Source: Clostridia bacterium
GTDB lineage: Bacteria; Bacillota; Clostridia; Christensenellales; UBA1242
Length of the DNA: 64,000 bases
NCBI GenBank assembly: GCA_017936585.1
Contig: JAGBFI010000038.1
Coordinates: 46,503 to 110,502 of the forward strand
Direction: 5' to 3'
Below are positions 1 through 64,000 of this stretch, piece after piece. Position 1 is the first letter of the stretch. The number at the start of each line of letters is the position of its first letter. The notes under the pieces were generated by a model. That model saw only the letters and a program-made list of their open reading frames with translations. It was not told where the DNA came from and did no database searches. The position numbers and the translations under genes were made by a program.

Positions 1-857
1 ACATATCTTGCATAATAAGCACCTGAACGGTCAACTTTTGTGGCGTTTTTTGAACTGAAACAGCCACCTCCGACTCTGCCAACGCCACCATAAGTGTCAA
101 CAATAATTTTTCGCCCAACGCAGCCACTGTCGCCAAAACTTCCCCAAATTGTAAATTTCCCGCTTGGATTGATGAGAATTTTTGCCTTTTTTCCGCTTAA
201 ATGTTGATATTTTTGCAAAACGGGCTCAACAACATTTTCAAAAATTTGCTTTTGCACCTCTGAAAGAGACAACTTTTCTGAATGCGAAACGCTGACAATC
301 ACACAAGAGATTTCTTTTGGAACCTCGTTTTCATAAAGAACTGAAACTTGGCTTTTTGCATCTGCGAAAAAGCAGTCACCCCCTTTTCGAAACTGCTCAT
401 ATTGTCTCATCAAAGAGTGAGCAATCATGATTGGTATTGGCATCAGTTCTGGAGTTTCGTTTGTTGCATAGCCATACACAATCCCCTGATCGTTTGCACA
501 CAATTCTTCCTTGATCACAGCACTGTTGATTTCAGCACTTTGTTGACTGATTTCCTTGATGATTTTAAAGTCGTTTTGATAGCCTATTTCTTTCAAAATT
601 CCTCTTGCAATGTCTTCATAGTCAATTTTCGCTTTTGTCGTTGCTTCGCCATAGATGAAAAGTTTGTCATTTTTGATAGCACACTCCACCGCCATTTGAC
701 TGCGTGGATCGTCAGCCAGTGCAGCATCCAAAAACGCATCCGCAATCACATCGCAAGTCTTGTCAGGGTGCCCAATATTGACACTTTCGCTTGTCGAAAT
801 TTTTCTCACTTTTTCATCTTTGTCAAAATCATTCACCTGTTTGAAATTTTTGTTCAT
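1..857 (-). CDS. metK: S-adenosylmethionine synthetase, partial (C-terminus runs off the window edge)
   Basis: Manual reverse-complement translation from the ATG at 855-857 gives MNKNFKQVNDFDKDEKVRKISTSESVNIGHPDKTCDVIADAFLDAAL...GRKIIVDTYGGVGRVGGGCFSSKNATKVDRSGAYYARY. The GHPDK and DTYGG motifs are typical of MetK. It is missing from the ORF track because no stop lies inside the window. The + ORF at 348-899 is its antisense shadow. Confidence 0.9.
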   Translation of the reverse strand, partial: MNKNFKQVNDFDKDEKVRKISTSESVNIGHPDKTCDVIADAFLDAALADDPRSQMAVECAIKNDKLFIYGEATTKAKIDYEDIARGILKEIGYQNDFKIIKEISQQSAEINSAVIKEELCANDQGIVYGYATNETPELMPIPIMIAHSLMRQYEQFRKGGDCFFADAKSQVSVLYENEVPKEISCVIVSVSHSEKLSLSEVQKQIFENVVEPVLQKYQHLSGKKAKILINPSGKFTIWGSFGDSGCVGRKIIVDTYGGVGRVGGGCFSSKNATKVDRSGAYYARY

Positions 858-899
858 TTTTTTCTTCTCCAATTATATTTATTTCCACAAAAAGAGTAA

Positions 900-1035
900 C
901 AAAAAAACCATCGACTGATGGGTTTGATTTTTTTAATTTAAAATTTCCCATCATTCAGCCTTTAGCACCTTGCCTTCAAAGCAGGTTGCTGTGTGGTCCT
1001 TGGGGCTGTCCCTCGCACACTCTTTATGGATGAAA
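900..1035 (-). promoter_or_regulatory. SAM-I (S-box) riboswitch leader with terminator/antiterminator, upstream of metK
   Basis: The minus-strand read is ...CCATAAAGAGTGTGCGAGGGACAGCCCCAAGGACCACACAGCAACCTGCTTTGAAGGCAAGGTGCTAAAGGCTGAATGATGGGAAA.... It carries the conserved S-box elements GAGGGA, GCAACC and GGTGCTAA. The 3' P1 strand TGATGGG can instead pair with CCCATCA of the downstream hairpin CCATC-AGTC-GATGG followed by a T-run (908-921). It sits directly 5' of metK. Confidence 0.8.
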
Positions 1036-1182
1036 TAAATATATCACATTTCTTCAAAGTTGTCCACTGTTTTTCAATAAAATCAAAAATTGAAAAACGC
1101 ATAGTTTTGATAGGATAAAATCAATTTATATTTTTATTTTTGGAAAATTCTCCGAAAAAGTGCAAAAAATTGCGATTTAAAT

Positions 1183-1216
1183 CAAAAAAAACGGCATTCC
1201 GTTGCCGTTTTTCTTT
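1183..1216 (-). terminator. Rho-independent terminator downstream of typA (bidirectional in shape)
   Basis: A 7-bp stem AACGGCA / TGCCGTT at 1190-1209 is flanked by an A-run on one side and a T-run on the other. It lies immediately after the typA stop at 1222. Confidence 0.7.
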
Positions 1217-1221
1217 TTTTA

Positions 1222-3054
1222 TTAAATTTCTCCGCGAAGCATTTTGCCACGTTCACGAAGCCTCATGTTGTGGTCAAGAATGACTTTTCTGATTCTGATT
1301 GACTCTGGTGTAACTTCCAAATATTCGTCATCGCCCAAGAACTCGATACAATCTTCCAAACTCATAACTCTTGGAGAAGTCAAGCGAAGAGCATCGTCAG
1401 AGCCTGACGCACGGCAGTTTGAAAGGTGTTTTGTTTTGCAAACATTGACAACAATATCTCCACCCTTAGGGTTTGAACCAACAACCATGCCAGCATAAAC
1501 TGGAACGCCAGCACCAATGAAAAGTTCTCCACGCTCTTGAGCATTGAAAAGTCCGTAAACGATTGCTTTTCCTTCTTCGTGAGCAATCAAAGACCCGAAT
1601 TCTCTGCGGTTGATTTCACCCTTGTATGGTTCATAGTCATGGAAAATTGAGTTGACAATTCCTTCACCTCTTGTGTCTGTCAAAAATTCTGACTTAAATC
1701 CAAAAAGCCCTCGAGATGGAATGAGGAATTCCATCTTCATGCGGTTGCCATGTGGAGTCATATCTTGAAGTTCGCCTTTACGAACTCCCATTTTGTTCAT
1801 AACCACACCGACACAGTCTTCTGGAACGTCCAAATAAAGTCTGTCTATTGGTTCACACTTCACGCCATCAATTTCTTTGATCAAAACCTTTGGCTGACTC
1901 ACTTGAAATTCATAGCCATCTCTACGCATGTTTTCAATCAAAATTGACAAGTGCATTTCTCCACGGCCGCGAACTTTGAATTTCTCTGCTGTGTCGCCAT
2001 CTTCAACTTTCAAAGACAAATCTTTAACAGATTCCTTATAAAGTCTGTCGCGAAGGTGTCTTGATGTCACAAACTTGCCTTCTTTTCCTGCAAATGGACT
2101 GTCGTTGACCATGAATGTCATCTCAACGCTTGGCTCTGCGATTTGCACAAATTCGATTGGCTCGATTGCTATTTCATCGCAAATCGTGTCGCCGATTGTC
2201 ACATTTTCAAGCCCAGCAACACAAACAATATCTCCCAGTTCCGCGCTCTCAACAGGAACTCTCTTCAAGCCTTCATAAACAAACAAACTCACAATTTTTG
2301 ACTTGACTTTTTTGTCAGAGTCGTGATAGTTGCAAACAACAACATTTTGTCCCACTTTGATTGAACCTCTTTCAACCTTTCCGACTGCAAGTTTTCCAAC
2401 ATACTCGTTGTGCTCTGCGGCTGAAACAAGCAACTTAAGCGGCTGCTCTGCATCACCTTGAGGTGCTGGAATGTGGCTGATGACTGTTTCGAAAAGAGGT
2501 TTGAAGTCTGAACCCATTTGATTTGCATCCGTTGAAGAAATTCCTTGTCTTGCAGAAGCGAACACAAATGGAGAGTTGAGTTGTTCTTCATCAGCGTCAA
2601 GCTCAAGGAACAGCTCCAAAACTTCATCCACAACTTCTTTCACACGGGCATCTGGTCTGTCAATTTTGTTGACAACAACCACAACTTTAAGCCCCAAAGA
2701 AAGAGCTTTTTCAAGCACAAAACGTGTTTGCGGCATTGGCCCTTCAAAGGCATCAACAACAAGCAAAACACCGTCAACCATCTTGAGAACTCTTTCAACT
2801 TCGCCGCCGAAGTCCGCGTGCCCAGGAGTGTCAACAACGTTGATTTTGATTCCGTTATAAACGCAAGAGGCATTCTTTGACAAAATTGTAATTCCTCTTT
2901 CTCTTTCAAGTGCGTTGCTGTCCATAACTCTGTCTTCAACCACTTGATTGTCTCTGAAAACATTTCCTTGTTTCAACATTTCGTTGACCAACGATGTCTT
3001 GCCATGGTCAACGTGCGCAATGATTGCGACATTTCTGATTTGTTTATTTTCCAT
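1222..3054 (-). CDS. typA: Translational GTPase TypA/BipA
   Basis: The translation reads [29 protein letters not shown]...[14 protein letters not shown]...NKIDR. It has the G1-G4 motifs of an EF-G-like GTPase and the TypA length (about 610 aa). The start was chosen at the ATG at 3052-3054, which has an AAAGGA RBS, rather than the upstream ORF-track start. Confidence 0.92.
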
Positions 3055-3209
3055 AACTTTAATCCTTTTTAACCGACATATTATAACACTTTTTTTTACA
3101 AAACACAAGAGCGATAAGGCAGTTTTTTAAAGAAAATGGAAAGGTATGCGAAAATGTTTGATTTTTGTTCGCTAAAAATCATTATTTTTTTGTTTTTAAA
3201 ATTTTATTG

Positions 3210-4040
3210 TCAGTTTTTCTTTCTTTTGCAAAAATAACCTCCCACCATTCCAGCGCCCACAAACACAAGCGCAGAAATGTACCAAAGCGGAGTGTTTGGA
3301 GTTGTCACCCAAAAAGAAATTCTCTCGCCATCTTCAATTTCGTTCAAACTTTTTTCAAAAAAACTATGCACAAAATCACCAGCAACATATTGCTTTTCCG
3401 CCTGCAAACTTTCATCCGTGGTGGCAAAATCATAAACAAATAACGAGTTGTCAAGCGCTTGCAGCATCCCCTTTTCCACCGAGGCATCAATCGACCCGTC
3501 TTGACACCAAGCTTGAATTGCAAGTTGACAAATTGATTTCATGTTCTCAGCCGACTTTGCCGAGAATGGAAAATCCATCTCCACTTCAACCTTTTTCACA
3601 AAAAATCCCGAAACCTTGCTTGAAGAAGTCGGTCCACTTTCATCTTCACTGTCAACCCCAAAAAATCTCTTTTGTTCATCAAGGCTTTCAAACTCAATCG
3701 TAAAACCCAAGCCATCCACATCTTCAAAATAAACACAGCCGGAGACCTTGACTCCATCCACAATCTTTTCTTTATATTGTTTTGCCAGTGCATTTACATA
3801 ATTCGCCAAATAAAACCGATACGTTTTGACATCCTTTTCGCTCAGTCCGCTCTCAAGAATCACGTGCGAATTTACAGGAAAAGCATATGACATTGAAATT
3901 TCTCCGCTGTCACTGACAGTTCGGCAGAGTCTGAAAGCGTTTGTTTCAACATTTTCTCCATCTGCCTGCTCCGCGCCACAACCAAAACAAAAAATCGCGA
4001 CAAAAACCAATAAAAAAAGAGTATAAATATGTTTTTTCAT
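3210..4040 (-). CDS. Hypothetical lipoprotein with a C-terminal TM anchor
   Basis: The N-terminus MKKHIYTLFLLVFVAIFCFGCGAEQ has a signal peptide and lipobox Cys. The C-terminus carries the hydrophobic segment WYISALVFVGAGMVGGYF followed by KRKKN. I recognise no family. Confidence 0.6.
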   Translation of the reverse strand: MKKHIYTLFLLVFVAIFCFGCGAEQADGENVETNAFRLCRTVSDSGEISMSYAFPVNSHVILESGLSEKDVKTYRFYLANYVNALAKQYKEKIVDGVKVSGCVYFEDVDGLGFTIEFESLDEQKRFFGVDSEDESGPTSSSKVSGFFVKKVEVEMDFPFSAKSAENMKSICQLAIQAWCQDGSIDASVEKGMLQALDNSLFVYDFATTDESLQAEKQYVAGDFVHSFFEKSLNEIEDGERISFWVTTPNTPLWYISALVFVGAGMVGGYFCKRKKN

Positions 4041-4073
4041 AGACTATTTATACTCTTTTTGCTATTCGTTTAT

Positions 4074-7000
4074 TCACAAAATGACTGCAATCAAATCGCT
4101 CTTTGTGATGTTTGACACGTTAAGCCCAACCGTTGCAATCACCCCTGTGCTTGAAAGGTCGCTGAACGAGCCAGAGACGCGGTCTGCAACGCCGGCGATG
4201 TAAGCCACAATGCTGTTTCCGCTCACGCTTGATGTTGCAGAGATGTTCATGTTGTTTGTGCAATTTCTCAAAATTGAAGAAGATGTGCTTGTGACAACAA
4301 TTCCACCGATTTGGATTGCACTGCTGCCTTCTTGACAGTTGACACTGATTGTCTGTCCACCGCCCTCCGTACTGGCAACACAATTTTCAATTGTTGCATA
4401 GTTTGTGTAGCAAATTCCGCCCACAAACACAAGTTGAGAAGAGCCAGAATCATCCAAACTCATTGATGTAGAAAGTTGACACCCTGTGACAATTGCATTG
4501 TTACCCTGATTGATTGCCACAACCCCGCTGTAAGCCATAATTGTTCTTTCAGTTGTTGATATATTTCCAACAAAGTTGTTTCTGAATCCGGTCAAATTGA
4601 CATTTTCAATTCTTCCGCCATTTGTTATGACAAGCCCAGCCACCAAAGAGTGATTTTTGATGTCAACAAGAGAATTTCCATAAGTTGCGTCGATGTCGAT
4701 GTTTTTGATTATTGCGCTTGAGTTCAAATTTTCAAAAATTGCACTTCCGCGTTTGAAATTCAGTGGCACCGCAGGGGTTGATGTGTTAACATTTGAATCC
4801 TCCGCTCTGATTGTCACGCTGCTTGAAAGCGCAGTCACACCAGTTGATGTGTATGCTATGACAGTGTTTGTTGTATTGTCTTGCAAACCATCAATCACAC
4901 CAGTAAATTCACCTTTGAACAAAATTCCGTCAATTTCGCCCAAATCCAAATCTTTTGTTATGATGAAGTAATATTTACTTTCTTCCATATTTGTGTTTGT
5001 AACAACTGTGCTTCCAATTGTTGTTTGTTCAACAAATTCCACAAGCATATCATCCTTAGTCTGTCTGTAAGCAATATTTCTGAATTGATCGGCATTTTCA
5101 ATCACATAAGGATTCATACTTGTGCCATCACCGCTTGCAAACAAATTGAATGCCACGCTTCCGTCAAAAACCAATTCCTTTGATTGAATGCTTGCGTTGT
5201 TGAGTTTCACCCTCACAACCAAACTGATGCTGTTGCATACGATTGTTGGACGGAAAACTCTATCCTGAGTGGTGTATGTGCGAACAGAGATTGTTTCCAC
5301 ATTTCCACCGACATTGTTTGCATAAGTTGCTTCCACATAGAATGTTGGAGTCACAATTGCAGAAGATTGAACTTTGAAATATCTTCCTTCACTTTCCACG
5401 ATTGAATACTCGCCGACTTCTTCCACAACCTTGAACAAAGAACTTCCGTCCATGGTTTCCACAACAGTGTTTCCATCCTCATCCAAAACATCAACAATCT
5501 TGTGCTCATAGGCGCTTCTTGAGATGTAATACATCACCTCTTTATATTTGATTCGAACGCTGATTGTTCCTTCAAGCGTGTCAATCATTTCAAATTCTTC
5601 GCCCTCTTCAAGCAGAAGTTGTGTACTTTCCGTCAATCCACTGTCATTGAACAACGAAACTGTTTCGGTTGCAAGATATGCATAACGCTTTTCTTCCGCT
5701 TCAACCTTTGTGCTGAATGAATAATAGTCATAGTTCCAAGAGAACTCTTGCTTTTCTTCGTCCCAAGAGATTGATTGTTCTGCTTCCCATGGAGAACGCT
5801 TCAAAACAAAGTCATCACTGAGGTCACTGAATATTGTCCCAGCCTTTGTTGCCATGAATCTGAGAGCAAGTGCGTCATCTTCGCCAACAATAAGACACGC
5901 TGCATAATAGCCGGCTGGATATGAATTCACAATGTCTGCCTCGCTTGCCACGATAAACAACTTAAAAGTGTCTTTTGTCAAAGTTATTTGATTTTCACCA
6001 TAAGAAAGCACAAGGCTATTTTCTGGATAGTTTGCAAAATATTTTTCCAAACTTAAGGTTTCAGTTTGAGAGTCAGAAATAATTTCAAAATGTTCGCTTG
6101 CCACTGTTGCAAGTTTTGTGATTTCTGTCGCACATCCAAACGATTTGATGACTTTGTTTGGATTGTCTTGCCCTTGAGTCACAAACACCACAATATTGTA
6201 TGTTCCAACCGACATTTCTCCCAAATTCTCTGAGAAAATGATTCCGAATGTGTTTGAATCTTCCGCAGTGTCATCTTTGAGGGTCACCTCAAATTGACCG
6301 GCAATTTCCTCGCCATCCTCAGTTTCAACAATGAACGCATATGCATTATTAAACATTTCAACAGTAGCAATGTCTTTTGATGTCACATAATCCCATGTCA
6401 GCTTTCCTTCCACAACACCAATCATGTCAGCTTCAACAGCCTTAAGCCTGTCAATTCCTTTCAAGATTGAGCCGTTGCCCATGAGGATATATCTTTCAGA
6501 GTCCACAAACTGCACGTTACCATACAGCCATCCACCTTCAACAAGTTGGTCAGCTCCAACAATTTCTTCCTCGGAAACGTTAAGAGTCAAAGCTTGAACA
6601 GTTGCCTTGATGAATGAACCTTCAACATATCCGACCTCACCTTCTTTCAAGACTGCAAAGTCGAAATAGTTTTCTGCAGTGTATTTGATGCATTGATTGA
6701 AAGTTGTTTCAGATGTTTTTCCGTCTTCAAGGTTGCTTGTGTACTGCTCGATTGTGATTTTGTAAACCACCTTTGTGCCTTCAGTTTCTGGTACAGCAAG
6801 AGGATTGTCTCCGCCTCTGCCAGCAACTTCGTCCCACTTGAGAATTCCGTTTTCAATTCTGACATTCTTCACAGAGTCAAGCATGCTTGCAGCAAAAGTT
6901 GTAACTTCACTTCGAACTGCCAAATTTTTTCCGCTGTCATGAGTGATTTTTGTCAGATAATATTCGCTTGGATCTTGCAGGAATGAAAGTTCTGCCGTTG

Positions 7001-10000
7001 AACCCATTGAAAGCGCATAGAACACACTTGCAAACTCTTCTGTGAGTTTATATTCATAAAGGACTGGGTCAAAGCCAGCTTTTGTTTCATCCATGCCTGT
7101 CACGCCAACTTCATAATAGAGAGGCAATGTCTTGTCACTTCTCGTGTCGAAGATGTCCACTGACAACCCCTTTGAAATTGAATTTTCATTGTATATGTTG
7201 TAAGCAAACAAGTTTTCGCTTGAATAGCAATATGACAAATAGGTTGCATTGTTTCCGGATGTAATTCCAATAAAACCATTGTCATTGTTCATTCCTGGAG
7301 CTTCAAGTTTAAAGATTCTGTCAATTTGGTCAATTCCTGAGTCGATGTAAACAACATTGTCTCTGACTTCACCTTTGATAATAAATTTGACTGTATAAAT
7401 GCCTGCACCCTTGCCCTCAAGGCTGAAAATTGAGGTTGTTTTTGATGCATCAATCTTCACTTCTGTTTCTGCACCTCCATCCGTTCTTTGAACGTAAACA
7501 GAGGTCATTCTGTTGTGGTCAGTATCCCATGAGAACACACCCTTGTCAATCTTCATGTTTGCAATCTTAAGGAATGTCACGCTGAATTGTTTTGACTTGC
7601 TGGACATTGAGAAATTGTTTCCAACTGCAAAGATTTCCATCTTCATTGTCAGATTTTCGTCCTTTGCAAGATAGATGTCATCCCCATAAACACCAAGCAA
7701 GCTGTCTCCGCCGTTGTAGTTGATGTAGAAATACACATAAGTTGTGCCAGAAACATCTTCTTCATAGACTGTGACAGACGTTGCGGTTTCAACGTTCATT
7801 CTTGTCAATGTCATGCTGCTTGTGTTGAGTGCAAATGTGAAACCTCCAAGCGTCATGATGTAGTTGTTTGTTTCTTGCAAAACTGCACCGTTTGTTGCAT
7901 CATAAGCATAAACCTCACTCTTCTTCATACGGACTTTATATGATGTAATCATGTCATTGTCTGGATCAGGCTCTCTGATGACGGCCACTTGTGGCTCGCT
8001 GTTGACATAAATGAGGTTTTCGCCATTGTTGTTTGAATAGTCATACCAGCCGGATGTCAAAGATTTGTTGTTTCCAAGCAAGCAATATTGAAGTGCGTAT
8101 TCACCTGTTTGCAAAGTTTCAAAATATTTGTCGAACAAAAGTCTTGAGTTTGCAACACCATAACTTCCGTTTTCAATTGCTTGTTGCAAGCCAGAGATGA
8201 CTCTTCTTACATCCGTCGATTGTGCGTTTGTGTAAACGTTTCGCAATCTTTCTTCCAAATTATAAAGTCCATTGTCAATTCCAAATTTATAGAGGTTTGG
8301 CAAGAGGTCAATTGCATTGACGTCAAACGACTTGCTCAAGCCTTGCGCCCCTGTTGCTGTTGACGTGAACTTAAAGCGAACTTTTACATTGCCGTCAACC
8401 AAATCTTGAAGTGAGAAGGTGAATGGGCTGACAAACACCTCTGACGCAAGAAGGTCGGCGATTTCTGAATATCCGCTTTCTGATGTGAGAGTTGAAACGA
8501 AATCCCCGCTCTTTGTCCAATTGATGTAAGCTGCACCGCTTTCAATCTTGAGTGGTGAACTGATTTGATTTTTGTAAATTTGCATTGCACCGTCTTCATT
8601 GCTGATGTAAACAATCTTTGAAGACAGGATGTATGGATTTGAATTTATGCTTCGAACACCCAAATAATATTTGTGTCCGGTGCTGATGTAGTTTGTTGGG
8701 TCATAAGTTGTTCTTTCCGTTTCGTGATAGAAATAACTTCCCATCACAACTTCGTTTTCAAGAGTCGAAACGAAAAAGACTAAGAATTTCTCTGCATGCT
8801 CGTTGTCGTTCGTCCATCGCATGCTGCCGTTGACAAGTGCAATGTCATCAACTGGGTTCAGTCTGATGAATGTTTGTGGAGCCTCTTCCCATGGAGAAAG
8901 AGCATACACGCCACCAACAACCGCCACCTTTGAGAATTCAACCTTAAACTCTCCATACAGCGAAAGAAGGTCGTCTTGTTCAAAAAGTGAGGTCAGATTG
9001 ATTGCAAATGTCGAACTGCCAAAATAGTCATTTTTCAAAAGTGTCGTCTTGCTGATGTATTTTGTTTGAGCATAGCCGCTTTCCCCCTCAAAACCAGAAA
9101 GTTGGGTTATGCGTGCATACATTCCAATTGTTTCTGTGTCGCCACCATCCGAATTGACAAATGTTGCAAAAGTGTTGATGAAATCTTTTTCGATGTTCGC
9201 GTTGCCTGTGTTTGTGCCAACTTTGACAACATCAACAAATTCTGTGGTTATTGTATAATTGAATGTAAATTCATATTCTTTTGAAATCACATGGAACACG
9301 CTGTCCTCGCTTGCCTTGTGTTGCCAGAAATAGATTTTGCTGTCAGTTATTTCAATTCCGCTTTCTTTCAAAAGAGCAATCAGTGTTGAAAGACTGAAAG
9401 TGTAAGCTTCCTCATATGCCTCTGGCACAAATTCCACAGCTTCGCCAGTGAGAATGCCATCTGCTTTTGATGATGCAAACATCTTGTCAAAAGTTTCAAC
9501 AATCTCAAATGCGATGTCCGATGAAATCTGTTCATTACGAACAACATTTGCGATATCCTCAACCTTATATAAAGTGATAACTTTTCCAACTGTTGTGTAA
9601 GGAGCTGAATCAAGCACAAAATTGCTGTTGTTTGAAGATGTTTCGCCATCAAAGTCTGTTGAGCCCTTCACAATCAATTCCAAATTGAACGCCGATGTGC
9701 CCGCTTCCAAACTTGATGTGTCGATTTTTGTTTTTTCCGATGTTGCCATAACAACATTCCATGTTTTCAAAATTGTCCCGTCCGCCGCAATGAAACGATA
9801 TAAATATTCATTTCCTGCAACACTGTCAAATGTCAGAACTCCAAACTCGTCCACCTGAATGTTTGATGTTTGCATAGAGTTTCCCTTGATTGTTGCATTG
9901 AAACGATATTCTTTCGAATCGTTTGCTGTGCTATTTCCTTGAGTGACAACTCCAAAAACAACATCCATGTCATTTTGAAGAGTCACAAGTGAAATCTTTC

Positions 10001-13000
10001 CAGTTTCGGTCAGAGATTTATAGTTGTTTCCAAAAATTTGTTCCAACGTGTAAGAATTTCCAGAAGCCTCGAATGTGTATACAAGTTCGTCATCCTTATA
10101 CATATTAAGAAGATATCCAGTTGCATCCGTCACCGCATCCCAAGAAAGTCTCACTTCATTTGTGTCGGAAGTTCTTGAAACTCGCACTGCTGTGATGCTT
10201 GCAATTCTTGAAAGCTTGACGTCAAGCGTTGTGCTTGCCGATGAAATTGCACCTTCTTCGCTTGCAAAGATTATCACTGAATAAGTGCCGTTTGCCCAAT
10301 CATCTGGAAATCTGAAAGTAAAGTCGTTTTCTTTTGAAAGGATGAACATTTCATCGTTGTCGTTGCAAATCACTGTGTAGATTGTGTTGTCAGAATTGAG
10401 AGAATTGTCAACAACAAATCCGCCAGACTGCATTGTCACATTGTCAACCTTTTTAAGAACAGAAAGTTGACTGCTTTGAACATATTGTGGACAAACCAAA
10501 TAATATGTGTTTGCTTCCACGTTTGAATAACTGTTCACGAAAGCTGAAAGTTTGATTGTTCCACCAGCTGCCAAGTTTTGATCCACAAAAGATGTCAAAT
10601 CAAAAGTCAAAATTCCGGCTGTTGCATCTCCCGCATTTGGAGCAAGAACATATTTTGTTGCTGCTTCGCCGCCAGCAGGCGTGAAATCTACTTTCAAAAC
10701 AACTCCCCCCAAAACTTGAGCTACATTTTCTTCATCAAACTTCATTTCAACTGCGTGAGTGACAAAGCCATCCGCATTCGTCACAAACTCAACTGATGTC
10801 AGGTTGTTTGCTCTGACAATTTCAACACTGCCCGCTGTTGATGGAATTGCTGAGGCATTGTCTCCTTCGTTGACAACTCTGATTGAAAGCTTCAAAGTTT
10901 CGCCGGCACCAACAAAATTGTCATACATATCACTTGTGATGATGAAACTGTAAGAATCATCCTCTTGTGTCACTGAAAGACCTTCAATCCAAAGGTCATT
11001 TTTGTAAACCTTAAACACTCCCGCACCATAGTTTCCTGTGAAAGTCACTTTGATGTCAGGAAGTTTTGCTTCCACAAGATAGTCCTCTGACGACTCATCA
11101 GTTTCATAAACAAATTCAACATCGGCGATTGCTGGAGTTTCAAGTTTTTTGATTGTTTGCCCCTCGTTGTAAGGGGAATAGTTGAATCCCGCTTCGTTTT
11201 CCGCATGATAATAAACCGTTCCGTTTGCCACCACGCTGTAAGAAGGCTTGATGTGTGCATAAAGTTTGATTGAAATGTCGCCCGCTGCAAGATTTGAAAG
11301 ATTTTCAAGAAGGACCGCATCGGTTTGAATGTTCACTGAATAATATGTCTCGCCATCCTTCACCTCACTTGCAGGGTTTGTGGCAACATATGTATACACA
11401 CTCCCCGCCTTATCCTCAAACACAATCACATATTCAAGAACTGACAAAGTGGAAGAAAATTCATTCCAAGAAATGGTGTTTCCGTCAAAGTCAACAACAC
11501 AATTTTCTGGCTTGACTGTTTCCATATCCGCAACAGTCCAAGTTGAAACATTGCTGTTGAGGAAATATTTGATTGCTGTGAGGTTTTCGTCAGTGCCTTT
11601 GATTTCCTCCGTCCTTCCAATCAGTTGAAGAGTATACGTTCCATCCTCTGAAATTTCCACACTTCCCGTTGTGTTTTGAACTGGCTCTGCATTGCCAAAA
11701 GTCACTGCAACATAATCATATTTGCTTTCAGCCGTTGTGAATGTGAGCGAGTTGTTTGTGAGAGTCACCTTGTCAATGGCGCAAAGCTTGTAGATTTCCA
11801 CACTATTTGACAAATTGGATTCCAAATAGTTTGCATTTGTTACACTGATTTGGAATGTGAAAGTTTTGTTTTCGTCAAAATTGATTTCTGACAGGTCATA
11901 TGCAAGAGCAGAAGTTTGAACGGCCGTGTCAAATGCGTTTGAGGTGATTGTGTAGTTTGTCGCCGCCGTCACTGAAGCATCCACGCTGACTGCATCCCAA
12001 GTCAACATGTTTGTTTCAGCATCATAACGAAGGGGTGTTGTCTTCATTTTTTCAATTTCAAGACTTGTTGCTGAAACATCCTTTTGTGTGGTTGCATAAA
12101 GAGAAGAAATTTGCATTACTCCGTCTTTAAATCTGTTTTGATATGCATAAGCCGAGAACAACAATTTTGTTGATTGGCTATAGTATTGAGAAATTATTGG
12201 ATTTGCTTTCACAAGTGCAATGATTACATCCAAATTAACCGTCACTTCGCCGCTTGATGTTGAAACAAAATTTGATTGTTCGCCAAGAGGAAGGCTGAGC
12301 CCTTGATAAGTTACTGTCACCTGATTTGCAAGTCGAATGCTGAGGTTTTGCGTTTGCCCATTTGGAAGAACACAAGCAACATCCAAAACAAAATATTCCG
12401 CATCTCCAACTTGATTGTCTGTGAATTTAATTTTACCGTTTTCATATCTAAGGTCGCTTGGCTGCGTCAGACGATTGAAAGTGAAAGTTGAATCTCTGCT
12501 GTCAAGATAAACCATTCCGTTTGAAATTTCATAAGTTTTTGTGGCTGAGTCAAACACACTACCATTCTGCTCAAAATCAAGTATGAAGACGTTTTGTTGC
12601 GGAATGTCATAAACAGCCGGTTGCCCATTCACTCCAACTTTTTGACTGATGCCGTCACGAATAACAACTCTTGTCACTCCGGTCTTTGCGTTGACAGTCA
12701 ATGTTTTAGCATCCTCAGCCAGTAACAAATCATCCGATGAAACAGCCGCAATTCTTTGAACACCAAGGCTGTAAGTTTCGGTTGGAAGCCACAAGATTTC
12801 ATCGCTTGAGCGCCCAACGATTTTGATGTTTGCCACTGTTGAAAAATCGTCTGTCAACAGATAGATACTTTCATCTTCGGCGTATTTTTCAAAGTTGTTG
12901 TTTGTGCTGATTTCAATGTCATAACTGTCAATTTCGTCAACATTCCCAATCTTCAAGAAATATCCGGAAGCATTTGTAAATTCGCTCTTGAACGCCTCGT

Positions 13001-15074
13001 CATATCCAAATGACACCTCTCCAAGCACAAGCTGTTCTGCAACATAAAGCACTTTTTCAGCATGAGTTGTTGAAGAAATGTAGCGATTTACGTCGCCAGA
13101 AAGCGAATAGATTTTTACATAATAATATCCAACCTCAGAGAACTCATATTCCGTGCTTTCCACTTCACTTTCAACAAGTGTTGCAAGTGCGAATTCGTCC
13201 AGATTGATTGAATCTTTGTTTTGCTCATAGGTGGCCTTGTCAATCTCAAAAATTTGCACCTTATATTTCGCCGCATTTGAGATTTCTTCCCAAGAGATTT
13301 TCTTTTCAGTGCTGTCGCCACCAAGAATTTCAGAAGGAGCACTCAAAATCGATAAAGTCTTATCTTCAAGTGTGGAAGAACTGATTGAATAAAGGTCATT
13401 TTCGCCAGCCTTTGCCACAATCTGAAAATCAAAAGAAGTTCCTTCAAAGCCCAAATCTTCAATTCTACCAGCAAAGGTCGCCGTGCCAGCTTCCGCATCA
13501 ATCGTCATATTTTCAACTTTTTTATAAGTCGAATTTTTATTGACCCAAATCTCATAATCGGTTGCGTTTTCCACAGTGTCAAAAGTGAAAATAGACTTTG
13601 TTTGATCTTCACTGTAAGCATGAGCAATCTCACCAGAAACTGACGCAAGTTTTGTCACCTTCACAGTTTCAGACGCGTCACTATCAATCACCGTCACGCG
13701 TTCCCCAGAAATCAAATTCACAAGATTTCGCGCTTTTTGAACAACCTCAAGATCATAAACTTTTGCTTCATCAGGCAATGTCACATTCAATTTTCTTACT
13801 GTCACATCTTCGCTCAAACCATTGTATATTTCACCCAAAATTTCAAGTTCAGTTGCGATGAGTGATGAGCCTGCAACGCTCATTTTCACAATATTTCCGT
13901 TCGTCTCATTTCCGCCAAGACCGGTTAGAGTGACTTTCCCAAGTTTGTAGATTTTGCCAAAATTCAAAGCATCACTTTCAAAGAAAAGTCCGTTTTCATT
14001 CTTTGCAACAATTCGGGTTTCATAAACGCCACTTGCAAGCCCTTCCAAATTGGTTGAAATTTTCTCAGCGGTTTCAAGCGTCTTTGTTTCGGTTAAAGTT
14101 CCTGTCAGTTCAACAACAATATTTTCCGCATTTACAACTTGTCCAATCTCAAGTTTTCCATCAATTGATGTTGCCGTTGGTGTTGCAAGTTTTTCGATTT
14201 GCAAACTCTCGCTTGCAACTGGAAATTTGTAACTTGAAGAACTTGTCGAAGCATCTGTCACAATCACTCTCAATGTGTGTTTTCCTGCAGAAACACTCTT
14301 AAATTTTGAAGTCAAGTTTTTTGAATTTGCGCTCTGTGGAGAATCAAGCAAAATTCCATCAAACTCAACTTGATATTTTGCTCCAGCATGGGCTGTCCAA
14401 GAAAGTTCACTTCCGTTCCAATGCAAATCTTCCACTTTCAACTCGTCAATGATGAACCCATATTTGAAAGTTTGCTCTGCACTTGGCAAACTTTCAGAAA
14501 AATATCCTCTCGCACAAGCTTTCACTGTGATGTGATATTCCCCTTTTTCAAGTTGGAAACTGTTTGCGTTGCATGGCTCATTGATTGGTGTTATCACAGC
14601 TTTTGAAGGGTCTGTTTTTGAATATGTAATTTTTTTACCTTGAATCCAATAAGTAGCCGTTGTTGGCCCTGACTCGTTGCCGTAGAACGCCGAAACAGCA
14701 TCCCATGTCAACAACCCGCTTGCGTCAACCGAAAAATTCTTTGGAGTTTCAAATGGTTTTGTGACAACAAGCTCCATTGAATCGAGACTATTTCCCTCAT
14801 ATGTGGCATAAACAAAACTCTTTCCTGTCTTCTTTGCCTTCACACTTCTGCCAACAATGTCAAAAAGTGACGAGTCTGAAAAGTGATAAACAATTTCATT
14901 CTTCTCCACCGACTGAACAGAAAGATGATCGTCAAGGTTTAAACTTTCGCCAAAAGAAAGCGTAACCTCTGAAGAATCAAAAGTTGCTTCGACTTTTTTG
15001 AAAGAGCATGCCGCCAGCACGCTCGACAACACGATTGTCAACAAGGACATCAGAACAATGTTAAACTTTTTCAT
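4074..15074 (-). CDS. Giant (3,666 aa) surface lipoprotein with many FN3/Ig-like modules and a C-terminal GLUG-repeat module
   Basis: This is an uninterrupted 11-kb ORF. The start was chosen at the ATG at 15072-15074, which has an AAGGGG RBS, giving MKKFNIVLMSLLTIVLSSVLAAC (lipobox LAAC). FN3-like strand signatures recur, for example LLTWDAVSA, ELSWTAHAGAKYQV, ISWEEISNAAKYKVQIF and RLSWDAVTDATGYLLNMY. The last roughly 356 aa carry GLUG-like repeats such as SLVAGLVITNGGRIENV, YSGVVAINQGNNAIVTGC, VFVGGICYTNYATIENC and QIGGIVVTSTSSSILRNC. Confidence 0.85.
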   Translation of the reverse strand: MKKFNIVLMSLLTIVLSSVLAACSFKKVEATFDSSEVTLSFGESLNLDDHLSVQSVEKNEIVYHFSDSSLFDIVGRSVKAKKTGKSFVYATYEGNSLDSMELVVTKPFETPKNFSVDASGLLTWDAVSAFYGNESGPTTATYWIQGKKITYSKTDPSKAVITPINEPCNANSFQLEKGEYHITVKACARGYFSESLPSAEQTFKYGFIIDELKVEDLHWNGSELSWTAHAGAKYQVEFDGILLDSPQSANSKNLTSKFKSVSAGKHTLRVIVTDASTSSSSYKFPVASESLQIEKLATPTATSIDGKLEIGQVVNAENIVVELTGTLTETKTLETAEKISTNLEGLASGVYETRIVAKNENGLFFESDALNFGKIYKLGKVTLTGLGGNETNGNIVKMSVAGSSLIATELEILGEIYNGLSEDVTVRKLNVTLPDEAKVYDLEVVQKARNLVNLISGERVTVIDSDASETVKVTKLASVSGEIAHAYSEDQTKSIFTFDTVENATDYEIWVNKNSTYKKVENMTIDAEAGTATFAGRIEDLGFEGTSFDFQIVAKAGENDLYSISSSTLEDKTLSILSAPSEILGGDSTEKKISWEEISNAAKYKVQIFEIDKATYEQNKDSINLDEFALATLVESEVESTEYEFSEVGYYYVKIYSLSGDVNRYISSTTHAEKVLYVAEQLVLGEVSFGYDEAFKSEFTNASGYFLKIGNVDEIDSYDIEISTNNNFEKYAEDESIYLLTDDFSTVANIKIVGRSSDEILWLPTETYSLGVQRIAAVSSDDLLLAEDAKTLTVNAKTGVTRVVIRDGISQKVGVNGQPAVYDIPQQNVFILDFEQNGSVFDSATKTYEISNGMVYLDSRDSTFTFNRLTQPSDLRYENGKIKFTDNQVGDAEYFVLDVACVLPNGQTQNLSIRLANQVTVTYQGLSLPLGEQSNFVSTSSGEVTVNLDVIIALVKANPIISQYYSQSTKLLFSAYAYQNRFKDGVMQISSLYATTQKDVSATSLEIEKMKTTPLRYDAETNMLTWDAVSVDASVTAATNYTITSNAFDTAVQTSALAYDLSEINFDENKTFTFQISVTNANYLESNLSNSVEIYKLCAIDKVTLTNNSLTFTTAESKYDYVAVTFGNAEPVQNTTGSVEISEDGTYTLQLIGRTEEIKGTDENLTAIKYFLNSNVSTWTVADMETVKPENCVVDFDGNTISWNEFSSTLSVLEYVIVFEDKAGSVYTYVATNPASEVKDGETYYSVNIQTDAVLLENLSNLAAGDISIKLYAHIKPSYSVVANGTVYYHAENEAGFNYSPYNEGQTIKKLETPAIADVEFVYETDESSEDYLVEAKLPDIKVTFTGNYGAGVFKVYKNDLWIEGLSVTQEDDSYSFIITSDMYDNFVGAGETLKLSIRVVNEGDNASAIPSTAGSVEIVRANNLTSVEFVTNADGFVTHAVEMKFDEENVAQVLGGVVLKVDFTPAGGEAATKYVLAPNAGDATAGILTFDLTSFVDQNLAAGGTIKLSAFVNSYSNVEANTYYLVCPQYVQSSQLSVLKKVDNVTMQSGGFVVDNSLNSDNTIYTVICNDNDEMFILSKENDFTFRFPDDWANGTYSVIIFASEEGAISSASTTLDVKLSRIASITAVRVSRTSDTNEVRLSWDAVTDATGYLLNMYKDDELVYTFEASGNSYTLEQIFGNNYKSLTETGKISLVTLQNDMDVVFGVVTQGNSTANDSKEYRFNATIKGNSMQTSNIQVDEFGVLTFDSVAGNEYLYRFIAADGTILKTWNVVMATSEKTKIDTSSLEAGTSAFNLELIVKGSTDFDGETSSNNSNFVLDSAPYTTVGKVITLYKVEDIANVVRNEQISSDIAFEIVETFDKMFASSKADGILTGEAVEFVPEAYEEAYTFSLSTLIALLKESGIEITDSKIYFWQHKASEDSVFHVISKEYEFTFNYTITTEFVDVVKVGTNTGNANIEKDFINTFATFVNSDGGDTETIGMYARITQLSGFEGESGYAQTKYISKTTLLKNDYFGSSTFAINLTSLFEQDDLLSLYGEFKVEFSKVAVVGGVYALSPWEEAPQTFIRLNPVDDIALVNGSMRWTNDNEHAEKFLVFFVSTLENEVVMGSYFYHETERTTYDPTNYISTGHKYYLGVRSINSNPYILSSKIVYISNEDGAMQIYKNQISSPLKIESGAAYINWTKSGDFVSTLTSESGYSEIADLLASEVFVSPFTFSLQDLVDGNVKVRFKFTSTATGAQGLSKSFDVNAIDLLPNLYKFGIDNGLYNLEERLRNVYTNAQSTDVRRVISGLQQAIENGSYGVANSRLLFDKYFETLQTGEYALQYCLLGNNKSLTSGWYDYSNNNGENLIYVNSEPQVAVIREPDPDNDMITSYKVRMKKSEVYAYDATNGAVLQETNNYIMTLGGFTFALNTSSMTLTRMNVETATSVTVYEEDVSGTTYVYFYINYNGGDSLLGVYGDDIYLAKDENLTMKMEIFAVGNNFSMSSKSKQFSVTFLKIANMKIDKGVFSWDTDHNRMTSVYVQRTDGGAETEVKIDASKTTSIFSLEGKGAGIYTVKFIIKGEVRDNVVYIDSGIDQIDRIFKLEAPGMNNDNGFIGITSGNNATYLSYCYSSENLFAYNIYNENSISKGLSVDIFDTRSDKTLPLYYEVGVTGMDETKAGFDPVLYEYKLTEEFASVFYALSMGSTAELSFLQDPSEYYLTKITHDSGKNLAVRSEVTTFAASMLDSVKNVRIENGILKWDEVAGRGGDNPLAVPETEGTKVVYKITIEQYTSNLEDGKTSETTFNQCIKYTAENYFDFAVLKEGEVGYVEGSFIKATVQALTLNVSEEEIVGADQLVEGGWLYGNVQFVDSERYILMGNGSILKGIDRLKAVEADMIGVVEGKLTWDYVTSKDIATVEMFNNAYAFIVETEDGEEIAGQFEVTLKDDTAEDSNTFGIIFSENLGEMSVGTYNIVVFVTQGQDNPNKVIKSFGCATEITKLATVASEHFEIISDSQTETLSLEKYFANYPENSLVLSYGENQITLTKDTFKLFIVASEADIVNSYPAGYYAACLIVGEDDALALRFMATKAGTIFSDLSDDFVLKRSPWEAEQSISWDEEKQEFSWNYDYYSFSTKVEAEEKRYAYLATETVSLFNDSGLTESTQLLLEEGEEFEMIDTLEGTISVRIKYKEVMYYISRSAYEHKIVDVLDEDGNTVVETMDGSSLFKVVEEVGEYSIVESEGRYFKVQSSAIVTPTFYVEATYANNVGGNVETISVRTYTTQDRVFRPTIVCNSISLVVRVKLNNASIQSKELVFDGSVAFNLFASGDGTSMNPYVIENADQFRNIAYRQTKDDMLVEFVEQTTIGSTVVTNTNMEESKYYFIITKDLDLGEIDGILFKGEFTGVIDGLQDNTTNTVIAYTSTGVTALSSSVTIRAEDSNVNTSTPAVPLNFKRGSAIFENLNSSAIIKNIDIDATYGNSLVDIKNHSLVAGLVITNGGRIENVNLTGFRNNFVGNISTTERTIMAYSGVVAINQGNNAIVTGCQLSTSMSLDDSGSSQLVFVGGICYTNYATIENCVASTEGGGQTISVNCQEGSSAIQIGGIVVTSTSSSILRNCTNNMNISATSSVSGNSIVAYIAGVADRVSGSFSDLSSTGVIATVGLNVSNITKSDLIAVIL

Positions 15075-15447
15075 ACAAACCCCTTTAAAACAGAATTTGG
15101 TCATCGCATAGTGTTCAATTATCTCAAGAGTTTTTCACTGAAAAAAAACTCTCCCAATATCTCACATTTATTTTAACACTTAAAGGGGGAATTTATCAAA
15201 TAAAAAACAAAGAAAAAATATTTTTAATATATATTTTATATATAAAATCCAGCGAACAAAAATAAAAAAATCGATTTTTGGGTGCTGAAAAATAAAAAAA
15301 TATTTCTTTGTACCTAATTTATGGGTGTATAGAAAATTTTAAAAATCAGAAAAAGAAAATAAAAAACACTAAAAAATGCAAATTTTTAATAAAAAAAATA
15401 AGTTTTTTATTTAATTTTAAATCATTTTTTGAATTTATTAAATATTT

Positions 15448-15927
15448 TTATTTGATCAAATTGCTTTTAAAATAAACCTCTTTCAAGAGTTTCAATTCTT
15501 CTTTTTTATTTGTCAAAATTTTTCCAATTTCCTCGCGCAATCTCTCATCTTCAAGTTTATAAATCACGCCCTTCACATCCAAGATGTTGATTTCCAGCAG
15601 CTCAACATCTTCCAAAAACATCTTTTCAATACTCTTGTGATATGTAACATTATATCCAGATAGAAATTTCTTTGCACTTGAATAAAACTTGTTGTCTCCA
15701 CCCATTTTTATCAAAATTTTACTTAAAATTTCGCAATTTTTAAGTTCAAACTTAAACAATTTCTCAAAACATGCTGAAAATTCTTCGTTAAAAGTCGCCG
15801 CTTGATTACATTGATAAAAAAATTGCATGAAGGCAACAAAACATCCTTTTCCCCCTCCATACAAATTTTGAAATAATCCTTCATAATAAGAATTTGATTT
15901 AAACGCCTTCTCTTTCATATCTTTCAA
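15448..15927 (-). CDS. Hypothetical helical protein, possibly ferritin-like or CotJC/Mn-catalase-related
   Basis: This is a 159-aa ORF. Segments such as FELKNCEILSKILIKMGG weakly resemble ferritin-like four-helix-bundle proteins. The start is ambiguous between TTG at 15927 and ATG at 15918. The family call is weak. Confidence 0.4.
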   Translation of the reverse strand: MKDMKEKAFKSNSYYEGLFQNLYGGGKGCFVAFMQFFYQCNQAATFNEEFSACFEKLFKFELKNCEILSKILIKMGGDNKFYSSAKKFLSGYNVTYHKSIEKMFLEDVELLEINILDVKGVIYKLEDERLREEIGKILTNKKEELKLLKEVYFKSNLIK

Positions 15928-15978
15928 TATGCAAAAGAAATTTTTATTGTGAAAAGATGTAGTTTGACAATTTTTTCG

Positions 15979-16800
15979 TCAAATCAAACCTTCAAAAACC
16001 CACTTTGGATTTTTCTTGAAAACTTTTCCATTTAAAGAATCCAAGCCTAAATTATCAAATTCAAGCCTAAAACAACACAATTTTTGTCTGTTTTGCTTAA
16101 ATTTTTTGTTAATTTCATTTTTTCCATATTTTCCATCACCAATGATTGGATGCCCAAGAAACGCCAAGTGTGCCCTAATTTGATGAGTTTTTCCAGTCAG
16201 CAGTTCAAGCTCCAAAAGACTGCTTTGCTCGTTTACCTTCAAGGTCCTCACCCTTGTTTTGATTGGAACAGCACCATTAATTTCATTTTGATAAATTTTC
16301 ACCATGCTGTTTACTCTATCTTTGACAAGAAATGCACCATAAACTTTGTCAGTTTCGAATTTTCCAACCACTTCAGCAACGTAAAACTTGTGGATAAACT
16401 GTTTTTTGAAAGCCTTTTCAAGTTTATCTTTCGCCCCTTGATTTTTCGCAAAAACCATCAACCCCTCGGTGTTTCGGTCAAGCCTATGCACAGCAATTAC
16501 CCCCAAAACTGCTTCAAGTCCATTTTCGCCGGCAGATTCAATTCCTGCTGACTTATAAACAATCAACACATCGTCAGTTTCATAAATCTTTTCATATTTT
16601 TTCGCAAGCGCTTCTTCTTTATAATAAAAAACAATCTCATCTCCAACTTGCAGCAAAACATTTTCTTTGCAAGGCTTGCCATTGAGTTTCACATCTTTAT
16701 TCCTAAGCATTTTGTTGACATCAACAAAAGAAAATCCATAATTTTGAAGAAAACTATGCATTTTTTCACTTTTCTCGACTATTATTTCTTTTTTAACCAT
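15979..16800 (-). CDS. RluA-family 23S rRNA/tRNA pseudouridine synthase with an N-terminal S4-like domain
   Basis: It carries the catalytic motif HRLDRNTEGLMVFAKN and the C-terminal GKTHQIRAHLAFLGHPIIGDGKYG. The start was taken at the ATG giving MVKKEIIV. The ORF-track start is an upstream TTG only 12 nt from yabP. Confidence 0.85.
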   Translation of the reverse strand: MVKKEIIVEKSEKMHSFLQNYGFSFVDVNKMLRNKDVKLNGKPCKENVLLQVGDEIVFYYKEEALAKKYEKIYETDDVLIVYKSAGIESAGENGLEAVLGVIAVHRLDRNTEGLMVFAKNQGAKDKLEKAFKKQFIHKFYVAEVVGKFETDKVYGAFLVKDRVNSMVKIYQNEINGAVPIKTRVRTLKVNEQSSLLELELLTGKTHQIRAHLAFLGHPIIGDGKYGKNEINKKFKQNRQKLCCFRLEFDNLGLDSLNGKVFKKNPKWVFEGLI

Positions 16801-16851
16801 ATATTTATTGTATAATTTTTCAACAAAATTTGCAAACAAAAAGGAGCTATT

Positions 16852-17100
16852 ATGGAATCAATTTGCATTGAAGATAGAAAAAAGGTGAGTTTAATCGGTG
16901 CAACAAAGGTTATTTCCTCCACAAACATGCAAGCGGTGGTCGAAATAAACTCCTGCAACTTGGTTATCAGCGGCACCAACATCGAAGTGACAAAACTCGA
17001 TTTGGAAAACAAAGAGGTCATTTTTTCGGGAAACATCAACAGTCTCAAATACATGCAAAAAGCAGACAAAACACCACTGCTTAAAAGGATTTTCAAATAG
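16852..17100 (+). CDS. yabP: Sporulation protein YabP
   Basis: The 82-aa product contains RKKVSLIGATKVISSTNMQAVVEINSCNLVISGTNIEVTKLDLENKEVIFSGNINSLKY, which matches the YabP pattern. It has an AAAGGAG RBS and is followed by yabQ-like and divIC-like genes, as in Bacillus and Clostridium. Confidence 0.75.
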   Translation: MESICIEDRKKVSLIGATKVISSTNMQAVVEINSCNLVISGTNIEVTKLDLENKEVIFSGNINSLKYMQKADKTPLLKRIFK

Positions 17101-17459
17101 TGCTCTACGAATCTCTCTCCCAGCCATATGTTTTTCTGTGCATGGTTGCAGCTGGCATTTTCTGCGGATTTTTGTTTGATTTCAAAAATATTTTTCTCCT
17201 TATTTTCAAAAAGAATAAAACAATTTCACATATTTTAATGTTTTTTGCAGTTTTTTTGACATTTTCTACACTTTTTGCTGTAAATTTAAAAACAAACTAT
17301 GGACAAGTTAGATTTTTCACTCTTCTAAGTTTCTTCCTCGCTTTTTCTTTGCAACGCTTTTTTGTGACTAATTTTCTTGCAAATCCGATTGCCAAATGTT
17401 ACAATAAAATCAAAGGAAGAAGAAATGAAAGAAAAATTAAAAAAAATGAGCATGTTTGA
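17100..17459 (+). CDS. yabQ: Spore cortex biosynthesis membrane protein YabQ-like
   Basis: The GTG start overlaps the yabP stop (TAGTG). The 119-aa protein has 3-4 hydrophobic helices and sits in the conserved position after yabP. Confidence 0.6.
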   Translation: MLYESLSQPYVFLCMVAAGIFCGFLFDFKNIFLLIFKKNKTISHILMFFAVFLTFSTLFAVNLKTNYGQVRFFTLLSFFLAFSLQRFFVTNFLANPIAKCYNKIKGRRNERKIKKNEHV

Positions 17460-17679
17460 AATTGTCAGCATTGCATTGATTGCAATCCTTTTTGTTGTTA
17501 TTATTGTGCAAATCATCATGCTTGTCGACCTAAACAACAAATATAACGATTTAAAAAACAAAAATGACGAACTTCCTCAGCAGGAAGAACAATCTTTGTC
17601 ACAAAATAATCCTTCAAATAATATTTTAATAGAAAACCTCGATAATTTTAGCTATGAAATTGTCATAAACAAACTTTGA
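17425..17679 (+). CDS. Septum formation initiator (DivIC/FtsB-family)-like small bitopic protein
   Basis: The ATG at 17425 has an AAAGGAAG RBS. One TM segment (FEIVSIALIAILFVVIIVQIIML) is followed by a short coiled-coil segment (NNKYNDLKNKNDEL). It occupies the position of divIC after yabPQ. Confidence 0.5.
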   Translation: MKEKLKKMSMFEIVSIALIAILFVVIIVQIIMLVDLNNKYNDLKNKNDELPQQEEQSLSQNNPSNNILIENLDNFSYEIVINKL

Positions 17680-18288
17680 AATTTGTCCGTTTTGAACAAA
17701 ATTTAGGAGTGCTTCGTTCAGTAGCAAATTAGCAAGCGAAGCAATCGCGAAATAGACCACCCCAAACAAAAACACACCCTTGATCAATCCAAGCATGCCG
17801 CCAAGCATACGATCCCCCACACTCAACCCGCATTTTTTGATGATTTTGTTTATGATTTTTTGCAATATTTTCAAAAACAAATATAAAACAACATAAGCAA
17901 CAATAAAAGTGGCAACTTTCAGCAGCAACTTTGAAATCGAAGGAGCCAAAATCTGCCCCGCAGTCAATTCCCCTTCAAAAGACAAGTCTCCCAAAAGACG
18001 AATCAGTAAAACCCCAAACAAATTATATTCAGATGCCGCAACGGTATTTTTTAATTGTTCAACATCAGCAAAATTCCCCACAATTTTCTCATCAAATGCG
18101 TTTTTCAAAAAATCGAAAACACTCTCACCGCACATTTCTTGCACATATGGCAAAAGAAGCTCCGACAATTTCCATGAAATTATCGCTATCGCGGCAACCC
18201 CAGCAAGAGAAAAAAGCATTGAGACTGCCCCTTTGATGCACCCCCTCAAGAAAAACAAAACAACAAAAGCAAGCAGAATATAATCCAT
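17626..18288 (-). CDS. cvpA: CvpA-family (colicin V production) membrane protein
   Basis: The N-terminus MDYILLAFVVLFFLRGCIKGAVSMLFSLAGV is typical of CvpA. The protein has four or more TM helices and is 220 aa long. Confidence 0.7.
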   Translation of the reverse strand: MDYILLAFVVLFFLRGCIKGAVSMLFSLAGVAAIAIISWKLSELLLPYVQEMCGESVFDFLKNAFDEKIVGNFADVEQLKNTVAASEYNLFGVLLIRLLGDLSFEGELTAGQILAPSISKLLLKVATFIVAYVVLYLFLKILQKIINKIIKKCGLSVGDRMLGGMLGLIKGVFLFGVVYFAIASLANLLLNEALLNFVQNGQISKFVYDNFIAKIIEVFY

Positions 18289-18447
18289 GAAAATATTTTT
18301 GACAACTATTCAACGCATCAAACGGATAAAAAAAAAGAAAAAGTGCAATTTTCAACACTTTTTCTTTTTTTATTAAATCGCAAACGTTTTTTTGTTCGTA
18401 AACAAGAAAGATAATATTAAAAACTCAAAAAATCTTCATTTTTGCAT

Positions 18448-19152
18448 TTATTTCAACAGACTTTCCAGATTTTTGCACTTTTTCTTATCCATTGCAGAAA
18501 CATCCTTCAAACGATATTCCAGCCCCAGTTCTTTATATTTTTTCTTAGCCATATCATGATAAGGCAAAAGCTCGATTTTTTCCACATTTTTCAGTTTTTC
18601 TGCAAACGCTTTCAACTTCAAAACATTTTCTTCTGTGTCGTTATAATTTGGCAAAATAACCTGTCTAAGCCACAGTTTTACGCCACTTTCCTGACATTTT
18701 TTCAGAAATTCGTGAAATTTGTCAATTTTTTGTCCAGTCAAAGATTGATATTTCTTTTCATCCAACTCTTTGACGTCCAAAATCACCAAATCAACATTTT
18801 CAAGAAGTTCGTCTGATGCCTCTCCAAAACCAGAAGTGTCAAGACAAGTGTGAATTCCATCCGCTTTGCATAATTTGAAAAGCTCCGAAACAAACTTTCC
18901 TTGCGCAAGAGGCTCTCCCCCAGAAACAGTCACTCCTCCATCCTTCTTGAAATAAGGTTTGTATTTTTTTATTTTTTCAAAAACCGCATTCGCCGTCATC
19001 ACTTTTTTTTCGTCAAAAGTCCACATCTCAGGGTTGTGACAATAGGTACAACGCAATGGACATCCTTGCAAAAAGACAACAAAACGCACTCCCGGCCCGT
19101 CCACAAGGCCCATTGTTTCAAAGCTGGCAATGTTTCCTTTAATTCCCCCCAT
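18448..19152 (-). CDS. pflA: Pyruvate formate-lyase activating enzyme (radical SAM)
   Basis: It carries GPGVRFVVFLQGCPLRCTYCHNPE, the CxxxCxxC radical-SAM cluster in its PflA context. The start ATG at 19150-19152 lies immediately after the pflB stop. Confidence 0.92.
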   Translation of the reverse strand: MGGIKGNIASFETMGLVDGPGVRFVVFLQGCPLRCTYCHNPEMWTFDEKKVMTANAVFEKIKKYKPYFKKDGGVTVSGGEPLAQGKFVSELFKLCKADGIHTCLDTSGFGEASDELLENVDLVILDVKELDEKKYQSLTGQKIDKFHEFLKKCQESGVKLWLRQVILPNYNDTEENVLKLKAFAEKLKNVEKIELLPYHDMAKKKYKELGLEYRLKDVSAMDKKKCKNLESLLK

Positions 19153-19153
19153 A

Positions 19154-21391
19154 TCATCTTGCCTCATGGAAAGTTCTTGCAATAACTTCTTTTTGATGAG
19201 CCTTTGAAAGCTTGTTGAAATTCACAGCATAACCTGAAACTCTGATTGTCAAATTTGGATATTTCCAAGGATTATTCATTGCATCAATCAAAAGTTCGCG
19301 ATTAAGCACATTCACATTGAGATGTTGCGCTTTTTGCACAAAATAGCCGTCCAAAATGTTAACCAAATTTGAAATTCGGCTGTCGTCATCATGCCCCAAC
19401 GCATCAGGAATGATTGAAAACGTGTTTGAAATTCCGTCTTGACAACATCCGCAATAAGGAATTTTTGCCACAGAATTCAACGAAGCCAACGCTCCACTGC
19501 AATCACGATTGTGCATAGGATTTGCCCCTGGAGCAAAAGGTTCTCCCGCCTTTCTGCCGTCTGGAGTCGACCCAGTTTTCTTTCCATACATAACATTTGA
19601 TGTGATTGTCAAAAGCGAAAGCGTGTGCTTTGCGTTGCGATAGAGATTGACATTTTTCAAGCAGCTAAAGAAAAATTCCACAAGTTCAACGCCAATTTTG
19701 TCCGCCTTGTCGTCATCATTGCCAAACTTTGGAAATTCGCCAACAATTTCAAAATCAACAATCAATCCTTGTTCGTTTCTGATTGGCTTAACTTTTGCAT
19801 ATTTGATTGCCGAAAGAGAATCCACAACAACAGAAAATCCTGCTGCACCAAACGCCATCAAGCGTTCAACTTTTGTGTTATGGAGAGCCATTTGTCCGCG
19901 CTCATAAGCATATTTATCGTGCATAAAGTGAATGATATTCATCGCATCAACATATGTTTTTGCGACTTTTTCAAGCGTTTTTTGATAATTTTTCCAAACA
20001 TTTTCAAAATTTAAAATTTCTTCATCATTCTTCTCGAGTCCATCAACAACAAGTTTTCCAGATTTTTCGTCAACGCCACCATTCATTGAATACAAAAGTG
20101 CCTTTGCCAAGTTGCATCTTGCACCAAAGAACTGCATTTGTTTCCCGACCTTCATTGCAGACACACAGCAAGCAATCGCGTAATCGTTGCCATAAAGCCC
20201 GCGCATAACATCGTCACCCTCATATTGAATTGCATCCGTCAAAATTGAAATTTTTGCACAGAATTTCTTGAAGTTTTCCGGCAAGTTTTCTGACCAAAGC
20301 ACAGTCATGTTTGGCTCCGGAGATGGTTTCAAGTTGATGAGCGATTGCAAATATCTGAACGAATTTTTTGTAACCAAACTTTGCTTGTCATCCACCATTC
20401 CTGCAATACTTTCAGTCACCCAAGTTGGATCTCCAGCATAGATTTCGTCATATTCTGGTGTCCTTAAATGTCTCACAAGGCGAAGTTTGATGATGAATTG
20501 ATCAACAAGTTCCTGAGCCTGCTGCTCGGTGATTACCCCGTTTTTCAAGTCTCTTTCAACGTAAACATCCAGAAATGTTGAAGTTCTGCCCAAGCTCATT
20601 GCCGCGCCGTTGTTTTCTTTCACGCTTACAAGATATCCAAAGTACAGCCACTGGAACGCCTCTCGACTGTTTTCTGCAGGTTTTGAGATGTCGAAGCCAT
20701 AACACGCAGCCATCTTTTTCATCTCTTCAAGTGCTTTGATCTGCTCTGAAACCTCTTCGCGCAGCCTGATGTTTTCCTCTGACGAAACATCAATTTGAAG
20801 CTGGTCTTTTTTCTTTTCTTCAATCAATGCGTCAATTCCATAAAGAGCAATTCTGCGATAGTCCCCAATGATTCTGCCACGACCATAGGCATCTGGAAGC
20901 CCTGTGATAAGGCCCGCAGATCTCGCCTTGCGAATTTCTGGAGTGTAAGCGTCAAACACGCCATCATTGTGCGTTTTGCGAAATTCATAAAAGTGTTTTT
21001 TGATTTCTGGAGACAACTTGCGTCCATAAGCCTCAAGCGCCTTTTCCGCCATACGTGTGCCACCATAAAGATTGACAATTCTTTTGAGAGGTTTGTCCGT
21101 TTGAAGTCCGACAATAACCTCGTTTTTCCTGTCAATATATCCAGGCGCGAAAGAATTGATGCCTGAAACAGCCTTCAACTCGACATCAAGAAGTCCATTT
21201 TGAGCTTCCTTCAACAAAAGTTTTTCACACTTAGCCCAAACTGCATTTGTTTTTGGGGAAATCGCACTCAAGAAACTGTCATCTCCACGATATTCAGTGT
21301 AATTTTGCAAAATGAAGTCAGAAACATTTATCTCTTCTTTCCATTTGTCACCTTTAAATCCTTTCCATGCATCAAAATCTGTAAAACTCAT
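19154..21391 (-). CDS. pflB: Pyruvate formate-lyase (formate C-acetyltransferase)
   Basis: The 745-aa product has the glycyl-radical motif [11 protein letters not shown] near the C-terminus and the active-site Cys pair (IACCVSAM). It has an AAGGAG RBS. Confidence 0.95.
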
Positions 21392-21540
21392 ATCAAAACT
21401 CCTTAATCAAGATATTGTATATTTTTAGGTATAAACACAATATGTTGTGTATGTATCTCCTATTGATTCCTAAATATTGTATTATAACTTCAGATAAAAA
21501 GTCAAACAAAATCAACTATATCAGAAAAATAATTTAAAAG

Positions 21541-21563
21541 AAAAAAAGCCCTTCACAAGGCTT
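21541..21563 (-). terminator. Rho-independent terminator about 210 nt downstream of the annotated stop of the 154-aa gene
   Basis: The minus-strand read is AGCCTT-GTGA-AGGGCT followed by TTTTTTT. The loop contains the TGA that closes the 73-codon in-frame extension described in the findings. Confidence 0.65.
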
Positions 21564-21774
21564 TCACTTCTGAAACCTCCACACCTTCTTCAGGCTGAGA
21601 GTCTGTCAACTGCTGACTTTCATCCGCTTTTTGCACATCATCTGGATTTTCTGTTGAATTTTCATCAAAAGCTTCGAATGGGGTTACTTCCCCTTCTCCA
21701 GTTCCCACATTTACACCCAAGCCAACTTCAGATTTCTCGTTTCCCGTCTGGCCTTCGCTTGACTCGTAACCCTT

Positions 21775-22239
21775 TTAAGCATCCTTGCCAACAGCTGGAA
21801 TTGACATGGCAAATTCATAGAATTCCGTCATATCCTTGTTCATCAAATCAACATAAATGCATCTACCCTGAAAAACACCTTTCATACCGCGATACAAATC
21901 GAAGCTTTGCAAACCTGGCTCAATTTTGAATACGAGTTCATCAAATGGCAACCCATTGATTTCAACAGGCGCACCAAACTTCAAAGAAACATAAGTGCCG
22001 TTTTGAACTTCCTCTCTATACATTTCATCAGTGATAACCCCAAACGCCGGTAAAGTGTGGCTTCCGTCAAACAAAAGAGGAATTTGTTCCTGCAGCTTTT
22101 CTTGCTGATATTCAGTGATTTCCACCACATTGCCATCAACCAGAATCTCCGCATTTTCAACATACGGCAACACATCAACAACTTCAAAAAAAGACAACAA
22201 CATCATCGGCACTCCCAGAAAAAAGAAAAGAAATTTCAT
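21775..22239 (-). CDS. Hypothetical secreted or membrane-anchored protein (154 aa to the first stop)
   Basis: It has an AGAGGTGA RBS and a hydrophobic N-terminus, MKFLFFFLGVPMMLLSFF. I recognise no family. The TAA stop is followed in frame by 73 sense codons. Confidence 0.6.
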   Translation of the reverse strand: MKFLFFFLGVPMMLLSFFEVVDVLPYVENAEILVDGNVVEITEYQQEKLQEQIPLLFDGSHTLPAFGVITDEMYREEVQNGTYVSLKFGAPVEINGLPFDELVFKIEPGLQSFDLYRGMKGVFQGRCIYVDLMNKDMTEFYEFAMSIPAVGKDA

Positions 22240-22400
22240 AGCTCACCTCTTGTTTAGGCTGTGAAATTTCCCTTCTATTATACATTCCATTTTTTATTTT
22301 AAATTGAAATTCTGAAGATTTTTCTCAGCAAAGCACTACATTTTGTGTTTTTTTTGCTGGAAAAGTAAATTCAAACAATTTATCAAAATTTAAATCATTT

Positions 22401-25400
22401 TTATCCATCAATTTCCCATGCAAGTTTTGGATATGAATTTTGAGCAAAACGCCAAATTTCTTCGTCAAACTGAACGCCTGAATTATAATATTCACCAGCT
22501 TTCAAACTGAAGCAATCTCTCGCCTCCGCCCAAGTGTCAGGCTTTTGCGAAATGAGAGTGGAAGCATTTGTGAAACAATTTTCAATTCTGCCATTTGAGA
22601 CGCCGGCCAGCCCGCCGAAAGAATAATTTCCCAAAACCTCCAAAATTGCATAGCTGTGATTCACGGTTTTTGATGTTTCCGCATTTTCATATGTGCCATA
22701 AAGTCCACCAATCATGCCCTTTCCGGTCATTGTTGAAAGGTCAATCGTGCCATTGAAATAGTTGTTTTCGCTTTTTGCTCTACCATTTCCAACAAGCCCA
22801 CCAACAACAAATTCATCAGCGGTGCCGCTTAAAACAATTCTTGCATTTGTTGCATTTTGTGAAATGTCCAACGATTTATGTGCACCTAAGTTCCCCGCAA
22901 GCCCGCCGGCAACAATCTTTTCCGCACCATTTGATGTGATTGAAATTTTTGCTCTGTTGTCATTTTTGACAATTGAACCTTGCCCTTTCCCACCAGATAT
23001 TTGTCCGGCAATTCCGCCAATTTTCAAATTTTCACCACTTGTGATGATGTTTATTTCAAGCAAGTTGATGCAATTTTCAATCTTGCCGCCAGCATTTTCA
23101 GCCACAACTCCGCCCAATGTCAGGCTTTGACTCGTTTCAAATGAAAGTTTACCTCTGACAATGCAGCCGACAATTTCTCCTGAATTATATCTTGCAATCG
23201 CACCAAACGCTGTCAAATTTGAATAGTTTTTTTCTTGCAAAACAAACTCAACATCTTTGATACTTCCGCAGTTCTTTGCAAAAAATCCGCCACTCTGAGC
23301 ATTGATATTTGTCAGCCTATACCCCTTGCCATCAAGTTGTCCCGTGAAAAGACTCCCTTGCCAAGACTCTCCTTCCATATCGATGTCATTTTCCAGCACA
23401 AAGTTTGAATATTTTGCATTTGAAAGCAGAACTTTCAATTCGTTTGAATTTTTGATTCCCATTTCCTGAGGAATAAGATAGAACGACAGCACAAAAAGCA
23501 CCAAGTTGAGCATGCCTACCCCAAATAATGTTAAAAAAACTGACTTCCAACCTTTGGAGATTTTGCTTTTTTGAATGAAATACAGCGTGAAATTGAGCAT
23601 TCCAATCACAACTGAATAAATCAATGTAACAATCAAAAACTCTTGACTGAAATACATATACACTTCTTTTGGCATAAACAATGATATTGTCAAAAGCAAC
23701 GTTGTGAAAAGAAGTGGGAAAAATTGCAGGAAAATCGTCAAAAATCTCTTCAAAAACTTGTCTTTTTTGATTGTTTTCACTTTGTTGTCATATTCAGGCT
23801 GAGTTTCCTCGCTTGTCTTGTAAACACCGGACAAGTCTTTGCCAACTCCCGTCACAGCAATTGCATTGACGGATGTGTCAAGCGACAAATCCAAAGCGGA
23901 CAATCTGACTTTTGCTTTTTCAGAAATCTCGCAGAAACTTTCAAACTTTTTGATTTTTTCAAGAGATTTAATGTATTTCTTGAAAGGCTCAAGTTGAAGT
24001 CGATAATAATCCAGGCCCTTCTTTGCTTCAAGCCCGTATTCCTTTTCAATTTCAAGCAGAATTTGCTCGTTTCGCAAAACAAAATCTTTTAATTTTGATT
24101 TCAAAGAAATCAAGTCAAGCAAATCATCCACAAACTCTTTGCGCTCGCCCTTAAACAGATTTGATTTGCTGACAATTCCGGCATAAACTTCATCCTCTTC
24201 GTCAGACGAAAGTTCAAGCAAAGTTTCCCACTCTGGCATTTGCGTCACTTTCACCCTAGACATGATGAGGTCATTGTCTGTTTTGCAATGTGCCTTGATT
24301 TTGATCAGCTGCCAATAAAGCGGCCCATTTGTCTTGTCTTTTGAGATAGCAATCGCGAGATATTTTTCCGCTTGCTTGAAAAAGCCCATATCCTGAAAGC
24401 TGTCTGCAATTTGTTTTGCAATCGCCGAAAGTTCTGGCTCTAAGTTGACATAAGAAAGATAAAAATCTAACTGCTCTTCAGCTTTGTTTAAATCCAAAAA
24501 TGCAACCGGCAAAATCAAAGAAGCAACTGTGGAAATGTATTGTGCGCGCGAACTTTCGTTGAGATATTTGAAAACCTCTTGCAGTTCCTCGTGATTTCTG
24601 TATGTCAATTTGTCTTCATCTGTTTTGAAATTTCGAAGAAGAAGGGTAATGTTACTTTGATTATGCCCCGGGTCAAGCTCCAAAATTTTCTTGTAATATT
24701 GCTTATCATCACTGCGCTGAGCCAGTGCAAAATAGAAAGAAATGAATCTGTCAACATCGTTTTTGTCAAAACACTTCAAAACTTTTTCGATCAAAGAATC
24801 GTCCAGAGTTTCAATCGCTTTGCTTTCTGCTTTTGAAACAAAATTTTCACGATTTGGAGAATTGTAGCCCGCCAAATACACCAAAAATGTTTCATAATAT
24901 TCTTCACTATCAAGACCTTCAACCAGTTTTTCCCATCTGTCAACAAAGTCCTCAGCGAAACTCTTTGATGCATATTTCAAAATCATGTCGATCTTTTCTT
25001 TGTCCTTGAAATTGGAAATATTTTGGAAAAATTCTTCTTGCGTTTTGATTTGCTTGTCTGCCAACATCTCAGCAAACAAAATCTCTGCATTGTATGGGTC
25101 TTTTTCAAGCAAATCTTTTGTGAATTCCTTTGCTGAAGCAAAATCACCATTTTTCAATGTCAAATAAATCCACTTGATTTTTGTTTCATCATTCAGATTG
25201 ATGTTGTCAACATCATAGTTTCCAAGGTCAGCCGGAACAACTGTGTCCAAGTCGACATAGGTTCGCTTGTCCGGTTCCACACTTTCCACTTTGACAGTGG
25301 AAATTTTCGCTTCTTGTTTGGTTGTTTTTTGCTTTTGATTTTCAACCATAACTTCCAAATCTTGCAAAAATGAAATTGTCCCCGCCTCAATAACGCTTTT

Positions 25401-26183
25401 GCAAGACGCCAAATCCTTTGGCAAATCCGAAAGTTGCACTTCGTCAAGAATAACAATTGCACTTGTCTTGGCTTTTTTCTTTTGCTTTATGAAATAAAAA
25501 TATCTGTCCAACAAAAATCTATATTCGTTGAACCCTTCCTTACTTGATGCCACAAGCAGCAAAACCTTGCTTGTCTGCAATGCTTGAAAAACATCCTCTT
25601 CCTTCACGCGTGGAGTTTGATGGTGGAGCGAAAACACAGAATTTTTTTCTGAAAGCTTTGCATAGATTTCGTCCACTTTTTCTTTTGCTTTTTCATATGC
25701 AACCGCACACAAAATGATGTCATATGTGCTTTTTGATGCTTTATCCTCGTGTAATTTTTTGATTTTTTCAACACGCTTTGCAATGTCTGTGTACGTTTTT
25801 GCAACCTCTGGAGGGGCAAACTTTGTTGCTTTTTGAAAGTCCACATCCTCACTCAAATTGCAAATTTGGTCAGAGAAAAAATTAGGCTTGTTCCTTGAGC
25901 CTCTTTTGTTGTTATAAAGAACAATTCTGTTCTTCGCAAGAGCCTTGCCAAAATGTGCTTCAAACGATTTTGGATAGAGTGCAATGATTTTGTCAAACTC
26001 CTCAACGGCATCATCAAACTGCATTTGACGCAAAATTTCATATGCACCAACCGTGAGGACTTCTTCCTCTTTTGAGGCGTGTTCGTCCACATACAAAGTC
26101 CCGCAGAACTTGCATTTAACCATGTTCTGCCCGACAACTTTATATTCTCGTCCTCCACAATTTTTACAAACACGCTCTCTCAT
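22401..26183 (-). CDS. 1,260-aa multidomain membrane protein with N-terminal Zn-ribbon, TPR-like repeats, a TIR-like alpha/beta module, three TM helices and an extracytoplasmic GLUG-repeat domain
   Basis: The N-terminus has CKNCGG...CKFCG. Long helical repeat regions follow. The TM cluster is LTIFLQFFPLLFTTLLLTISLF, FLIVTLIYSVVIGMLNFTLYFI and VFLTLFGVGMLNLVLFVLSFYLI. The C-terminal repeats include LGGVVAENAGGKIENC, IGGIAGQISGG, VAGGLAGNLG, VVGGLVGNG, MIGGLYGTYEN and FGGLAGVSNGRIENC. It has an AAGGAAA RBS and starts 8 nt after the ATPase gene. Confidence 0.8.
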   Translation of the reverse strand: MRERVCKNCGGREYKVVGQNMVKCKFCGTLYVDEHASKEEEVLTVGAYEILRQMQFDDAVEEFDKIIALYPKSFEAHFGKALAKNRIVLYNNKRGSRNKPNFFSDQICNLSEDVDFQKATKFAPPEVAKTYTDIAKRVEKIKKLHEDKASKSTYDIILCAVAYEKAKEKVDEIYAKLSEKNSVFSLHHQTPRVKEEDVFQALQTSKVLLLVASSKEGFNEYRFLLDRYFYFIKQKKKAKTSAIVILDEVQLSDLPKDLASCKSVIEAGTISFLQDLEVMVENQKQKTTKQEAKISTVKVESVEPDKRTYVDLDTVVPADLGNYDVDNINLNDETKIKWIYLTLKNGDFASAKEFTKDLLEKDPYNAEILFAEMLADKQIKTQEEFFQNISNFKDKEKIDMILKYASKSFAEDFVDRWEKLVEGLDSEEYYETFLVYLAGYNSPNRENFVSKAESKAIETLDDSLIEKVLKCFDKNDVDRFISFYFALAQRSDDKQYYKKILELDPGHNQSNITLLLRNFKTDEDKLTYRNHEELQEVFKYLNESSRAQYISTVASLILPVAFLDLNKAEEQLDFYLSYVNLEPELSAIAKQIADSFQDMGFFKQAEKYLAIAISKDKTNGPLYWQLIKIKAHCKTDNDLIMSRVKVTQMPEWETLLELSSDEEDEVYAGIVSKSNLFKGERKEFVDDLLDLISLKSKLKDFVLRNEQILLEIEKEYGLEAKKGLDYYRLQLEPFKKYIKSLEKIKKFESFCEISEKAKVRLSALDLSLDTSVNAIAVTGVGKDLSGVYKTSEETQPEYDNKVKTIKKDKFLKRFLTIFLQFFPLLFTTLLLTISLFMPKEVYMYFSQEFLIVTLIYSVVIGMLNFTLYFIQKSKISKGWKSVFLTLFGVGMLNLVLFVLSFYLIPQEMGIKNSNELKVLLSNAKYSNFVLENDIDMEGESWQGSLFTGQLDGKGYRLTNINAQSGGFFAKNCGSIKDVEFVLQEKNYSNLTAFGAIARYNSGEIVGCIVRGKLSFETSQSLTLGGVVAENAGGKIENCINLLEINIITSGENLKIGGIAGQISGGKGQGSIVKNDNRAKISITSNGAEKIVAGGLAGNLGAHKSLDISQNATNARIVLSGTADEFVVGGLVGNGRAKSENNYFNGTIDLSTMTGKGMIGGLYGTYENAETSKTVNHSYAILEVLGNYSFGGLAGVSNGRIENCFTNASTLISQKPDTWAEARDCFSLKAGEYYNSGVQFDEEIWRFAQNSYPKLAWEIDG

Positions 26184-26191
26184 AGTTTTCC

Positions 26192-27340
26192 TTAATTTTG
26201 ATTTGTTGTCTTTTTGTTTTTCTTTATGTAACTGCTAATTTCAGTATTGTAGGCTTCAAAACTTGAAATCTCTTTTTCTGTCACACTTGGTGGCATGCTG
26301 TCTAAAACTCTGTCAAAATCCTCATTCGTCACAAGCACAACTTTGTCCGTTGCAATTGCCTGAAGAAGAGGCTCATCCTTGGCACGGTCACAAAGTTCTT
26401 CAATGTCCGCACCGCTGTAGTTCTCCGTTTGAGCCACAATTCTGTCAATATTGAAGTCTTTGGCAACTGGCACTCTCTTCATATTTTTCTCAAGCATATA
26501 TTTTCTTGCCGCAGCATCAGGCAAAGGAAGATAAATCTTCTGAGAAAATCTACCCGAACGCATTGCCGCACTGTCAATATCCCAAGGTCTGTTTGTTGCC
26601 CCAAGCAAAAGCAGATTTGGATTTCTTCCGGCAAAGCCGTCAATTTGTTGCAAAAATTCGTTCACACGCTTGTCATTGTGAGTGTCAAGCCCACGTTTGC
26701 CAATCAAACTGTCCATTTCGTCAATGAAGATGATGGCACGGTCTTGCTTGTTTGCTTCTTCAAAAAGTGAGTTGATATTTTTCTCGCTGTCGCCCACCCA
26801 TTTGCTGACAATATCTGAGCCTTTGACTGCATAAAACTTTGCGCCGACCTCATTTGCAATTGCCTTTGCAATCATGGTCTTTCCTGTTCCTGGAGGGCCA
26901 TACAAAAGCACGCCGCCACCAGTTTTTTTGCCATACATTTTGTATTTTTCAGGATATTTCACAGGGTTTATCATCTTGATTGTGATGGCTTTTTTCACGT
27001 CTTCAAGTCCCGCAACATCATTGAATGTGATTTTTGGGATTTCCGCTGTTTGCCATTTTTTGAGAGTCTCGTCCTTTTCCTCTTCCACATCGCTCTTTTT
27101 GTCGATTTTTGCAGGCTTCTTGCCCAAGTTGTCCGCAATGTCAACAAGTTTGCGCGCCCTTTCCATGCGAACTTCTTTCAACTTCCCTTTGCTGCGAACA
27201 GCAATCTGCATCATTGTTTCACTTGCAAGCAAGAAATTACGCTTTGCAAGCGCCAAATTTCCTCTCTCTTTCGCTTCTTTACCTTTTTTCATGTAAAGTT
27301 CAAAAGTGTCCGACAAAATTGTGATGTTGTTTTCTGACAT
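26192..27340 (-). CDS. MIT-domain AAA+ ATPase, Vps4/CdvC-like
   Basis: The ATG at 27338-27340 has a GGAGAGGG RBS. The N-terminal roughly 75 aa (ELYMKKGKEAKERGNLALAKRNFLLASETMMQIAVRSKGKLKEVRMERARKLVDIADNL) follow the MIT three-helix pattern. A single AAA cassette follows, with Walker A GPPGTGKT, SKWVGDSEK, Walker B IIFIDEMD and SRH ATNRPWDIDSAAMRSGRF. The C-terminal segment DFDRVLDSMPPSVTEKEISSFEAY resembles the Vps4 C-terminal helix region. Confidence 0.75.
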   Translation of the reverse strand: MSENNITILSDTFELYMKKGKEAKERGNLALAKRNFLLASETMMQIAVRSKGKLKEVRMERARKLVDIADNLGKKPAKIDKKSDVEEEKDETLKKWQTAEIPKITFNDVAGLEDVKKAITIKMINPVKYPEKYKMYGKKTGGGVLLYGPPGTGKTMIAKAIANEVGAKFYAVKGSDIVSKWVGDSEKNINSLFEEANKQDRAIIFIDEMDSLIGKRGLDTHNDKRVNEFLQQIDGFAGRNPNLLLLGATNRPWDIDSAAMRSGRFSQKIYLPLPDAAARKYMLEKNMKRVPVAKDFNIDRIVAQTENYSGADIEELCDRAKDEPLLQAIATDKVVLVTNEDFDRVLDSMPPSVTEKEISSFEAYNTEISSYIKKNKKTTNQN

Positions 27341-27382
27341 ACCCTCTCCGTTTTTCAAATTATGCCTTCCTCAGGCAAAAAA

Positions 27383-27982
27383 TTATTTGTCTGCGTCTGC
27401 TTCGATTTTTTTTCTGAGTTCTTCCATTTCTTTTTCGATGCTTTCTGTTGAAAGTTCGTCTTGCGTTGCTTGCTCCATGATGAATTTTTCAAGTTCTTCA
27501 TCGCTCATTTGCTTGCCACTCTTGTCTTTGCCAGCGTTATAGAATGTTTCTTGGCTCATTTCCATGAAGTTGTCCATTTGGTCTGTTTGAGTTTCAACTG
27601 CCACCATAGCTTCCTCAAACTGAGCTTGAATTTTTGCAAATTCTTTTGCATCAGCAAGCTTTGTCATTTCCTTTGAAATGTCACTCATTCCACGCAAGAA
27701 CTCGCTTGTCATCATTGTCACATCTTTCATTTGAGCAGTGATTTCAAAGTTGAGAAGCATCTCCTGTGCACGCTTTTGTTGTTGAACAGTCATCTTATAT
27801 CCAGAAAGAGCCAAGTTGAATTGTGTGTCCAAATCCTTAAGTTTCGCTCTTTTTGCGGCTTCAATAAACACCTTTTTTTGTTCTTCCAAGCGGTTGATTT
27901 GCTTGTTCATTGTGTTGATTGTTCTTTTAATCAACATCTTCTTCTCGATTTCTTTTTGTTGTTTAGATTTAAAAAGTCCCAT
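27383..27982 (-). CDS. ESCRT-III (Snf7/CHMP-family)-like protein, paralogue B (199 aa)
   Basis: It starts MGLFKSKQQKEIEKK, followed by a basic helical hairpin and then an acidic C-terminal half. The segment MTSEFLRGMSDISKEMTKLADAKEFAKIQAQFEEAMVAVETQTDQMDNFME parallels the alpha3-alpha5 region of CHMP2/3-type proteins. The C-terminal amphipathic tail is SIEKEMEELRKKIEADADK. It has a GGAGGA RBS. Confidence 0.65.
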   Translation of the reverse strand: MGLFKSKQQKEIEKKMLIKRTINTMNKQINRLEEQKKVFIEAAKRAKLKDLDTQFNLALSGYKMTVQQQKRAQEMLLNFEITAQMKDVTMMTSEFLRGMSDISKEMTKLADAKEFAKIQAQFEEAMVAVETQTDQMDNFMEMSQETFYNAGKDKSGKQMSDEELEKFIMEQATQDELSTESIEKEMEELRKKIEADADK

Positions 27983-27986
27983 TTTA

Positions 27987-28598
27987 TCATTCCTCCATCT
28001 TCATTTTTTTCTTTTTGATTGGTTCTTCTTTTTCAACATCTTGCATCAATTCGTTTTCTTCTGCAAGTTGACTCTCTTTTTCAAACATTGTCAAAATTTC
28101 TTCCTCATTCTTGCCAATTCCATAAATTGGTTGATTGAGGTCATATGCCGATTGCACCTCTGTGAAAAGTTCGTCCGCGTTAGTGAGCACATCTTCTGAA
28201 GCCACCCTTGTTACCAAAGCTTTGTTCAAGAATTTTGCCAAGCCACGCTGGTCTTGCAAAAGCTCGCTGAGCGGAACCTTTGTTTGAGTTTTATAGAACG
28301 CGTTGCTGTCATATGCTTCTTTCAACTTGTTCATAAGCCTGATGTTGTAAAGCAAATACATCCCTCTTTCCATGCAAGTCTGTTTTTCTTCGTGTAGATG
28401 AGAAATCTTCTTTGCATAGAAAAGTTGAAGTTCTTTGTTCTTCTCTTTCTTCCCCTTTTCCATGAGCGCATCAATTTCTTTCAGCTTTTGATAGACTTCC
28501 GCTTCCACCGTACGCTCTTGTCTTTCAAGTTCGCAAATGGAATTGACCAAATCCTCTCTGTTTATTTTCTTAAATTTGTTACGTCTAAATGGCCACAT
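27987..28598 (-). CDS. ESCRT-III (Snf7/CHMP-family)-like protein, paralogue A (203 aa)
   Basis: It has an AAGGAG RBS. The basic N-terminus is MWPFRRNKFKKINRED. A long coiled-coil hairpin follows (ELERQERTVEAEVYQKLKEIDALMEKGKKEKNKELQLFYAKKISHLHEEK...), then an acidic C-terminal region ending EEPIKKKKMKMEE. The overall layout is Snf7/CHMP4/CdvB-like. Confidence 0.55.
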   Translation of the reverse strand: MWPFRRNKFKKINREDLVNSICELERQERTVEAEVYQKLKEIDALMEKGKKEKNKELQLFYAKKISHLHEEKQTCMERGMYLLYNIRLMNKLKEAYDSNAFYKTQTKVPLSELLQDQRGLAKFLNKALVTRVASEDVLTNADELFTEVQSAYDLNQPIYGIGKNEEEILTMFEKESQLAEENELMQDVEKEEPIKKKKMKMEE

Positions 28599-28609
28599 AA
28601 ACCGCTCCT

Positions 28610-28969
28610 TTAATAATTATCCCCTTCGTTTATTTTGTAAATTCGCTCAAGCAAATTGTCATATTTTTTTCTCAGTGTTTCATCCGCAAGTTCCAGTGCT
28701 TTCTGACATTCAGGCAAATATATCGCGCTTTTATATTTCACCGGATTTGAAAACAACTCGTCCTCATTTGACATCTCAAATTTGACAAGCATCTGCCCCC
28801 AATAGGCATCCGCACATTTTTCGTCATATTGAGCCGCAAGCAGAAAGTTCAGTTTTGCTTGCTCAAAAAAGCCGTCCGTCAAATTCAGATATCCAAGCTT
28901 GAGTTCTTTCAAAACCCTTTCCGCCACCTCCGCAGGCAGCCCTTGCGATGTTTGATAAGTTCTTTTCAT
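28610..28969 (-). CDS. Small (119 aa) helical TPR-like protein
   Basis: The start overlaps the upstream stop (TGATG). The sequence GFFEQAKLNFLLAAQYDEKCADAYWGQMLVK is TPR-hairpin-like. It resembles residues about 55-85 of the 1,260-aa protein in the same operon. Confidence 0.5.
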   Translation of the reverse strand: MKRTYQTSQGLPAEVAERVLKELKLGYLNLTDGFFEQAKLNFLLAAQYDEKCADAYWGQMLVKFEMSNEDELFSNPVKYKSAIYLPECQKALELADETLRKKYDNLLERIYKINEGDNY

Positions 28970-29376
28970 CAGGCTTGTTCTTCCTTCTTTCTTTGAACTA
29001 TGTATGCTTCCACCTCTTCAAGCATCCTAAAGCACGTCTCTTGAGTGTTGTCTTTTGCCACAACAATCTTCAAATCGTCCAATTTGTTGGCAATTTTGCT
29101 GTCCACCAAAAGGGCTTTTTGATTTGTTGTTGGATTGAAAAATCTGATGTTGTCCTTCACTTCCACAAGTCTACGGCAAAGTTCATCATTGCCGTTGGCA
29201 TAAACGATGACGCTTTCAACATTTGCAACCATGTTTTCGATTGACTTTTTGTTTTTAAGAACTCCCTTTGATCCCCCATTCGCCTCGTCTCGTGGTTTTT
29301 TGATGTATTCTCTGCAAATGTAGTACACTGCAAATCCCACCACTGCCAAAATGATAATCACATATAAAGCAACCAT
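28969..29376 (-). CDS. Small (135 aa) N-terminally anchored membrane protein
   Basis: It has a strong AAGGAGGA RBS. The N-terminal TM segment is MVALYVIIILAVVGFAVYYI, followed by a basic stretch and a soluble domain of about 100 aa. I recognise no family. Confidence 0.6.
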   Translation of the reverse strand: MVALYVIIILAVVGFAVYYICREYIKKPRDEANGGSKGVLKNKKSIENMVANVESVIVYANGNDELCRRLVEVKDNIRFFNPTTNQKALLVDSKIANKLDDLKIVVAKDNTQETCFRMLEEVEAYIVQRKKEEQA

Positions 29377-29385
29377 AATTCCTCC

Positions 29386-30213
29386 TTAAAGTTTTTCGCC
29401 ACATTTGCTGCAGAACAGCGCATCATCCGCATTTTTCGCAAAGCACTTTGGGCATTTGTTTCCAATTTTCACTTTCATTCCGCACTTGTTGCAAAACTTT
29501 GCATCTTCTGGCAAGCTTGCGCCGCATCCTCTGCACACAAAGCTTTGAGATTTTTTCATGTTTTTGTATGCATTGTTAAGTTTCGCATAGTCCTGCTCAT
29601 CAATGATAATGTTTGCAATGTTGAAAGAAAAAACCGCAATTCCATATTCACTTTGAAGCTTGTGACTGAGTGCCGTCAGCACTTTTTGTGACATCTCTTT
29701 TTTGCAAACTGCAATTTGATTGAAAAGAACTCTATTTTCTTTGATATAGTCCACAATGACCGTTTCCATCACGGACACGACATTCGACTGCAACCTTTCT
29801 TGCAATGCGTCCGCAGTGAGGTCTTCTGATGCGCCGACAAGATAAAGAAAACTCTTTCTTGGGTCGCCAATCTGCACCTCGAAATCACCGCTGAAGTCGC
29901 AATAATAGTTTTCTTGAAGTTGCTCATCATACATCAAAAGCATTTGAGGCGTTCCCCAAAGCATTTTGAGTTTTGCCGTCTTGGACATGAAAAGAACTTC
30001 CAAAATTGCGTCAACCTCTTCTTTTGTATCCACAAATGCGGAAAGTTGAAATTTTCCTGACGACAAAGTTTGAAGCATCTGCCCATCCTTGATCACAATG
30101 GCGTTGTGAGTTTCAGGCACGATGAGTGTCTTTTTGAAATCGGCTGACTCAAGTTTCACTCTTGAGAATAAGTTGTCATTGTTTCCGCTAAATTTAATTA
30201 TATTTTGTTCCAT
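29386..30213 (-). CDS. SPFH/band-7-like protein with a C-terminal double zinc ribbon (YdjI / COG4260-like)
   Basis: The ATG at 30211-30213 has a GGAG RBS. The body resembles the YdjI / 'virion core protein'-type SPFH family (IVPETHNAIVIKDGQMLQTLSSGKF..., ...EYGIAVFSFNIANIIIDE). The C-terminus is FVCRGCGASLPEDAKFCNKCGMKVKIGNKCPKCFAKNADDALFCSKCG, which is four CxxC pairs forming two zinc ribbons. Confidence 0.65.
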   Translation of the reverse strand: MEQNIIKFSGNNDNLFSRVKLESADFKKTLIVPETHNAIVIKDGQMLQTLSSGKFQLSAFVDTKEEVDAILEVLFMSKTAKLKMLWGTPQMLLMYDEQLQENYYCDFSGDFEVQIGDPRKSFLYLVGASEDLTADALQERLQSNVVSVMETVIVDYIKENRVLFNQIAVCKKEMSQKVLTALSHKLQSEYGIAVFSFNIANIIIDEQDYAKLNNAYKNMKKSQSFVCRGCGASLPEDAKFCNKCGMKVKIGNKCPKCFAKNADDALFCSKCGEKL

Positions 30214-30255
30214 CAAAACTCCATGGGAAGTCAAGATATAAATTCCCTTAGTTGA

Positions 30256-30284
30256 ATTTTAACAAAATAAATGTCAAAAGTCAA
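30256..30284 (-). promoter_or_regulatory. Putative sigma-A promoter of the ESCRT-like operon
   Basis: The minus-strand read is TTGACT (30284-30279), a 17-nt spacer, then TAAAAT (30261-30256). It lies about 45 nt upstream of the first ATG of the operon. Confidence 0.5.
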
Positions 30285-30484
30285 AAATATAAACACACTT
30301 TTTCACGATTTTGTCGCTTAATTCACAACAAAAGCCAGACTTTTTTCACAAATTGTTGTTTTTTTGAAACTCTCAAAAAATCTTTCACCTTCTTTAACAT
30401 TTTCTGAAGGTTTGTAATACATTGTTAATGTGTTGATGTTCAACACTTAAAAGTCGTACATAAGAAAACTTTAAGGAGGCACAA

Positions 30485-30703
30485 ATGAACTTTTTTGGAG
30501 GCTCAAATTGTGGAGATGTAGGTAGAGATTGTGGTGGCTGTGGAAACGATTGCTGCTCACTCATCTTCTTACTTTTGCTCTTACAAAACTGTGGCTGCGG
30601 TTGCGGAATGAAAGGCGGAGAAATCTGCATCGATTGCGGAACACTTCTTTTCCTCATTCTTCTTTCAAACTGCGGATGTGGATGTGGCTGCAACTGCAAG
30701 TAA
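30485..30703 (+). CDS. 72-aa Cys/Gly-rich small hydrophobic peptide with an internal duplication
   Basis: A strong AAGGAGG RBS lies 5 nt before the ATG, and a strong terminator follows 45 nt after the stop. The product is MNFFGGSNCGDVGRDCGGCGNDCCSLIFLLLLLQNCGCGCGMKGGEICIDCGTLLFLILLSNCGCGCGCNCK. Confidence 0.7.
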   Translation: MNFFGGSNCGDVGRDCGGCGNDCCSLIFLLLLLQNCGCGCGMKGGEICIDCGTLLFLILLSNCGCGCGCNCK

Positions 30704-30748
30704 TTCAAACTTTGCATAAGCACCCCCTGATATATAGACTGCAGCGGA

Positions 30749-30779
30749 AAAGAATCCTCACAATGAGGATTCTTTTTTT
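30749..30779 (+). terminator. Rho-independent terminator of the Cys-rich peptide gene
   Basis: An 11-bp perfect stem AAGAATCCTCA / TGAGGATTCTT with a 3-nt loop is followed by TTTTT. Confidence 0.85.
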
Positions 30780-30961
30780 CTCCTCATTTTATCCCTCGTT
30801 CCTTGCAAACTTATCCATCGCTCACCCCGAAACTTCATGAAGAGCCCATCTTTACGTCAAAATGGCAAAAATTTGGTAGACAATATTCAAAAATCTGTTT
30901 ACTTTTTGAAAAGTTTATTGTACAATAAAGATAATTAAAGCAGTTTTAAAGGAGAAAACAT

Positions 30962-31360
30962 ATGAACGTTGCAAGAAAATATGGTCAAGGAGCAGAACTT
31001 ATTTGGAGTGACAGAAAAAGATTTTTGGGAATGCCTTTGTCATTCACAAGATATCGTCTGGTGAAAAAGCCAGGCGCATGGACAAAACTTTTTTCTGATG
31101 TAGGATTTTTATTCTCATCAATTGATGAGGTGAACATTTACAGAATCTGCGACATCCAATTTCACCAATCTTTGCTTGGAAAAATTCTCAACACCGGAAC
31201 AATCACTCTTCTCAGCAGTGACGAAAGCATGCCAACCTTCATTTTGAAGAACGTGAAAAATCCTCTTCATGTGAGAGACATCTTCTCGACACTCATGGAA
31301 GAACAAAGAAAACTTCACAATGTTCGCCTCACAGAATTTCACGACCACGACAACTATTAA
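30962..31360 (+). CDS. Bacterial PH-domain (bPH_2 / YdbT-like) protein
   Basis: It has an AAAGGAGAA RBS. The segment VNIYRICDIQFHQSLLGKILNTGTITLLSSDESMPTFILKNVKNPLHVRDIF fits the bPH_2 pattern. Confidence 0.55.
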   Translation: MNVARKYGQGAELIWSDRKRFLGMPLSFTRYRLVKKPGAWTKLFSDVGFLFSSIDEVNIYRICDIQFHQSLLGKILNTGTITLLSSDESMPTFILKNVKNPLHVRDIFSTLMEEQRKLHNVRLTEFHDHDNY

Positions 31361-31371
31361 GAAAGAAATAA

Positions 31372-31401
31372 AAACACGCAAATTTTTGCGTGTTTTTTTT
31401 G
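31372..31401. terminator. Bidirectional rho-independent terminator between convergent genes
   Basis: The stem ACACGCAA / TTGCGTGT is flanked by an A-run and a T-run. It lies between the stop at 31360 (+) and the stop at 31427 (-). Confidence 0.75.
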
Positions 31402-31426
31402 TTGTCTTTTTCGCCTCGGCATAGCT

Positions 31427-31621
31427 TTATTTTGACCTTCCATCATCCCCTTCTTTTGTCTTGTCCACAACGTTAAGTTTTGCAGAAAGTTTCTCACACT
31501 TGCTTAAAATCTTTTTGTCCGGTTTGCTGTTTTTTATCCTTTCAAACTCTTCTTGCGAAACAATATAAGCCGACTTCTTTGGCACCGCATACACCATAAA
31601 CTTGTTTTCTTCTTTTTTCAT
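31427..31621 (-). CDS. Small hypothetical protein (64 aa)
   Basis: An AAGGAG RBS lies 6 nt upstream of the ATG at 31619-31621. The product MKKEENKFMVYAVPKKSAYIVSQEEFERIKNSKPDKK... belongs to no family I recognise. Confidence 0.45.
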   Translation of the reverse strand: MKKEENKFMVYAVPKKSAYIVSQEEFERIKNSKPDKKILSKCEKLSAKLNVVDKTKEGDDGRSK

Positions 31622-31722
31622 TTTCAACTCCTTAGTCCTAATTTATTTTAGCACAAAAAATATATACTTAAACTATTTTTTAAAGAAAAAACCTAAACCA
31701 GTGGTTCGGTTTAGGTTTTGAT

Positions 31723-31799
31723 TGGTGGAGATGATCGGATTCGAACCGATGACCCCCTGCTTGCAAGGCAGGTGCTCTAGCCAACTGAGCCACACCCCC
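31723..31799 (-). tRNA. tRNA-Ala (anticodon UGC)
   Basis: The reverse complement is GGGGGTGTGGCTCAGTTGGCTAGAGCACCTGCCTTGCAAGCAGGGGGTCATCGGTTCGAATCCGATCATCTCCACCA. It folds as a cloverleaf with a G3:U70 pair, anticodon loop CTTGCAA, a TTCGAAT T-loop and an encoded CCA. A hairpin plus T-run follows at 31688-31718. Confidence 0.93.
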
Positions 31800-32059
31800 A
31801 TATTGCTCTTGCATTTTAACATATTTAAATTATATTGTCAAGAAATTTTATGAATTTTTCAAAAAAAATACAGAATGCCAATTTGTTCCAATCAAAAAAC
31901 AGGCAAAGCCCTTTGTTTTTACTTGTGAAATCATTTTCTTTTCAACAAACTTCTTTGTGATGTTTTGAAAACTTTAATTTTTCCCCAATCCAAAAAAATT
32001 TTAAAATCATGTTCTTTAATAAAAAAAACAGAGGTTCAACTCTGTCTTTTCTCTGCGTT

Positions 32060-33319
32060 TTATTTTGTTATGTCAACACGGCTTTCTTTTATTTCCTTAT
32101 ATGGCTCATCCACGTACAGCCTTTTTGCATTCACTTTTTCTCGCTCTTCAGCCAAAATTTTGTCAAAATCCAAATTGAGCTGAGTAGCTTTGTTTTTCAA
32201 AGTTGATTTCAAATCCGCAAGCTGGAGCTGTATGCTTGACACAACTTTGCCATCCTCTCTGAGTGCAAAATCATTGAAAGCAATGCAATCTTGCACACAC
32301 TTGGCAACATCTTCTTTGCTTTCCAGTTTAAGATGTTTTTGATATCTGTTCAAACATCCTGACTGAATAACCTCCATCGCGGCATAGGCTTTCGCACAAC
32401 TCTCAGAGCAGTCCTTTTTGACTCCTGTGTCGTCAACAAACTCCGGTCTTTTGAAATCCTTTATGTTGTCCAAATGTCTGCAAAGCACATTGTATGAAAA
32501 TTGTTCTCCCTCTCCAATCTCCAATTCGTTGTTGTCGTTGAACCACGCAAGAAACTCAAGCCCATCCGTAAACTTACTTTTCATGACATCGCCATATGCA
32601 AGGCAGAAACATTCCGCGATTGGATTCAAAATTGAATTGGATGAATCACGATTTCTGCACTTTATGGCAAACTTTTTTCCTTTTGCATTCACTTCAAAAC
32701 TTATCAGGTTGTCATTTCCAACAATGTTGAGAGCCAAAATTTCCGTCATCACTTCTTCCAAATTTTGCCCATAAAGGCAGTTGAATGGATGAGTTTTATA
32801 CCTTTCTCTCACTTGCTTCAGCTTGTCTTGGTCAATCTGCCCTCCCCCACTTGTGTAAACAAATCCAATGCTTGTTCCATTGAAACTTGCGGCATGAATT
32901 AGCTCATGAGTGATGACTTTTGCACGAATTTTCTTTCTCAAACCCTCTTTTTGTCCGCCAGTCTTCACACCCCACATATTCACACGGCCGTCCCAGCAGA
33001 CATCCTTTTCATCTGGCACATAAACTCTTTGCTCTGAAGCCACAAACTCGCTGCAACCATCCTTGCTTTCGGAATGCACAAATTCCTTCACATTGTTGTA
33101 AATCCGATTTAAATAAATGTCCGCAAGGGTCATTGATTGTGCATCATTCAACTTGAAACTTTTGGCATCAGGGATTTCGCCTCGTGCAATCTTTTCGGGA
33201 TAGTTTTTTCCAAAAAAAAGATAGGAAGCCGTTATTGACTCAACAACTTCATCTGTAAAGCCCGGTCTTCCCTCAAAAAGACATTTTAACTTTTGTTTTT
33301 CTTTTGAAAAATCTCTCAT
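32060..33319 (-). CDS. Hypothetical protein with an HExxH zinc-metallopeptidase-like motif
   Basis: The 419-aa product contains KVITHELIHAASFNG. Its start overlaps the upstream stop (ATGA). There is no signal peptide, and I recognise no family. Confidence 0.55.
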   Translation of the reverse strand: MRDFSKEKQKLKCLFEGRPGFTDEVVESITASYLFFGKNYPEKIARGEIPDAKSFKLNDAQSMTLADIYLNRIYNNVKEFVHSESKDGCSEFVASEQRVYVPDEKDVCWDGRVNMWGVKTGGQKEGLRKKIRAKVITHELIHAASFNGTSIGFVYTSGGGQIDQDKLKQVRERYKTHPFNCLYGQNLEEVMTEILALNIVGNDNLISFEVNAKGKKFAIKCRNRDSSNSILNPIAECFCLAYGDVMKSKFTDGLEFLAWFNDNNELEIGEGEQFSYNVLCRHLDNIKDFKRPEFVDDTGVKKDCSESCAKAYAAMEVIQSGCLNRYQKHLKLESKEDVAKCVQDCIAFNDFALREDGKVVSSIQLQLADLKSTLKNKATQLNLDFDKILAEEREKVNAKRLYVDEPYKEIKESRVDITK

Positions 33320-33579
33320 TTCTCTCTTGGTTCAACAAATCCCGCAACACTTTCGCGGTCCTGCAGTTGAAAACGATATTCTTGTTCCACATTTGGATAT
33401 TTCTCTCTGTCAACCTTACTCATGAACATCTCATATGGTCTGACATATCTCTTTCCGCTTCCATAAAGTGCACGATAAAGCACCAGCTTTTCTTTTGTCT
33501 CAGAGTGATACACCACGTCCTCAACCAAATAAAGGTCTCCCTTGAAATGTTTGTAAATTCTTCCTGGAATAAGTTGCAT
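33316..33579 (-). CDS. DUF1653-family protein
   Basis: MQLIPGRIYKHFKGDLYLVEDVVYHSETKEKLVLYRALYGSGKRYVRPYEMF matches the DUF1653 signature (Y.HFKG..Y......HSET.E..V.Y..LYG). The start was taken at the second ATG, which has a GGTGGAG RBS. Confidence 0.7.
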   Translation of the reverse strand: MQLIPGRIYKHFKGDLYLVEDVVYHSETKEKLVLYRALYGSGKRYVRPYEMFMSKVDREKYPNVEQEYRFQLQDRESVAGFVEPREK

Positions 33580-33869
33580 TTTCTCCACCCCCATATTTTT
33601 ATTAAAATGATTTTACATGTTTAAAAAATCTTTGTCAATCTTTTGTCAACATTTTAAAAATATCTTCAATTTAACATTCAGTGAAAACATCAATTCATAG
33701 TTTATTTCCAAAGATTTGATGATATAATCTGGAAAGGTTAACTGAAAAAACTCTTCATTCACATTCATTGATTTTTTTCATTTCTTCTCCAGAATTTCCT
33801 TCTTTTGAAGATTATTTTATATCTTTAAACTTTTCGAAACCTTTTTCATTTAAAATCTCAAAGTTCAAA

Positions 33870-33892
33870 CAAAAAAAGTGGCAATGCCACCC
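33870..33892 (-). terminator. Rho-independent terminator after the XRE-regulator operon
   Basis: The minus-strand read is GTGGC-ATT-GCCAC followed by TTTTTTTG, about 50 nt downstream of the stop at 33942. Confidence 0.6.
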
Positions 33893-33941
33893 TTTTTCTT
33901 TTTTGTGTCGTTTTTCAATGTTACAAAATTTTCCTCCTGCC

Positions 33942-34151
33942 TTAAAAATAAAACAAATTTTCAAACTTCTCATCAAGTGCAATACACAACAAAAGTGCCA
34001 ATTTTGCCGAAGGATTGAACGCGTTTTTCTCGATTGAAATGATTGTCTGTCTTGTTGTTCCAACGAGACGTGCAAGCTCTTCTTGTGAAAGTTTTTTTGC
34101 AAGGCGAGCCTCTTTCAACTTGTTTTTTAAAATCAATTCGTTGTTCATCAC
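33942..34151 (-). CDS. XRE-family helix-turn-helix transcriptional regulator (69 aa)
   Basis: LKEARLAKKLSQEELARLVGTTRQTIISIEKNAFNPSAKLALLLCIAL is a canonical Cro/C1-type HTH. Confidence 0.88.
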   Translation of the reverse strand: MMNNELILKNKLKEARLAKKLSQEELARLVGTTRQTIISIEKNAFNPSAKLALLLCIALDEKFENLFYF

Positions 34152-34480
34152 ATCACTCCCACAACGGTAAGAATGTAAAGAGTTATCATTGTCGCTGCAC
34201 CAGCTGCCTCAAGCACCGCACCAATCAACACCGGCCATGGTCTTTTTGCCACAAAAAATTGGCAAAAATAGAACACACTTGCCCAAATGAAACATACCGC
34301 TGAAATTGCATAAATGGCGGTGAAATGCTGGAAGAGACCTTCAATAATCATGAAAGCAACCGCAACAACGCACGCACAGACAACCGAAATCCAATTTGAT
34401 TTGTTGATTTTTTCTTTCTCCATTTCCCCCACAACTGCTTTTTTGCTTTGTGCCTTTTCGAGAATTTCTTTGTTTTCCAT
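34148..34480 (-). CDS. Small 3-TM membrane protein co-transcribed with the XRE regulator
   Basis: The 110-aa product overlaps the regulator start (ATGATG). It has three hydrophobic helices. This pairing of a membrane protein with a short XRE regulator is common in Bacillota. Confidence 0.6.
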   Translation of the reverse strand: MENKEILEKAQSKKAVVGEMEKEKINKSNWISVVCACVVAVAFMIIEGLFQHFTAIYAISAVCFIWASVFYFCQFFVAKRPWPVLIGAVLEAAGAATMITLYILTVVGVM

Positions 34481-34611
34481 AATTCCTCCTTTAAATTTCT
34501 GTAAAGTTTTATTTACATACGCATTATATGCCTTTATTTTACAAATATCAAGTTTTATTTACATTTTTTAAAAAAAATAAAAGCCACCTTTTTCAAGTGG
34601 TTTTTATTTCT

Positions 34612-35064
34612 TCAGTTTAATATCCACAAAGCAATATTTAAAGTTGTCGCAATGCAAAGCCAAATTGGATAAATTGAAATTATAAGTCCATTCATCGCAT
34701 CCACCTTGCAAATCTCAAAATACAACCTAAGCCCAAACAAAGCATTGATTATGATGATCACATTCCCGAGGAACAGTTGATGAAGAGTAAAGAAAACTAA
34801 ACACCAAAGCACATTTAACACGCCATTTATCATAAGAAGGATGATGTTTTCTTTTGCAAGAGTCTCTCGATTTTGCCATTTAATTAAAACATATGCAAAC
34901 AAAAGATATATCACAGTCCAGACAATTGGAATTACAAAAGAAGGAATCCACTCTCTTGGTTTGTTGAGCCCCTCAAACCACGCCATACCCAATTGAGCAA
35001 ATAAAGTCCCCAACCCCGCAACCAAAATTATTGAACCTAAAATTATAAACACATTCTTTTTCAT
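34612..35064 (-). CDS. tspO: TspO/MBR-family tryptophan-rich sensory protein
   Basis: The 150-aa product has five TM helices. The motifs WFEGLNKPREWIPSFVIPIVWTVIY and NVLWCLVFF are typical of TspO. Confidence 0.8.
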   Translation of the reverse strand: MKKNVFIILGSIILVAGLGTLFAQLGMAWFEGLNKPREWIPSFVIPIVWTVIYLLFAYVLIKWQNRETLAKENIILLMINGVLNVLWCLVFFTLHQLFLGNVIIIINALFGLRLYFEICKVDAMNGLIISIYPIWLCIATTLNIALWILN

Positions 35065-35271
35065 GTTTTTATTTTATGCAAATGTTTAAAATTTATACTA
35101 ACTTCTCAACCCCCATAAACTTCATCAACTAAACACATACGTATGTGTCTGGGCAAACATTTCCTTCGATTAAATCAACTTCTTTCTATTCTAACAAACG
35201 CCTCAAAATCCCCCTAGAAAGTTTGAGGGTATATACAAAAAAAAAGAATAGCGATTTGCTATTCTTTCTTG

Positions 35272-36546
35272 TTAATTTGCTTGTTTTTCTGGAGTATATA
35301 AAATCACAGTAGAACCTTGCACGAAATCGGCATCTTCTGAACTTGCAGATTTGCCATCCATTTTTGTCCCCTTATAATAATTGTTTTCAAAATTATAACT
35401 TACCGTTCCTGTTAAAGCTCCAGTAACAATCCATTGCTCATAACAATTTGAAATATTGTTGTTTTTAACCACAATTTCAACATCTGTACACTTGCCAATT
35501 CTCATTGCTCTTTGTCCATCTATTGCATAATTACCACCTTCAATATAGGACCCAATAACATTTGAAATAGAGTTGTCTTCTATAACAATTTTACCAGAAA
35601 CAAAGCAAGTCGCCGCACTGTGAGATTGAATTGCAATAGCGTTGTGAGATGTGTTTGCTATTTTGTTGTTTTTTACTGTTACATTTTTTGCGTTATATGT
35701 CAAAACTCCTTGGAAATGACCGTCAACTTCACAATCTTCTACAACTATGTTGTTATAAACATTAAATTCCCCCCTAAAACACATTGCTGCAATTGTATTT
35801 GCTTCTTCTGTTGTAAAGTTACAATTTTTTATTGTTATGCCATCAGCTGAGGAATCTGCAATTGCAAAATATAAATTAATTAAAGCTTGTTTGCCAGAAA
35901 AGTTCAAATTTTCAAATGACAAATTTTCTACAGAAATATGTGGATAGTGGGAATTGTTTGTTGTAGGATTTAATATTTCTCTAACTTGATCGTATTTAAC
36001 AAAACCATAAGTATGAGTGCTGCCGTAAACATGTGTTGAATTTAACATTATGCTGTCTGTAAATGTTACACCATCCTCTCCAACAATTTTAACATTCTCA
36101 AACTTTCTAAAATAGTGATAAGGAACATCTGGATGTTCTAAAACATAATCCAATGTTACAGAATCTCCAACTTGCAAATCTGGAGAAGTTCCACCTAAAT
36201 AGTTATGTTTAAAGAAAGTGGAAGTTGTTTTTGAAGGTCTTAATTGTAATTGACCATACGTTCCCTCTTTTAAAACTACAACTTTGTTGTTTACTTCACC
36301 ATCCAAAACTGTTTGAGCAGTGACAGGATCTGCAACAACTGCGTTTTCTATCAAAGTAAGCTCTGTTTCTGTTCCACAATCACATTTGGTGTAAGTATAT
36401 GCTTTTTCTTGTGAATCCACAGTTTTAACTACATAATGTGTTGTGTACGTATGTGTGTGAGGTGGTTCTCCGCAAGCAGTTAAACCAAACAAACCTGCAA
36501 GTATTGTTCCAATCATAACTCCTGCTAAAATTTTGTTCTTTTTCAT
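35272..36546 (-). CDS. Lipoprotein with right-handed parallel beta-helix repeats
   Basis: The signal and lipobox are MKKNKILAGVMIGTILAGLFGLTAC. Beta-helix rungs repeat as ITIKNCNFTT, VVEDCEVDG, VTVKNNKIANTSHNAIAIQ, IVIEDNSISN and VVKNNNISN. Confidence 0.75.
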   Translation of the reverse strand: MKKNKILAGVMIGTILAGLFGLTACGEPPHTHTYTTHYVVKTVDSQEKAYTYTKCDCGTETELTLIENAVVADPVTAQTVLDGEVNNKVVVLKEGTYGQLQLRPSKTTSTFFKHNYLGGTSPDLQVGDSVTLDYVLEHPDVPYHYFRKFENVKIVGEDGVTFTDSIMLNSTHVYGSTHTYGFVKYDQVREILNPTTNNSHYPHISVENLSFENLNFSGKQALINLYFAIADSSADGITIKNCNFTTEEANTIAAMCFRGEFNVYNNIVVEDCEVDGHFQGVLTYNAKNVTVKNNKIANTSHNAIAIQSHSAATCFVSGKIVIEDNSISNVIGSYIEGGNYAIDGQRAMRIGKCTDVEIVVKNNNISNCYEQWIVTGALTGTVSYNFENNYYKGTKMDGKSASSEDADFVQGSTVILYTPEKQAN

Positions 36547-36608
36547 TTCCCCTCCTACAATTTATTGGTCAAAGAAATTAAAACTAATCGCTAAAAAGTT
36601 TTTATTTT

Positions 36609-37094
36609 TTAATCTTTTTGAATCTTGTCTTTAATATTGTCAAAACCAATAACAAGTGCTGTCAAAAACGGAATTTCTTTTTCGTCCGCTTCAAGCATGA
36701 AACTGTCAGCAATCAAAGTGAATTCTCTGACAATAACGCCAACCTCTTGCTCGTTTTTGAAAATTTTGCTTGTGCGTCCAAAAATTTTACCTTCAATCGA
36801 CATAGCGTCAACGCAATCCTCGATTTCATATTTTGCATTGAAACTCCATTTGTTCTTTTTGATTGTTGCAAGTTTGTTCTTTTGAGCATCAAAAATGAAA
36901 ACTTTATTTGCCAATGGATTAAACCATCTGTTTCTTACAACATAAAGCAACTCTTCCTTTGCATTGTAAATTTTCTTCTTTTTTGTTGGGCTGAATACTT
37001 TTCCTTTCACCTTGTATACAAGTTCTTTGTTTTCATTGAGAACTTCTGAACTCCCTCCAACTGAAACAACCTTGTTTTTAATAAATAATTTCAT
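36609..37094 (-). CDS. LURP-one-related (YxjI / tubby C-terminal-like) family protein
   Basis: MKLFIKNKVVSVGGSSEVLNENKELVYKVKGKVFSPTKKKKIYN...FIFDAQKNKLATIKKNKWSFNAKYEI matches the LOR/YxjI pattern, and the length is 161 aa. Confidence 0.55.
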   Translation of the reverse strand: MKLFIKNKVVSVGGSSEVLNENKELVYKVKGKVFSPTKKKKIYNAKEELLYVVRNRWFNPLANKVFIFDAQKNKLATIKKNKWSFNAKYEIEDCVDAMSIEGKIFGRTSKIFKNEQEVGVIVREFTLIADSFMLEADEKEIPFLTALVIGFDNIKDKIQKD

Positions 37095-37116
37095 GTTTTT
37101 TCTCCTTATATAAATT

Positions 37117-37617
37117 TTATAATAAAATAATCAAAACAACAGACAAAATTATCACTCCTGCAACAATACCAATCTTTGCTTTGTTCATTTTTTTGTGTTT
37201 TTTTTGAGCTTCCTTGTCATATCCCTGAACGTTGGAAAGTTCTTCAACCTTGGCTTCGCTTTCAATCTCCAAAACCTTTCCGCCATCCTCAAAATTCAAA
37301 ATCTTGAGTGTGACTTTTGAGTCCTTTTCCACATCAATCTTAAATCTGCAGTCAACGCATAAACATCTTTTTTCTTGTCTTACGTCAAAAATCCCAAAAA
37401 TGCTTATGATGAAATAAAGAAGATTCCACCAAAACCAACATTTTCCAGTGTAAGCATGACTTTTGTAAATCACAACGTCCACAGTCTTTTGTTCTGGTTC
37501 AACCACACATGTTCTGGTTCTGTTGTCATGCTTTTTCAGTTTGACATATTTCCCATTTGCCGTCATCATGTTTAAGGCAGTGTTGAAGCCAACAACTTCA
37601 ATTTCCAATTTTGTCAT
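37117..37617 (-). CDS. Hypothetical membrane protein (166 aa)
   Basis: It has a central TM segment (WFWWNLLYFIISIFGIF) and a C-terminal TM segment (IGIVAGVIILSVVLIILL). Its start overlaps the upstream stop (ATGA). Confidence 0.55.
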   Translation of the reverse strand: MTKLEIEVVGFNTALNMMTANGKYVKLKKHDNRTRTCVVEPEQKTVDVVIYKSHAYTGKCWFWWNLLYFIISIFGIFDVRQEKRCLCVDCRFKIDVEKDSKVTLKILNFEDGGKVLEIESEAKVEELSNVQGYDKEAQKKHKKMNKAKIGIVAGVIILSVVLIILL

Positions 37618-38132
37618 AGCAGCCCTCCAAGTGTGTAATACAAAACCAACCCCACAATGTTCAAAGCCATAAAAATTCCCAGAAACACAGTCCTAACAAT
37701 CCAGTTCTTTGGTCTCCCAATTGCCAAAAATGTTAAGCCAAGAGCACTCACTCCCAGTCCAATGATAGCAAAATACGGAATTGACATCACAACAATATTA
37801 ACCACTCCGGTCATGTCAGCAGGTGACTGAACTAGTCCTGACAGAATCCCCCACAAAAATGAAACTGGATTGTTTGGTGACACAAAAACAGTTCCAACGG
37901 TAAACAAAATTATTGCTGCAATCAAAACAAACAGAAGAATAACAATTCCCAGCCACAGCAAAGAATACATCATTGGAATTGCAACAATCGCAATCACGGA
38001 AATCAGTAAAACGATTGAACAAAAAAATCCCAAGTTTGAAAAAATCTTTCCAAACCTTGAGCATCTTGTTTGAGCAATAAACTGTGACGGAGGGCTGATT
38101 GAAAACCTTGTTTGCTCTTTATTTTCTTCCAT
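37614..38132 (-). CDS. Hypothetical polytopic membrane protein (172 aa)
   Basis: It has four or more hydrophobic helices. It is the first gene of a three-gene operon with the two genes downstream. Confidence 0.55.
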   Translation of the reverse strand: MEENKEQTRFSISPPSQFIAQTRCSRFGKIFSNLGFFCSIVLLISVIAIVAIPMMYSLLWLGIVILLFVLIAAIILFTVGTVFVSPNNPVSFLWGILSGLVQSPADMTGVVNIVVMSIPYFAIIGLGVSALGLTFLAIGRPKNWIVRTVFLGIFMALNIVGLVLYYTLGGLL

Positions 38133-38331
38133 AAATCCTCTCTTAAAAAGAGTTTAACATAAAAAATCATTTTTTCAAAACAAAAAAACGTTTTTTATGA
38201 TTTTATTCCAATTTTTATATAATCACGACTAAACTCTCAGTTTTTTCATCCTCAGTGATTTTTTCGAAAATGCTTTGAAACGCGAGCGTCATTGTGATAC
38301 AATATCATATAAAAAGATGAGAGGTAAAACA

Positions 38332-38985
38332 ATGGATAAAACAGTTCTGCACGATGTCTCATATGGATTATACATCGTTTCAACAAATTTAAGCGGCAAA
38401 AATGTTGGCTGCGTTGCAAACTCATTTTGCCAAATCACATCAAGCGATTTGACTGTTGCTTTAAGCTTAAATAAAAACAATTTCACAAACATCGCAATCA
38501 AGAAAAGTAAAAAGTTTGCATTGTCAATCATTTCAGAAGAGACAAATCCCGAACTTATCAAAACTTTCGGTTTTCAATCTTCAAGAGATGTGGATAAGTT
38601 TCAAAATTTTGAGTTTGACACAATTGAGGATCTTCCCGTTGTGAAAGAAAACACAACAGGCTGTATGATTTGTGAAGTTTTCAATATTGTTGACACTGGC
38701 ACACACGATATTTTTCTTGCACACGTGACAGATGCCGAACGATTCAACTCCATCACCCCAATGACATACTCATATTATCACAAAGTGGTCAAGGGCAAGA
38801 CTTCAAAGAACGCTCCAACTTATGTTGAAGAAGAAGTTTCAGCCACCGACAGCAAAAAATATAGATGTCTGCTTTGTGGATATATCTATGATGACGCAAA
38901 AGAGTCTATCCCGTTTGCAGAACTTCCAGATGACTGGCAATGTCCAATATGTGGCGCAACAAAATCGTTCTTCAAAGAAATTTAG
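38332..38985 (+). CDS. Flavin reductase-like domain fused to a C-terminal rubredoxin
   Basis: The start was taken at the ATG at 38332, which has a GAGAGG RBS. The flavin-reductase-like segment is YGLYIVSTNLSGKNVGCVANSFCQITS. The C-terminus YRCLLCGYIYDD...LPDDWQCPICGATKSFF is a canonical rubredoxin with two CxxCG motifs. Confidence 0.85.
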   Translation: MDKTVLHDVSYGLYIVSTNLSGKNVGCVANSFCQITSSDLTVALSLNKNNFTNIAIKKSKKFALSIISEETNPELIKTFGFQSSRDVDKFQNFEFDTIEDLPVVKENTTGCMICEVFNIVDTGTHDIFLAHVTDAERFNSITPMTYSYYHKVVKGKTSKNAPTYVEEEVSATDSKKYRCLLCGYIYDDAKESIPFAELPDDWQCPICGATKSFFKEI

Positions 38986-39118
38986 TCTTTTAAAAATAAA
39001 AAACACCAATTGTTTGGTATTTTTTTGTATTATAAAACCTACTGGGAATTTTCCTGATTTGTATCAACTTTAATTTAAAAAATAAAAGCCTTGAATAAGA
39101 CTTTTTGTTGCATGTATT

Positions 39119-39193
39119 TGGTGCTTCCGTCAGGATTCGAACCCGAACAAATGGTTCCGAAGACCATTGTGCTATCCATTACACCACGAAAGC
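39119..39193 (-). tRNA. tRNA-Arg (anticodon UCG)
   Basis: The reverse complement is GCTTTCGTGGTGTAATGGATAGCACAATGGTCTTCGGAACCATTTGTTCGGGTTCGAATCCTGACGGAAGCACCA. The acceptor stem is 7 bp, the anticodon stem is ATGGT/ACCAT with loop CTTCGGA, and it has a TTCGAAT T-loop and an encoded CCA. Confidence 0.8.
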
Positions 39194-39432
39194 ATATGTT
39201 TGTTGAGAATCTTCTCGGCTGGCAAAAGTAAACTTTTGATTGAATGTCGTTAGAGGTTTGTTCTCTGGAATGCTGCTTTTATCGCTTTTTAATATACTCC
39301 TTCTTGTCTCAAATGTCAAATTTATTTGTTTGTTGGCTCTCTTTGCTTGCTTTTTTTGTTCTTTATGTTTAAAATATATTTATATTATCAAGACTACATA
39401 CATAACTTTCGTGGTCGAAAAGGGGAATTTTT

Positions 39433-41430
39433 ATGAAAAAACCTGTCAAATTTTTGCTTTGCTTGATTTTGTTTGCAATCATCGGATATGCTGCTGGGGC
39501 CGCAATCTACTTCTTCACTCAAGACAATGTTGAACTTGTAAGTGCCTTGACAACAGACTATGCTTACTATGGTGCTGCCGGTGGAGCAGTGATTGGAATT
39601 GTCTTCTTCATGATGACAAAACCAAAAAAAGTGGTCAAGGATGAAAAGTCAAAAGGAAAAACTGCAAGCGGAAACGAGATGGAACTTTCTTATGATGCAC
39701 AATACCTTCCTGTTGACAAAATCAAAGACCAATTTGGTTTGATTTCAACAACATGGGCTCAACTTCCATCTTTGAAAAACACTGGAATTGTTTTCAGAAA
39801 CACAATTGAAAACAACAAATACAACATCGCGATGAAGGACGAATATCACTGTTTGATCATCGGAACAACCGCTTCTGGTAAGTCATCTTTGGTGCTTCTC
39901 CCATCCATTCGAATTTATGCCCACTCAGGCGAAAAACCATGCATGGTCATCTCCGACCCTAAAGGTGAGCTTTTTGAAAAGACAAGCCGTGTGCTTGAGG
40001 ACGAAGGATATCGTGTCATCACTTTAAACCTCCGTGACCCATTCTCTTCAACAAGATGGAACCCTATGGACCACGCGTTTGAACTTTATCACAAAGGCAA
40101 AAACTGCAAGAAGAACATAAAAAAGTGCTCAAATGGAACAAAACCAAAAGATGCCGGATATCGTGAAATCCCTGGCGAGACTTATGGACAAGAATGGTTT
40201 GGATTTGAAGGAATTGCCTATCCAAACGAAGATAGCCTCCGCGTGGCAGTCAACAGTGCCGAACAGGTTTATTGCGACCTTGCACAAAACGAACTTCGCG
40301 AAATCTGCAACACAATCGCTCCAAAATCAAGCGCTCAGGACCCCACATGGGAAGAAGGTGCTCAGGACTATTTGTATGGCTGCGCACTTGCGATGCTTGA
40401 AGACAGCTTAAATCCAGAACTTGGAATGACAAAAGAAAAGTTCAACTTCTATAACCTCTACAAAATTGCAACCTATCGTGACCCAGACGCTGAGGCTCCA
40501 TTTGAAACAGTGAGGAAATATCTCCTTCAAGGGAGAGATGCCGCAACATCAAACGTTCCAAACATGACATCAGCCGTAATCAACAACTCTCCAAACACAA
40601 CGAAATCATATTTGGGTGTTTTGAACGGAAAAATCTCATTCATGCAAGACATCGGTATTTCATATTTGACTTCAGAAAGCGACATCAGTTTTGACGACTT
40701 CACAAGCAAGCCAACAGCGTTCTACCTCATCATTCCTGATGATCGTGAAGAAAGACACAACCTTGCAATTTTGTGTTTGTCACAACTTTATAAGAGACTT
40801 GTTGACAAAGCAAACACTTGCCCAGGACAAAAGCTGCCAACTCACGTTTACTTCATCTTGGAAGAATTTGGTAACTTGCCACCAATTCCAAAGTTTGAAT
40901 CAATGATCACCGTATCCCGCGGAAGAAACATTCTTTATGAAATGGCAGTGCAGTCCTACACCCAGCTTGAGACAAAGTATGGTGCAGACAAAGCAAAAAC
41001 AATCATTGGAAACTGCAACGCTCAAATCTACATCGGAACAGACGACCAACCAACCCGTGACAGTTTTTCGAAAATGTGCGGCGAAGTTCAACTTCTTCAC
41101 GAAGAGAAAAACACTTCAGTTTCAAAGAGCGACAAAGACAAAGATGGGAAGCAGACAAGCACAAGCACTTCAACACAAAGAACAACTCGTTCGCTTATCA
41201 CACCTTATGAGCTTGGTCAGTTGAAATTTGGTGAAGTTATTGTCAAGATGTTCAGATATAATCCAATCAGAACAAACCTCACCCGTGTTGACCAAGTGCC
41301 ATTCTTCTATAAGAAAAATGCAGAACCTCAAATTGGAATCATGAAGAGTTTGGACACTCAAAAAGTTTATTATGACATCAAAATGAGAAACAAGAAAGTT
41401 TTGAAACAATCTTCTCCATTTGATTTCTAA
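39433..41430 (+). CDS. Type IV secretion coupling protein (VirD4/TraG/TraD family), membrane-anchored
   Basis: It has an AAAGGGGA RBS and N-terminal TM helices. Walker A is CLIIGTTASGKSS, and the Walker B region is HVYFILEEFGNLPPIP, typical of the TraG/TraD C-terminal domain. The length is 665 aa. Confidence 0.75.
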   Translation: MKKPVKFLLCLILFAIIGYAAGAAIYFFTQDNVELVSALTTDYAYYGAAGGAVIGIVFFMMTKPKKVVKDEKSKGKTASGNEMELSYDAQYLPVDKIKDQFGLISTTWAQLPSLKNTGIVFRNTIENNKYNIAMKDEYHCLIIGTTASGKSSLVLLPSIRIYAHSGEKPCMVISDPKGELFEKTSRVLEDEGYRVITLNLRDPFSSTRWNPMDHAFELYHKGKNCKKNIKKCSNGTKPKDAGYREIPGETYGQEWFGFEGIAYPNEDSLRVAVNSAEQVYCDLAQNELREICNTIAPKSSAQDPTWEEGAQDYLYGCALAMLEDSLNPELGMTKEKFNFYNLYKIATYRDPDAEAPFETVRKYLLQGRDAATSNVPNMTSAVINNSPNTTKSYLGVLNGKISFMQDIGISYLTSESDISFDDFTSKPTAFYLIIPDDREERHNLAILCLSQLYKRLVDKANTCPGQKLPTHVYFILEEFGNLPPIPKFESMITVSRGRNILYEMAVQSYTQLETKYGADKAKTIIGNCNAQIYIGTDDQPTRDSFSKMCGEVQLLHEEKNTSVSKSDKDKDGKQTSTSTSTQRTTRSLITPYELGQLKFGEVIVKMFRYNPIRTNLTRVDQVPFFYKKNAEPQIGIMKSLDTQKVYYDIKMRNKKVLKQSSPFDF

Positions 41431-41450
41431 CCAACATCAACTTTGTTAAA

Positions 41451-41478
41451 GGCACGCTTAAAAGGCGTGTCTTTTTTT
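41451..41478 (+). terminator. Rho-independent terminator after the coupling-protein gene
   Basis: The stem GGCACGC / GCGTGTC with a 7-nt loop is followed by TTTTTTT. Confidence 0.7.
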
Positions 41479-41535
41479 GTTTGAAACTTTCCATTTTTTT
41501 GTGACAAATAGAATTTTAAAATCATAAAAGAAAGT

Positions 41536-42009
41536 ATGGAAAACATTTATGATGATGAGCTTATGCCAGATAACTTTGAGCAAATCGCACGGGCGTATTC
41601 AAAATCTTTGAAAAAGAAAGGGTTTGTGTTCGTCCGCTTGGAGGAAGAGGAATTTAATTTGCTTTTGAGTGAAATCTCCGTTTTGCTTGAAAAGATGAAG
41701 GCTTGTTTGAAGAAATTAAACAAAGTGCTGGATTGCCGTGAACTTGAAGAACGGCTGAAAGAAACAAACTTTCTTCTGCAACAACAGTTTGAAATAAAAA
41801 CTACACACCCTTTCAAGTGTGTAGAAAATGAAAATATGGCATTTTTGAGCCTGGTTTCTTTGGAAAATTTGCTTATGTTGAAACTTATGCTCCTTGCCGT
41901 CAAGAGCGGCGAACTGGAACTTTGCAACAAAATCGTCACTTCCATTGCCAGCGTGTTTGCAAACAGTTTTCCAGTGGAAGGTTTTAGAATTTCAACACAG
42001 AGAAATTAG
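41536..42009 (+). CDS. Hypothetical helical protein (157 aa)
   Basis: The ORF has coding-like composition and follows the T4CP gene. I recognise no family. Confidence 0.45.
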   Translation: MENIYDDELMPDNFEQIARAYSKSLKKKGFVFVRLEEEEFNLLLSEISVLLEKMKACLKKLNKVLDCRELEERLKETNFLLQQQFEIKTTHPFKCVENENMAFLSLVSLENLLMLKLMLLAVKSGELELCNKIVTSIASVFANSFPVEGFRISTQRN

Positions 42010-42554
42010 CTCATCAAAAAGTCAGCAACATCTGGCAAGCAATCGTCAAGAGCTTCCAAGAAAACTCTGTTTTTTTCTGGGGTGTAAAGTGATGCCGTGT
42101 TTGAAATATTGACAAGGTTTTTTGGGTTGATTTTAAGTTCATCCACCATCCCCTCGCAAAGCAAGTTGCTTATCACCATGATGGCGTTGTCTTTTGTGAT
42201 GTTTCCTCTTCTCATGGCTTCAGTCAAAACCTCTTCGTCATCAATCAATTCTTCAAGTGCCGAATTGAGAAAAAACTCCATTTTTTCAAGTGCAAATTCG
42301 TTGCCGTTTGCCCCTGCCAAAATTTGCCATGACATGTAATATTCAAAATTTGGTGCAAGCAAATCTGGCACACCCTTGTTGAAAAAGTATGCCACGCAGT
42401 CTTGAGCAATACAATTTCCAGAAAGCGCTTTGGTGCAGAGTTCGGTGAAAACATCAGCGAAATCCCCATTCTCCACGCTGTTGAGCACATCCTTTCTGTA
42501 TTTAACAAATTTGTTGAAGGCTTCCTGCCTTTTTGTAAAATCTTTATAGTCCAC
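42006..42554 (-). CDS. Hypothetical protein (182 aa)
   Basis: The ORF starts at a GTG and converges on the previous gene. I recognise no family. Confidence 0.45.
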   Translation of the reverse strand: MDYKDFTKRQEAFNKFVKYRKDVLNSVENGDFADVFTELCTKALSGNCIAQDCVAYFFNKGVPDLLAPNFEYYMSWQILAGANGNEFALEKMEFFLNSALEELIDDEEVLTEAMRRGNITKDNAIMVISNLLCEGMVDELKINPKNLVNISNTASLYTPEKNRVFLEALDDCLPDVADFLMS

Positions 42555-42654
42555 TTGCGCATTTCAAAATTTGAAAAAACAAATTTTGCCTCCTTTTTTT
42601 ATTGTAACGAAAATCGCGCAAAAAAACAAATATTTTTCTTGAAAAACAGCTTCA

Positions 42655-43506
42655 TCAACAAAATTTTGAGGTTTTTTCTTTCTTTGCGGCGATATATGAA
42701 TCCACAATCGCAAGTTGAACCATTGGAATTGCCAGAAGCACAAGGTCGAAAACCCCCGCAAGCAGCACAAAAACGATGTAATAAATTGCGGTCACTTCCA
42801 AAAACATATCAAAAAGAACGATAATGAAATACATTGTGCTCATTGCAATACAAATTGAAGCCATGGACAGCAGCACAAAGAAAAAGATGTTCCAGCGGTG
42901 TCCTTTGACAATCTCCTTGCTCAAAATCAAAACACCTTTTGCGTCTAGGTCTGAACTTTCGTGCAAGATGAGTGGTGCAAAGGCATAGTTTAATGCGCAA
43001 ATTACGCCTGGTACAATCAAAAGACATGTCCAAAACAATATTGAAATCATTTTGACAACATAAACACAAAAGATTTTGACAATTTTCTTAACTGATACAA
43101 ACAAATCTTCAAATCTATATTTTTGCCCACACTCTTTTTTGTGGATATATGCGAAAACCCCCACTTCAAAATATATGCAAAGCAAAATCGGCAGCGCAAG
43201 GTTTACGACCGGCAAAAAACAAGCAAGAAAAATTGAAAACAAAACAACGAGATTTGCCAGCACAATGTCGCAAACGGAGCGGTCTCCCGCAAGATATTCA
43301 CTCACCATGCTTGACTTCCCCGTTTCCACGCGGTCTACAAAAGAGGTGTCAAATTCAGCAAAATTCTCAAAGCCCCGCTTCTTGCTCGGATCTTCTGCAC
43401 ATTCGACATTTTTTATCATCGCGCTCTTCGAAACGAGTCTAGATTTTTCGTAAACACTTTTTGGAAATTTCTCTATTCCATATTCTTTAATTTTTTGATT
43501 TTTCAT
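42655..43506 (-). CDS. Polytopic membrane protein (283 aa)
   Basis: It has five or more long hydrophobic helices after a soluble N-terminus of about 75 aa. The family is uncertain. Confidence 0.55.
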   Translation of the reverse strand: MKNQKIKEYGIEKFPKSVYEKSRLVSKSAMIKNVECAEDPSKKRGFENFAEFDTSFVDRVETGKSSMVSEYLAGDRSVCDIVLANLVVLFSIFLACFLPVVNLALPILLCIYFEVGVFAYIHKKECGQKYRFEDLFVSVKKIVKIFCVYVVKMISILFWTCLLIVPGVICALNYAFAPLILHESSDLDAKGVLILSKEIVKGHRWNIFFFVLLSMASICIAMSTMYFIIVLFDMFLEVTAIYYIVFVLLAGVFDLVLLAIPMVQLAIVDSYIAAKKEKTSKFC

Positions 43507-43558
43507 ATTAAATTTATGGACAAAAAAAAGACATTCAAAACAATGAATGCCTTTTTTG

Positions 43559-45007
43559 TTAAAGAATTGGTGAAAACAATCTAAAAACTGCCTGCAAAAA
43601 CTTTGTCAACCATCTCTTCTTTTTGAAATAAACGATGTCTGCTTGCTTGCAGTTTTTCAAATCTTCACTGTAATATTTGCGATACTCCGCATTCAACTCT
43701 TGTGAATACATGATGACAGTGTCCTCAAAGTTGAGTCCAAATGAGCGCTGATCCAAATTGCAGGTGCCGATTGAAAGTTTGTTGTCATCTACCACAATCA
43801 CTTTGCTGTGCAAAAAACCATCATAAAGGTATACATCTGCACCAAGTTCGACAAACTCTTTGAGATATGAGAGCGACACCCAAAAGATGGAATGATAGTC
43901 CGGCTTTGAAGGAATCATGATTTTCACTTTCACGCCACTTGCAAGTGCAATTCGAAGTGCGGACACAAACGATTCATCCGGCACAAAATACGGCGTTTGA
44001 ATGAGAATGCTCTCTTTCGCGTTTGCAATAAGTTTGATGAAAACCTCTTTGATTTTCTGCACTGGACTGTCAGGCCCAGACACCACAACTTGCATGTAAG
44101 CGTCTCCGCTTTTCACAACAGCAGGGAACAGCCCGTCTTCAATGTATTTTTGAGATGAGAAATTTTCTTTTTTGAGATATCTCCAATCGTTCAAAAACAC
44201 CGTTTGAAGTCCATAAACTCCGCTTCCAACAATGCGCAAATGTGTGTCTCTCCAAGGGGAAACCCTTTTCTTTTTGCCCATGTGGTCGTCACGAATGTTG
44301 ATCCCCCCCGTGTATGCCACTTTTCCGTCAATGACAACAATCTTTTTGTGATTTCGATAGTTCAATTTGAGATTTATCAAACGAATATGTGCAAAAGGCG
44401 GGAAAAACTCCGCAACCTCTCCCCCAGCTTTCTTCAGTTTTCTGAAAAAGCGTCTTGGGGCTCTCAGACAGCCAACAGAGTCGTAAATAAATCTGACTTT
44501 CACTCCTTCTTTGGCTTTTCTGATGAGCACGTCCATCACTCTTTTTCCGACTTCGTCATCAATAAAAATGTAATATTCCATGTTGATGCTTTCTTTTGCG
44601 GCTTCAAGGTCAGCAATAAGCGCCTCCACCTTGTCAGGGCCGTTTAAGAAAATTTGAACATCATTTGCGGGATACAAAATGCTTCCATAGTTGTAGCAAC
44701 ACTTGATTATCCCCTCATCATCTTTGAGTTTTTCTTTGATTTCGTCATTTGAAACAACAAATTTATTGATTGCTTCGTCATAGTCCACTTGATAAATCTT
44801 GTGATTTGCAATAAGCTTTCTTACGCGGATTGATAACCCACTGCCGAAGGCCATATACAAGATATAGCCTAAGATGGGCAAAAATGTGAGCACTGATGTC
44901 CAGCTGATGACACTTGAAAGTTTCTTTCTTTCAAGAAACACCATTGAAAGGAACAGCAGAAAGTTTAAAGATATGTATGCGATAAAAACCCAAAACCAAG
45001 CATTCAT
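43559..45007 (-). CDS. cls: Cardiolipin synthase (phospholipase D superfamily)
   Basis: It has two N-terminal TM helices and two HKD motifs (NHKKIVVIDGKVAYTGGINI and LHSKVIVVDDNKLSIGTCNLDQRS). The length is 482 aa. Its start overlaps the stop of the giant upstream gene (ATGA). Confidence 0.9.
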   Translation of the reverse strand: MNAWFWVFIAYISLNFLLFLSMVFLERKKLSSVISWTSVLTFLPILGYILYMAFGSGLSIRVRKLIANHKIYQVDYDEAINKFVVSNDEIKEKLKDDEGIIKCCYNYGSILYPANDVQIFLNGPDKVEALIADLEAAKESINMEYYIFIDDEVGKRVMDVLIRKAKEGVKVRFIYDSVGCLRAPRRFFRKLKKAGGEVAEFFPPFAHIRLINLKLNYRNHKKIVVIDGKVAYTGGINIRDDHMGKKKRVSPWRDTHLRIVGSGVYGLQTVFLNDWRYLKKENFSSQKYIEDGLFPAVVKSGDAYMQVVVSGPDSPVQKIKEVFIKLIANAKESILIQTPYFVPDESFVSALRIALASGVKVKIMIPSKPDYHSIFWVSLSYLKEFVELGADVYLYDGFLHSKVIVVDDNKLSIGTCNLDQRSFGLNFEDTVIMYSQELNAEYRKYYSEDLKNCKQADIVYFKKKRWLTKFLQAVFRLFSPIL

Positions 45008-48000
45008 TCGCTCACCTCATCGCCAGCAATGGCGATTGTGAGATTGATAAGATAATACTTTTCACCCACAAGAACGTAGTATGTTCCTGTGTGATCTTCC
45101 ATTTGAAGAGAAGCTGTGTATTTTCTCTCAAGCTCATTTCTGCTTTCGTTGATTTGGAAATATGCCACAGAATTGTCTGCTGAGCCTCCCACCAAAGTTT
45201 TCACCTCTGCATCCAAATTTGAAAGTTCAAATGATGTTGTTGCATCTCTCTCAGTGAAAAGAGTCTTTGCCTCTTCATAGAGATATAACTTTATTGCCAC
45301 TCTTCTGAACGCAATTACTCCACCTTCCTTCAATCTGTATGAAATGAGAAGATTCTTGGTGAAATAGTTTGTTGTGCCCTCTGGCGCTGTCACTGTTGAG
45401 GATGTATCCCACATTGTCAAAACGCCGGAGGTTGAACGCTCTTCCACCATGATGAAAGCATTGCTGTTTGTTGAATCAATTTCTGTCACAAATGGAATTG
45501 TGCCATCAGTCCCAAGAAGAGCATTGATCGTTTCAGTGATGCCCCCTGCATTGATTGTAAGATCTCCACCAGTTGTGGTTGTTTTTTGAATGTATATTGA
45601 TGTTGAATCAGTGCCATCTGGAATAACCTTGAAGTCAACAACAAACTTTGTGACTGCAGTTGTTCCGTCTGCCTTTGTTTCAACCATATAATATTCGTTG
45701 TCAGCAATGATTGTTCCAACTCCGATATTGAGGAATTGTTCCAAAACGACAGGCGATTTTGCTGTTTCTCCTGTGAATTTGAAGAACTTATATGTCGAGC
45801 CTTCAGTTTTGTTGTCAATCAGATTTTGCATGTCAAACTGAGCTTCACGCCCAATTCCAACCGCCTTTTCAATTATGTCGTTATAGACATAGAACTCAAC
45901 GTCATAAACTTTTGCCTCGCCATCGGTTGTGCGTGCGAGATATGTTTTTTCGCTGTAGCCCACAGCTAAAGTCACGTTGTCCACTCCTTCGTTTGATTCA
46001 ATTGGCATGATGCTTCCATCGGCTGAAAGCTCAAACCAAGTTGCGTCAGTTGCAAATTTTGATAAATCATAAGTTGTTGTTCCACTTGTGCTTTCTTTGA
46101 TTGTCACAAATTTGCTTTCTTGTGTGTTTGTTGTGTACACAATCACCTCAGCTGTGAATGCTGCTGTTGTGTATGCACCACTCTTTCTTCCCGTTGCCAC
46201 AACAGAAAGTGTGTAACTTCCCGCTGTTGTGAATGTGTGTGAGTTGAGATTGTTGAAATAAACTGCTGCGTCATCAATCTTCACAAGGTGATAGTTGATG
46301 TTTGTCATTCCGGCAACCACACTCAAATCGTCAAACATTTCATGGAAGTTTGCTGTTTCACCAACTGTGAACGCATAGGTCTTGTCTGAATCGTCATATG
46401 ATAAGATGCTTGAAGTTGCAACATCTGATGTGTATTTCATTGTCCAATCACTTGGAATTGTGATTATATTACCCTCAATCACATAGCTTTCTCCTGCTGT
46501 GCCAGTTTCAGTTGAGTTTTCTCTGTTTGCCAAAGCAAGACGAATTGTTGAAGATGACACAAGGCTGAGAGATTTATCGTCTCCTCCATAATTTCCGTCA
46601 TAGCCTGAAACCTTGACATAGACATTCACTGTGATTGTGTGTGTTTGAATGTTGAAGTTGCTTGTTGTTGTGATTAGTCCATTTTCGTCAATGAACGCAG
46701 AACCTGCACCACCAGACGAAGAGGTGTTGATTTCAAACACAAACTTATATGCTTCTCCAGCAGACGCTGCCAAAGTTTGTTTTACATCTGAAACATAATT
46801 TCCAAGTTCAACCTTTTCTCCCCATACTGCAAGAGGAATCACATAATAAGAGTCTGTGCCATTTGTCATTGTGTAATAATCTTCAACAAGAATGTCTCCA
46901 TTCACTTGTACACCTGTTGCTGTTGCACTCTTAAAGATTGGATAAACCTCAAAGTCTTGTTTAACTTGATAAACTTTGTTTCCATTTCCATCCATCACAG
47001 CATCTATATTATAATAATCCAAGAAATACAACGTTTCTTTCTTATATCTTGAAGAGTTAAGTTCGGCAACATTTTCAACGCGAAGTTGCAGTCCGCCGCT
47101 ATATCCCGAAATGCTGTTTCCTGTTGAGTCAATTTTTACATCCCCACCATTGTAAGCGATAATTGAATCAACCTTTGTTTCCTCGTCACCATTTTTGATT
47201 GTGTCTGAAACAACCTTGATGAAGAATTGGCTTCCTGACGAAAGGTTTTTGGTCAAGATTCCATCCGACATACTGTTTGTGATGCTTACATATTCTGTGA
47301 TGTTGTATATCTTCTCGTTTGTGAGAGTGATGAGTTTAAGTTGAGTGCTGCCAATATACCAGTTTCCATCAGTTTCATTCTTTGCTGCACTTGCAAGGTC
47401 TGCGTTGTGAACAATAAATGAAACTGTTTCGTTTGGTCTGAGAGTCACTTCCAATGTGTCATTGAGCAAAGACCCACTTGCATAAGCCGCGTTCGTCACA
47501 GGGCTTGTGTCGTCCGCGATTTTTGTTGAAGCAAAGTAGTCTGTTGTTCTTTCCTTCTTGATTGTCACTGTTTGAGTGAGAACGCTGATGTGATTAAAGT
47601 TGTCAGTAATTGTGATTTTCATTTGAACATTTGCAAGTTCTCTGCCAGTGCCAAACAAAATTCCGTTGATGTAAGGAACCGTAAATGTATGGTTGTCTGA
47701 ATTGTAATTCTCGCCATTGTAAAGCTTGTAATCCCCGTCTTCTGCCACAACATATGAATATGTTGAAGATGTGATGAGTGAAGCTGTTTTAGCACTGCCT
47801 CTTCCACTTGTTGATCTGTAAGTTCCTTCAACATTTGATCCACCAATCCATGTGTCTTGATAATAGAAGTCAACGTATTTAACTTTGATGTTGTTCAAGT
47901 TTGAAATCATGCCATATTCTTTTGCTGAATTTGTGTCAATTGCCAAATAGTCATTGTTGAACGCATAGGCATCAATTCCACGCAATTCGACATAATTTGA

Positions 48001-51000
48001 AACATTGCTCATCGCTTCTGAAAGAGCCCCGTATTCGCCAGCAACATATGTCTGTGTGAGAGTTTCCTTTGCTTCGAATAAATCTCCACTTCCAGTGCCA
48101 TATTTCACCGTGTAAGTTGCAAGTGAAGCTGGAGTGTCTGAGTCATCCGTCTTGTTCTTGCTCACACTGATTTCAAGTCTGATTTGTGCACCAGCAAGAG
48201 TGTCTCCAACGATTGGAGTTATGATTGCATAACCTTCTGATTTGTCAGCATGCTGCAATTTCCAACCTGTTCCACTTCCATTTATGTTAATATTTCCACC
48301 TGTCCATATTTCATCTCTGAAAACAACATCGCCAGCCATCACTTGTTTGATTTCATCATTTCCATCCAATGTTACGGCTTGTGTGCCCCCAGTCAATGTT
48401 GCTGTGATTCTAACATTTCCAATTTTTGCGTTTGTTTTTGATGAACTTGCTTCGTCAACATCGTTGTTTGCAACCAAACTGATGCTTAAAACATCGTTCT
48501 CTTTGTCGTAGGTGAAGATGTCATACATCACGCCATTCGTTGACTTTGTTTGGTTGACTATTTGGAATCTTGTTCCAACTGCCAAACTTTCACCTTCTGT
48601 CAAAGTGAAACTTCTCATTGTGTTGATTTGTGGATTAAGCTCACCGGTCACTGTGATATAGAATCTTGCCTTGTAGCCATAATCATTTTCAAAGTCAATG
48701 TAGAACTCTTCTTCACCAAGGTCAAGCTGGTCAAATGTGATAGACAATTTGTCAGCTGACTCAACTTTTGTTCCTGTGTAATCAGATGCTGTGGTCAGTT
48801 TCACAATATTTTTATATGTGAATGTGCTTGCCACATTTGTGCTTTCATTGCCATACATATGTGCAACAATTGCACTCTTGCTTCCTGTGTTGCTGTTGTT
48901 CCAAAGATTGAATGTGTATGGGCCAGTTCCTTCGCAAACAATCTTATATGGAGCATTTTTGTTGCTCATGATTGACTGACCTTCCACAACAAGGTCATCA
49001 TCTCCACCGTTTGTTCCTGCAGTTGAAGAAATGCCCTCGCTGAATGTCATTGCTGATTTTGGCATAACTTTAAACAGCAAGTTGTGTGATTTTTCAACTG
49101 TAAAACCAGAAGAAATTTCAACTATATAAGTGAGTCTCATCATCACAAAGTTGCCATCATTGCTTGCCCCTTGTGCACGGATGAGATAGTCAACGTCTGT
49201 TTCGTCAGTTGAGTGTGTTGCTCCGGAAATTGTGAGATAGTTCTTCGTCACATCCCCAGCTGTGCCAACACTGCCGTCACTCAATGTTTGTCCAGCTCTT
49301 GGGGTCAAACCAGAAGCATATTTAATTTGTTTTTCGTCAACCGTTTGAAGTGTTGAGGAAAGTTCGTTGTGAATGTCATAGGCCGTTTTTGTCAATGAGT
49401 CTGTTTCTGAATTTTCAATCTTCATGTCATCAAAACCATAAATCTTCAATGACAATTTTGCACCTGAGTCTTCAACCATATCTTTTGTGTAGTACGCGTT
49501 GTTCTTGACACTCTTGATTCCAAATCCGCGATAATAGTCAAGCAAACTCACGAATTGTTGGTCTGCGTCAACTTCAACATAAGTGCGGGTTGTCACGCTG
49601 TCGGCATTGCCGGAAACTGTGAAGTCAACTGTGAGATATACATTATACACACTGCCCGTCTCGATGATTGGATCTGAGCCATAGCCAATTCCAATCTTGT
49701 AGGTCACATCCTTTTGGAAATCTTCCTCTGAAAGTGTGATTTCTGAAGCGTTGACATAGTTTGCACTTGTTGTGCTTGCTGCATCCGTGTTGTCAACTTT
49801 CAAAAGTTTGAGATTTGCGTTTGCACCAAGAAGAACTCTCTTGCCGTCAGCATATTTTGCCTCAATTCTTGCTGTCAGACGTGGTGCTGTTTCAAAGATG
49901 TCCGCTTCAGCCTTCACACCCTCAGAATCCTTCTCTTTTGCAAGAGTTTCTGTTGTGTATGCGGCTTGATATGTGAAGCCTTGCAATGATTTTCCAAGAT
50001 CAATGTTTGTGAGAGTGTTGCTTCCTGTTGCAGAAATTTCAATGATTTCATATGTTCCTGCATTTTCAAAACGCAACCAATATGTTGAGCCCGCTGCAAC
50101 ACTTGACTTGAATGCATATTGTAAAATTCTGTTTGAAGCAAAGATTTTTGCTTCTGATTGTTGTTTCAAATCTTCCGCATAGATTGTTTCTTTTGCGTTT
50201 TCATATGTTGGAGCGTTTTGTTCGATTGAAATCACGCTTCCTGCCACAACAACCACTTTGTAGGTTGTTGAAACTTGATTTACGATGATTTCAAAGTCAA
50301 CGCTTCCTTCACTTTCTGCATTGACAAGTTCAAACACAAGTGAAACATCAAAAGCTTCACTTCCAGCTGCAACATGTCTGAGGATGTTTTTGTCAGAAGA
50401 TGTTTCTGTGATGATCTTGCCATTTGCTGTGAGATTTACATTTGAGATGTTTGAAACATTGATTGTCCAAGCTTGAGTGATGTCGCCGGCTGCCGCAACA
50501 GTTGTTGCCTCCACTCTTGCTTTGCTTGAGAAGTCCGCATTGCTTCCAAAGAATTCTGAAATTGTTGCAGATTTATACGTCCCGTCTGAAAGCGTTGTTG
50601 CAATATATTCAACCGCACTCTCTGAAATACCGTCTGGCATTGGATAGTTTTCTTCCAAATTCACGTTCTTTTCAATTGTGTAAGCATAAACCAAAGACGA
50701 TTCAAACACCACAACTGTTTCTTTTCCACTATTGAACAAACTCTTAATTGTATATGTTCTGTCCGCTGTTGTTGTGCTTGCAACATTGTCAGGTGTGAAC
50801 TTCACTTCTGAAGCATAGATTTCAACTCCATCGCCGTCTGTTCCAGTCACGAACATAAATTCTGTACTGCCAACATTCGTAAACTTGGCAATTTGAGTTG
50901 CCACATTCTCAACAGAGAGTGTCACTTCCTTTCCACCATATTGAGATGCCTTTTCTCTGTAGATGTTTGACTCTGTGTTGTTGAAACTTGCTTTCACTGC

Positions 51001-51924
51001 GATTGCAAAGTTGAATGAATAATATGTTGTTGCGGTTGTTTCCTCACCAGTTGCTGCATCAGTCTCTGTGTGCTCCGCTGTGATTGTTGCTCTGAAGTTG
51101 AAGGTTGTGTCTGCCGTCAAGTGAGCGAACTCAATTGTGCTGCCGTCCCAAGTTGTACCTTCCGTGATTTTGAAGAGCGTGTTGATTGAAATATCGTTAA
51201 GTTTCACATCATCTGTGTCTGTGTTTTCAACCTGAACTCCAATGATTGTTTTGTTTCCATCATTGTTTAAGATATCCAATGTTTTGAAGAGTTTTGTTTC
51301 ATCTGTCCCGCCAAAATGATAAGTCTCTCCACCAACAAATCCTTCTCCAATTTCAATTTTGTAATAACTTGTGATTGTCAAAACAAGTTTGAACACTCTC
51401 TTTTGAGATGTGTAGAAGCCTATTTCAACGGTCTTGTCTGAATCCACGCTTTCTGCTGGTTGAATTGTGATTTGCGATGCACTGTCGCCTGTCACTGTCA
51501 CCGCGCTTGCTTCATCCACAACATAATATTCATAATCTGTCACAGGTGCGGTTGTGTTGTTTGTCTTTATGCTGATTGTTGATGTGAACAAATATTTTCC
51601 GCTGTCTGCTGGGATTGTTGCTGCAAAAGTTGTGTCATCTATTTTTGTGAGTGTCACACCATCACCAATTATGCTACCCTCATCATCAACTTTTGCGTTT
51701 GTCAATGTTGGGATATAGTTGCTTGACTGGTTGAAATTGAAGGTGTAAGTCAAATCGCCACCAATCAATTCTCCACCTGCAACAAAGTGCGTTTTTGTGA
51801 TTTCAATTGTTACTTTTTGAGTTGAATCCGTAAGTGAAATTGCAAGAATTCCGTTTGTAAGGCTTTCTGCATCATATGTGATGTAAGAGCCATAGTTTGT
51901 CATTTGTGTGCCGTTTACAAACAC
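45004..51924 (-). CDS. C-terminal 2,306-codon portion of a giant surface protein, in frame with and directly abutting the upstream 1,713-aa ORF (one TAA between them)
   Basis: There is no signal peptide, and no RBS precedes either the nominal GTG or the first ATG. The composition is Thr/Ser/Asn/Val-rich and beta-rich like the upstream part. The frame is continuous with 51925-57066. Confidence 0.7.
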   Translation of the reverse strand: MFVNGTQMTNYGSYITYDAESLTNGILAISLTDSTQKVTIEITKTHFVAGGELIGGDLTYTFNFNQSSNYIPTLTNAKVDDEGSIIGDGVTLTKIDDTTFAATIPADSGKYLFTSTISIKTNNTTAPVTDYEYYVVDEASAVTVTGDSASQITIQPAESVDSDKTVEIGFYTSQKRVFKLVLTITSYYKIEIGEGFVGGETYHFGGTDETKLFKTLDILNNDGNKTIIGVQVENTDTDDVKLNDISINTLFKITEGTTWDGSTIEFAHLTADTTFNFRATITAEHTETDAATGEETTATTYYSFNFAIAVKASFNNTESNIYREKASQYGGKEVTLSVENVATQIAKFTNVGSTEFMFVTGTDGDGVEIYASEVKFTPDNVASTTTADRTYTIKSLFNSGKETVVVFESSLVYAYTIEKNVNLEENYPMPDGISESAVEYIATTLSDGTYKSATISEFFGSNADFSSKARVEATTVAAAGDITQAWTINVSNISNVNLTANGKIITETSSDKNILRHVAAGSEAFDVSLVFELVNAESEGSVDFEIIVNQVSTTYKVVVVAGSVISIEQNAPTYENAKETIYAEDLKQQSEAKIFASNRILQYAFKSSVAAGSTYWLRFENAGTYEIIEISATGSNTLTNIDLGKSLQGFTYQAAYTTETLAKEKDSEGVKAEADIFETAPRLTARIEAKYADGKRVLLGANANLKLLKVDNTDAASTTSANYVNASEITLSEEDFQKDVTYKIGIGYGSDPIIETGSVYNVYLTVDFTVSGNADSVTTRTYVEVDADQQFVSLLDYYRGFGIKSVKNNAYYTKDMVEDSGAKLSLKIYGFDDMKIENSETDSLTKTAYDIHNELSSTLQTVDEKQIKYASGLTPRAGQTLSDGSVGTAGDVTKNYLTISGATHSTDETDVDYLIRAQGASNDGNFVMMRLTYIVEISSGFTVEKSHNLLFKVMPKSAMTFSEGISSTAGTNGGDDDLVVEGQSIMSNKNAPYKIVCEGTGPYTFNLWNNSNTGSKSAIVAHMYGNESTNVASTFTYKNIVKLTTASDYTGTKVESADKLSITFDQLDLGEEEFYIDFENDYGYKARFYITVTGELNPQINTMRSFTLTEGESLAVGTRFQIVNQTKSTNGVMYDIFTYDKENDVLSISLVANNDVDEASSSKTNAKIGNVRITATLTGGTQAVTLDGNDEIKQVMAGDVVFRDEIWTGGNININGSGTGWKLQHADKSEGYAIITPIVGDTLAGAQIRLEISVSKNKTDDSDTPASLATYTVKYGTGSGDLFEAKETLTQTYVAGEYGALSEAMSNVSNYVELRGIDAYAFNNDYLAIDTNSAKEYGMISNLNNIKVKYVDFYYQDTWIGGSNVEGTYRSTSGRGSAKTASLITSSTYSYVVAEDGDYKLYNGENYNSDNHTFTVPYINGILFGTGRELANVQMKITITDNFNHISVLTQTVTIKKERTTDYFASTKIADDTSPVTNAAYASGSLLNDTLEVTLRPNETVSFIVHNADLASAAKNETDGNWYIGSTQLKLITLTNEKIYNITEYVSITNSMSDGILTKNLSSGSQFFIKVVSDTIKNGDEETKVDSIIAYNGGDVKIDSTGNSISGYSGGLQLRVENVAELNSSRYKKETLYFLDYYNIDAVMDGNGNKVYQVKQDFEVYPIFKSATATGVQVNGDILVEDYYTMTNGTDSYYVIPLAVWGEKVELGNYVSDVKQTLAASAGEAYKFVFEINTSSSGGAGSAFIDENGLITTTSNFNIQTHTITVNVYVKVSGYDGNYGGDDKSLSLVSSSTIRLALANRENSTETGTAGESYVIEGNIITIPSDWTMKYTSDVATSSILSYDDSDKTYAFTVGETANFHEMFDDLSVVAGMTNINYHLVKIDDAAVYFNNLNSHTFTTAGSYTLSVVATGRKSGAYTTAAFTAEVIVYTTNTQESKFVTIKESTSGTTTYDLSKFATDATWFELSADGSIMPIESNEGVDNVTLAVGYSEKTYLARTTDGEAKVYDVEFYVYNDIIEKAVGIGREAQFDMQNLIDNKTEGSTYKFFKFTGETAKSPVVLEQFLNIGVGTIIADNEYYMVETKADGTTAVTKFVVDFKVIPDGTDSTSIYIQKTTTTGGDLTINAGGITETINALLGTDGTIPFVTEIDSTNSNAFIMVEERSTSGVLTMWDTSSTVTAPEGTTNYFTKNLLISYRLKEGGVIAFRRVAIKLYLYEEAKTLFTERDATTSFELSNLDAEVKTLVGGSADNSVAYFQINESRNELERKYTASLQMEDHTGTYYVLVGEKYYLINLTIAIAGDEVSE

Positions 51925-54900
51925 TTATGAAATTTCATAAGTTGCAGAAATGTCCTCTGCTGTCACACCAGTATTGAATGTTGGAGCAACAAAACGAGTT
52001 CCAGTTTTGTTTGCACTGTTTTGTGCTGTAAATTCCTCTTCCAAGTTGATCACATATTGATATTCAACTGCTGCGTCATAATAGAGCGATGAACTGTCAA
52101 TATATTCTGCCACGCCTTCGTCAGCGCTTGCATATGGATATTCCACATTCCCCTTTTCAAAACTTGGAACAATCCTGATTCTGTAATAGCCTTCATAGGT
52201 TGCTTTTGTGCTTACAATTCTAATCTTCAAAACGATATGTTGAGCCGTCACAGAATTTTCAAGATGGTTGATGTAAAGTTGCCCAATCTTGTCAGAAGCA
52301 TCAACATAAACCTTCTTTGCATAGTCTCCGCCTGAAACGATGTCCCAACTGATGTTTGGAGTGTCACTGCTTTCATAATAGAAACCATAAACTTGTTTGC
52401 TGTCGAAATCTGATGAGATATCGCCTACTGCATGAACAACTTTATATTGTTGTCCTGCGAGGAGTTGTTGATATACATCAAACGCTTCCAATCTTTCCAA
52501 TGAACCAATCAATGTGTCAAAAGTGCAGTCTCCAAACACGTTGAATTCCAACCCACTTGCTGTGTCTGGAAGTTCACCGTTGTTGTAACACACAAACTTG
52601 TCTCCAAGTGCGCTAACAATCACATTGATGTCAACAACAACTGTAAGCGACTTGCTTGTTTTGTCTTGCAAAACAGCCGAAATTTTCAAATAGTTGCCAG
52701 TTGCGCTTACAAAACTTGAAGTCAAAGTCTTTGCTGTGATTGCGTTCCCAGTCTTGTCCATAAATCCAACCGCTTCTTCAATTGTAAAGCCTGTTCTTGG
52801 GCTGTATTTTTCACCAGAAACCATCAACATATATTGTTCTGCTGATGTGCCATAACTTACTGTTTCAACTGAAGAACCATCATTGTTTGTGATGATTGCA
52901 TCAATTGTTGTGCCATAGCCAGCTAAAATTGTAAATGCAAGTCCAGTTTGAACATCACTCTTTTCAATTGACTTTTGACCATCCTGTGCCACCTTCATCT
53001 TTATGACGTTGAATGCTTCATTGTCTTTTTCAACTGCAAATGATTGTTCAAATGTTTCGCCGAGTTTCAAATAAAGTTCTTCAGCCGTTCCGAAGCAGAA
53101 ATAATAATCCGCTGTGGCTGTGCCTGCCGCATTTGTGCCAGTCACGCCCAAATATCTTGTACTTGATGTGTTTGCAAATGTCAAGCCTGTCATTGAAATT
53201 TCTGTAAGTCCATCAAAACTACCGCTTGCAATGTAGTCCGTTGCCTTATAGAACTTATAGAATGACTTAATGTAAGCGTTGTCTGTTGCAATGCCTGACA
53301 AATCCAAATATGGCTTCCCTGTAAGGCCAGAAACCTCTTCCTTCATGATGATGTTTGGATTTACATAGAGCGTGTATTGTGCTTGCAGTGCATATGAAGA
53401 GTTCACTCCATAATAAACCGTCAAATTGACTGTTTGGAACTTGTAGACATCGGCAATTTTCAAAATGATTTTGCTTTCGCCGGTCTTTGCATCCACCCTT
53501 TCTTCCAAAGTGCAGATGTCACTTCCGCCATTATAGAACACTCCCGTTGCACTTGATGTCAAATCTAACCCTTTGAGTGCTGCAGCCCAAGAATATGCGT
53601 TGTTTGTTTTTGGAGAGAAGTTTGTGAACTCATCCAAATCATATTCCATTCCTCCAAACACTCCAGGTGTGAGATCGTTGTTGCTGTTGACAAGAAATGT
53701 GCTGTTTGCTGAATAATATTTCTCAAAGTTTGGAGTTGCTGTCACATCTTTCAAGCATTCAAATTCATATAAAATGCTGAAGAGTGCTCCGTTTTCGTCA
53801 GTCACGCTAAATTTGATTGTTGTGTTTTCCTCAAATGGCTTCAAAATCACCATGTTTGTCAGTTCTTCTGAAAGCCATTGGTCAATCGTCTTGGTTTCAT
53901 ATTTGTCACCCACACTGTTGAACGCAATCATCTTCATCAAGTCTTCTTTTGCGCTTGGGCTTAAGTTGCCAACATAGTCGCTGTCAAGTTTGATAATCAA
54001 TTTTTCTTGCTCTGTTGCATCTTGTTTATAAACCGCCAAGTGATCTTTCAAAGTGATTGTGTTGCCAGCAGTCACAAATTTTGAGACTTTCACCGTTCCA
54101 GTGTTCATCTTGCCGTTGACGATGTTTTCAATAAGTGGGTCTGTTGAGCCAACAAAATTTGATGGGTCTCGCAAAACTTTCTCAACGCCTTCGCTCACAA
54201 TGTCAAATTCAAATCTTTCCGTTGCAAGGAATGTTTGTGTTGCGACATTGTTGTCGAATGTGTAGATAAGACTGTCGTCCACTTTGTCTACAACATAAAC
54301 AGAAAGATATGTTGTCACTGACTTTCCTTTTGTTGATGGAATTGTCTGCAAACTTTCAAGCTTTGTATCAAATTCAAGCACTGATGTTGAGGCCTCGCCA
54401 CCTACAGCTGTTTCTTCCACAAAGCGAACAGTGTAAAGGTCTGCAAAACCATCAATTTCTTGCCCGAATTGATCAACAAGTTTGAATGAGAGCAGTTTGT
54501 TGAGTTCACCAATAACAGTTTCCGCTTTACCTTCAAAAGTCTTCGACCCCCAAACAACTTTCATACCCTCTGATGTGATGCTGACAGAAATCTTGTCTGC
54601 AAGGCCGTCTTTGTCAAGGTCGAGTTCAGCAAGAGATTCTTTATACGCCCCAACAATTTCAACAGGTTGTTGATAATAGATGTTGAAGTGGTCAAGTCTG
54701 TTTTCTTCTTCCGCTTTTACCATATCGTCAACATATACAATTTGTTGAGGGAATTTCTCTTTGCCGTCATCATAGATAAGTTTAAGTTTGATGTGTGTGC
54801 CGAGGTCAAGTTTATATCTGTTTTCTTTATACAAATTCGAAAACTCTTGCTCAGAAATTGTGAGGTCACTTTCAAAGGTGATAACGTTTCCTTCTGCCTT

Positions 54901-57066
54901 AACCTTTTTAAGCCCGTCCATTGTCACAAAGTTATCAATCTTTGTTCCCGTGATGTCATAACATTCCACATAAAGTTTGTCGTCACGATATGCTTGCTCG
55001 AGTTTTTCTTGATCGCCTTCAAAGTTGTCACTCTTGAGATTCAACTGCATCTTGATCATTGTTTTTTGTGCATAACTGTCGTTTCTGTTGATTGCTGGGA
55101 TGTAATATTCTCCATTTGCATCAGCCTCCACGCCGTCTGCAAAGAAGAATCCTGTTTGCATGTTTTTGATTGACAAAGCACTTTCAACTGTCACCATTTT
55201 TGGTGTGCTTACATTGACAATTTGATAAGCACCGTTTGAAGTATAATATGGAGTCGTTTTGTCAGCATGAGTTCTGATTGTTGCAGCAATCACTTTTGCA
55301 GATTTTGCAAAGCTTCTTGTTGCAATCAATGTGTCGCCATTGAGTTCATAAAGCATATATCCATTATCTGTTGGAGTGTCCAAAATTCCGATTGTGTTGC
55401 CACGATAGTCAGTCTTATACAATTTTCCGCCCTTGTTTGGGAAAACAGTGTTGATTGTTTGTGCATCAACATTTTCATCCGCATCAAACAAGAGGAAATA
55501 TTTGACTGTTTTATATACATTATTTTCATTGATTTTGTTCAAGTATTCCGATAGATGTTCTTCTGCAAAATTTGGCTCGCCGTTGTCTTTGTATGTGATG
55601 TCAAGTTTGATTGTTGCTGTGCTCCAAGATGGGTCTTCTTCATAGTCATGCTCAATCACAGACACAGAAACCTTTCTCTCCCCCTTTTCTTCGTCATCAC
55701 TGAACTCAAAAAGGTTCACAAGTTTGCCCTGTGCGTCTTCATAGAAGAAGTTGATTCGAAGCTCCAATGTGCCAGCCGCTTGTGTTGCCTCAAATTGCCA
55801 ATAATAATCTTTTGCCTCAGCCACCTTGTTGTTTGGAAGCAAATAATATGAAACAGCATCGGTTAAGGAGTAATCCTTTTTCGCGTCATAATCCTCTTCT
55901 GAAAGGACTGCCGCCCCAGATGATTTGTCAACCTTCACAACTCTGCCACCAGTCACAACCAAGCCTTTTGCTTCTGGCATCAAAATTCCAAAATTGCCAA
56001 GCATGCCAGTCAGTTGAACACCGTTGATGTCGCGAACATCCAATTCCAAAGTCGCGTCACCTGTGCTTGAAACTGTGGTGAGTCTGTAATCTTTGTCAAC
56101 ATAGATTGTTTTGAGTGTTGTGTTCTCCACCCCAACCTTAACTTTGCTTGCGTCAAGGTCAACGTCCTTAACCTGTACATTCAGCTCATATGGCTCAACG
56201 CACGCAAGTGGATTTGTTGAAAAATATCCAATCAAAGCATCATTGAGTTCTTCAGGATCGTCCGCGAGATCTTTAAAACGCTCCAAAATCTGCCAGCGAT
56301 AATATGAATTTGAGAAAGTGTATGCTTTTATTGTGTCAGTTTCAATTCCACTGCTTTTGTTTGCTGTAAACTTTCCTGTTTCCCAGTTGTAGGAAATGAA
56401 AGTTCTTGAATAATCAAAGAAGACTTCTTTGTTTTTCTCTGAGTTTGCAAATATGTATTGCCCCTTTTCAGGTGTGAAAGCCACATCAACCGTAAACTCG
56501 CTGCCAACAACCACGCTTTGAGCCTTTCCAGTTTGACCATTGATGGATGCTTCAATTTGTTCAACCGGAACATCCACATTGATTGTGATTTCTACCGGTC
56601 TTTTCATAACATTTTCTGAGGTCGCCTTGATGACCGTTGTTCCGCCAACCGCGACATCTCTCCCAAGCGTGCTGTTATAATCTTTCTTGACAACAACATC
56701 AAAAGGTTTTCCAATCACCCATTCTTTTGGAATTTCAATGATTCCATTTGTGATTTTGCCGTCATATTCATCCGTCTTGTCCGTAAGAGAAAGAGTAATT
56801 TTCTTTTCCGTCACGTCCTCAGTTGTGGTGTCAACAACAATCTGGAAGTTTTCCGCAACATAAAGCTGCCCATTTTCTGCCGTGTACGCCATATTGTCAT
56901 TTTCTGTATCCAGCGAAAGAGAAATATCCTCTGGATAAACAACCTTGTCATCAAACATTCCTGAAAGTAAAAGCCCGAGTGCGGTCGCACCAGCCACCAC
57001 AATCATCCCTGCAAAAACCAACCCTATGGACGCCCAAAGACTTAAAACTTTTTTACCCTTTCTCAT
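51925..57066 (-). CDS. N-terminal 1,713-aa portion of a giant surface protein (signal-anchor N-terminus), ending at an in-frame TAA
   Basis: The ATG at 57064-57066 has a GGAG RBS. The N-terminus MRKGKKVLSLWASIGLVFAGMIVVAGATALGLLLSG is a signal anchor. It is followed by a long beta-rich extracellular-type sequence. Confidence 0.8.
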   Translation of the reverse strand: MRKGKKVLSLWASIGLVFAGMIVVAGATALGLLLSGMFDDKVVYPEDISLSLDTENDNMAYTAENGQLYVAENFQIVVDTTTEDVTEKKITLSLTDKTDEYDGKITNGIIEIPKEWVIGKPFDVVVKKDYNSTLGRDVAVGGTTVIKATSENVMKRPVEITINVDVPVEQIEASINGQTGKAQSVVVGSEFTVDVAFTPEKGQYIFANSEKNKEVFFDYSRTFISYNWETGKFTANKSSGIETDTIKAYTFSNSYYRWQILERFKDLADDPEELNDALIGYFSTNPLACVEPYELNVQVKDVDLDASKVKVGVENTTLKTIYVDKDYRLTTVSSTGDATLELDVRDINGVQLTGMLGNFGILMPEAKGLVVTGGRVVKVDKSSGAAVLSEEDYDAKKDYSLTDAVSYYLLPNNKVAEAKDYYWQFEATQAAGTLELRINFFYEDAQGKLVNLFEFSDDEEKGERKVSVSVIEHDYEEDPSWSTATIKLDITYKDNGEPNFAEEHLSEYLNKINENNVYKTVKYFLLFDADENVDAQTINTVFPNKGGKLYKTDYRGNTIGILDTPTDNGYMLYELNGDTLIATRSFAKSAKVIAATIRTHADKTTPYYTSNGAYQIVNVSTPKMVTVESALSIKNMQTGFFFADGVEADANGEYYIPAINRNDSYAQKTMIKMQLNLKSDNFEGDQEKLEQAYRDDKLYVECYDITGTKIDNFVTMDGLKKVKAEGNVITFESDLTISEQEFSNLYKENRYKLDLGTHIKLKLIYDDGKEKFPQQIVYVDDMVKAEEENRLDHFNIYYQQPVEIVGAYKESLAELDLDKDGLADKISVSITSEGMKVVWGSKTFEGKAETVIGELNKLLSFKLVDQFGQEIDGFADLYTVRFVEETAVGGEASTSVLEFDTKLESLQTIPSTKGKSVTTYLSVYVVDKVDDSLIYTFDNNVATQTFLATERFEFDIVSEGVEKVLRDPSNFVGSTDPLIENIVNGKMNTGTVKVSKFVTAGNTITLKDHLAVYKQDATEQEKLIIKLDSDYVGNLSPSAKEDLMKMIAFNSVGDKYETKTIDQWLSEELTNMVILKPFEENTTIKFSVTDENGALFSILYEFECLKDVTATPNFEKYYSANSTFLVNSNNDLTPGVFGGMEYDLDEFTNFSPKTNNAYSWAAALKGLDLTSSATGVFYNGGSDICTLEERVDAKTGESKIILKIADVYKFQTVNLTVYYGVNSSYALQAQYTLYVNPNIIMKEEVSGLTGKPYLDLSGIATDNAYIKSFYKFYKATDYIASGSFDGLTEISMTGLTFANTSSTRYLGVTGTNAAGTATADYYFCFGTAEELYLKLGETFEQSFAVEKDNEAFNVIKMKVAQDGQKSIEKSDVQTGLAFTILAGYGTTIDAIITNNDGSSVETVSYGTSAEQYMLMVSGEKYSPRTGFTIEEAVGFMDKTGNAITAKTLTSSFVSATGNYLKISAVLQDKTSKSLTVVVDINVIVSALGDKFVCYNNGELPDTASGLEFNVFGDCTFDTLIGSLERLEAFDVYQQLLAGQQYKVVHAVGDISSDFDSKQVYGFYYESSDTPNISWDIVSGGDYAKKVYVDASDKIGQLYINHLENSVTAQHIVLKIRIVSTKATYEGYYRIRIVPSFEKGNVEYPYASADEGVAEYIDSSSLYYDAAVEYQYVINLEEEFTAQNSANKTGTRFVAPTFNTGVTAEDISATYEIS

Positions 57067-57391
57067 AAAAACTCCACATTTGTTTGCAAACAAGTTTTCC
57101 TACTTTTGAGATATTGTTTGCTTTTTCGACAAATAAATACTTTTTAAGTTGTTTCCGTCACATCTTTTTTTGAAGGCGAAAACCGCACGCACAAAAATTA
57201 AAGCAAAAATTATACTTGATAATTTAAATGTAATTTATCACAATTTTATTTTAGCATTTTTTGTCAATATTTCGCAACTAAAAATTAAACAAATATTCAT
57301 AAAATAAATAAATTTATTTTCTTTAAATTTTTAACTATTTTTTGTCGCATTTTTCGAAATAAATTTAAAGCATCAAAAAGGTGATTTTGGG

Positions 57392-57420
57392 TTGACAGAA
57401 TAGGCAAAATCATTTATAAT
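57392..57420 (+). promoter_or_regulatory. Consensus sigma-A promoter (TTGACA, 17 nt, TATAAT) ending 6 nt before the ATG at 57427
   Basis: TTGACA lies at 57392-57397 and TATAAT at 57415-57420 with an exact 17-nt spacer. Only TAGGCT separates the -10 box from the start codon. Confidence 0.6.
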
Positions 57421-57426
57421 TAGGCT

Positions 57427-58314
57427 ATGAACACGAATTTGGAAATTTACAACTTCTTAAACCTCATAAATCCGAGACTTGGCAGACTGTATAAGAAAAC
57501 CGTCCGTTCTTTTTTGCCTGACAATTTTTCCCCAACTCAAGAACAAATCAAACAAATTTTCATTCTCAAGAAGTTGGAAAACAAAAAAGCGTCACCACAA
57601 TTTATTTTCAATGATAAAAAAATAATAAAAAAGCATTTCAAAAATTCACTTAAAAATTGCAAAAAAATTGCAAAAAACTTAAAAAATAGTGAGAAAAATA
57701 ATAAAATTGATATTTTTGATTTAAATTTTTATATCAATTTAAGAATTGCTTTAACGGAAGATTTAATCAAAAATTTCAAAAATCATGACTTTGACGAAAT
57801 GGAAGCTTATCAAGAAATTTTCAACCTCAACCCTGTGTTTGGAGAACTTCTTAAAGAGCTTTTTGAGGAAGCTGTTGACCTAGAGCTCCTTCTTGAAAAC
57901 ATTGATGTCAAATGTGAAATTTCTTATCTTGAAAAAATTACACTTTTGGAAAAAGCAGCAAAGAAAAAGAGTAGCAAAAAGTTGAAAGAGGATGCTGAAA
58001 GAGAAATTGTAGTCCTGGCAATGAAAGAGATCAAAAAGAAGAAAAATTCAACAAAAACCACTTCAAAAACAGCAAAAAAACTTGAAAAAAGTGAAAACAC
58101 AGTCAAAAAGCCTGAGAACCCTGCTGCAACGGAAGATAAAAAGAAGACAAAGCCTGAAGAAAAAATTGAGACAAAATTCGAAAGAAAAACCGAAGTAAAA
58201 AAATCTGAAAAAACATCAGACAAAAAACCTAAAATCAAGCCAGAAAACTTGACTGATGCAAAAACAACAAACAACAAACACAAAACAACATCAACAAACA
58301 AGGAGAAATCATGA
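57427..58314 (+). CDS. Hypothetical Lys-rich protein (295 aa)
   Basis: This ORF lies downstream of the consensus promoter. Its C-terminal half is low-complexity and K/E/T-rich (KKKSSKKLKEDAE...KKPKIKPENL). Its stop overlaps the ABC-F start (ATGA). Confidence 0.5.
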   Translation: MNTNLEIYNFLNLINPRLGRLYKKTVRSFLPDNFSPTQEQIKQIFILKKLENKKASPQFIFNDKKIIKKHFKNSLKNCKKIAKNLKNSEKNNKIDIFDLNFYINLRIALTEDLIKNFKNHDFDEMEAYQEIFNLNPVFGELLKELFEEAVDLELLLENIDVKCEISYLEKITLLEKAAKKKSSKKLKEDAEREIVVLAMKEIKKKKNSTKTTSKTAKKLEKSENTVKKPENPAATEDKKKTKPEEKIETKFERKTEVKKSEKTSDKKPKIKPENLTDAKTTNNKHKTTSTNKEKS

Positions 58315-59891
58315 TTCAAGCAATAAACGTTTCGCTGGCGTTCGGCGGCAGAACCTTATATAAAGATGTAAATTTGAAATTCACAAAAGGAAATTGTTAC
58401 GGCATCATTGGTGCAAATGGCGCTGGAAAATCAACATTCCTTAAAATTTTGACGGGCGAAATTGAGCCAAACACTGGCGAAATTGTCATCACACCAGGCG
58501 AAAGAATGTCCGTTTTGGAACAAAACCAAAACAAATATGACAATGAGACCGTTCTTAACACTGTACTTCTTGGACACAAGCGCCTTATGGAAATTCAAAA
58601 AGAGAAGGATGAGCTCTATGCAAAATCTGATTTTTCTGACGAAGACGGCATTCGCGCCGGAGAACTTGAAACAGAATTTGCCGAACTTGGCGGATGGGAA
58701 GCTGATGGCGAAGCAAAGACTCTTCTTCAAAATTTGGGTGTTGACGAAAGCCTTTTCTATGAACTTATGTCAACTTTGGATGCAAAAATCAAGGTGAAAG
58801 TGCTTTTGGCACAGGCTCTTTTTGGAAATCCAGACATTCTCATCTTGGACGAACCAACAAACAACTTGGATTTCAAAACAATTCGTTGGCTGGAAAATTT
58901 CTTGCTCGACTTTGAAAACATCGTCATCATCGTATCCCACAATCGTCACTTTTTAAACAAAGTCTGCACACATATCTGCGACGTTGACTTTGGTGAAATC
59001 AATATGTATCTTGGAAACTACGATTTCTGGTATGAAACAAGCCAGCTCCTTTTGAGACAATCAAAAGAACAAAACAAGAAAGCGGAACAACGCGCCAAAG
59101 AACTTAAAGATTTCATCGCACGTTTCTCAGCAAATGCTTCAAAATCAAAGCAAGCAACAAGCAGAAAGAAGGAACTTGAAAAACTTACATTGGAAGATTT
59201 CAGACCATCTTCAAGAAAATATCCTTATGTTGACTTTAAATATGAACAAGAAATTGGCAAAGAAATTTTGAAAGTGGAAAAACTGAGCAAAAAAGGAATG
59301 TTCAAAGACCTTTCTTTCACCGTTGAGCACGGACAAAAAATTGTTTTTCTTTCTTCAAACAGCATGGTTTTAACAACACTTTTTGACATCTTGTCAGGAA
59401 AGGAAGAGGCTGACAGCGGAGAAGTCCGTTTTGGAAAGACAATCAAATATTCGTATCTTCCACAAGATAACAGAGAATTTTTTGATGGATGTCACCTCTC
59501 AATTGTTGACTGGTTGAGACAATATTCAAAAGACAAAACGGAAAGCTATGTGCGCGGCTGGCTGGGAAGAATGCTTTTCTCAGGAGAAGAAAGTTTGAAA
59601 GAAGTCAATGTTCTTTCCGGTGGCGAAAAAGTGCGTTGTATGCTTGCAAAAATCATGCTTGAAAGCGGAAACTTCTTGATGTTGGATGAGCCAACCAACC
59701 ACCTCGACCTTGAAAGTATTACCTCTCTCAACAAAGGAATGATAAACTTCAAAGGCGCAATGCTGTTTGCGACCGGAGACCAAGAAATCATTGAAACCGT
59801 TGCAAACAGAATTATTGATATTGTGGATGAAAACACAATCATTGACAAGCAAATGTCATATGAAGAATATATGGAAAAATTTAAGGCTTAA
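58311..59891 (+). CDS. ABC-F family ATPase (two ABC cassettes, no TM domain)
   Basis: It has an AAGGAGA RBS. The first cassette has GANGAGKST, ...LSGGEK-type signatures and ILILDEPTNNLD. The second cassette has LSGGEKVRCMLA and FLMLDEPTNHLD. A linker lies between the cassettes, and the length is 526 aa. Confidence 0.88.
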   Translation: MIQAINVSLAFGGRTLYKDVNLKFTKGNCYGIIGANGAGKSTFLKILTGEIEPNTGEIVITPGERMSVLEQNQNKYDNETVLNTVLLGHKRLMEIQKEKDELYAKSDFSDEDGIRAGELETEFAELGGWEADGEAKTLLQNLGVDESLFYELMSTLDAKIKVKVLLAQALFGNPDILILDEPTNNLDFKTIRWLENFLLDFENIVIIVSHNRHFLNKVCTHICDVDFGEINMYLGNYDFWYETSQLLLRQSKEQNKKAEQRAKELKDFIARFSANASKSKQATSRKKELEKLTLEDFRPSSRKYPYVDFKYEQEIGKEILKVEKLSKKGMFKDLSFTVEHGQKIVFLSSNSMVLTTLFDILSGKEEADSGEVRFGKTIKYSYLPQDNREFFDGCHLSIVDWLRQYSKDKTESYVRGWLGRMLFSGEESLKEVNVLSGGEKVRCMLAKIMLESGNFLMLDEPTNHLDLESITSLNKGMINFKGAMLFATGDQEIIETVANRIIDIVDENTIIDKQMSYEEYMEKFKA

Positions 59892-59903
59892 CAGCCTTTT
59901 TTC
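59883..59903 (+). terminator. Rho-independent terminator overlapping the ABC-F stop codon
   Basis: The stem AAGGCT / AGCCTT has the loop TAAC, which contains the stop, and is followed by TTTT. Confidence 0.55.
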
Positions 59904-60040
59904 TTTTTCCATTTTGACTGTCAAATCGTTGCTTTTTTGTCGTTTTTTGTTATTTTACATTTTTTTCACATATTTAGAATTTTTATATCATTTTTTTGAT
60001 AATTTCCTGATATTTTTCATCGCTTTTTGGAAACTGCCTA

Positions 60041-60068
60041 TTGACAAAACTCTCATCTGTGATATAAT
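60041..60068 (+). promoter_or_regulatory. Sigma-A promoter with an extended -10 (TTGACA, 16 nt, TGATATAAT)
   Basis: TTGACA lies at 60041-60046 and TG-A-TATAAT ends at 60068. This is 22 nt upstream of the ATG at 60091. Confidence 0.6.
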
Positions 60069-60090
60069 CAAAAAAGGGAAGGAAAAAAAG

Positions 60091-60477
60091 ATGGAAAATG
60101 AACGTATAACAGCTCAAGATTACATTGATTTTGCAAAGGAACTTGCCGGTCAAGGCGGGCTTTTGAAAGAAAATGAGCCAAGAACACACGAATGCATTTT
60201 GAATGTGCTTGTCAACAGCAAAAATGAAGAAGACATCAACTATGTGTTGGACGTTGTAAACAAGTATGCCATACTTGCCAAATTTGAGGATTATGACGAA
60301 GCTACATCCAACAACCTTAGTTTCCGCGAATTGAATTTGACCGAAATTCCAAAGACAAAATCTGCAGTTTTGCATATTCTTTCTGTTAAAACAGTCCGCG
60401 ACAAAAAAAAAGCTACCCAAGTGGAAAAAGCAAAAGAAGCGAAAAAACCTATTCAAGCAGAAAGAACGAAAGAATAA
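60091..60477 (+). CDS. Hypothetical protein (128 aa)
   Basis: The ATG at 60091 lies downstream of the promoter and a purine-rich RBS (GGGAAGGAAAAAAAG). The longer ORF-track version (59767-) would cross the ABC-F terminator and the promoter. Confidence 0.55.
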   Translation: MENERITAQDYIDFAKELAGQGGLLKENEPRTHECILNVLVNSKNEEDINYVLDVVNKYAILAKFEDYDEATSNNLSFRELNLTEIPKTKSAVLHILSVKTVRDKKKATQVEKAKEAKKPIQAERTKE

Positions 60478-60504
60478 ATCCTTGAAAAATCATATAAAAA
60501 CATT

Positions 60505-60533
60505 AAAAAATCACCAAAAATGGTGATTTTTTT
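60505..60533. terminator. Bidirectional rho-independent terminator between convergent genes
   Basis: The stem TCACCA / TGGTGA with an AAAA loop is flanked by an A-run and a T-run. Confidence 0.7.
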
Positions 60534-60626
60534 CAAATGGAGGATTTTATGCAAATTACACGCTTTTTGAACTAAAAAGAAATTTTATGTAATTGGCAGT
60601 CAGAAACCGACCACCATTTTTTGCAA

Positions 60627-61070
60627 TTAGAATATTCTGAAGCAGCATCTTCTGCATTGGTTACATCTGTTGCAGCAGCATCTGCCACTGTCATCTTTTT
60701 TGTCATCATGTTTGTCATATCCACTCTTGTGTGAAGAATCTTTCTTATCATCGCAATCATTTTCAGGTTTTCTTGGATAATCGCAGTGGTCTTTTTCTTC
60801 AAAACAACCACAGCTGCATTCACAACATTTTTTCTCTTCTTTTTTGCAATCGTCTTTTTTATCGTCTTTTTTGTCGTCCTTCTTGCATTCATCTTTCTTG
60901 TCATCTTCTTTCTTGCAATCCCACTTCAATTCTGGTGGAAAGTTGTATGAAATTGATTGTTTGATTTGAATCCAAGAACCATCTTTTCCTTCAAGCTTTT
61001 TCTCGTCTTCAAAATCGTGTGGACGTTTTTTGAAGCCGTAGCTCTCCGAACTGTATCTCTTTTGATCCAT
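60627..61070 (-). CDS. Cys-rich, Lys/Asp-rich hypothetical protein (147 aa)
   Basis: It has an AAGGAGA RBS. The sequence includes ...WDCKKEDDKKDECKKDDKKDDKKDDCKKEEKKCCECSCGCFEEKDHCDYP...GRCCCNRCNQCRRCCFRIF, with about 20 Cys residues. Confidence 0.6.
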   Translation of the reverse strand: MDQKRYSSESYGFKKRPHDFEDEKKLEGKDGSWIQIKQSISYNFPPELKWDCKKEDDKKDECKKDDKKDDKKDDCKKEEKKCCECSCGCFEEKDHCDYPRKPENDCDDKKDSSHKSGYDKHDDKKDDSGRCCCNRCNQCRRCCFRIF

Positions 61071-61259
61071 AATTTCTCCTTAGTTTTTCAGAATGAATGC
61101 AAAATTTTCATCTTGCAGGTTCATTCAAAATCAGCCTATTCAAAACCTTACAAAAAGGTGCTTGAAAAGAGTTTAACTCAACTTTTTTTGCAAATTTTTC
61201 TTCGTTTTTATTTGCAAAGAAAAATTTGTTTGTGATATCCTTTTCTCGAGAGGATTTTT

Positions 61260-61793
61260 ATGACAATAAACACAACATTGATTTTGGTTTTAGGCGTATT
61301 TTGTTTTTTTCTGCTTCCTTTTTTGGTTTGGTTTTGTTGCAAAAATGAAAAATTGCAAAAAATTCTGACACTTGTTTTCTTTTGTTTATATCTTGTAGTT
61401 CTTTTCATTGGCGTGTTTGCAGAGCTTGATATCAATTCAAGTGTCGTGTCATTCAAATTTGATTTTGTCGGCACTTGGTGCAGCAAAACAATCAATTTTA
61501 CCTTCTCAAACATCACAACATTTGATCTTGTCATCAACCTCGTCATGCTTATTCCAGTTGGAATGTTTGTATTCTATCTTTCCATAAACAAAAAGCCAAT
61601 GACAAAAATAATTCTTTTGCTTGCATTCGGTCTCCTTGCCGGAGTTTTCATTGAGACGCTGCAATTCATCTTGCCAATTCAAAGGTCTGTTCAGTTCAGT
61701 GACGCCATTCTCAACATGATTTCAACCTTAATCGGTGGGTTGATTGCCTGGGATTATCTGTGGGTAATCAGCAAACTTCGCAAAAAGAATTAA
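61260..61793 (+). CDS. VanZ-family membrane protein
   Basis: It has a GAGAGGA RBS. The motifs LVINLVMLIPVGMF, ...ETLQFILPIQRSVQFSDAILN and ...LIGGLI are typical of VanZ-like proteins. Confidence 0.7.
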   Translation: MTINTTLILVLGVFCFFLLPFLVWFCCKNEKLQKILTLVFFCLYLVVLFIGVFAELDINSSVVSFKFDFVGTWCSKTINFTFSNITTFDLVINLVMLIPVGMFVFYLSINKKPMTKIILLLAFGLLAGVFIETLQFILPIQRSVQFSDAILNMISTLIGGLIAWDYLWVISKLRKKN

Positions 61794-62076
61794 ACCATCC
61801 CCTTTAAGTTATGCCTACCTTTGTTTGTGTAAAAAAACACGGAAAACCTTAACAAGCACGAATTCTCAGCAGAATAGAAATTATACAACGAATAAGTAAA
61901 TTATAATTAACACGGCTGTTTTTTGAAGACCAAGCAGTTTTATCCGGTACGACATTTGAAGAACTCTCCACCCTCTGATGTTTTTGCGAAAGCTCTTTCA
62001 AATCAATTTGAAAAGTTTGAAAATCATGATAACATTAAGATTGAACAAAGTTGATTATATATTAAGGAGAAAAACA

Positions 62077-63276
62077 GTGAACATTTTTAAAAGTTTATAT
62101 TGCCGAAGCTTTCAAGGCGTTTTCAGAGCCATACTTCCAGTTTTGCCATATCGCGAACCAACGCTTTTATCCAGCGATGCAGAGGTTGTGGAGGTGTTGA
62201 AAGGCAAAAATTGCAGCAGCGTTTTGCTTGTCACTGACGAAACTCTTCGAAAACTTAAACTGACACAAAGTTTGGAAGAAAAAATTAAGGAAAGCGGAAT
62301 TTTGCTTTCAGTCTATGACGGAACAGTTCCAAATCCAACAACTCAGAATGTTGATGATGCCTTGAAAATTTACAAAGAAAACGGCTGCAGTGCACTGATT
62401 GCTTTTGGCGGCGGTTCTGCAATGGACTGCGCGAAGGCCGTTGGCGCAAAAGTTGCAAAGCCAAAAAAGACTCTCAAAAAGATGAAGGGTGTTTTGAAAG
62501 TCAGAAAGAAGATTCCTCTTTTGATTGCTGTTCCAACAACAGCGGGAACAGGCAGCGAAACAACCTTGGCAGCTGTCATCACAGACAATGAAACGAGGCA
62601 TAAATATGCCATCAACGATTTCCCTCTCATTCCGCACTATGCACTCTTGAAAGCAGCGTTGACAGTCAATCTTCCGAAACATATCACTGCAACCACCGGC
62701 ATGGACGCTTTGACACATGCCGTTGAGGCTTTCATCGGGCGAAGCACAACAAAGAAAACAAGAGAGAAGGCATTGTCTGCAACAAAAACAATTTTTGAAA
62801 ATTTGCTTGAGTCATACAACAATGGGCAAAACTTGCAAGCGCGTCAAAATATGCTGCAAGCGGCTTATGACGCTGGGATTGCTTTCACACAATCATATGT
62901 TGGCTATGCTCATGCAATCGCCCACTCCTTGGGAGGAAAATATAACGTTGCTCACGGCCTTGCAAACGCAGTGATTTTGCCATATATGCTGAAGACCTAC
63001 GGCAAAAAAATTGACAAAAAGCTGTGGAAGATGGGTGTCTACTCGGGACTTTTTGATGCGTCCACCTCAAAAGAAAATGGGGCAAAAATCTTCATCAACA
63101 AGATTGAAGAATTAAACGCCGCCATGAACATTCCAACCAAGATTGAAGAAATCAAAGAAGAGGATATTCCTCAACTTGCAAAAACTGCAGAAAAAGAGGC
63201 AAACCCTCTTTATCCCGTGCCAAAACTTATGACTGCAAAACAACTTGAAAAGCTATATCATCAAATTTCCAAGTGA
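62077..63276 (+). CDS. Iron-containing (group III) alcohol dehydrogenase
   Basis: The GTG start at 62077 lies 7 nt after an AAGGAGAA RBS. The motifs are GGGSAMDCAKA, PTTAGTGSE, and the His cluster HAVEAF...YVGYAHAIAHSLGGKYNVAHG. Confidence 0.88.
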   Translation: MNIFKSLYCRSFQGVFRAILPVLPYREPTLLSSDAEVVEVLKGKNCSSVLLVTDETLRKLKLTQSLEEKIKESGILLSVYDGTVPNPTTQNVDDALKIYKENGCSALIAFGGGSAMDCAKAVGAKVAKPKKTLKKMKGVLKVRKKIPLLIAVPTTAGTGSETTLAAVITDNETRHKYAINDFPLIPHYALLKAALTVNLPKHITATTGMDALTHAVEAFIGRSTTKKTREKALSATKTIFENLLESYNNGQNLQARQNMLQAAYDAGIAFTQSYVGYAHAIAHSLGGKYNVAHGLANAVILPYMLKTYGKKIDKKLWKMGVYSGLFDASTSKENGAKIFINKIEELNAAMNIPTKIEEIKEEDIPQLAKTAEKEANPLYPVPKLMTAKQLEKLYHQISK

Positions 63277-63285
63277 GGTGAAATT

Positions 63286-64000
63286 ATGGATGAAAGACAC
63301 ATTGAAAAACTGATTGACTCCCAAAGGATTTTTTTTCAAAGCGGAGCAACCCTGTCGGTGAAATTCCGAATTGAAATGCTCAAAAAGCTGCGTGACGCCG
63401 TCAAAAATCATGAGCAAGAAATTGCTGCGGCGCTTACCGCCGATTTGGGCAAAAGCTATTATGAAGGATATATGTGTGAAATTGGTTTGGCATTGACAGA
63501 AATCAATTACATGATTCGTCACACCCGCAAGTTTGCCAAAAAGCACAAAGTTCGCACCCCCATCACGCAGTTCCCGGCAAAAAGCTATCAGCTGCCAGTG
63601 CCCTTTGGCAATGTTCTGATTATGAGCCCTTGGAACTACCCTTTCCTACTTACGATTGCCCCGATTGCTGATGCAATCGCAGCAGGCAACACGATTGTCG
63701 TCAAGCCAAGCGCCTATTCACCAGCAACAAGCAGCGTGATTGAAAAAATCATCAAGGAAACTTATCCTTCTGAATATGTTTCAGTTGTGATGGGCGGACG
63801 AAAAGAAAATGTCAGCCTGCTGGAACAAAAATTTGATTTTATATTTTTCACCGGAAGCCAAAATGTCGGCAAGGAAGTTTTGAGACATGCTGCCGAAAAT
63901 TTGACTCCTGTCGCTCTTGAACTTGGTGGAAAAAGTCCTTGCATTGTGGACAAAACTGCAAATATAAAAACTGCCGCAAAACGAATTGTTTTTGGCAAAT
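63286..64000 (+). CDS. Aldehyde dehydrogenase (class-3-like), partial (runs off the window end)
   Basis: Manual translation from the ATG at 63286 (GAGGTG RBS) gives MDERHIEKLIDSQRIFFQSGATLSVKFRIEMLKKL...SPWNYPFLL...VVKPS...FFTGS...ELGGKSPCIV. It is missing from the ORF track because no stop lies inside the window. Confidence 0.85.
   Translation, partial: MDERHIEKLIDSQRIFFQSGATLSVKFRIEMLKKLRDAVKNHEQEIAAALTADLGKSYYEGYMCEIGLALTEINYMIRHTRKFAKKHKVRTPITQFPAKSYQLPVPFGNVLIMSPWNYPFLLTIAPIADAIAAGNTIVVKPSAYSPATSSVIEKIIKETYPSEYVSVVMGGRKENVSLLEQKFDFIFFTGSQNVGKEVLRHAAENLTPVALELGGKSPCIVDKTANIKTAAKRIVFGK

Follow-up and report, generated by a model that had tools for sequence, protein, structure and literature searches.

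The 64,000-nucleotide stretch of gut Clostridia genome analyzed here (the window) carries on its minus strand two adjacent genes for proteins A and B. These are probably distinct subunits of one ESCRT-III-type polymer that is bacterial yet of the archaeal/eukaryotic Snf7 lineage, and their genes lie within a conserved operon of seven to eight genes that also encodes the probable recruiters and remodeling motor of the polymer. Snf7-lineage ESCRT-III genes are directly coupled to an MIT-AAA ATPase in many bacterial species, amid accessory genes of bacterial type. Recent surveys confine the pairing of Snf7-type ESCRT-III with an MIT-domain AAA ATPase to archaea and eukaryotes, and a literature search found no paper describing this bacterial ESCRT-III/MIT-AAA locus. 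The locus comprises, in the direction of transcription:

30256..30284, minus strand, promoter candidate (TTGACT-17-TAAAAT with an upstream TG) directly 5' of the SPFH gene; pattern match
29386..30234, minus strand, SPFH protein, soluble, Band_7_1 with two C-terminal zinc ribbons; YdjI/SamI-like
28969..29376, minus strand, single-pass transmembrane (TM) protein, 135 aa, N-terminal TM segment and helical cytoplasmic part
28610..28969, minus strand, small helical, TPR-like protein, 119 aa, found in closer relatives only
27987..28598, minus strand, gene B, 203 aa, MWPFRRNKFKK...EEPIKKKKMKMEE; divergent, probable ESCRT-III subunit; relative of archaeal arCOG09749
27383..27982, minus strand, gene A, 199 aa, MGLFKSKQQKE...SIEKEMEELRKKIEADADK; Snf7-family ESCRT-III, nearest the CHMP2/3/1 (Vps2/24/46) class and arCOG07402
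26192..27358, minus strand, MIT-AAA ATPase of Vps4-like architecture; likely true start ATG at 27340
22401..26183, minus strand, large protein, 1260 aa, with an N-terminal zinc ribbon, TPR repeats, three to four TM segments (about residues 813-897) and C-terminal repeats
21544..21565, minus strand, terminator-like hairpin, 9-bp stem followed by TTTCTTTT (T run), 3' of a 154-aa ORF; pattern match

The two open reading frames reported by the first-pass annotation are present exactly as described, together with every peptide string it quoted. Genes A and B are separated by 4 nt within a codirectional run in which most neighboring genes are spaced by no more than 11 nt. The promoter candidate is the top sigma-70-like match of the region (10 of 12 positions in a consensus scan), and the hairpin likely marks the end of the operon. 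Using an 8-sequence subset of the A-family alignment as query against a collection with one genome per species, we found relatives of A encoded on 143 stretches and retrieved 80 loci. The gene order SPFH/zinc-ribbon protein, TM protein, B, A, MIT-AAA ATPase, TPR proteins recurs across all 80 of these related Clostridia loci, with the ATPase gene linked to A and B in every one and exactly one A and one B per locus wherever the contig spans the region.

The genes around this core are conserved to differing degrees. The SPFH gene heads the cluster in 73 of 80 loci; its product matches Band_7_1 (1.2e-13), Zn_Ribbon_1 (2.3e-12) and DZR (1.7e-9) in Pfam, and a scan for hydrophobic or TM segments found none. 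The 135-aa protein, with a hydrophobic window at residues 1-19, is kept in 75 of 80 loci and matched no family model searched. The 119-aa protein, likewise unmatched in Pfam, is conserved in Caccovivens-like loci, the distant loci matching TPR proteins only (E 1e-4 to 1e-5). The 1260-aa protein (TPR_14 3.7e-7, TPR_19 5.4e-5; hydrophobic windows 813-831, 845-863 and 879-897) is kept 3' of the ATPase in close loci, and distant ones have TPR proteins; its C-terminal repeat region is presumably extracellular.

Searched alone, the window copies of A and B yielded nothing useful from Pfam, NCBIfam, PADLOC or PDB sequence searches, and the ESCRT-III signal emerged only through diverse homologues and profiles. 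For A the signal lies well above chance; a library of 1.8 billion proteins, searched at E ≤ 1e-3, gives 314 clusters of its homologues. Pfam Snf7 was matched by 17 of 94 diverse homologues (best 1.4e-9), each related to A at E ≤ 1e-11. Against the PDB (177,635 sequences), the A-family profile recovered 11 ESCRT-III chains, with CHMP2A at E 6.5e-7 and also CHMP3, CHMP1B, Vps24, CdvB and CHMP1A. An alignment to CHMP2A proposed by eye in the first-pass annotation was reproduced by HMMER, profile positions 8-143 pairing with CHMP2A 5-143 at the E-value just given, such that the A-family segments ...FlkgmsalskeI...fakvqkefekam... fall opposite CHMP2A MAQAMKGVTKAM...LPQIQKIMMEFERQ...MDMKEEMMNDAIDDA. 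Outside the clade, A aligns end to end with Thermococcus WP_062390961 (tblastn E 6e-10, 27% identity over 190 aa), which is listed as an arCOG07402 ESCRT-III/Snf7 protein encoded beside Vps4 (Makarova et al. 2024, PMC10936438), and the hhalign probability for A against arCOG07402 is 98.8. Based on these sequence comparisons, protein A is a Snf7-family ESCRT-III protein.

The same annotation had proposed profile comparison of the Snf7 and CdvB families with PspA/Vipp1 as the deciding test, and its preference for the former is upheld for A, which matches Snf7, CHMP and CdvB and leaves PspA and Vipp1 unmatched. No PspA/Vipp1 chain in the PDB was matched at E ≤ 10 by either the A- or the B-family profile, PspA_IM30 is absent from the listed Pfam families of the 94 A and 22 B homologues, and Vipp1 appears among the structural neighbors of A only at rank 20 (Foldseek). 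We therefore reject a PspA/Vipp1 identity for A. A generic coiled coil of the SMC or apolipoprotein kind was also rejected for A, as such families do not recur among the matches.

The AlphaFold2 (AF2) models of A and B are of moderate confidence (pLDDT about 68) and derive from shallow alignments. Protein A (pLDDT 67.6) is modeled with helices at residues 6-47, 51-105, 111-149, 160-171 and 178-197, a hairpin followed by later helices in which 51-105 corresponds to alpha2 and alpha3 merged, as in open ESCRT-III forms. ESCRT-III entries are enriched among its Foldseek matches, with a TMt of 0.57-0.69 to CHMP2A, Asgard ESCRT-IIIB and the Snf7 core; the E-values (≥ 0.24) are nonsignificant, as they are for B, and were used only as rankings calibrated against A. 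A basic-to-acidic polarity had been noted for both proteins and is borne out by net charges of +9 (residues 1-100) and -14 (101-199) in A, and of +5 and -8 in the N- and C-terminal halves of B. The recognizable elements of A are:

27554..27961, minus strand, ESCRT-III core, residues 8-143, aligning with the CHMP2A core 5-143 (hmmsearch)
27935..27982, minus strand, N-terminal basic/aromatic motif MGLFKSKQQKEIEKKM, alpha0-like, putative membrane-binding element
27479..27508, minus strand, acidic helix alpha5, MSDEELEKFI, family consensus [VI][ST]DEEIDxLI; AF2 helix 160-171
27404..27448, minus strand, C-terminal amphipathic helix TESIEKEMEELRKKI, MIM1-like; AF2 helix 178-197

The N-terminal motif is well conserved (F4 in 64 of 83, K5 in 70 of 85 and K10 in 69 of 94 homologues), recurs in the Thermococcus homologue as LWKSKEEKEIERK, and may have a membrane role. 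Helix alpha5 is similarly maintained, with D161 in 73, E163 in 71, I164 in 62 and I168 in 63 of 94 homologues. The terminal helix, which has the highest pLDDT within the C-terminal half, places hydrophobic residues at i, i+4, i+7 and i+11 behind an acidic lead-in and carries a KK pair; I182, L186, L189, K191, K192 and L193 are conserved family-wide. Its spacing is MIM1-like, but the Arg of the eukaryotic MIM1 consensus falls at a variable position that is Glu in A and Lys/Arg in about 45% of the family. The helix may bind an MIT domain, to judge from the spacing. Homologues of A fused to RuvB or FtsK also retain it, so it may instead be structural rather than a handle for Vps4. A metagenome scan for the context of the FtsK-fused homologue returned only ordinary FtsK genes without an ESCRT-III-like domain.

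We take protein B to be a probable second ESCRT-III protein, one that has diverged strongly. Its model consists of a hairpin (helices 13-50 and 54-96, pLDDT about 80-88) and three short helices (116-126, 133-153 and 164-188). The top Foldseek match is a CdvB2 filament (probability 0.97, TM 0.42-0.47, E 0.06, with all E-values ≥ 0.06), and the high-probability matches are mostly ESCRT-III (CdvB2, CHMP2A, Asgard ESCRT-IIIB and CdvB), at least equal to those of A, with BAR domains and designed bundles also present. By hhalign, B is weakly linked to arCOG09749 (probability 70.7, P 3.8e-5 over 115 columns; controls ≤ 18), an archaeal protein annotated as "Snf7 family" (PMC10936438). Its match to the A family is also weak (probability 16.7%, P 0.0015) yet runs end to end over 163 collinear columns and exceeds 22 of 22 controls; it required divergent B orthologues taken from the genome loci, a shallow alignment of close B homologues giving a probability of only 0.8. 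No Pfam Snf7 or PDB ESCRT-III sequence match was obtained for B even with a 22-sequence profile, a precomputed Pfam domain is present in none of the best 120 family members, and a tblastn search of plasmids stayed empty up to E 10. The earlier assignment of B to ESCRT-III is thus moderately supported by topology, CdvB2 similarity and the arCOG09749 link, but not by a direct Snf7 match. On this evidence the two proteins are ancient, distinct subunit types rather than recent paralogues. One sequence element is shared by the B orthologues at the N-terminus:

28563..28598, minus strand, N-terminal motif MWPFRRNKFKKI, net charge +5; orthologues conserve W, P, F and K

Across the aligned orthologues, F3, K7 and R13 vary little or not at all. 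The Pro-containing basic tail that had also drawn attention in B is conserved only among its closest relatives, and its candidacy as an MIM2 was rejected on that ground.

The ATPase contains a single classic-clade AAA cassette with GPPGTGKT at residue 154, SKWVGDSEK at 185 and IIFIDE at 209 (Pfam AAA 2.9e-42, AAA_lid_3 3.3e-9), and two of its segments map as follows:

27119..27316, minus strand, MIT-like N-domain, three-helix, residues 15-80
26780..26806, minus strand, pore-loop-1 SKWVGDSEK, read from the sequence; SKW/YVGESEK in orthologues

The pore loop presumably resembles the KWMGESEK motif of Vps4. The N-domain of the window ATPase does not itself match Pfam MIT, but MIT is the top Pfam family for the N-domains of its orthologues (4 of 14 match, best E 1.2e-4), and five of the eight PDB matches of the N-domain profile are MIT domains, although weakly (chitin synthase MIT 0.018, VPS4A/B 0.5-1.9). 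Alignment with the Thermococcus Vps4 of arCOG01307 begins at residue 18 and includes the N-domain (32% identity over 325 aa). By these similarities, the protein is an MIT-like N-domain joined to one AAA cassette, the architecture of Vps4. For the AAA module itself, orthology to Vps4 is not evident. The NCBIfam CdvC model covers the full length (2.4e-61), as against 4.6e-65 for CDC48, and the bit scores are close together (CDC48 220, CdvC 208 with an equivalog cutoff of 650, p97 D2 domain 205, FtsH 204, PAN 203). Vps4_C (PF09336) reaches E 1e-3 and 19.4 bits, under its cutoff of 21.3, compared with 7.7e-9 for an archaeal Vps4. The lid region is nearest p97, AFG2, katanin and VAT, and Vps4 is not among its best 60 PDB matches, a ranking of Vps4 versus Cdc48 that is dominated by p97 entries.

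These components suggest a mechanism in which a membrane site would be marked by the YdjI-like SPFH/zinc-ribbon protein and the single-pass protein, on the model of YdjI and YdjG/H recruiting PspA in B. subtilis. B and A, using their basic N-terminal halves and MWPF/MGLFK motifs, would then attach to the cytoplasmic side of the membrane and copolymerize. The MIT-AAA ATPase could dock on the MIM1-like terminal helix of A and thread subunits through its KWVG pore, disassembling or remodeling the filament, while the large zinc-ribbon/TPR/TM protein would tie the machine to the envelope. We infer polymerization, binding of the MIT domain to the tail, the order of recruitment and the cellular process. 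The process could be membrane repair during envelope stress, or scission at division or sporulation necks.

The reading of A and B as two subunits of one polymer has to be weighed against one in which only A is ESCRT-III and B, a coiled-coil protein of unrelated origin, serves as adaptor or nucleator in the manner of CdvA or a substitute for ESCRT-II, with nothing in common but the hairpin shape. The missing Snf7, PDB and Pfam matches of B, its nonsignificant Foldseek list with BAR domains and designed bundles, and the low hhalign probability against the A family all speak for it. We nevertheless consider it doubtful, given that ESCRT-III dominates the high-probability structural matches of B at least as well as those of sequence-proven A, that arCOG09749 stands clear of the controls as does the end-to-end alignment with the A family, and that the type of N-terminal motif and the charge polarity are common to both proteins. 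Somewhat less probable still is that the locus functions simply as an envelope-stress module of the PspA type, replacing PspA-YdjGHI in this lineage, with an ATPase that unfolds proteins generally in the manner of Cdc48 instead of being a dedicated Vps4-like disassemblase. Like pspA-ydjGHI, the operon has genes for a YdjI-like SPFH/zinc protein and for a membrane protein, here at its start, the AAA cassette is equally near CDC48 D2, FtsH and CdvC, and its lid matches p97, AFG2 and VAT best. Against this, A is Snf7-type and not PspA-type and has the conserved MIM1-like terminal helix, and the ATPase has an MIT-like N-domain alignable with archaeal Vps4 and invariable linkage to A and B. A repair function and Vps4-like turnover are in any case compatible.

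Two further explanations concern the nature of the locus as a whole. The ATPase matches PADLOC IetA (2.6e-40) and NCBIfam IteA (2.3e-33), as would be the case if an IetA-like AAA ATPase formed the center of an anti-phage defense or other accessory island, but these matches are confined to the generic AAA cassette, and the defense-system reading was rejected for this reason. No other gene matches PADLOC models, a protease partner is lacking, and the cluster is apparently vertical across many species beside housekeeping genes (pyruvate formate-lyase), leaving this reading very improbable. A phage or plasmid origin was likewise rejected, there being no phage or viral-contig relatives and a sole plasmid match that is an archaeal ESCRT locus. 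Archaeal contamination or chimeric assembly might be suspected since the window derives from a metagenome-assembled genome and an archaeal protein is the nearest annotated relative beyond the clade. The chance of this is close to negligible: 80 assemblies, independent and drawn from many studies, carry the same cluster on contigs of up to hundreds of kilobases labeled Clostridia, Christensenella, Caccovivens or Coproplasma, GC content and skew are uniform over the whole window, the flanking genes (pyruvate formate-lyase and a bPH_2 protein) are bacterial, and A is only 27% identical to the archaeal protein.

The locus contradicts survey statements that a Vps4-like ATPase "appears absent in bacteria" (PMC7619361) and that snf7 was displaced in bacteria that gained Vps4-like ATPases (PMC11237479). 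The locus offers a bacterial system for studying ATP-driven ESCRT-III turnover, bridges the bacterial PspA-SPFH stress modules and the archaeal ESCRT machinery, and supplies new evidence for dating the partnership of ESCRT-III with Vps4 or for tracing its passage between gut archaea and bacteria. We tentatively raise a broader proposal that we think more apt to fail than to hold, namely that a clade of gut Clostridia (Caccovivens, Coproplasma and Christensenella-like) vertically keeps a complete Snf7-type ESCRT-III/Vps4-type machine, gained long ago from Euryarchaeota or kept from a pre-archaeal ancestor, for cutting membrane necks in cytokinesis, sporulation or vesicle release and not for repair alone. 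If this were true, relatives with this ESCRT-III domain in place of the membrane anchor of FtsK/SpoIIIE- or RuvB-type DNA motors would couple DNA clearance to membrane abscission.

Among known systems, the euryarchaeal "Main clade" ESCRT of Thermococcales and others combines the Snf7-family proteins arCOG07402, arCOG09749 and arCOG09747 with the Vps4 arCOG01307 (Makarova et al. 2024, PMC10936438). The Clostridia locus is similar in having several distinct ESCRT-III subunits and an MIT-AAA ATPase in one operon, with A a full-length homologue of arCOG07402 and arCOG09749 the top remote match of B. It differs in its bacterial host and in lacking the wH protein arCOG09748, the Cas2/TBP protein arCOG08177 and the Ser/Thr kinase and phosphatase, having instead the YdjI-like SPFH/zinc-ribbon, small TM and zinc-ribbon-TPR-TM proteins; its ATPase, 32% identical to euryarchaeal Vps4, is nearer in sequence to Cdc48 D2. 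In crenarchaeal CdvABC, ESCRT-III paralogues and an MIT-AAA ATPase (CdvC) also share one locus, the NCBIfam CdvC model spans the full Clostridia ATPase, and CdvB and CdvB2 are among the sequence and structure matches. The CdvB match is weak (E 1.2), however, the CdvC score lies far under the equivalog cutoff, and CdvA, a wH domain on the ESCRT-III proteins and a conserved proline-rich MIM2 are missing.

Eukaryotic CHMP2, CHMP3 and CHMP1 with VPS4 share the MGLF-type N-terminus, the basic core with acidic tail, a C-terminal amphipathic helix of MIM1-like spacing and an ATPase composed of an MIT-like domain and one AAA cassette, and CHMP2A, CHMP3, CHMP1B, Vps24 and CHMP1A are the best, although remote, PDB matches of the A family (E 6.5e-7 to >0.01). 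In contrast to the eukaryotic system, the locus lacks ESCRT-0, -I and -II components and any tie to ubiquitin, the Arg of MIM1 is not conserved in the A family, and the ATPase lacks the Vps4 beta-domain, Vps4_C remaining under threshold.

The bacterial counterparts are the B. subtilis pspA-ydjGHI (samGHI) operon and the reported snf7-displaced operons. PspA is recruited, through membrane proteins, by YdjI, a soluble SPFH protein bearing a zinc finger at its C-terminus (PMC8581546), and the Clostridia locus similarly associates a soluble SPFH/zinc protein and a small membrane protein with a polymer former of the ESCRT-III superfamily, the likeness to YdjI resting on domain make-up (Band_7_1 with zinc ribbons) and description. 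SPFH proteins with zinc ribbons are also known from archaeal Meth_adaptin ESCRT loci (PMC10936438). Unlike the Bacillus operon, the Clostridia locus has two Snf7-type (not PspA_IM30) genes and a dedicated MIT-AAA ATPase. The snf7-displaced operons, with which we compared it by description, likewise have an MIT-AAA ATPase followed by a large TPR and multi-TM protein, but their snf7 is reportedly displaced and absent, whereas in the Clostridia locus two ESCRT-III-type genes directly precede the ATPase; the phylum (Bacillota/Clostridia) is also missing from the published list.

Both open reading frames proposed at 27383-28598 were found exactly there on the minus strand, 4 nt apart, and all peptide strings that the first-pass annotation had quoted from them occur in the encoded proteins, here called A (199 aa) and B (203 aa). 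They are part of a co-directional gene run with tight spacing, with the region's best promoter-like site directly upstream of the SPFH gene and a terminator-like hairpin after the small ORF that follows the 1260-aa gene:

29386-30234, minus strand: SPFH/zinc-ribbon protein, operon member
28969-29376, minus strand: 135-aa single-pass membrane protein, operon member
28610-28969, minus strand: 119-aa helical protein, operon member
27987-28598, minus strand: B, 203 aa, operon member preceding A
27383-27982, minus strand: A, 199 aa, operon member following B
26192-27358 (start probably 27340), minus strand: AAA ATPase, operon member
22401-26183, minus strand: 1260-aa zinc-ribbon/TPR/transmembrane protein, operon member
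21775-22239, minus strand: 154-aa protein with an N-terminal hydrophobic segment, directly after the 1260-aa gene

The 154-aa protein has its place about 3.7-4 kb further downstream in most related loci, so the window is without an intervening segment that its relatives have. The window comes from a Clostridia metagenome-assembled genome and the operon is flanked by bacterial housekeeping genes (pyruvate formate-lyase downstream, a bPH_2 protein upstream); database labels read 'Clostridia bacterium' for a protein identical to A and 'Candidatus Caccovivens' for close relatives. GC content falls to 0.33-0.36 at 14000-18000 and at 30000-40000, the latter stretch taking in the region immediately upstream of the operon, versus about 0.40 elsewhere. 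Three giant minus-strand ORFs, at 4074-15104 (3676 aa), 45004-51924 (2306 aa) and 51925-57093 (1722 aa), the last two adjacent and nearly abutting, matched no Pfam family at E<=1e-4; their products may be secreted or exposed at the cell surface.

In a scan with one genome for each GTDB species, relatives of A were encoded in 143 stretches; the 80 loci retrieved from these all come from Clostridia MAGs (labelled Caccovivens, Coproplasma, Christensenella or Christensenellaceae; A identity 56-95%). The set of SPFH/Zn, TM protein, B, A, MIT-AAA and TPR proteins is present in all 80, with one A per locus and one B wherever the contig spans the region. The more distant loci (L055-L080) have one or two TPR proteins of ~550-600 aa between A and the ATPase (e.g., L063:10608-12347 and L073:12884-14662); the 119-aa protein is missing from divergent loci, where it resembles only these inserted TPR proteins. 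No phage or viral-contig relatives were found.

Protein A alone had no match in Pfam, NCBIfam or PDB. Searching 1.8 billion representative proteins exhaustively with HMMER returned 314 clusters at E<=1e-3 (168 at E<=1e-10); 94 full-length homologues, with 23-53% identity to A, made up the family alignment and were each scanned against Pfam. Snf7 was the sole recurrent family, matched by 17 of the 94 (best E 1.4e-9), other families being matched by one homologue each and PspA_IM30 not being listed among those matched. Against all PDB sequences the top match of the family profile was CHMP2A (E 6.5e-7, positions 8-143 aligned with 5-143), HMMER giving the same alignment that had earlier been made by eye, with CHMP3, CHMP1B, Vps24, CdvB and CHMP1A below it; PspA/Vipp1 chains were not matched at E<=10. 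The profile comparison proposed to separate Snf7/CdvB from PspA thus recovers Snf7, CHMP and CdvB without PspA or Vipp1, which rules out a PspA/Vipp1-type protein. In plasmid records, tblastn with A gave one match, on a Thermococcus peptonophilus replicon (E 6e-10, 95% coverage), beside genes for a Ser/Thr kinase, an 'ATP-binding protein' and a PP2C phosphatase. Makarova et al. (2024; PMC10936438) list this homologue in their supplementary tables as arCOG07402 'ESCRT-III/Snf7 family' and its neighbours as Vps4 (arCOG01307) and euryarchaeal 'Main clade' ESCRT components. The archaeal protein is 27% identical to A from end to end, has an N-terminal motif in common with it (LFKSKQQKEIEKK vs LWKSKEEKEIERK), and scores 85 bits against the A family profile (hhalign probability 98.8). 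The AF2 model of A (pLDDT 67.6, shallow alignment) has an open ESCRT-III topology, and the Foldseek matches, each non-significant, are enriched in CdvB, CHMP2A, Asgard ESCRT-IIIB, Snf7 and CHMP1B. A is therefore assigned to the Snf7 lineage of ESCRT-III proteins.

The Thermococcus locus (NZ_CP014751.1 9920-26471) is itself a complete archaeal 'Main clade' ESCRT locus containing arCOG08177, arCOG09748, two Snf7-family genes, a Ser/Thr kinase, Vps4, PP2C and ESCRT-III. It adjoins a heavy-metal P-type ATPase on a 49 kb replicon classed by PLSDB as a non-mobilizable plasmid.

The basic N-terminal to acidic C-terminal polarity ascribed to both proteins was borne out (net charge +9/-14 in A, +5/-8 in B). 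An acidic alpha5 is conserved across the A family (consensus [VI][ST]DEEIDxLI), as is a terminal amphipathic helix with an acidic lead-in, I182, L186, L189, KK and L193. The MIM1-like helix noted in the first-pass annotation holds at the level of spacing, the MIM1 arginine position being variable. Since homologues fused to other ATPases also keep this helix, it is no more than a plausible Vps4 handle. In some larger proteins found in the representative search, the Snf7-like domain forms the N-terminal ~190 aa, followed either by RuvB_N+RuvB_C, often with NERD (P0167, P0174, P0233 and P0248), or by FtsK_alpha+FtsK_SpoIIIE ATPases (P0182, P0188 and P0195). Judged from these domain arrangements, the ESCRT-III-like module takes the place of the membrane anchor on DNA motors.

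The B family has 363 to 821 members (90%-clustered database), and a Pfam domain was absent from the best 120 matches of each of two family searches. ESCRT-III membership of B rests on indirect evidence, because neither Pfam nor PDB gave a sequence match for B, also when 22 orthologues from genome loci were combined into a profile. In its AF2 model (pLDDT 67.7), three shorter helices come after a helical hairpin predicted with confidence (13-50 / 54-96); the best Foldseek match is the CdvB2 filament (probability 0.97, TM 0.42-0.47, E 0.06), with CHMP2A, Asgard ESCRT-IIIB and CdvB also near the top, no worse a ranking than A obtained. By hhalign, the B profile aligns with the A family over 163 collinear columns (score 28.1, P 0.0015), above all reversed or column-shuffled controls (maximum 22.8 in 22 trials), and with Thermococcus WP_062390966 over 115 columns (probability 70.7, P 3.8e-5; controls <=18). 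The latter is listed as an arCOG09749 'Snf7 family protein' (Makarova et al. 2024; PMC10936438), its own best Pfam match, to Snf7, not being significant (E 0.64). We consider B a probable divergent ESCRT-III subunit. Of the proposal of two ESCRT-III-like paralogues, the two subunit types stand, strongly for A and moderately for B. Each has its own archaeal counterpart, and the two are distinct types of ancient origin, not recent paralogues. The N-terminus of B is conserved and basic/aromatic (MWPFK...), which along with its charge polarity also counts towards ESCRT-III membership. Its proline/basic tail, previously highlighted, is confined to the closest relatives, which rules out a conserved MIM2.

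The ATPase contains one AAA cassette of the classic type (Pfam AAA 2.9e-42), with the Walker A and B motifs at residues 154 and 209 and SKWVGDSEK as pore loop. Its N-terminal 110 residues did not match Pfam MIT, which is the top family of 14 orthologous N-domains (4/14, best 1.2e-4); weak PDB matches of the N-domain profile are mostly MIT (chitin-synthase MIT 0.018, VPS4A/B 0.5-1.9). BLASTP aligns the ATPase with Thermococcus Vps4 from residue 18 through the N-domain (32% identity, E 1e-45), and the NCBIfam CdvC model covers its full length. By bit score the AAA module is equidistant from several AAA families (CDC48 220, CdvC 208, FtsH 204, PAN 203; p97 D2 205). In its lid region the ATPase most resembles p97, AFG2 and katanin, plasmid matches are CDC48 and FtsH (35-39% identity), and the Vps4_C match falls slightly under the Pfam cutoff. 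The ATPase is therefore Vps4-like in architecture (MIT-like N-domain, one AAA cassette) and at most a candidate Vps4 orthologue. ATPases of Christensenellaceae-like loci are extended at the C-terminus by a further domain of about 110-150 aa in which aromatic/Gly positions are conserved (L055:6775-8271, L058:10584-12140, L065:10602-12047 and L069:10576-12171), and that at L068:2364-4553, 729 aa long, has two AAA modules in tandem, recalling Cdc48.

Support for the ESCRT-III interpretation is thus strong in the case of A and moderate in that of B, and the neighbouring ATPase is consistent with it. According to a 2025 review, bacteria appear to lack a Vps4-like ATPase (PMC7619361). A PSP survey reported MIT+Vps4-like ATPases in five bacterial phyla, Firmicutes not among them, with the gene adjoining a TPR+6TM gene and snf7 'displaced', and scattered bacterial Snf7-like proteins going with a different, double AAA ATPase (PMC11237479). 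The Clostridia operon brings Snf7-lineage subunits together with an MIT-AAA ATPase and a TPR-TM protein, all kept apart in these earlier reports, and bears on the evolution and mechanism of ESCRT-III machines; a full-text literature search, its coverage excluding most subscription journals, found no description of it.

We propose that the SPFH/Zn protein, together with the small membrane protein, would mark a membrane site at which B and A co-polymerise, that the MIT-AAA ATPase would bind the terminal helix of A and extract subunits, and that the ZnR-TPR-TM protein would couple the machine to the envelope. Neck scission is suggested as the cellular process by the archaeal/eukaryotic relatives and by A-like domains fused N-terminally to FtsK/SpoIIIE- or RuvB(+NERD)-type DNA motors; membrane repair is suggested by analogy with PspA-YdjI. 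The operon SPFH protein, a soluble Band_7_1 type with C-terminal zinc ribbons, matches the published description of B. subtilis YdjI, a soluble SPFH protein with a C-terminal zinc finger that together with the membrane proteins YdjG/YdjH recruits PspA to the membrane (PMC8581546). Archaeal Meth_adaptin ESCRT systems are also accompanied by SPFH+ZnR proteins (PMC10936438).

What the first reader, a model, noticed from the sequence alone, without database searches (positions are those of the whole stretch)
29386..30213. A YdjI-like SPFH and zinc-ribbon protein leads the operon, mixing a PspA-type accessory with Snf7-type filament genes
In Bacillus subtilis the ESCRT-III-superfamily gene pspA sits in the pspA-ydjGHI operon. 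The SPFH-like YdjI has been reported to help tether PspA to the membrane. Here a protein of the same type occupies the first position of an operon whose filament subunits look Snf7-like rather than PspA-like. It has an SPFH-like body plus FVCRGCG...FCNKCG and KCPKCF...FCSKCG double zinc ribbons. It is followed by a small membrane anchor, analogous to YdjG/YdjH. This suggests that an SPFH scaffold plus a small membrane anchor is an ancient, exchangeable recruitment module for ESCRT-III-superfamily polymers.
Basis: partly seen in the sequence, partly recalled or inferred. Interest (0 to 1): 0.6.

Follow-up and report, generated by a model that had tools for sequence, protein, structure and literature searches.

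The report
SPFH zinc-ribbon gene heading ESCRT-like operon
The first gene of a conserved gut-Clostridia operon encodes a soluble flotillin-type (SPFH) protein with two zinc ribbons that is inherited together with a small membrane-targeted partner and an ESCRT-III-like filament gene, so it most likely brings that membrane-remodelling machine to the membrane, much as YdjI does for PspA in Bacillus.

Summary
Window 29386-30213 (-) encodes a 275-aa protein with no transmembrane segment. It matches Pfam Band_7_1 (51.8 bits, cut-off 24) and DZR, has eight conserved Cys, and its AF2 model matches HflK/C, stomatin and flotillin. It heads a tightly packed seven-gene operon, kept in order in 37 of 37 related loci with room.

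YdjI-like is right for family and architecture, but orthology is not shown:
- The ML tree and profile scores place it beside SPFH genes followed by a 4-TM partner, away from the pspA-linked clade. An AU test cannot exclude the alternative (p 0.145).
- The 135-aa neighbour is unrelated to YdjG or YdjH. Its cytoplasmic domain is homologous to the C-terminus of those 4-TM partners (hhalign 96.6%).

In 22 of 23 wider metagenomic loci, SPFH and the small partner are followed at once by an ESCRT-III-like gene. Most add a Vps4-like ATPase, TIR proteins and a protease. A minimal four-gene form lacks the ATPase.

Only 6 of about 59 Band_7_1 genes sampled in the phylum lie beside pspA. The ancient-link idea is already published (Makarova 2024). 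The scan has noted this operon in at least 24 other genomes.

Verdict: a new variant of a known kind, with moderate interest.

The parts
30256..30284 (-). Promoter-like site, TTGACT-17-TAAAAT with a TG extension, upstream of the SPFH gene
   Evidence: Consensus scan, 10 of 12 matches. This is a consensus match only, and no transcript data could be obtained.
29386..30213 (-). SPFH-double zinc ribbon gene, 275 aa. Residues 1-221 are the SPFH body (nt 30213-29551). Residues 226-275 are two CxxC-x(8-10)-CxxC ribbons (nt 29538-29389).
   Evidence: Pfam Band_7_1 51.8 bits and DZR 38.2 bits. AF2 pLDDT 82 with Foldseek hits to HflK/C, stomatin and flotillin. No TM segment. 173 homologous clusters.
28969..29376 (-). 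Small partner, 135 aa: an N-terminal TM helix plus a roughly 100-aa cytoplasmic helical domain with a conserved (Y/F)xNP...D.KI..KLDDLK motif
   Evidence: TM at residues 1-19. Found in exactly the same genomes as the SPFH gene. Homologous to the C-terminal domain of the 4-TM partners of the sister SPFH clade: HMM E 2e-8 and hhalign probability 96.6%, E 5e-10.
28610..28969 (-). 119-aa helical protein, found only in this operon type and overlapping the previous gene by 1 nt
   Evidence: Present in the 37 complete window-type loci and in L051, at 44-76% identity. Absent from the divergent variants. No Pfam match.
27987..28598 (-). ESCRT-III-like protein 1, 203 aa. In relatives this is the gene that directly follows the small partner.
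   Evidence: AF2 gives a long helical hairpin plus three shorter helices, pLDDT 71.6. The best Foldseek hits are archaeal CdvB2 filaments, probability 1.00, E 0.04, TM 0.48-0.51. No Pfam or PDB sequence match. Directly follows the small partner in 22 of 23 metagenomic loci with room.
27383..27982 (-). ESCRT-III-like protein 2, 199 aa, the most conserved gene of the operon
   Evidence: 78-95% identity across the window-type loci. Co-occurs with the SPFH gene in the same 10 of 41 genomes. I did not test its fold.
26192..27340 (-). Vps4/CdvC-like single-cassette AAA ATPase
   Evidence: NCBIfam CdvC model aligned end to end, 207.7 bits, below its cut-off. Pfam AAA 144.6 bits, with a weak Vps4_C match. 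Vps4_C is above cut-off in relatives L054 and L144.
22401..26183 (-). 1260-aa membrane protein with an N-terminal zinc ribbon, TPR repeats and three predicted TM segments. It is a relative of ZnR-TPR-TIR membrane proteins.
   Evidence: TPR hits only, with no TIR hit in this copy. TM segments at 813-897. Clusters with the TIR_2-positive proteins of L053 and L056. Six of seven such proteins tested in related loci carry TIR_2 above cut-off.

Best explanation
The gene encodes a soluble SPFH protein of the Band_7_1/COG4260 family with a C-terminal double zinc ribbon. This is the architecture of B. subtilis YdjI/SamI, but in a separate branch of the family.

Proposed mechanism:
1. The protein works as one half of a two-gene module. 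The other half is the small protein encoded immediately downstream.
2. The small protein reaches the membrane through its N-terminus, here a TM helix.
3. Its conserved cytoplasmic helical domain holds the SPFH protein at the inner face of the membrane.
4. The membrane-bound SPFH assembly then acts as the platform that positions or nucleates the ESCRT-III-like polymer (the 203-aa and 199-aa proteins).
5. The Vps4-like ATPase turns that polymer over.
6. The large zinc-ribbon/TPR membrane protein, which carries a TIR domain in relatives, is the sensor or effector arm.

Shown: family membership, fold, absence of a TM segment, operon structure, co-inheritance, and homology of the partner.

Inferred from gene context and from the YdjI-PspA precedent: the physical contacts, SPFH oligomerisation and recruitment of the filament.
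For: Identity of the protein:
- Pfam Band_7_1 and DZR both score above cut-off.
- AF2 and Foldseek give an SPFH fold.
- There is no TM segment.

Operon:
- The gaps between genes run from -1 to 42 nt, and each gene has a ribosome-binding site.
- All seven genes are in the same order in 37 of 37 related loci with enough sequence.

Co-inheritance:
- The SPFH gene, the small partner and the 199-aa gene are found in exactly the same 10 of 41 related genomes.
- Across metagenomic loci with GC content from 0.26 to 0.60, the SPFH gene and small partner are adjacent in every locus with room but one. In L145 the SPFH gene lies after the ATPase gene.
- The ESCRT-III-like gene directly follows the small partner in 22 of 23 of those loci.
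- A minimal four-gene form consists of SPFH, small partner, ESCRT-III-like gene and a ZnR-3TM protein. Its genes overlap by 1 nt, and it has no ATPase, TIR or protease gene.

Partner:
- Its cytoplasmic domain is homologous to the C-terminus of the 4-TM proteins that follow the nearest other SPFH clade (HMM E 2e-8; hhalign 96.6%).
- Partners without a TM helix carry basic-hydrophobic N-termini such as MCFKKKK or MGLF..KKK, like those of the two filament proteins.

Precedent:
- YdjI is soluble, needs YdjG and YdjH to reach the membrane, binds PspA and is required for PspA foci (Scholz 2021, PMC8581546).
- This lineage has no PspA. None of 41 related genomes gave a match above cut-off.
Against: - No interaction, localisation or expression data exist.
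- Two loci carry the SPFH-partner pair without any ESCRT-III-like gene. L120 has the pair alone, and L053 has the pair with a TIR protein and a protease. The pair therefore has a function that does not need the filament.
- The sister-clade locus L056 pairs SPFH with a TIR protein.
- The protein lacks the long coiled coil that builds the cage wall in HflK/C, stomatin and flotillin. After the SPFH body there is only a 16-residue helix, so a cage-type platform is doubtful.
- In B. subtilis, SamI also restrains SamH independently of PspA (Baur 2026, PMC13713150).
- The ESCRT-III assignment of the 203-aa protein rests on fold hits with weak E-values, the best being 0.04, and on no sequence match.
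Confidence: 0.5

Rival explanations
1. The SPFH protein and its partner are the sensing or regulatory switch of an immune-type conflict system. They hold the zinc-ribbon membrane proteins in check until the membrane is disturbed, for example by phage. Those proteins are TIR enzymes and trypsin-like proteases in relatives, and the 1260-aa protein here. On this reading the ESCRT-III-like and Vps4-like genes are one of several output arms, not the thing being recruited.
For: - ZnR-TPR-TIR proteins with TIR_2 above cut-off and ZnR-trypsin proteases sit in most related loci.
- L053 has SPFH, partner, a TIR protein and a protease with no filament gene.
- The sister-clade locus L056 has SPFH, a TM partner and a ZnR-TPR-TIR protein.
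- In G013 the operon abuts a BrxL-like gene.
- The distribution within the genus is patchy, 10 of 25 genomes.
- The SPFH gene (53-72% identity) and the large membrane protein (41-52%) diverge much faster than the filament genes (76-95%).
- SamI restrains SamH in B. subtilis independently of PspA (PMC13713150).
Against: - None of the operon's proteins except the AAA ATPase matches PADLOC. The ATPase gives generic AAA hits to IetA.
- No relatives were found on viral contigs.
- The window's own large protein has no detectable TIR domain.
- The minimal four-gene form keeps the filament gene but has no TIR, protease or ATPase.
- No defence phenotype is known.
Confidence: 0.3
2. The protein is a protease- or client-gating SPFH assembly of the HflK/C-FtsH or stomatin-NfeD type. 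It would enclose and regulate a membrane client, with the filament genes only co-transcribed.
For: - The best structural matches are HflK/C, stomatin, QmcA-YbbJ and prohibitin.
- ZnR-trypsin-like proteases are common in related loci.
Against: - The protein has no membrane anchor and no long coiled coil.
- The window operon has no protease gene.
- The protease is missing from the minimal form and the window form, while the filament gene is retained.
Confidence: 0.1
3. The protein is a general membrane-microdomain (flotillin-like) housekeeping protein whose position in the operon has no functional meaning.
For: - It is the only Band_7_1 gene in this small genome.
- Deleting YdjI alters membrane fluidity in B. 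subtilis (PMC8581546).
Against: - It strictly co-occurs with the operon and is absent from 15 of 25 genomes of the genus.
- Adjacency is kept down to about 23% identity.
- Gene starts are overlapped or closely spaced.
Confidence: 0.05

Closest known systems
B. subtilis YdjI/SamI in the pspA-ydjGHI (pspA-samGHI) operon (Scholz 2021, PMC8581546; Baur 2026, PMC13713150)
   Same: - Both are Pfam Band_7_1 SPFH domains with a C-terminal zinc ribbon.
- Both are soluble and encoded with membrane proteins and an ESCRT-III-superfamily gene.
- The canonical order PspA > YdjG-like > TPM (YdjH-like) > SPFH was recovered in three genomes of this phylum for comparison.
   Different: - Identity to the pspA-linked proteins is only about 21%, BLASTP E 2.5e-5 to 8.5e-9.
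- The ML tree places the window protein in another clade, although the AU test gives p 0.145.
- The gene is first in its operon, not last.
- Its partner is a different family, not YdjG or YdjH.
- The filament genes are not PspA, and a Vps4-like ATPase is present.
- There is no low-complexity linker.
SPFH + coiled-coil + zinc-ribbon protein of archaeal 'Meth_adaptin' ESCRT loci (Makarova et al. 2024, PMC10936438)
   Same: - Both are SPFH proteins with a zinc ribbon encoded beside Vps4 and ESCRT-III genes.
- That paper already draws the YdjI-PspA parallel and proposes an early SPFH/ESCRT-III link.
   Different: - This one is bacterial.
- I recognised no adaptin-appendage, GOLD or ProX genes nearby.
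- The window protein has no coiled-coil insert, although relatives carry a conserved helical insert.
- The sequence relationship could not be tested, because no archaeal sequence was reachable.
Cage-forming SPFH proteins: HflK/C, stomatin, flotillin, prohibitin and QmcA
   Same: The SPFH fold matches over about 200 aligned columns, with Foldseek probability 1.00 and E 4e-8 to 1e-4.
   Different: - There is no N-terminal membrane anchor.
- There is no long CC1/CC2 wall helix.
- A double zinc ribbon occupies the C-terminus instead.
- Sequence identity is 9-14%.
Bacterial Vps4-like ATPase next to a 'TPR + 6TM' protein, and band-7/PspA associations (Ravi et al. 2024, PMC11237479)
   Same: That paper describes the YdjI-type band-7 + ZnR protein coupled to PspA. 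It also describes archaeal-type Vps4-like ATPases in bacteria beside TPR membrane proteins.
   Different: - That paper states that snf7 is displaced in those bacterial Vps4 loci.
- Here the ATPase sits with two ESCRT-III-like genes and an SPFH-ZnR gene in one operon.

Membership tests
Pfam Band_7_1 (PF13421) / COG4260, the YdjI/SamI family | Match to PF13421 above the gathering threshold | tested here: met
   51.8 bits against a cut-off of 24, E 1.1e-13, covering profile positions 69-198 of 211. Clade member L053 scores 62.6 bits over positions 8-204. A relative found with the window profile is named 'virion core protein (lumpy skin disease virus) family', an annotation I recall as typical of COG4260 (from memory, not checked here).
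Pfam Band_7_1 (PF13421) / COG4260, the YdjI/SamI family | SPFH fold | tested here: met
   AF2 pLDDT 82.2. The Foldseek top 26 PDB hits are all SPFH proteins, with E down to 4e-8.
Pfam Band_7_1 (PF13421) / COG4260, the YdjI/SamI family | C-terminal zinc ribbon(s) and no membrane anchor | tested here: met
   DZR 38.2 bits and Zn_Ribbon_1 in two stretches. Eight conserved Cys. No hydrophobic segment.
YdjI/SamI orthologous group (pspA-linked clade) | Groups with the pspA-adjacent Band_7_1 proteins in a tree | tested here: inconclusive
   The ML tree puts the window clade (SH-aLRT 99) with the 4-TM-partner clade (95), and puts the pspA-linked proteins in their own clade (99) elsewhere. The AU test of a forced joint clade gives delta lnL 14.2, p 0.145, which does not reject it. 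The window profile scores the 4-TM-type proteins at 1e-30 to 1e-36 and the pspA-linked ones at 8e-8 to 8e-17.
YdjI/SamI orthologous group (pspA-linked clade) | Operon partners pspA, ydjG (zinc ribbons + TM) and ydjH (TPM domain) | tested here: not met
   No PF04012 match in the genome or in 41 relatives. The operon proteins have no TPM or YdjG-type match. The 135-aa partner belongs to another family. A YdjG-ribbon HMM matches the N-terminus of the 1260-aa protein only marginally, E 0.0026.
Cage-forming SPFH proteins (HflK/C, stomatin, flotillin) | N-terminal membrane anchor and long coiled-coil wall helices | tested here: not met
   No TM segment. After the SPFH body there is only the helix at residues 206-221, followed by the zinc ribbons.
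Archaeal Meth_adaptin-type ESCRT-associated SPFH (Makarova 2024) | SPFH + zinc ribbon encoded beside Vps4 and ESCRT-III genes | tested here: met
   Operon content.
Archaeal Meth_adaptin-type ESCRT-associated SPFH (Makarova 2024) | Sequence relationship to the archaeal proteins, and adaptin, GOLD or ProX neighbours | not testable with these tools
ESCRT-III superfamily (for the neighbouring 203-aa protein the module is proposed to serve) | Helical-hairpin core fold; sequence match to Snf7 or PspA | tested here: inconclusive
   Fold: the best PDB hits are CdvB2 filaments, probability 1.00, TM about 0.5 and E 0.04, with CdvB, Asgard ESCRT-IIIB, CHMP2A/3, Ist1 and Vipp1 lower in the list. Sequence: no Pfam Snf7 or PspA match (1 of 21 members at E 0.35) and no PDB match.

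The most novel reading that the evidence does not exclude
The SPFH-zinc-ribbon protein and its small partner are the membrane-damage or infection sensor of a bacterial immune system. On this reading they license a CdvB/Snf7-like ESCRT-III polymer and a Vps4-like ATPase, which work together with TIR and protease effectors. That would be a bacterial counterpart of ESCRT-mediated membrane repair or remodelling in eukaryotic cell-autonomous immunity. The SPFH coupling would have been reached independently of the YdjI-PspA system.
Probability: 0.2. Interest if true: 0.85.

Novelty: new variant of a known kind. Interest (0 to 1): 0.55.

Why it matters
SPFH proteins and ESCRT-III-superfamily polymers are both universal membrane organisers. 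The only experimentally studied link between them in prokaryotes is YdjI-PspA in B. subtilis.

This locus shows a second SPFH-zinc-ribbon lineage, apparently separate from that one. It has its own dedicated partner family and is locked by gene order to CdvB/Snf7-like filament genes, usually with a Vps4-like ATPase. Recent reviews say that pairing is absent from bacteria.

The locus therefore gives a compact and experimentally tractable set of candidates for how an ESCRT-III-type polymer is targeted to a bacterial membrane. The minimal form has only four genes.

The wider family survey also suggests that Band_7_1 proteins typically work with a zinc-ribbon-bearing membrane protein, and that the filament is an optional add-on. 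That reframes how YdjI/SamI itself should be viewed.

Tried and rejected
- PADLOC gave no match for the SPFH protein or the small proteins.
- NCBIfam gave nothing specific for the SPFH protein.
- A PDB sequence search with the SPFH profile found only zinc-ribbon hits.
- PDB and Pfam sequence searches with profiles of the two filament proteins found nothing meaningful.
- The genome-contig scan with a close-relative alignment returned only the same gut-Clostridia clade. It therefore gave synteny but no distant relatives.
- A diverse alignment (A5) was too variable for pattern scans.
- The viral-contig scan found no relatives.
- Cluster look-ups gave almost no organism names, so the 150 representative hits could not be labelled by taxon and archaeal relatives could not be picked out.
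- I considered that the YdjG equivalent here is the N-terminal zinc ribbon of the 1260-aa protein. A YdjG-ribbon HMM hits the TIR proteins of related loci well (i-E 1e-8 to 1e-6) but hits the window's own protein only marginally (E 0.0026). I keep this as a side note.
- I considered the TTG start at 30234 and rejected it on the orthologue alignment.
- The claim that the SPFH protein is clearly not a YdjI orthologue was softened after the AU test.
Full report
**1. What is there**

The minus-strand ORF 29386..30213 starts at an ATG with GGAG 5 nt upstream. A longer TTG start at 30234 exists, but nearly all orthologues begin at the same MEQN.

The 275-aa product has these features:
- Pfam Band_7_1: E 1.1e-13, 51.8 bits against a cut-off of 24, residues 72-207.
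- Pfam DZR: 38.2 bits against a cut-off of 27.3, residues 227-272.
- Zn_Ribbon_1 in two stretches.
- The eight ribbon cysteines are invariant or nearly so in 76 relatives.
- No hydrophobic segment.

An AF2 model built on 76 sequences has mean pLDDT 82.2 and pTM 0.67. It shows a beta-rich N-terminal half, two long helices, a strand, a short helix at residues 206-221, and then the ribbons. Foldseek against the PDB returns only SPFH proteins at the top: HflK/C 9cz2 at E 4e-8, then stomatin, flotillin, QmcA and prohibitin, all with probability 1.00 over about 200 columns.

**2. The operon**

Seven co-directional genes follow a TTGACT-17-TAAAAT promoter-like site. The gaps between them are 9, -1, 11, 4, 42 and 8 nt, and each gene has its own ribosome-binding site. 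In order they are:
1. The SPFH-ZnR gene.
2. A 135-aa protein with one N-terminal TM helix.
3. A 119-aa helical protein.
4. A 203-aa helical protein.
5. A 199-aa helical protein.
6. An AAA ATPase. It aligns end to end with the NCBIfam CdvC model (207.7 bits, below that model's cut-off).
7. A 1260-aa protein with an N-terminal zinc ribbon, TPR repeats and three TM segments.

For the 203-aa protein I found no Pfam or PDB sequence match, even with a 21-sequence profile. Its AF2 model (pLDDT 71.6) is a long helical hairpin followed by three shorter helices. The best PDB fold hits are archaeal CdvB2 filaments, with probability 1.00, TM 0.48-0.51 and E 0.04. CdvB, Asgard ESCRT-IIIB, CHMP2A/3, Ist1 and Vipp1 come lower in the list.

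This is moderate support for an ESCRT-III fold of the archaeal/eukaryotic type rather than the PspA type. The PspA model finds nothing in this genome and nothing above its cut-off in 41 relatives.

**3. Co-occurrence**

In 41 related genomes, the SPFH gene, the 135-aa gene and the 199-aa gene occur in exactly the same ten. All ten belong to the genus (10 of 25 genomes). None of the three was found as such in 16 genomes of other families of the order.

A scan of species-representative genomes gave 40 loci, all from gut Clostridia MAGs (Caccovivens and unnamed relatives). All 37 loci with enough sequence keep all seven genes in the same order.

| Gene | Identity to the window (%) |
|---|---|
| 199-aa | 78-95 |
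| 203-aa | 76-87 |
| ATPase | 77-86 |
| 135-aa | 59-87 |
| SPFH | 53-72 |
| 119-aa | 44-76 |
| 1260-aa | 41-52 |

The SPFH protein therefore evolves faster than the filament proteins and the ATPase.

**4. Where it sits in the SPFH-ZnR family**

The family is very large. A profile search gave 1,313 representative clusters at E<=1e-10, nearly all with the same SPFH-plus-ribbons layout.

I sampled 401 genomes of the phylum. About 59 genes are full-length Band_7_1, and 100 genomes have PspA. Only six Band_7_1 genes lie within 3 kb of pspA.

I fetched 60 neighbourhoods and clustered the neighbours. The gene next to the SPFH gene is most often a membrane protein that also carries a zinc ribbon:

| Neighbour | Loci |
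|---|---|
| YdjG-like (two ribbons + TM) | 25 |
| TPM-domain, YdjH-like (usually alongside the YdjG-like protein) | 15 |
| Tim44-like membrane protein with a ribbon | 6 |
| 4-TM protein, followed by small TM + ribbon proteins | 4 |

The Bacillus order PspA > YdjG-like > TPM > SPFH is present in three genomes of the sample.

In a quick ML tree, the window protein and its variants form a clade (SH-aLRT 99). That clade joins the 4-TM-partner clade (95). The pspA-linked proteins form their own clade (99) inside the other main branch.

Other measures agree:
- The window profile scores the 4-TM-type proteins at 1e-30 to 1e-36 and the pspA-linked ones at 8e-8 to 8e-17.
- BLASTP identity to the pspA-linked proteins is about 21%.

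However, an AU test does not reject a tree that forces the window clade and the pspA-linked clade together (delta lnL 14.2, p 0.145, with long branches). The tree alone is therefore not decisive.

**5. The small partner**

The 135-aa protein has no Pfam match. It is unrelated to YdjG or YdjH.

An HMM of its family hits the C-terminal cytoplasmic domain of the 4-TM proteins that follow the sister-clade SPFH genes (E 2e-8 and 3e-5). Profile-profile comparison gives 96.6% probability, E 5e-10, over 125 columns, with a shared (Y/F)-x-(N/D)-P ... D-x-K-I ... L-D-D-L-K block. This is independent support for the sister relationship. It also shows that SPFH plus this partner is an inherited two-gene unit.

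The membrane-targeting end of the partner varies:
- Four TM helices in the sister clade.
- One TM helix in the window type and in some metagenomic forms.
- No TM helix but a basic-hydrophobic N-terminus (MCFKKKK, MGLF..KKK, MWFFKRK) in others. These resemble the N-termini of the two filament proteins.

**6. The wider system**

Divergent relatives in the same genus (G013 and G022, SPFH 36% and 23% identical) keep the order SPFH > partner > two filament genes > ATPase. They lack the 119-aa gene. In G013 the operon ends with a ZnR-trypsin protease followed by a BrxL-like gene.

A metagenome scan gave 26 further loci with GC content from 0.26 to 0.60. The census shows:
- The partner directly follows the SPFH gene in every locus with room, except that in L145 the SPFH gene has moved to the end.
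- The 203-aa-type gene directly follows the partner in 22 of 23 loci with room.
- Twelve loci also show the ATPase.
- Most loci carry one or two ZnR-TPR membrane proteins. Six of seven tested have TIR_2 above cut-off.
- Many loci carry a ZnR-trypsin protease.

A minimal form occurs in five loci (three distinct). It has only SPFH, the partner, one filament gene and a 175-aa ZnR-3TM protein. All four genes overlap by 1 nt and sit among housekeeping genes.

There are two exceptions. L120 has the pair alone. L053 has the pair with a TIR protein and a protease but no filament gene.

**7. A side observation on zinc ribbons**

The SPFH proteins carry ribbons of the form C..CG-x(8)-KFC..CG. Their membrane neighbours carry C..CG-x(12-14)-C.(Y/F)CG(S/T).

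An HMM trained only on YdjG-like ribbons behaves as follows:
- It hits the N-terminal ribbons of the TIR proteins in related loci (i-E 2e-8, median 7e-7).
- It hits the small TM + ribbon proteins.
- It barely hits the SPFH ribbons (i-E at best 0.008).
- Against the window's own 1260-aa protein the match is marginal (E 0.0026).

This suggests that a ribbon-bearing membrane protein is the recurrent third member of these modules. It is not shown for this window.

**8. How it most likely works**

Shown:
- A soluble SPFH-ZnR protein.
- A dedicated partner that is co-inherited and translationally close.
- A near-invariant following filament gene.

Inferred from this and from the YdjI precedent:
- The partner holds the SPFH protein at the membrane.
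- The SPFH assembly positions or nucleates the ESCRT-III-like polymer.
- The Vps4-like ATPase recycles the polymer.

The precedent is that YdjI is soluble, needs YdjG/H, binds PspA and is required for PspA foci (PMC8581546). I put this explanation at about 0.5.

The main rival, at about 0.3, is that the pair is the sensor or regulator of an immune-type system with TIR and protease outputs. Its support:
- The TIR and protease content of relatives.
- The two filament-less loci.
- The patchy distribution.
- The finding that SamI restrains SamH independently of PspA (PMC13713150).

The two readings are not exclusive.

Against a classical SPFH cage, the protein has no anchor and no long coiled coil. 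Relatives do carry a conserved helical insert (...DYEKYLEVCKxxGW...) that this lineage has lost.

**9. Comparison with what is known, and novelty**

Makarova et al. 2024 already reported an SPFH + coiled-coil + zinc-ribbon protein in archaeal Meth_adaptin ESCRT loci. They drew the YdjI-PspA parallel and suggested an early link. Ravi et al. 2024 described the band-7 + ZnR/PspA coupling and bacterial Vps4-like ATPases without snf7. Both that mBio paper and a 2025 review state that Vps4 with ESCRT-III is not found in bacteria.

Three things are new relative to those papers:
- A bacterial SPFH-ZnR lineage with its own partner family, locked to CdvB/Snf7-like genes.
- A minimal ATPase-less version of the system.
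- The finding that, in this phylum sample, few Band_7_1 genes lie beside an ESCRT-III-superfamily gene.

I could not compare with the archaeal proteins.

The scan has already noted this operon in at least 24 other genomes. One earlier follow-up on the same SPFH gene type reached a similar verdict, 'partly supported'. A later check recorded there cautions that few of the neighbouring ATPases match Pfam MIT. I did not test that domain.

**10. Verdict**

The finding is a new variant of a known kind, with interest 0.55.

Noticed in passing
window 30485-30703 (+): A 72-aa Cys/Gly-rich peptide gene lies divergently upstream of the operon. It has an AAGGAGG ribosome-binding site and two hydrophobic stretches, each followed by CGCGCG-type motifs. 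tblastn finds it within about 0.2-4 kb upstream of the SPFH gene in 34 of 40 related loci.
   Followed up: partly
L124:9971-12415, and also L125, L126, L130 and L131: A minimal four-gene relative of the operon: SPFH-ZnR, small partner, one ESCRT-III-like gene and a 175-aa ZnR + 3TM protein. All four overlap by 1 nt. There is no ATPase, TIR or protease gene, and the cluster sits among housekeeping genes.
   Followed up: partly
L054:4240-5572 (G013:C27): In a same-genus relative the operon ends with a ZnR-trypsin-like protease. A BrxL-like gene follows directly (BrxL_N 90.3 bits), which suggests a defence-island setting.
   Followed up: no
G371:C5, G435:C4, G275:C2, G416:C299 and G149:C1: In one family of the phylum sample (f52), a different SPFH gene lies about 4-5 kb from pspA in five genomes. 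It is a weak, partial Band_7_1 match and is probably a classical Band_7 protein. This would be a further recurrent SPFH-PspA linkage.
   Followed up: no
L066-L071 and L110: Band_7_1-ZnR genes are followed by Ser-rich membrane proteins with a Tim44-like domain (PF04280, 80 bits) and a C-terminal zinc ribbon. As far as I know this partner type has not been described.
   Followed up: no
window 27383-28598, and small partners in L054, L120, L123-L125 and L142-L145: The two filament proteins and the small partners without a TM helix share short basic-hydrophobic N-termini (MGLFKSK, MWPFRRNKFKK, MCFKKKK). These may be membrane-insertion motifs like helix H0 of ESCRT-III proteins.
   Followed up: no
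41 related genomes (G000-G040): No PspA_IM30 match above cut-off was found in any of the 41 genomes of this genus and order sample. By contrast, 100 of 401 genomes across the phylum have one.
   Followed up: partly
L053, L054, L124 and many representative hits (alignment A5): Many clade members carry a conserved helical insert (...ERLxDKEFEREx..LExxDYEKYLEVCKxxGW...) between the SPFH body and the ribbons. The window lineage and the L133 type have lost it.
   Followed up: no

Follow-up and report, generated by a model that had tools for sequence, protein, structure and literature searches.

Does a single stop codon that is followed, in the same frame, by 2,306 open codons separate two genes, regulate one, or interrupt one, and is it real at all? 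This question is raised by a surface-protein locus in the window, the whole 64,000-nt stretch of Clostridia DNA analyzed here, which comes from an uncultured bacterium of the ruminant gut. We compared this locus with near-identical assemblies and with homologues from related species, and examined its coding signals and the predicted structure of its product.

Organization of the interrupted gene

The split gene lies on the minus strand, where the TAA occupies window positions 51927-51925 (TTA on the plus strand) within the junction ...ACT TAT GAA ATT TCA TAA GTG TTT GTA AAC GGC ACA CAA ATG.... The ORF listing places a 1,722-aa ORF, counted from a TTG, at 51925..57093 (-) and a 2,306-aa ORF, starting from GTG, at 45004..51924 (-), which abuts the upstream ORF in the identical frame. 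This arrangement bears out the original prediction of two same-frame ORFs joined by a single in-frame TAA. The predicted frame length of 4,029 codons stands if counted from the upstream TTG; however, the true start is likely the ATG at 57066, judging from the GGAG at 57075-57072, and from there the gene comprises 1,713 + 1 + 2,306 = 4,020 codons. The features of the locus are as follows.

51928..57066, minus strand: portion of the giant gene before the stop, codons 1-1713, with the likely ATG at 57066 and GGAG 5 nt before it
51925..51927, minus strand: in-frame TAA, codon 1714, with the variable base at 51927 (minus-strand T, plus-strand A)
45007..51924, minus strand: downstream part of the giant gene, codons 1715-4020, followed by TGA at 45006-45004
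43559..45007, minus strand: cardiolipin-synthase-like gene of the PLD type, with an ATG that overlaps the TGA of the giant gene (ATGA)

The chance of an open frame of 2,306 codons after a stop is crudely 10^-48. The two parts are also alike in composition, as had been predicted, with a GC content of 0.402 on either side and a GC3 of 0.385 upstream and 0.362 downstream. As further anticipated, the downstream part possesses neither a ribosome-binding site nor an export signal: direct inspection found no GGAGG-like motif before its GTG or first ATG, and no hydrophobic segment in its translation. No promoter-like or terminator-like sites were found within 600 nt on either side of the junction. The downstream frame is wholly intact and carries no second lesion, which fits a very recent event and equally fits an artefact. 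The giant gene is single-copy in the genome, where no contig carries an alternative allele, and no other split of this kind lacking a Shine-Dalgarno sequence was found across the genome.

The cardiolipin-synthase-like gene belongs to the same transcription unit, downstream of the giant gene, and has its own GAGGTG 5 nt before the start, embedded in the 3' end of the giant gene. In the three species checked it comes directly after the giant gene, and this order is kept in the near-identical assemblies and in the metagenome-assembled genome (MAG) of another species (L016). A premature stop in the giant gene could exert polarity on it.

The stop codon in near-identical assemblies

Three metagenome assemblies (L001, L002 and L003) represent essentially the same strain as the window. 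Codon 1714 is AAA (Lys) in all three, compared to TAA in the window. Over 18,063 bases, the window differs from L002 at two positions and from L001 at four, and the sole difference common to all three comparisons is the T versus A (minus strand) at 51927. An uninterrupted 4,020-aa protein is encoded by two of the three assemblies; the apparent frameshift split in L003 (3,487 + 541 aa) was rejected, because it corresponds to a scaffold gap with a run of N. P0001 is the exact 4,020-aa protein with Lys at position 1714, and P0007, from another sample, is a second intact protein of this length. Two missense differences aside, the downstream part and residues 1715-4020 of P0001 are 100% identical. 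Exact look-ups found the 1,713-aa and 2,306-aa products solely in the window's own genome, and an exact-pattern scan of JGI metagenome contigs for both alleles gave no match. Similar look-ups of the PFL-like protein and of the other giant ORF of the window found neither on record, which for the PFL-like protein is explained by a V255A SNP.

The one-base difference and its private, derived state can be read directly from these comparisons, whereas the status of the TAA as the majority allele of the source sample, and not an error, is inferred, as is the fate of the products. The segment 57066-45004 (-) is probably one 4,020-codon gene in which codon 1714 was hit by a private, derived nonsense substitution that is a real allele. 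It is unlikely, but deserves serious consideration, that the T is an artefact of the assembly or of the consensus, or comes from a minority allele; in that case AAA would be the majority allele of the source, the full 4,020-aa protein would be made, and the T would have come from bubble-popping, from a choice during co-assembly or from an error. Such an origin would agree with the intact downstream frame, with a TAA known from one assembly only and with AAA in three independent assemblies of the same strain. The sister samples (SAMN15830102, SAMN15830107, SAMN15830132 and the sample of run SRR12529196) appear to come from the ruminant study of Xie et al. 2021 (ENA projects PRJNA657455 and PRJNA657473), which comprised single-sample assemblies together with co-assemblies of several animals, and the latter can mix alleles (PMC8199421). 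However, 7 SNPs are scattered over 42 kb between the window and one sister assembly, so that the window represents a genuinely distinct, very close genotype and a real private SNP is plausible. In addition, De Bruijn assemblers retain the better-covered path, and Illumina substitution errors seldom reach a majority, both of which argue against an artefact. The TAA is most likely a real allele in the source sample rather than a consensus error.

The giant gene, which makes up 28% of the compared 42 kb, holds four of the seven SNPs. This enrichment is suggestive but not significant, and we do not claim diversifying selection from it. The four near-identical assemblies show seven variable sites in the giant gene; six of these change the protein, and the immediate flanks hold none.

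Homologues and recoding signals

In congeneric genomes, the junction segment aligns within single open frames of 3,141-5,023 aa that are free of stops. An exhaustive HMMER search yielded 13 representatives only; among these, the full-length proteins (3,782-5,670 aa) are matched over residues ~1,400-1,880, and their continuity over the junction was observed directly. The junction column of the homologue alignment is mostly K or S and sits inside a conserved strand-like motif. P0002 was considered as a truncated homologue and rejected, since it starts at a contig end. A search for related loci from a single protein found one relative, an uncultured Clostridia MAG, whereas the alignment contained no stretch of sufficient conservation for such a search. 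The homologues are few and, among the genomes searched, occur in a single genus of gut bacteria with genomes of ~1 Mb.

The comparison of orthologues that the original prediction had proposed therefore gave one uninterrupted ORF; no homologue was found as two genes with their own start signals, and all are single frames across the site. These frames, together with the intact 4,020-aa alleles of the near-identical assemblies, confirm that no independent gene lies downstream of the stop. A pair of genuine adjacent genes has next to no probability, as does phase variation of the classical type at codon 1714. The annotation as two proteins, and nothing more, speaks for these readings, and the orthologous single frames refute the two-gene reading. 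The phase-like variation that had been considered for this codon finds no footing either: the change is a substitution within TCAAAAGT giving TCATAAGT, and as no repeat tract changes in length, there is no slipped-strand mechanism.

A functional two-product arrangement was also weighed, in which low-level readthrough of the TAA, or termination-reinitiation at the GTG (TAAGTG), would still produce a full-length protein or a distinct C-terminal one, so that the short form is accompanied by a rare long form. The GTG abuts the stop, 2,306 codons are open behind it, and NCBI lists a protein for the downstream part. However, the stop is unconserved even at 99.98% genome identity and absent from all homologues, and the downstream part has neither a Shine-Dalgarno sequence nor an export signal, which makes this arrangement highly improbable. 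All three stops are used in the genome, with TAA as the commonest, ending 346 of 655 long ORFs. None of the 34 tRNAs has a stop anticodon; the MAG is 80% complete, so that a suppressor on a missing contig is formally possible. The median open length past a stop is 12 for TAA, 11.5 for TGA and 20 for TAG, with no genome-wide excess of open frames after TAA compared to TGA or TAG. Programmed readthrough, one of the explanations offered originally, was rejected on these grounds: a private, unconserved stop, no suppressor tRNA and no genome-wide signal. Of the explanations offered originally, this leaves a recent nonsense mutation, an assembly artefact and heterogeneity in the population. We accordingly regard the interruption as a recent truncation of an ordinary kind, or else as an artefact of the consensus, and not as a recoding signal.

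The encoded protein and its probable truncation

The product is a predicted giant, acidic, Thr/Ser-rich, all-β surface protein. Its sole strongly hydrophobic segment, at residues ~9-38, forms an N-terminal signal-anchor, with a Kyte-Doolittle maximum of 2.43 at residues 16-34 compared to a next best value of 1.58, and is thereby the single TM-like segment of the whole protein. The N-terminal motif MKKRGVLSLWKV... recurs in homologues. AlphaFold modelling of a 460-aa segment around the junction gave a string of β-sandwich domains with a mean pLDDT of 63.8. Residue 1714 falls in the modelled strand E293-304 (pLDDT 80-89), and with moderate confidence the stop is predicted to cut a β-strand of a β-sandwich domain. 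Separate pieces would accordingly be expected not to fold, a further point against a functional two-product arrangement.

The best Foldseek matches were multi-domain cadherin and Ig ectodomains, SusE-like proteins and one S-layer protein. The cadherin and Ig chains matched with an E-value of about 1e-6, but with a TM-score of only 0.15-0.20 and an identity of 8-13%, for a model of pLDDT 64. Pfam and NCBIfam scans of both halves gave no match. At this model confidence, the resemblance to tandem β-sandwich (Ig-like or cadherin-like) fibrous adhesins is a generic likeness only. The two giant ORFs of the window showed no detectable paralogy. Overall, the gene is a member of a small family of uncharacterised all-β surface proteins of ~4,000 aa with an N-terminal anchor, which may merit study by itself, apart from the stop codon.

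If the TAA is the real allele that we favor, one transversion would have turned the AAA (Lys) of codon 1714 into TAA in the population behind the MAG. Translation would stop after residue 1713 and leave at most an N-terminally anchored stump, with the distal 2,306 residues lost. The downstream 6.9 kb would remain untranslated or, at best, undergo weak re-initiation at the abutting GTG, and a product made in this way would lack an export signal and thus be non-functional. The downstream part, a second protein in the NCBI annotation, would then be the tail of a very young pseudogene. We also considered that the TAA allele is carried alongside the full-length allele within ruminant-gut populations of the strain and is favored by selection, in that losing the distal part while keeping the stump might evade a phage or host factor recognizing the tip. 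On this view, the gene would be a hot spot within the strain. This proposal is improbable.

Strain-specific alleles of this kind have precedents. In Listeria monocytogenes, natural strain-specific premature-stop alleles of inlA truncate a surface adhesin, while related strains are full-length. The present allele is similar in that a strain-specific nonsense change truncates a surface protein that is intact in relatives. They differ in topology, as the anchor of InlA is C-terminal and truncation releases the protein, whereas here the sole anchor is N-terminal and the 1,713-aa stump should remain attached to the cell, losing the distal part only.

The giant surface protein gene ebh of Staphylococcus aureus, split into ebhA and ebhB in Mu50 and N315, offers another comparison. 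It likewise encodes a giant membrane-anchored surface protein, is the largest gene in its genome, and is intact in most strains and annotated in some as two adjacent ORFs via one small mutation (PMC3868527, citing Clarke et al. 2002). Unlike the nonsense substitution at codon 1714, the lesion in ebh is a frameshift; Ebh consists of helical repeats, whereas the present protein is predicted to be all-β, and the two have no sequence relationship.

The locus also shares with bacterial conserved in-frame stops and programmed readthrough the presence of one stop within a long, still-open ORF. What defines those systems, however, is a stop that is conserved among lineages while selection acts on both halves, in contrast to a stop carried by a single assembly. 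In searches for recoding, the locus may serve as a negative control, with a stop followed by 2,306 open codons, explained as a private SNP via near-identical assemblies. For annotation, the deposited 1,713-aa and 2,306-aa proteins represent the two halves of a 4,020-aa gene, for which a flag as a single interrupted gene is appropriate. The second TAA-plus-open-frame case that had been pointed out in the window, at 21775, does exist and consists of a 154-aa ORF, a TAA and then 73 open codons; unlike the TAA at 51927, this stop is present in all same-strain assemblies.

Frame and junction of the giant gene

The giant surface-protein gene (window 57066-45004, minus strand) is interrupted at codon 1714 by an in-frame TAA (window 51927-51925, minus strand), around which the minus strand reads 5'-...ACT TAT GAA ATT TCA TAA GTG TTT GTA AAC GGC ACA CAA ATG...-3'. 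The ORF list holds the two parts as:

51925..57093, minus strand, upstream ORF, in the same frame as the downstream ORF and adjoining it
45004..51924, minus strand, downstream ORF

When 57093-45004 is translated, a single internal stop appears, in agreement with the original prediction of a surface-protein frame split by a single in-frame TAA. The continuous frame stands, but its predicted length of 4,029 codons was counted from an upstream TTG. The likeliest start is ATG 57066, with a GGAG in front at a 5-nt spacer, so that the interrupted frame comprises 1,713 + 1 + 2,306 = 4,020 codons. The 2,306 open codons past the stop cannot be due to chance (~10^-48 by a crude estimate). The GC content is 0.402 on both sides of the TAA and no Shine-Dalgarno-like motif was found at the junction, which bears out the predicted likeness in composition and lack of a ribosome-binding site ahead of the downstream part. 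Within 600 nt on either side of the junction, no promoter-like or terminator-like site was found.

Homology search with the downstream part retrieved, at 100% identity, an intact protein of 4,020 aa (P0001), which reads ...ATYEIS-K-VFVNGTQM... at the junction, with a Lys in place of the TAA. Of the five sequences in the corresponding 90%-identity cluster, two are the pieces from the window, found in NCBI alone; ENA metagenome assemblies contribute two proteins of 4,020 aa, and the fifth sequence is a piece of 541 aa. Compared over 18,063 bp with contigs of near-identical sister assemblies, the window shows two differences from L002 and four from L001. The sole difference common to all three sister comparisons is the T of the window versus A at 51927 (minus strand), as the third contig, L003, also has AAA at codon 1714. 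Given AAA in all three, sequence comparison identifies the TAA as derived and private to the window's assembly, arising from one base change (AAA to TAA, codon 1714). Neither truncated product had an exact match outside the window's own genome, and a pattern scan of JGI metagenomes found neither allele.

Across the four near-identical assemblies, the 12,063-bp giant gene has seven variable sites (N131T, K591K, K1472M, *1714K, A2004E, A2021S and D3176Y; five missense, one nonsense and one synonymous), and its immediate flanks of 6-10 kb have none. Against one sister contig, four of the seven SNPs in 42 kb lie inside the giant gene, which occupies 28% of the length, a difference that is not statistically significant. 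This placement hints at a variable surface gene, with numbers too small for a test. The share of protein-changing sites (6/7) is about what neutrality predicts for differences this young, and selection is not claimed.

In L003, the gene caller split the giant gene into 3,487 + 541 aa. A mutation or frameshift was ruled out, as the split lies at a scaffold gap of ten N (9986-9995 of ENA ERZ28654337 scaffold_217) in place of 15 bases; this assembly artefact, which resembles a frameshift, is the sole cause of the two pieces.

Homologues and predicted fold

In congeneric genomes, the matches to a 600-aa query centered on the junction (query position 301) each lie in one open frame, 3,141-5,023 aa long and without internal stops, and the BLASTP blocks run unbroken through position 301. 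When 1.84 billion representatives were searched exhaustively with HMMER, only 13 proteins came up; in eight of these (3,782-5,670 aa), the query aligns to residues ~1,400-1,880, the same position as in P0001. These homologues have in common the N-terminal signal-anchor motif MKKRGVLSLWKV... K and S predominate at the junction position of the MAFFT alignment, within a conserved alternating motif (TYEIS-K-VFV / TYAIT-K-IVV / NYRLK-S-ASS). The giant gene is also in one frame in the G008-type relative. Since the orthologues form one uninterrupted ORF across the site, the alternative of two genuine genes, which the original prediction had left to this comparison, fails. The homologue P0002 (2,810 aa) was rejected as a shorter version, its start lying 79 bp from a contig end. 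By these searches the family is very small, and within the genomes searched its homologues occurred in this genus alone.

Neither half of the giant protein has a Pfam or NCBIfam match, nor do the family members contain a Pfam domain. Thr, Ser, Val and Asn abound in the acidic, nearly Cys-free protein, whose one strongly hydrophobic segment spans residues 16-34 (Kyte-Doolittle 2.43, against 1.58 for the next best). The AlphaFold2 model of residues 1414-1873, computed from a five-sequence alignment (A1), has a moderate mean pLDDT of 63.8, rising to 80-89 near the junction. Beta structure makes up nearly the whole segment, with residue 1714 in the strand E293-304. The best Foldseek matches in the PDB are tandem beta-sandwich chains, namely protocadherins, contactins, titin Ig domains, a SusE-like protein and an S-layer protein, with E-values of about 1e-6 but TM-scores of only 0.15-0.20. 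The modeled likeness points to a generic fibrous beta-sandwich, with no family assignment. Altogether, we read the giant protein as an N-terminally anchored, adhesin-like giant surface fiber. Because the anchor is N-terminal, the 1,713-aa stump would remain attached to the cell, with its last domain broken and the distal 57% of the fiber missing.

Origin of the stop codon

The window's assembly (1.01 Mb, 42 contigs, 38.8% GC, about 80% complete) has relatives with ~1-Mb genomes in one genus, two of which are named "uncultured Clostridia bacterium" and "Candidatus Caccovivens sp." in NCBI. Nothing suggests TAA reassignment or general suppression. Long ORFs of the assembly end at all three stop codons, most commonly TAA (346/655), and ARAGORN found no tRNA with a stop-codon anticodon among 34 tRNAs and one tmRNA in this ~80% of the genome. 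Open in-frame stretches are not longer after TAA than after TGA or TAG, with medians of 12, 11.5 and 20 codons, respectively. In a scan of all consecutive long same-frame ORFs of the genome, the two halves of the giant gene are the only abutting pair without an intervening ribosome-binding site or a shadow-frame sign.

The TAA is probably a real nonsense allele. The window differs from the SAMN15830102 contig by seven SNPs in 42.3 kb and thus represents a distinct genotype, in which private SNPs are expected; moreover, assemblers keep the majority path. It is rather unlikely that the TAA is a consensus or assembly artefact or a minority allele, for which speak its occurrence in one assembly only, the downstream frame free of a second lesion and, provided that the window's MAG and the sister samples share their source study, the binning in it of co-assemblies from several animals (Xie et al. 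2021; PMC8199421). Mechanistically, translation could restart at the abutting GTG and would then produce a cytoplasmic fragment without a signal. Any functional readthrough or reinitiation arrangement is highly improbable, as the stop is unconserved even at 99.98% identity. Overall, an uncharacterised giant surface-protein gene has undergone an ordinary truncation of very recent date, unless the TAA is a consensus artefact. Premature-stop alleles are known for adhesins such as Listeria inlA, which serves as a second precedent. The closest is S. aureus ebh, which is whole in most strains and divided by one mutation in Mu50 and N315, where it is present as ebhA and ebhB (PMC3868527).

Downstream gene and other frames of the window

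The TGA of the giant gene and the ATG of a cardiolipin-synthase-like gene of the PLD type share a 4-nt ATGA; the latter gene has its own GAGGTG 5 nt upstream. The sister assemblies and a MAG of another species keep this gene order. The premature stop, 6.9 kb upstream, could lower expression of the cardiolipin-synthase-like gene via polarity. Two further frames are:

21553-22239, minus strand, 154-aa ORF, TAA (21777-21775) and 73 open codons; membrane/secreted-type protein
4074-15104, minus strand, second giant ORF of 3,676 aa without a Pfam match

The second TAA followed by an open frame, predicted at 21775, is present with 73 open codons; unlike the giant-gene stop, it is strain-fixed, as four other same-strain contigs encode a 154-aa product identical to that of the window and ended by the same stop. 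These codons encode an acidic, low-complexity peptide. As homologues of the 154-aa protein in four related species continue past the conserved core into acidic low-complexity C-terminal tails of roughly 20-90 residues, the 73 codons may be left over from a tail of this kind, severed by an older nonsense change, and not a frame open by chance.

The 3,676-aa ORF has no detectable similarity to the giant gene. No record of the sister assemblies matches its product exactly; there, the ORF is probably fragmented or changed in one residue or more. An exact look-up of the window's pyruvate-formate-lyase-like protein was also empty, because of a SNP at window 20628 that gives V255 in the window and Ala in two other same-strain assemblies.
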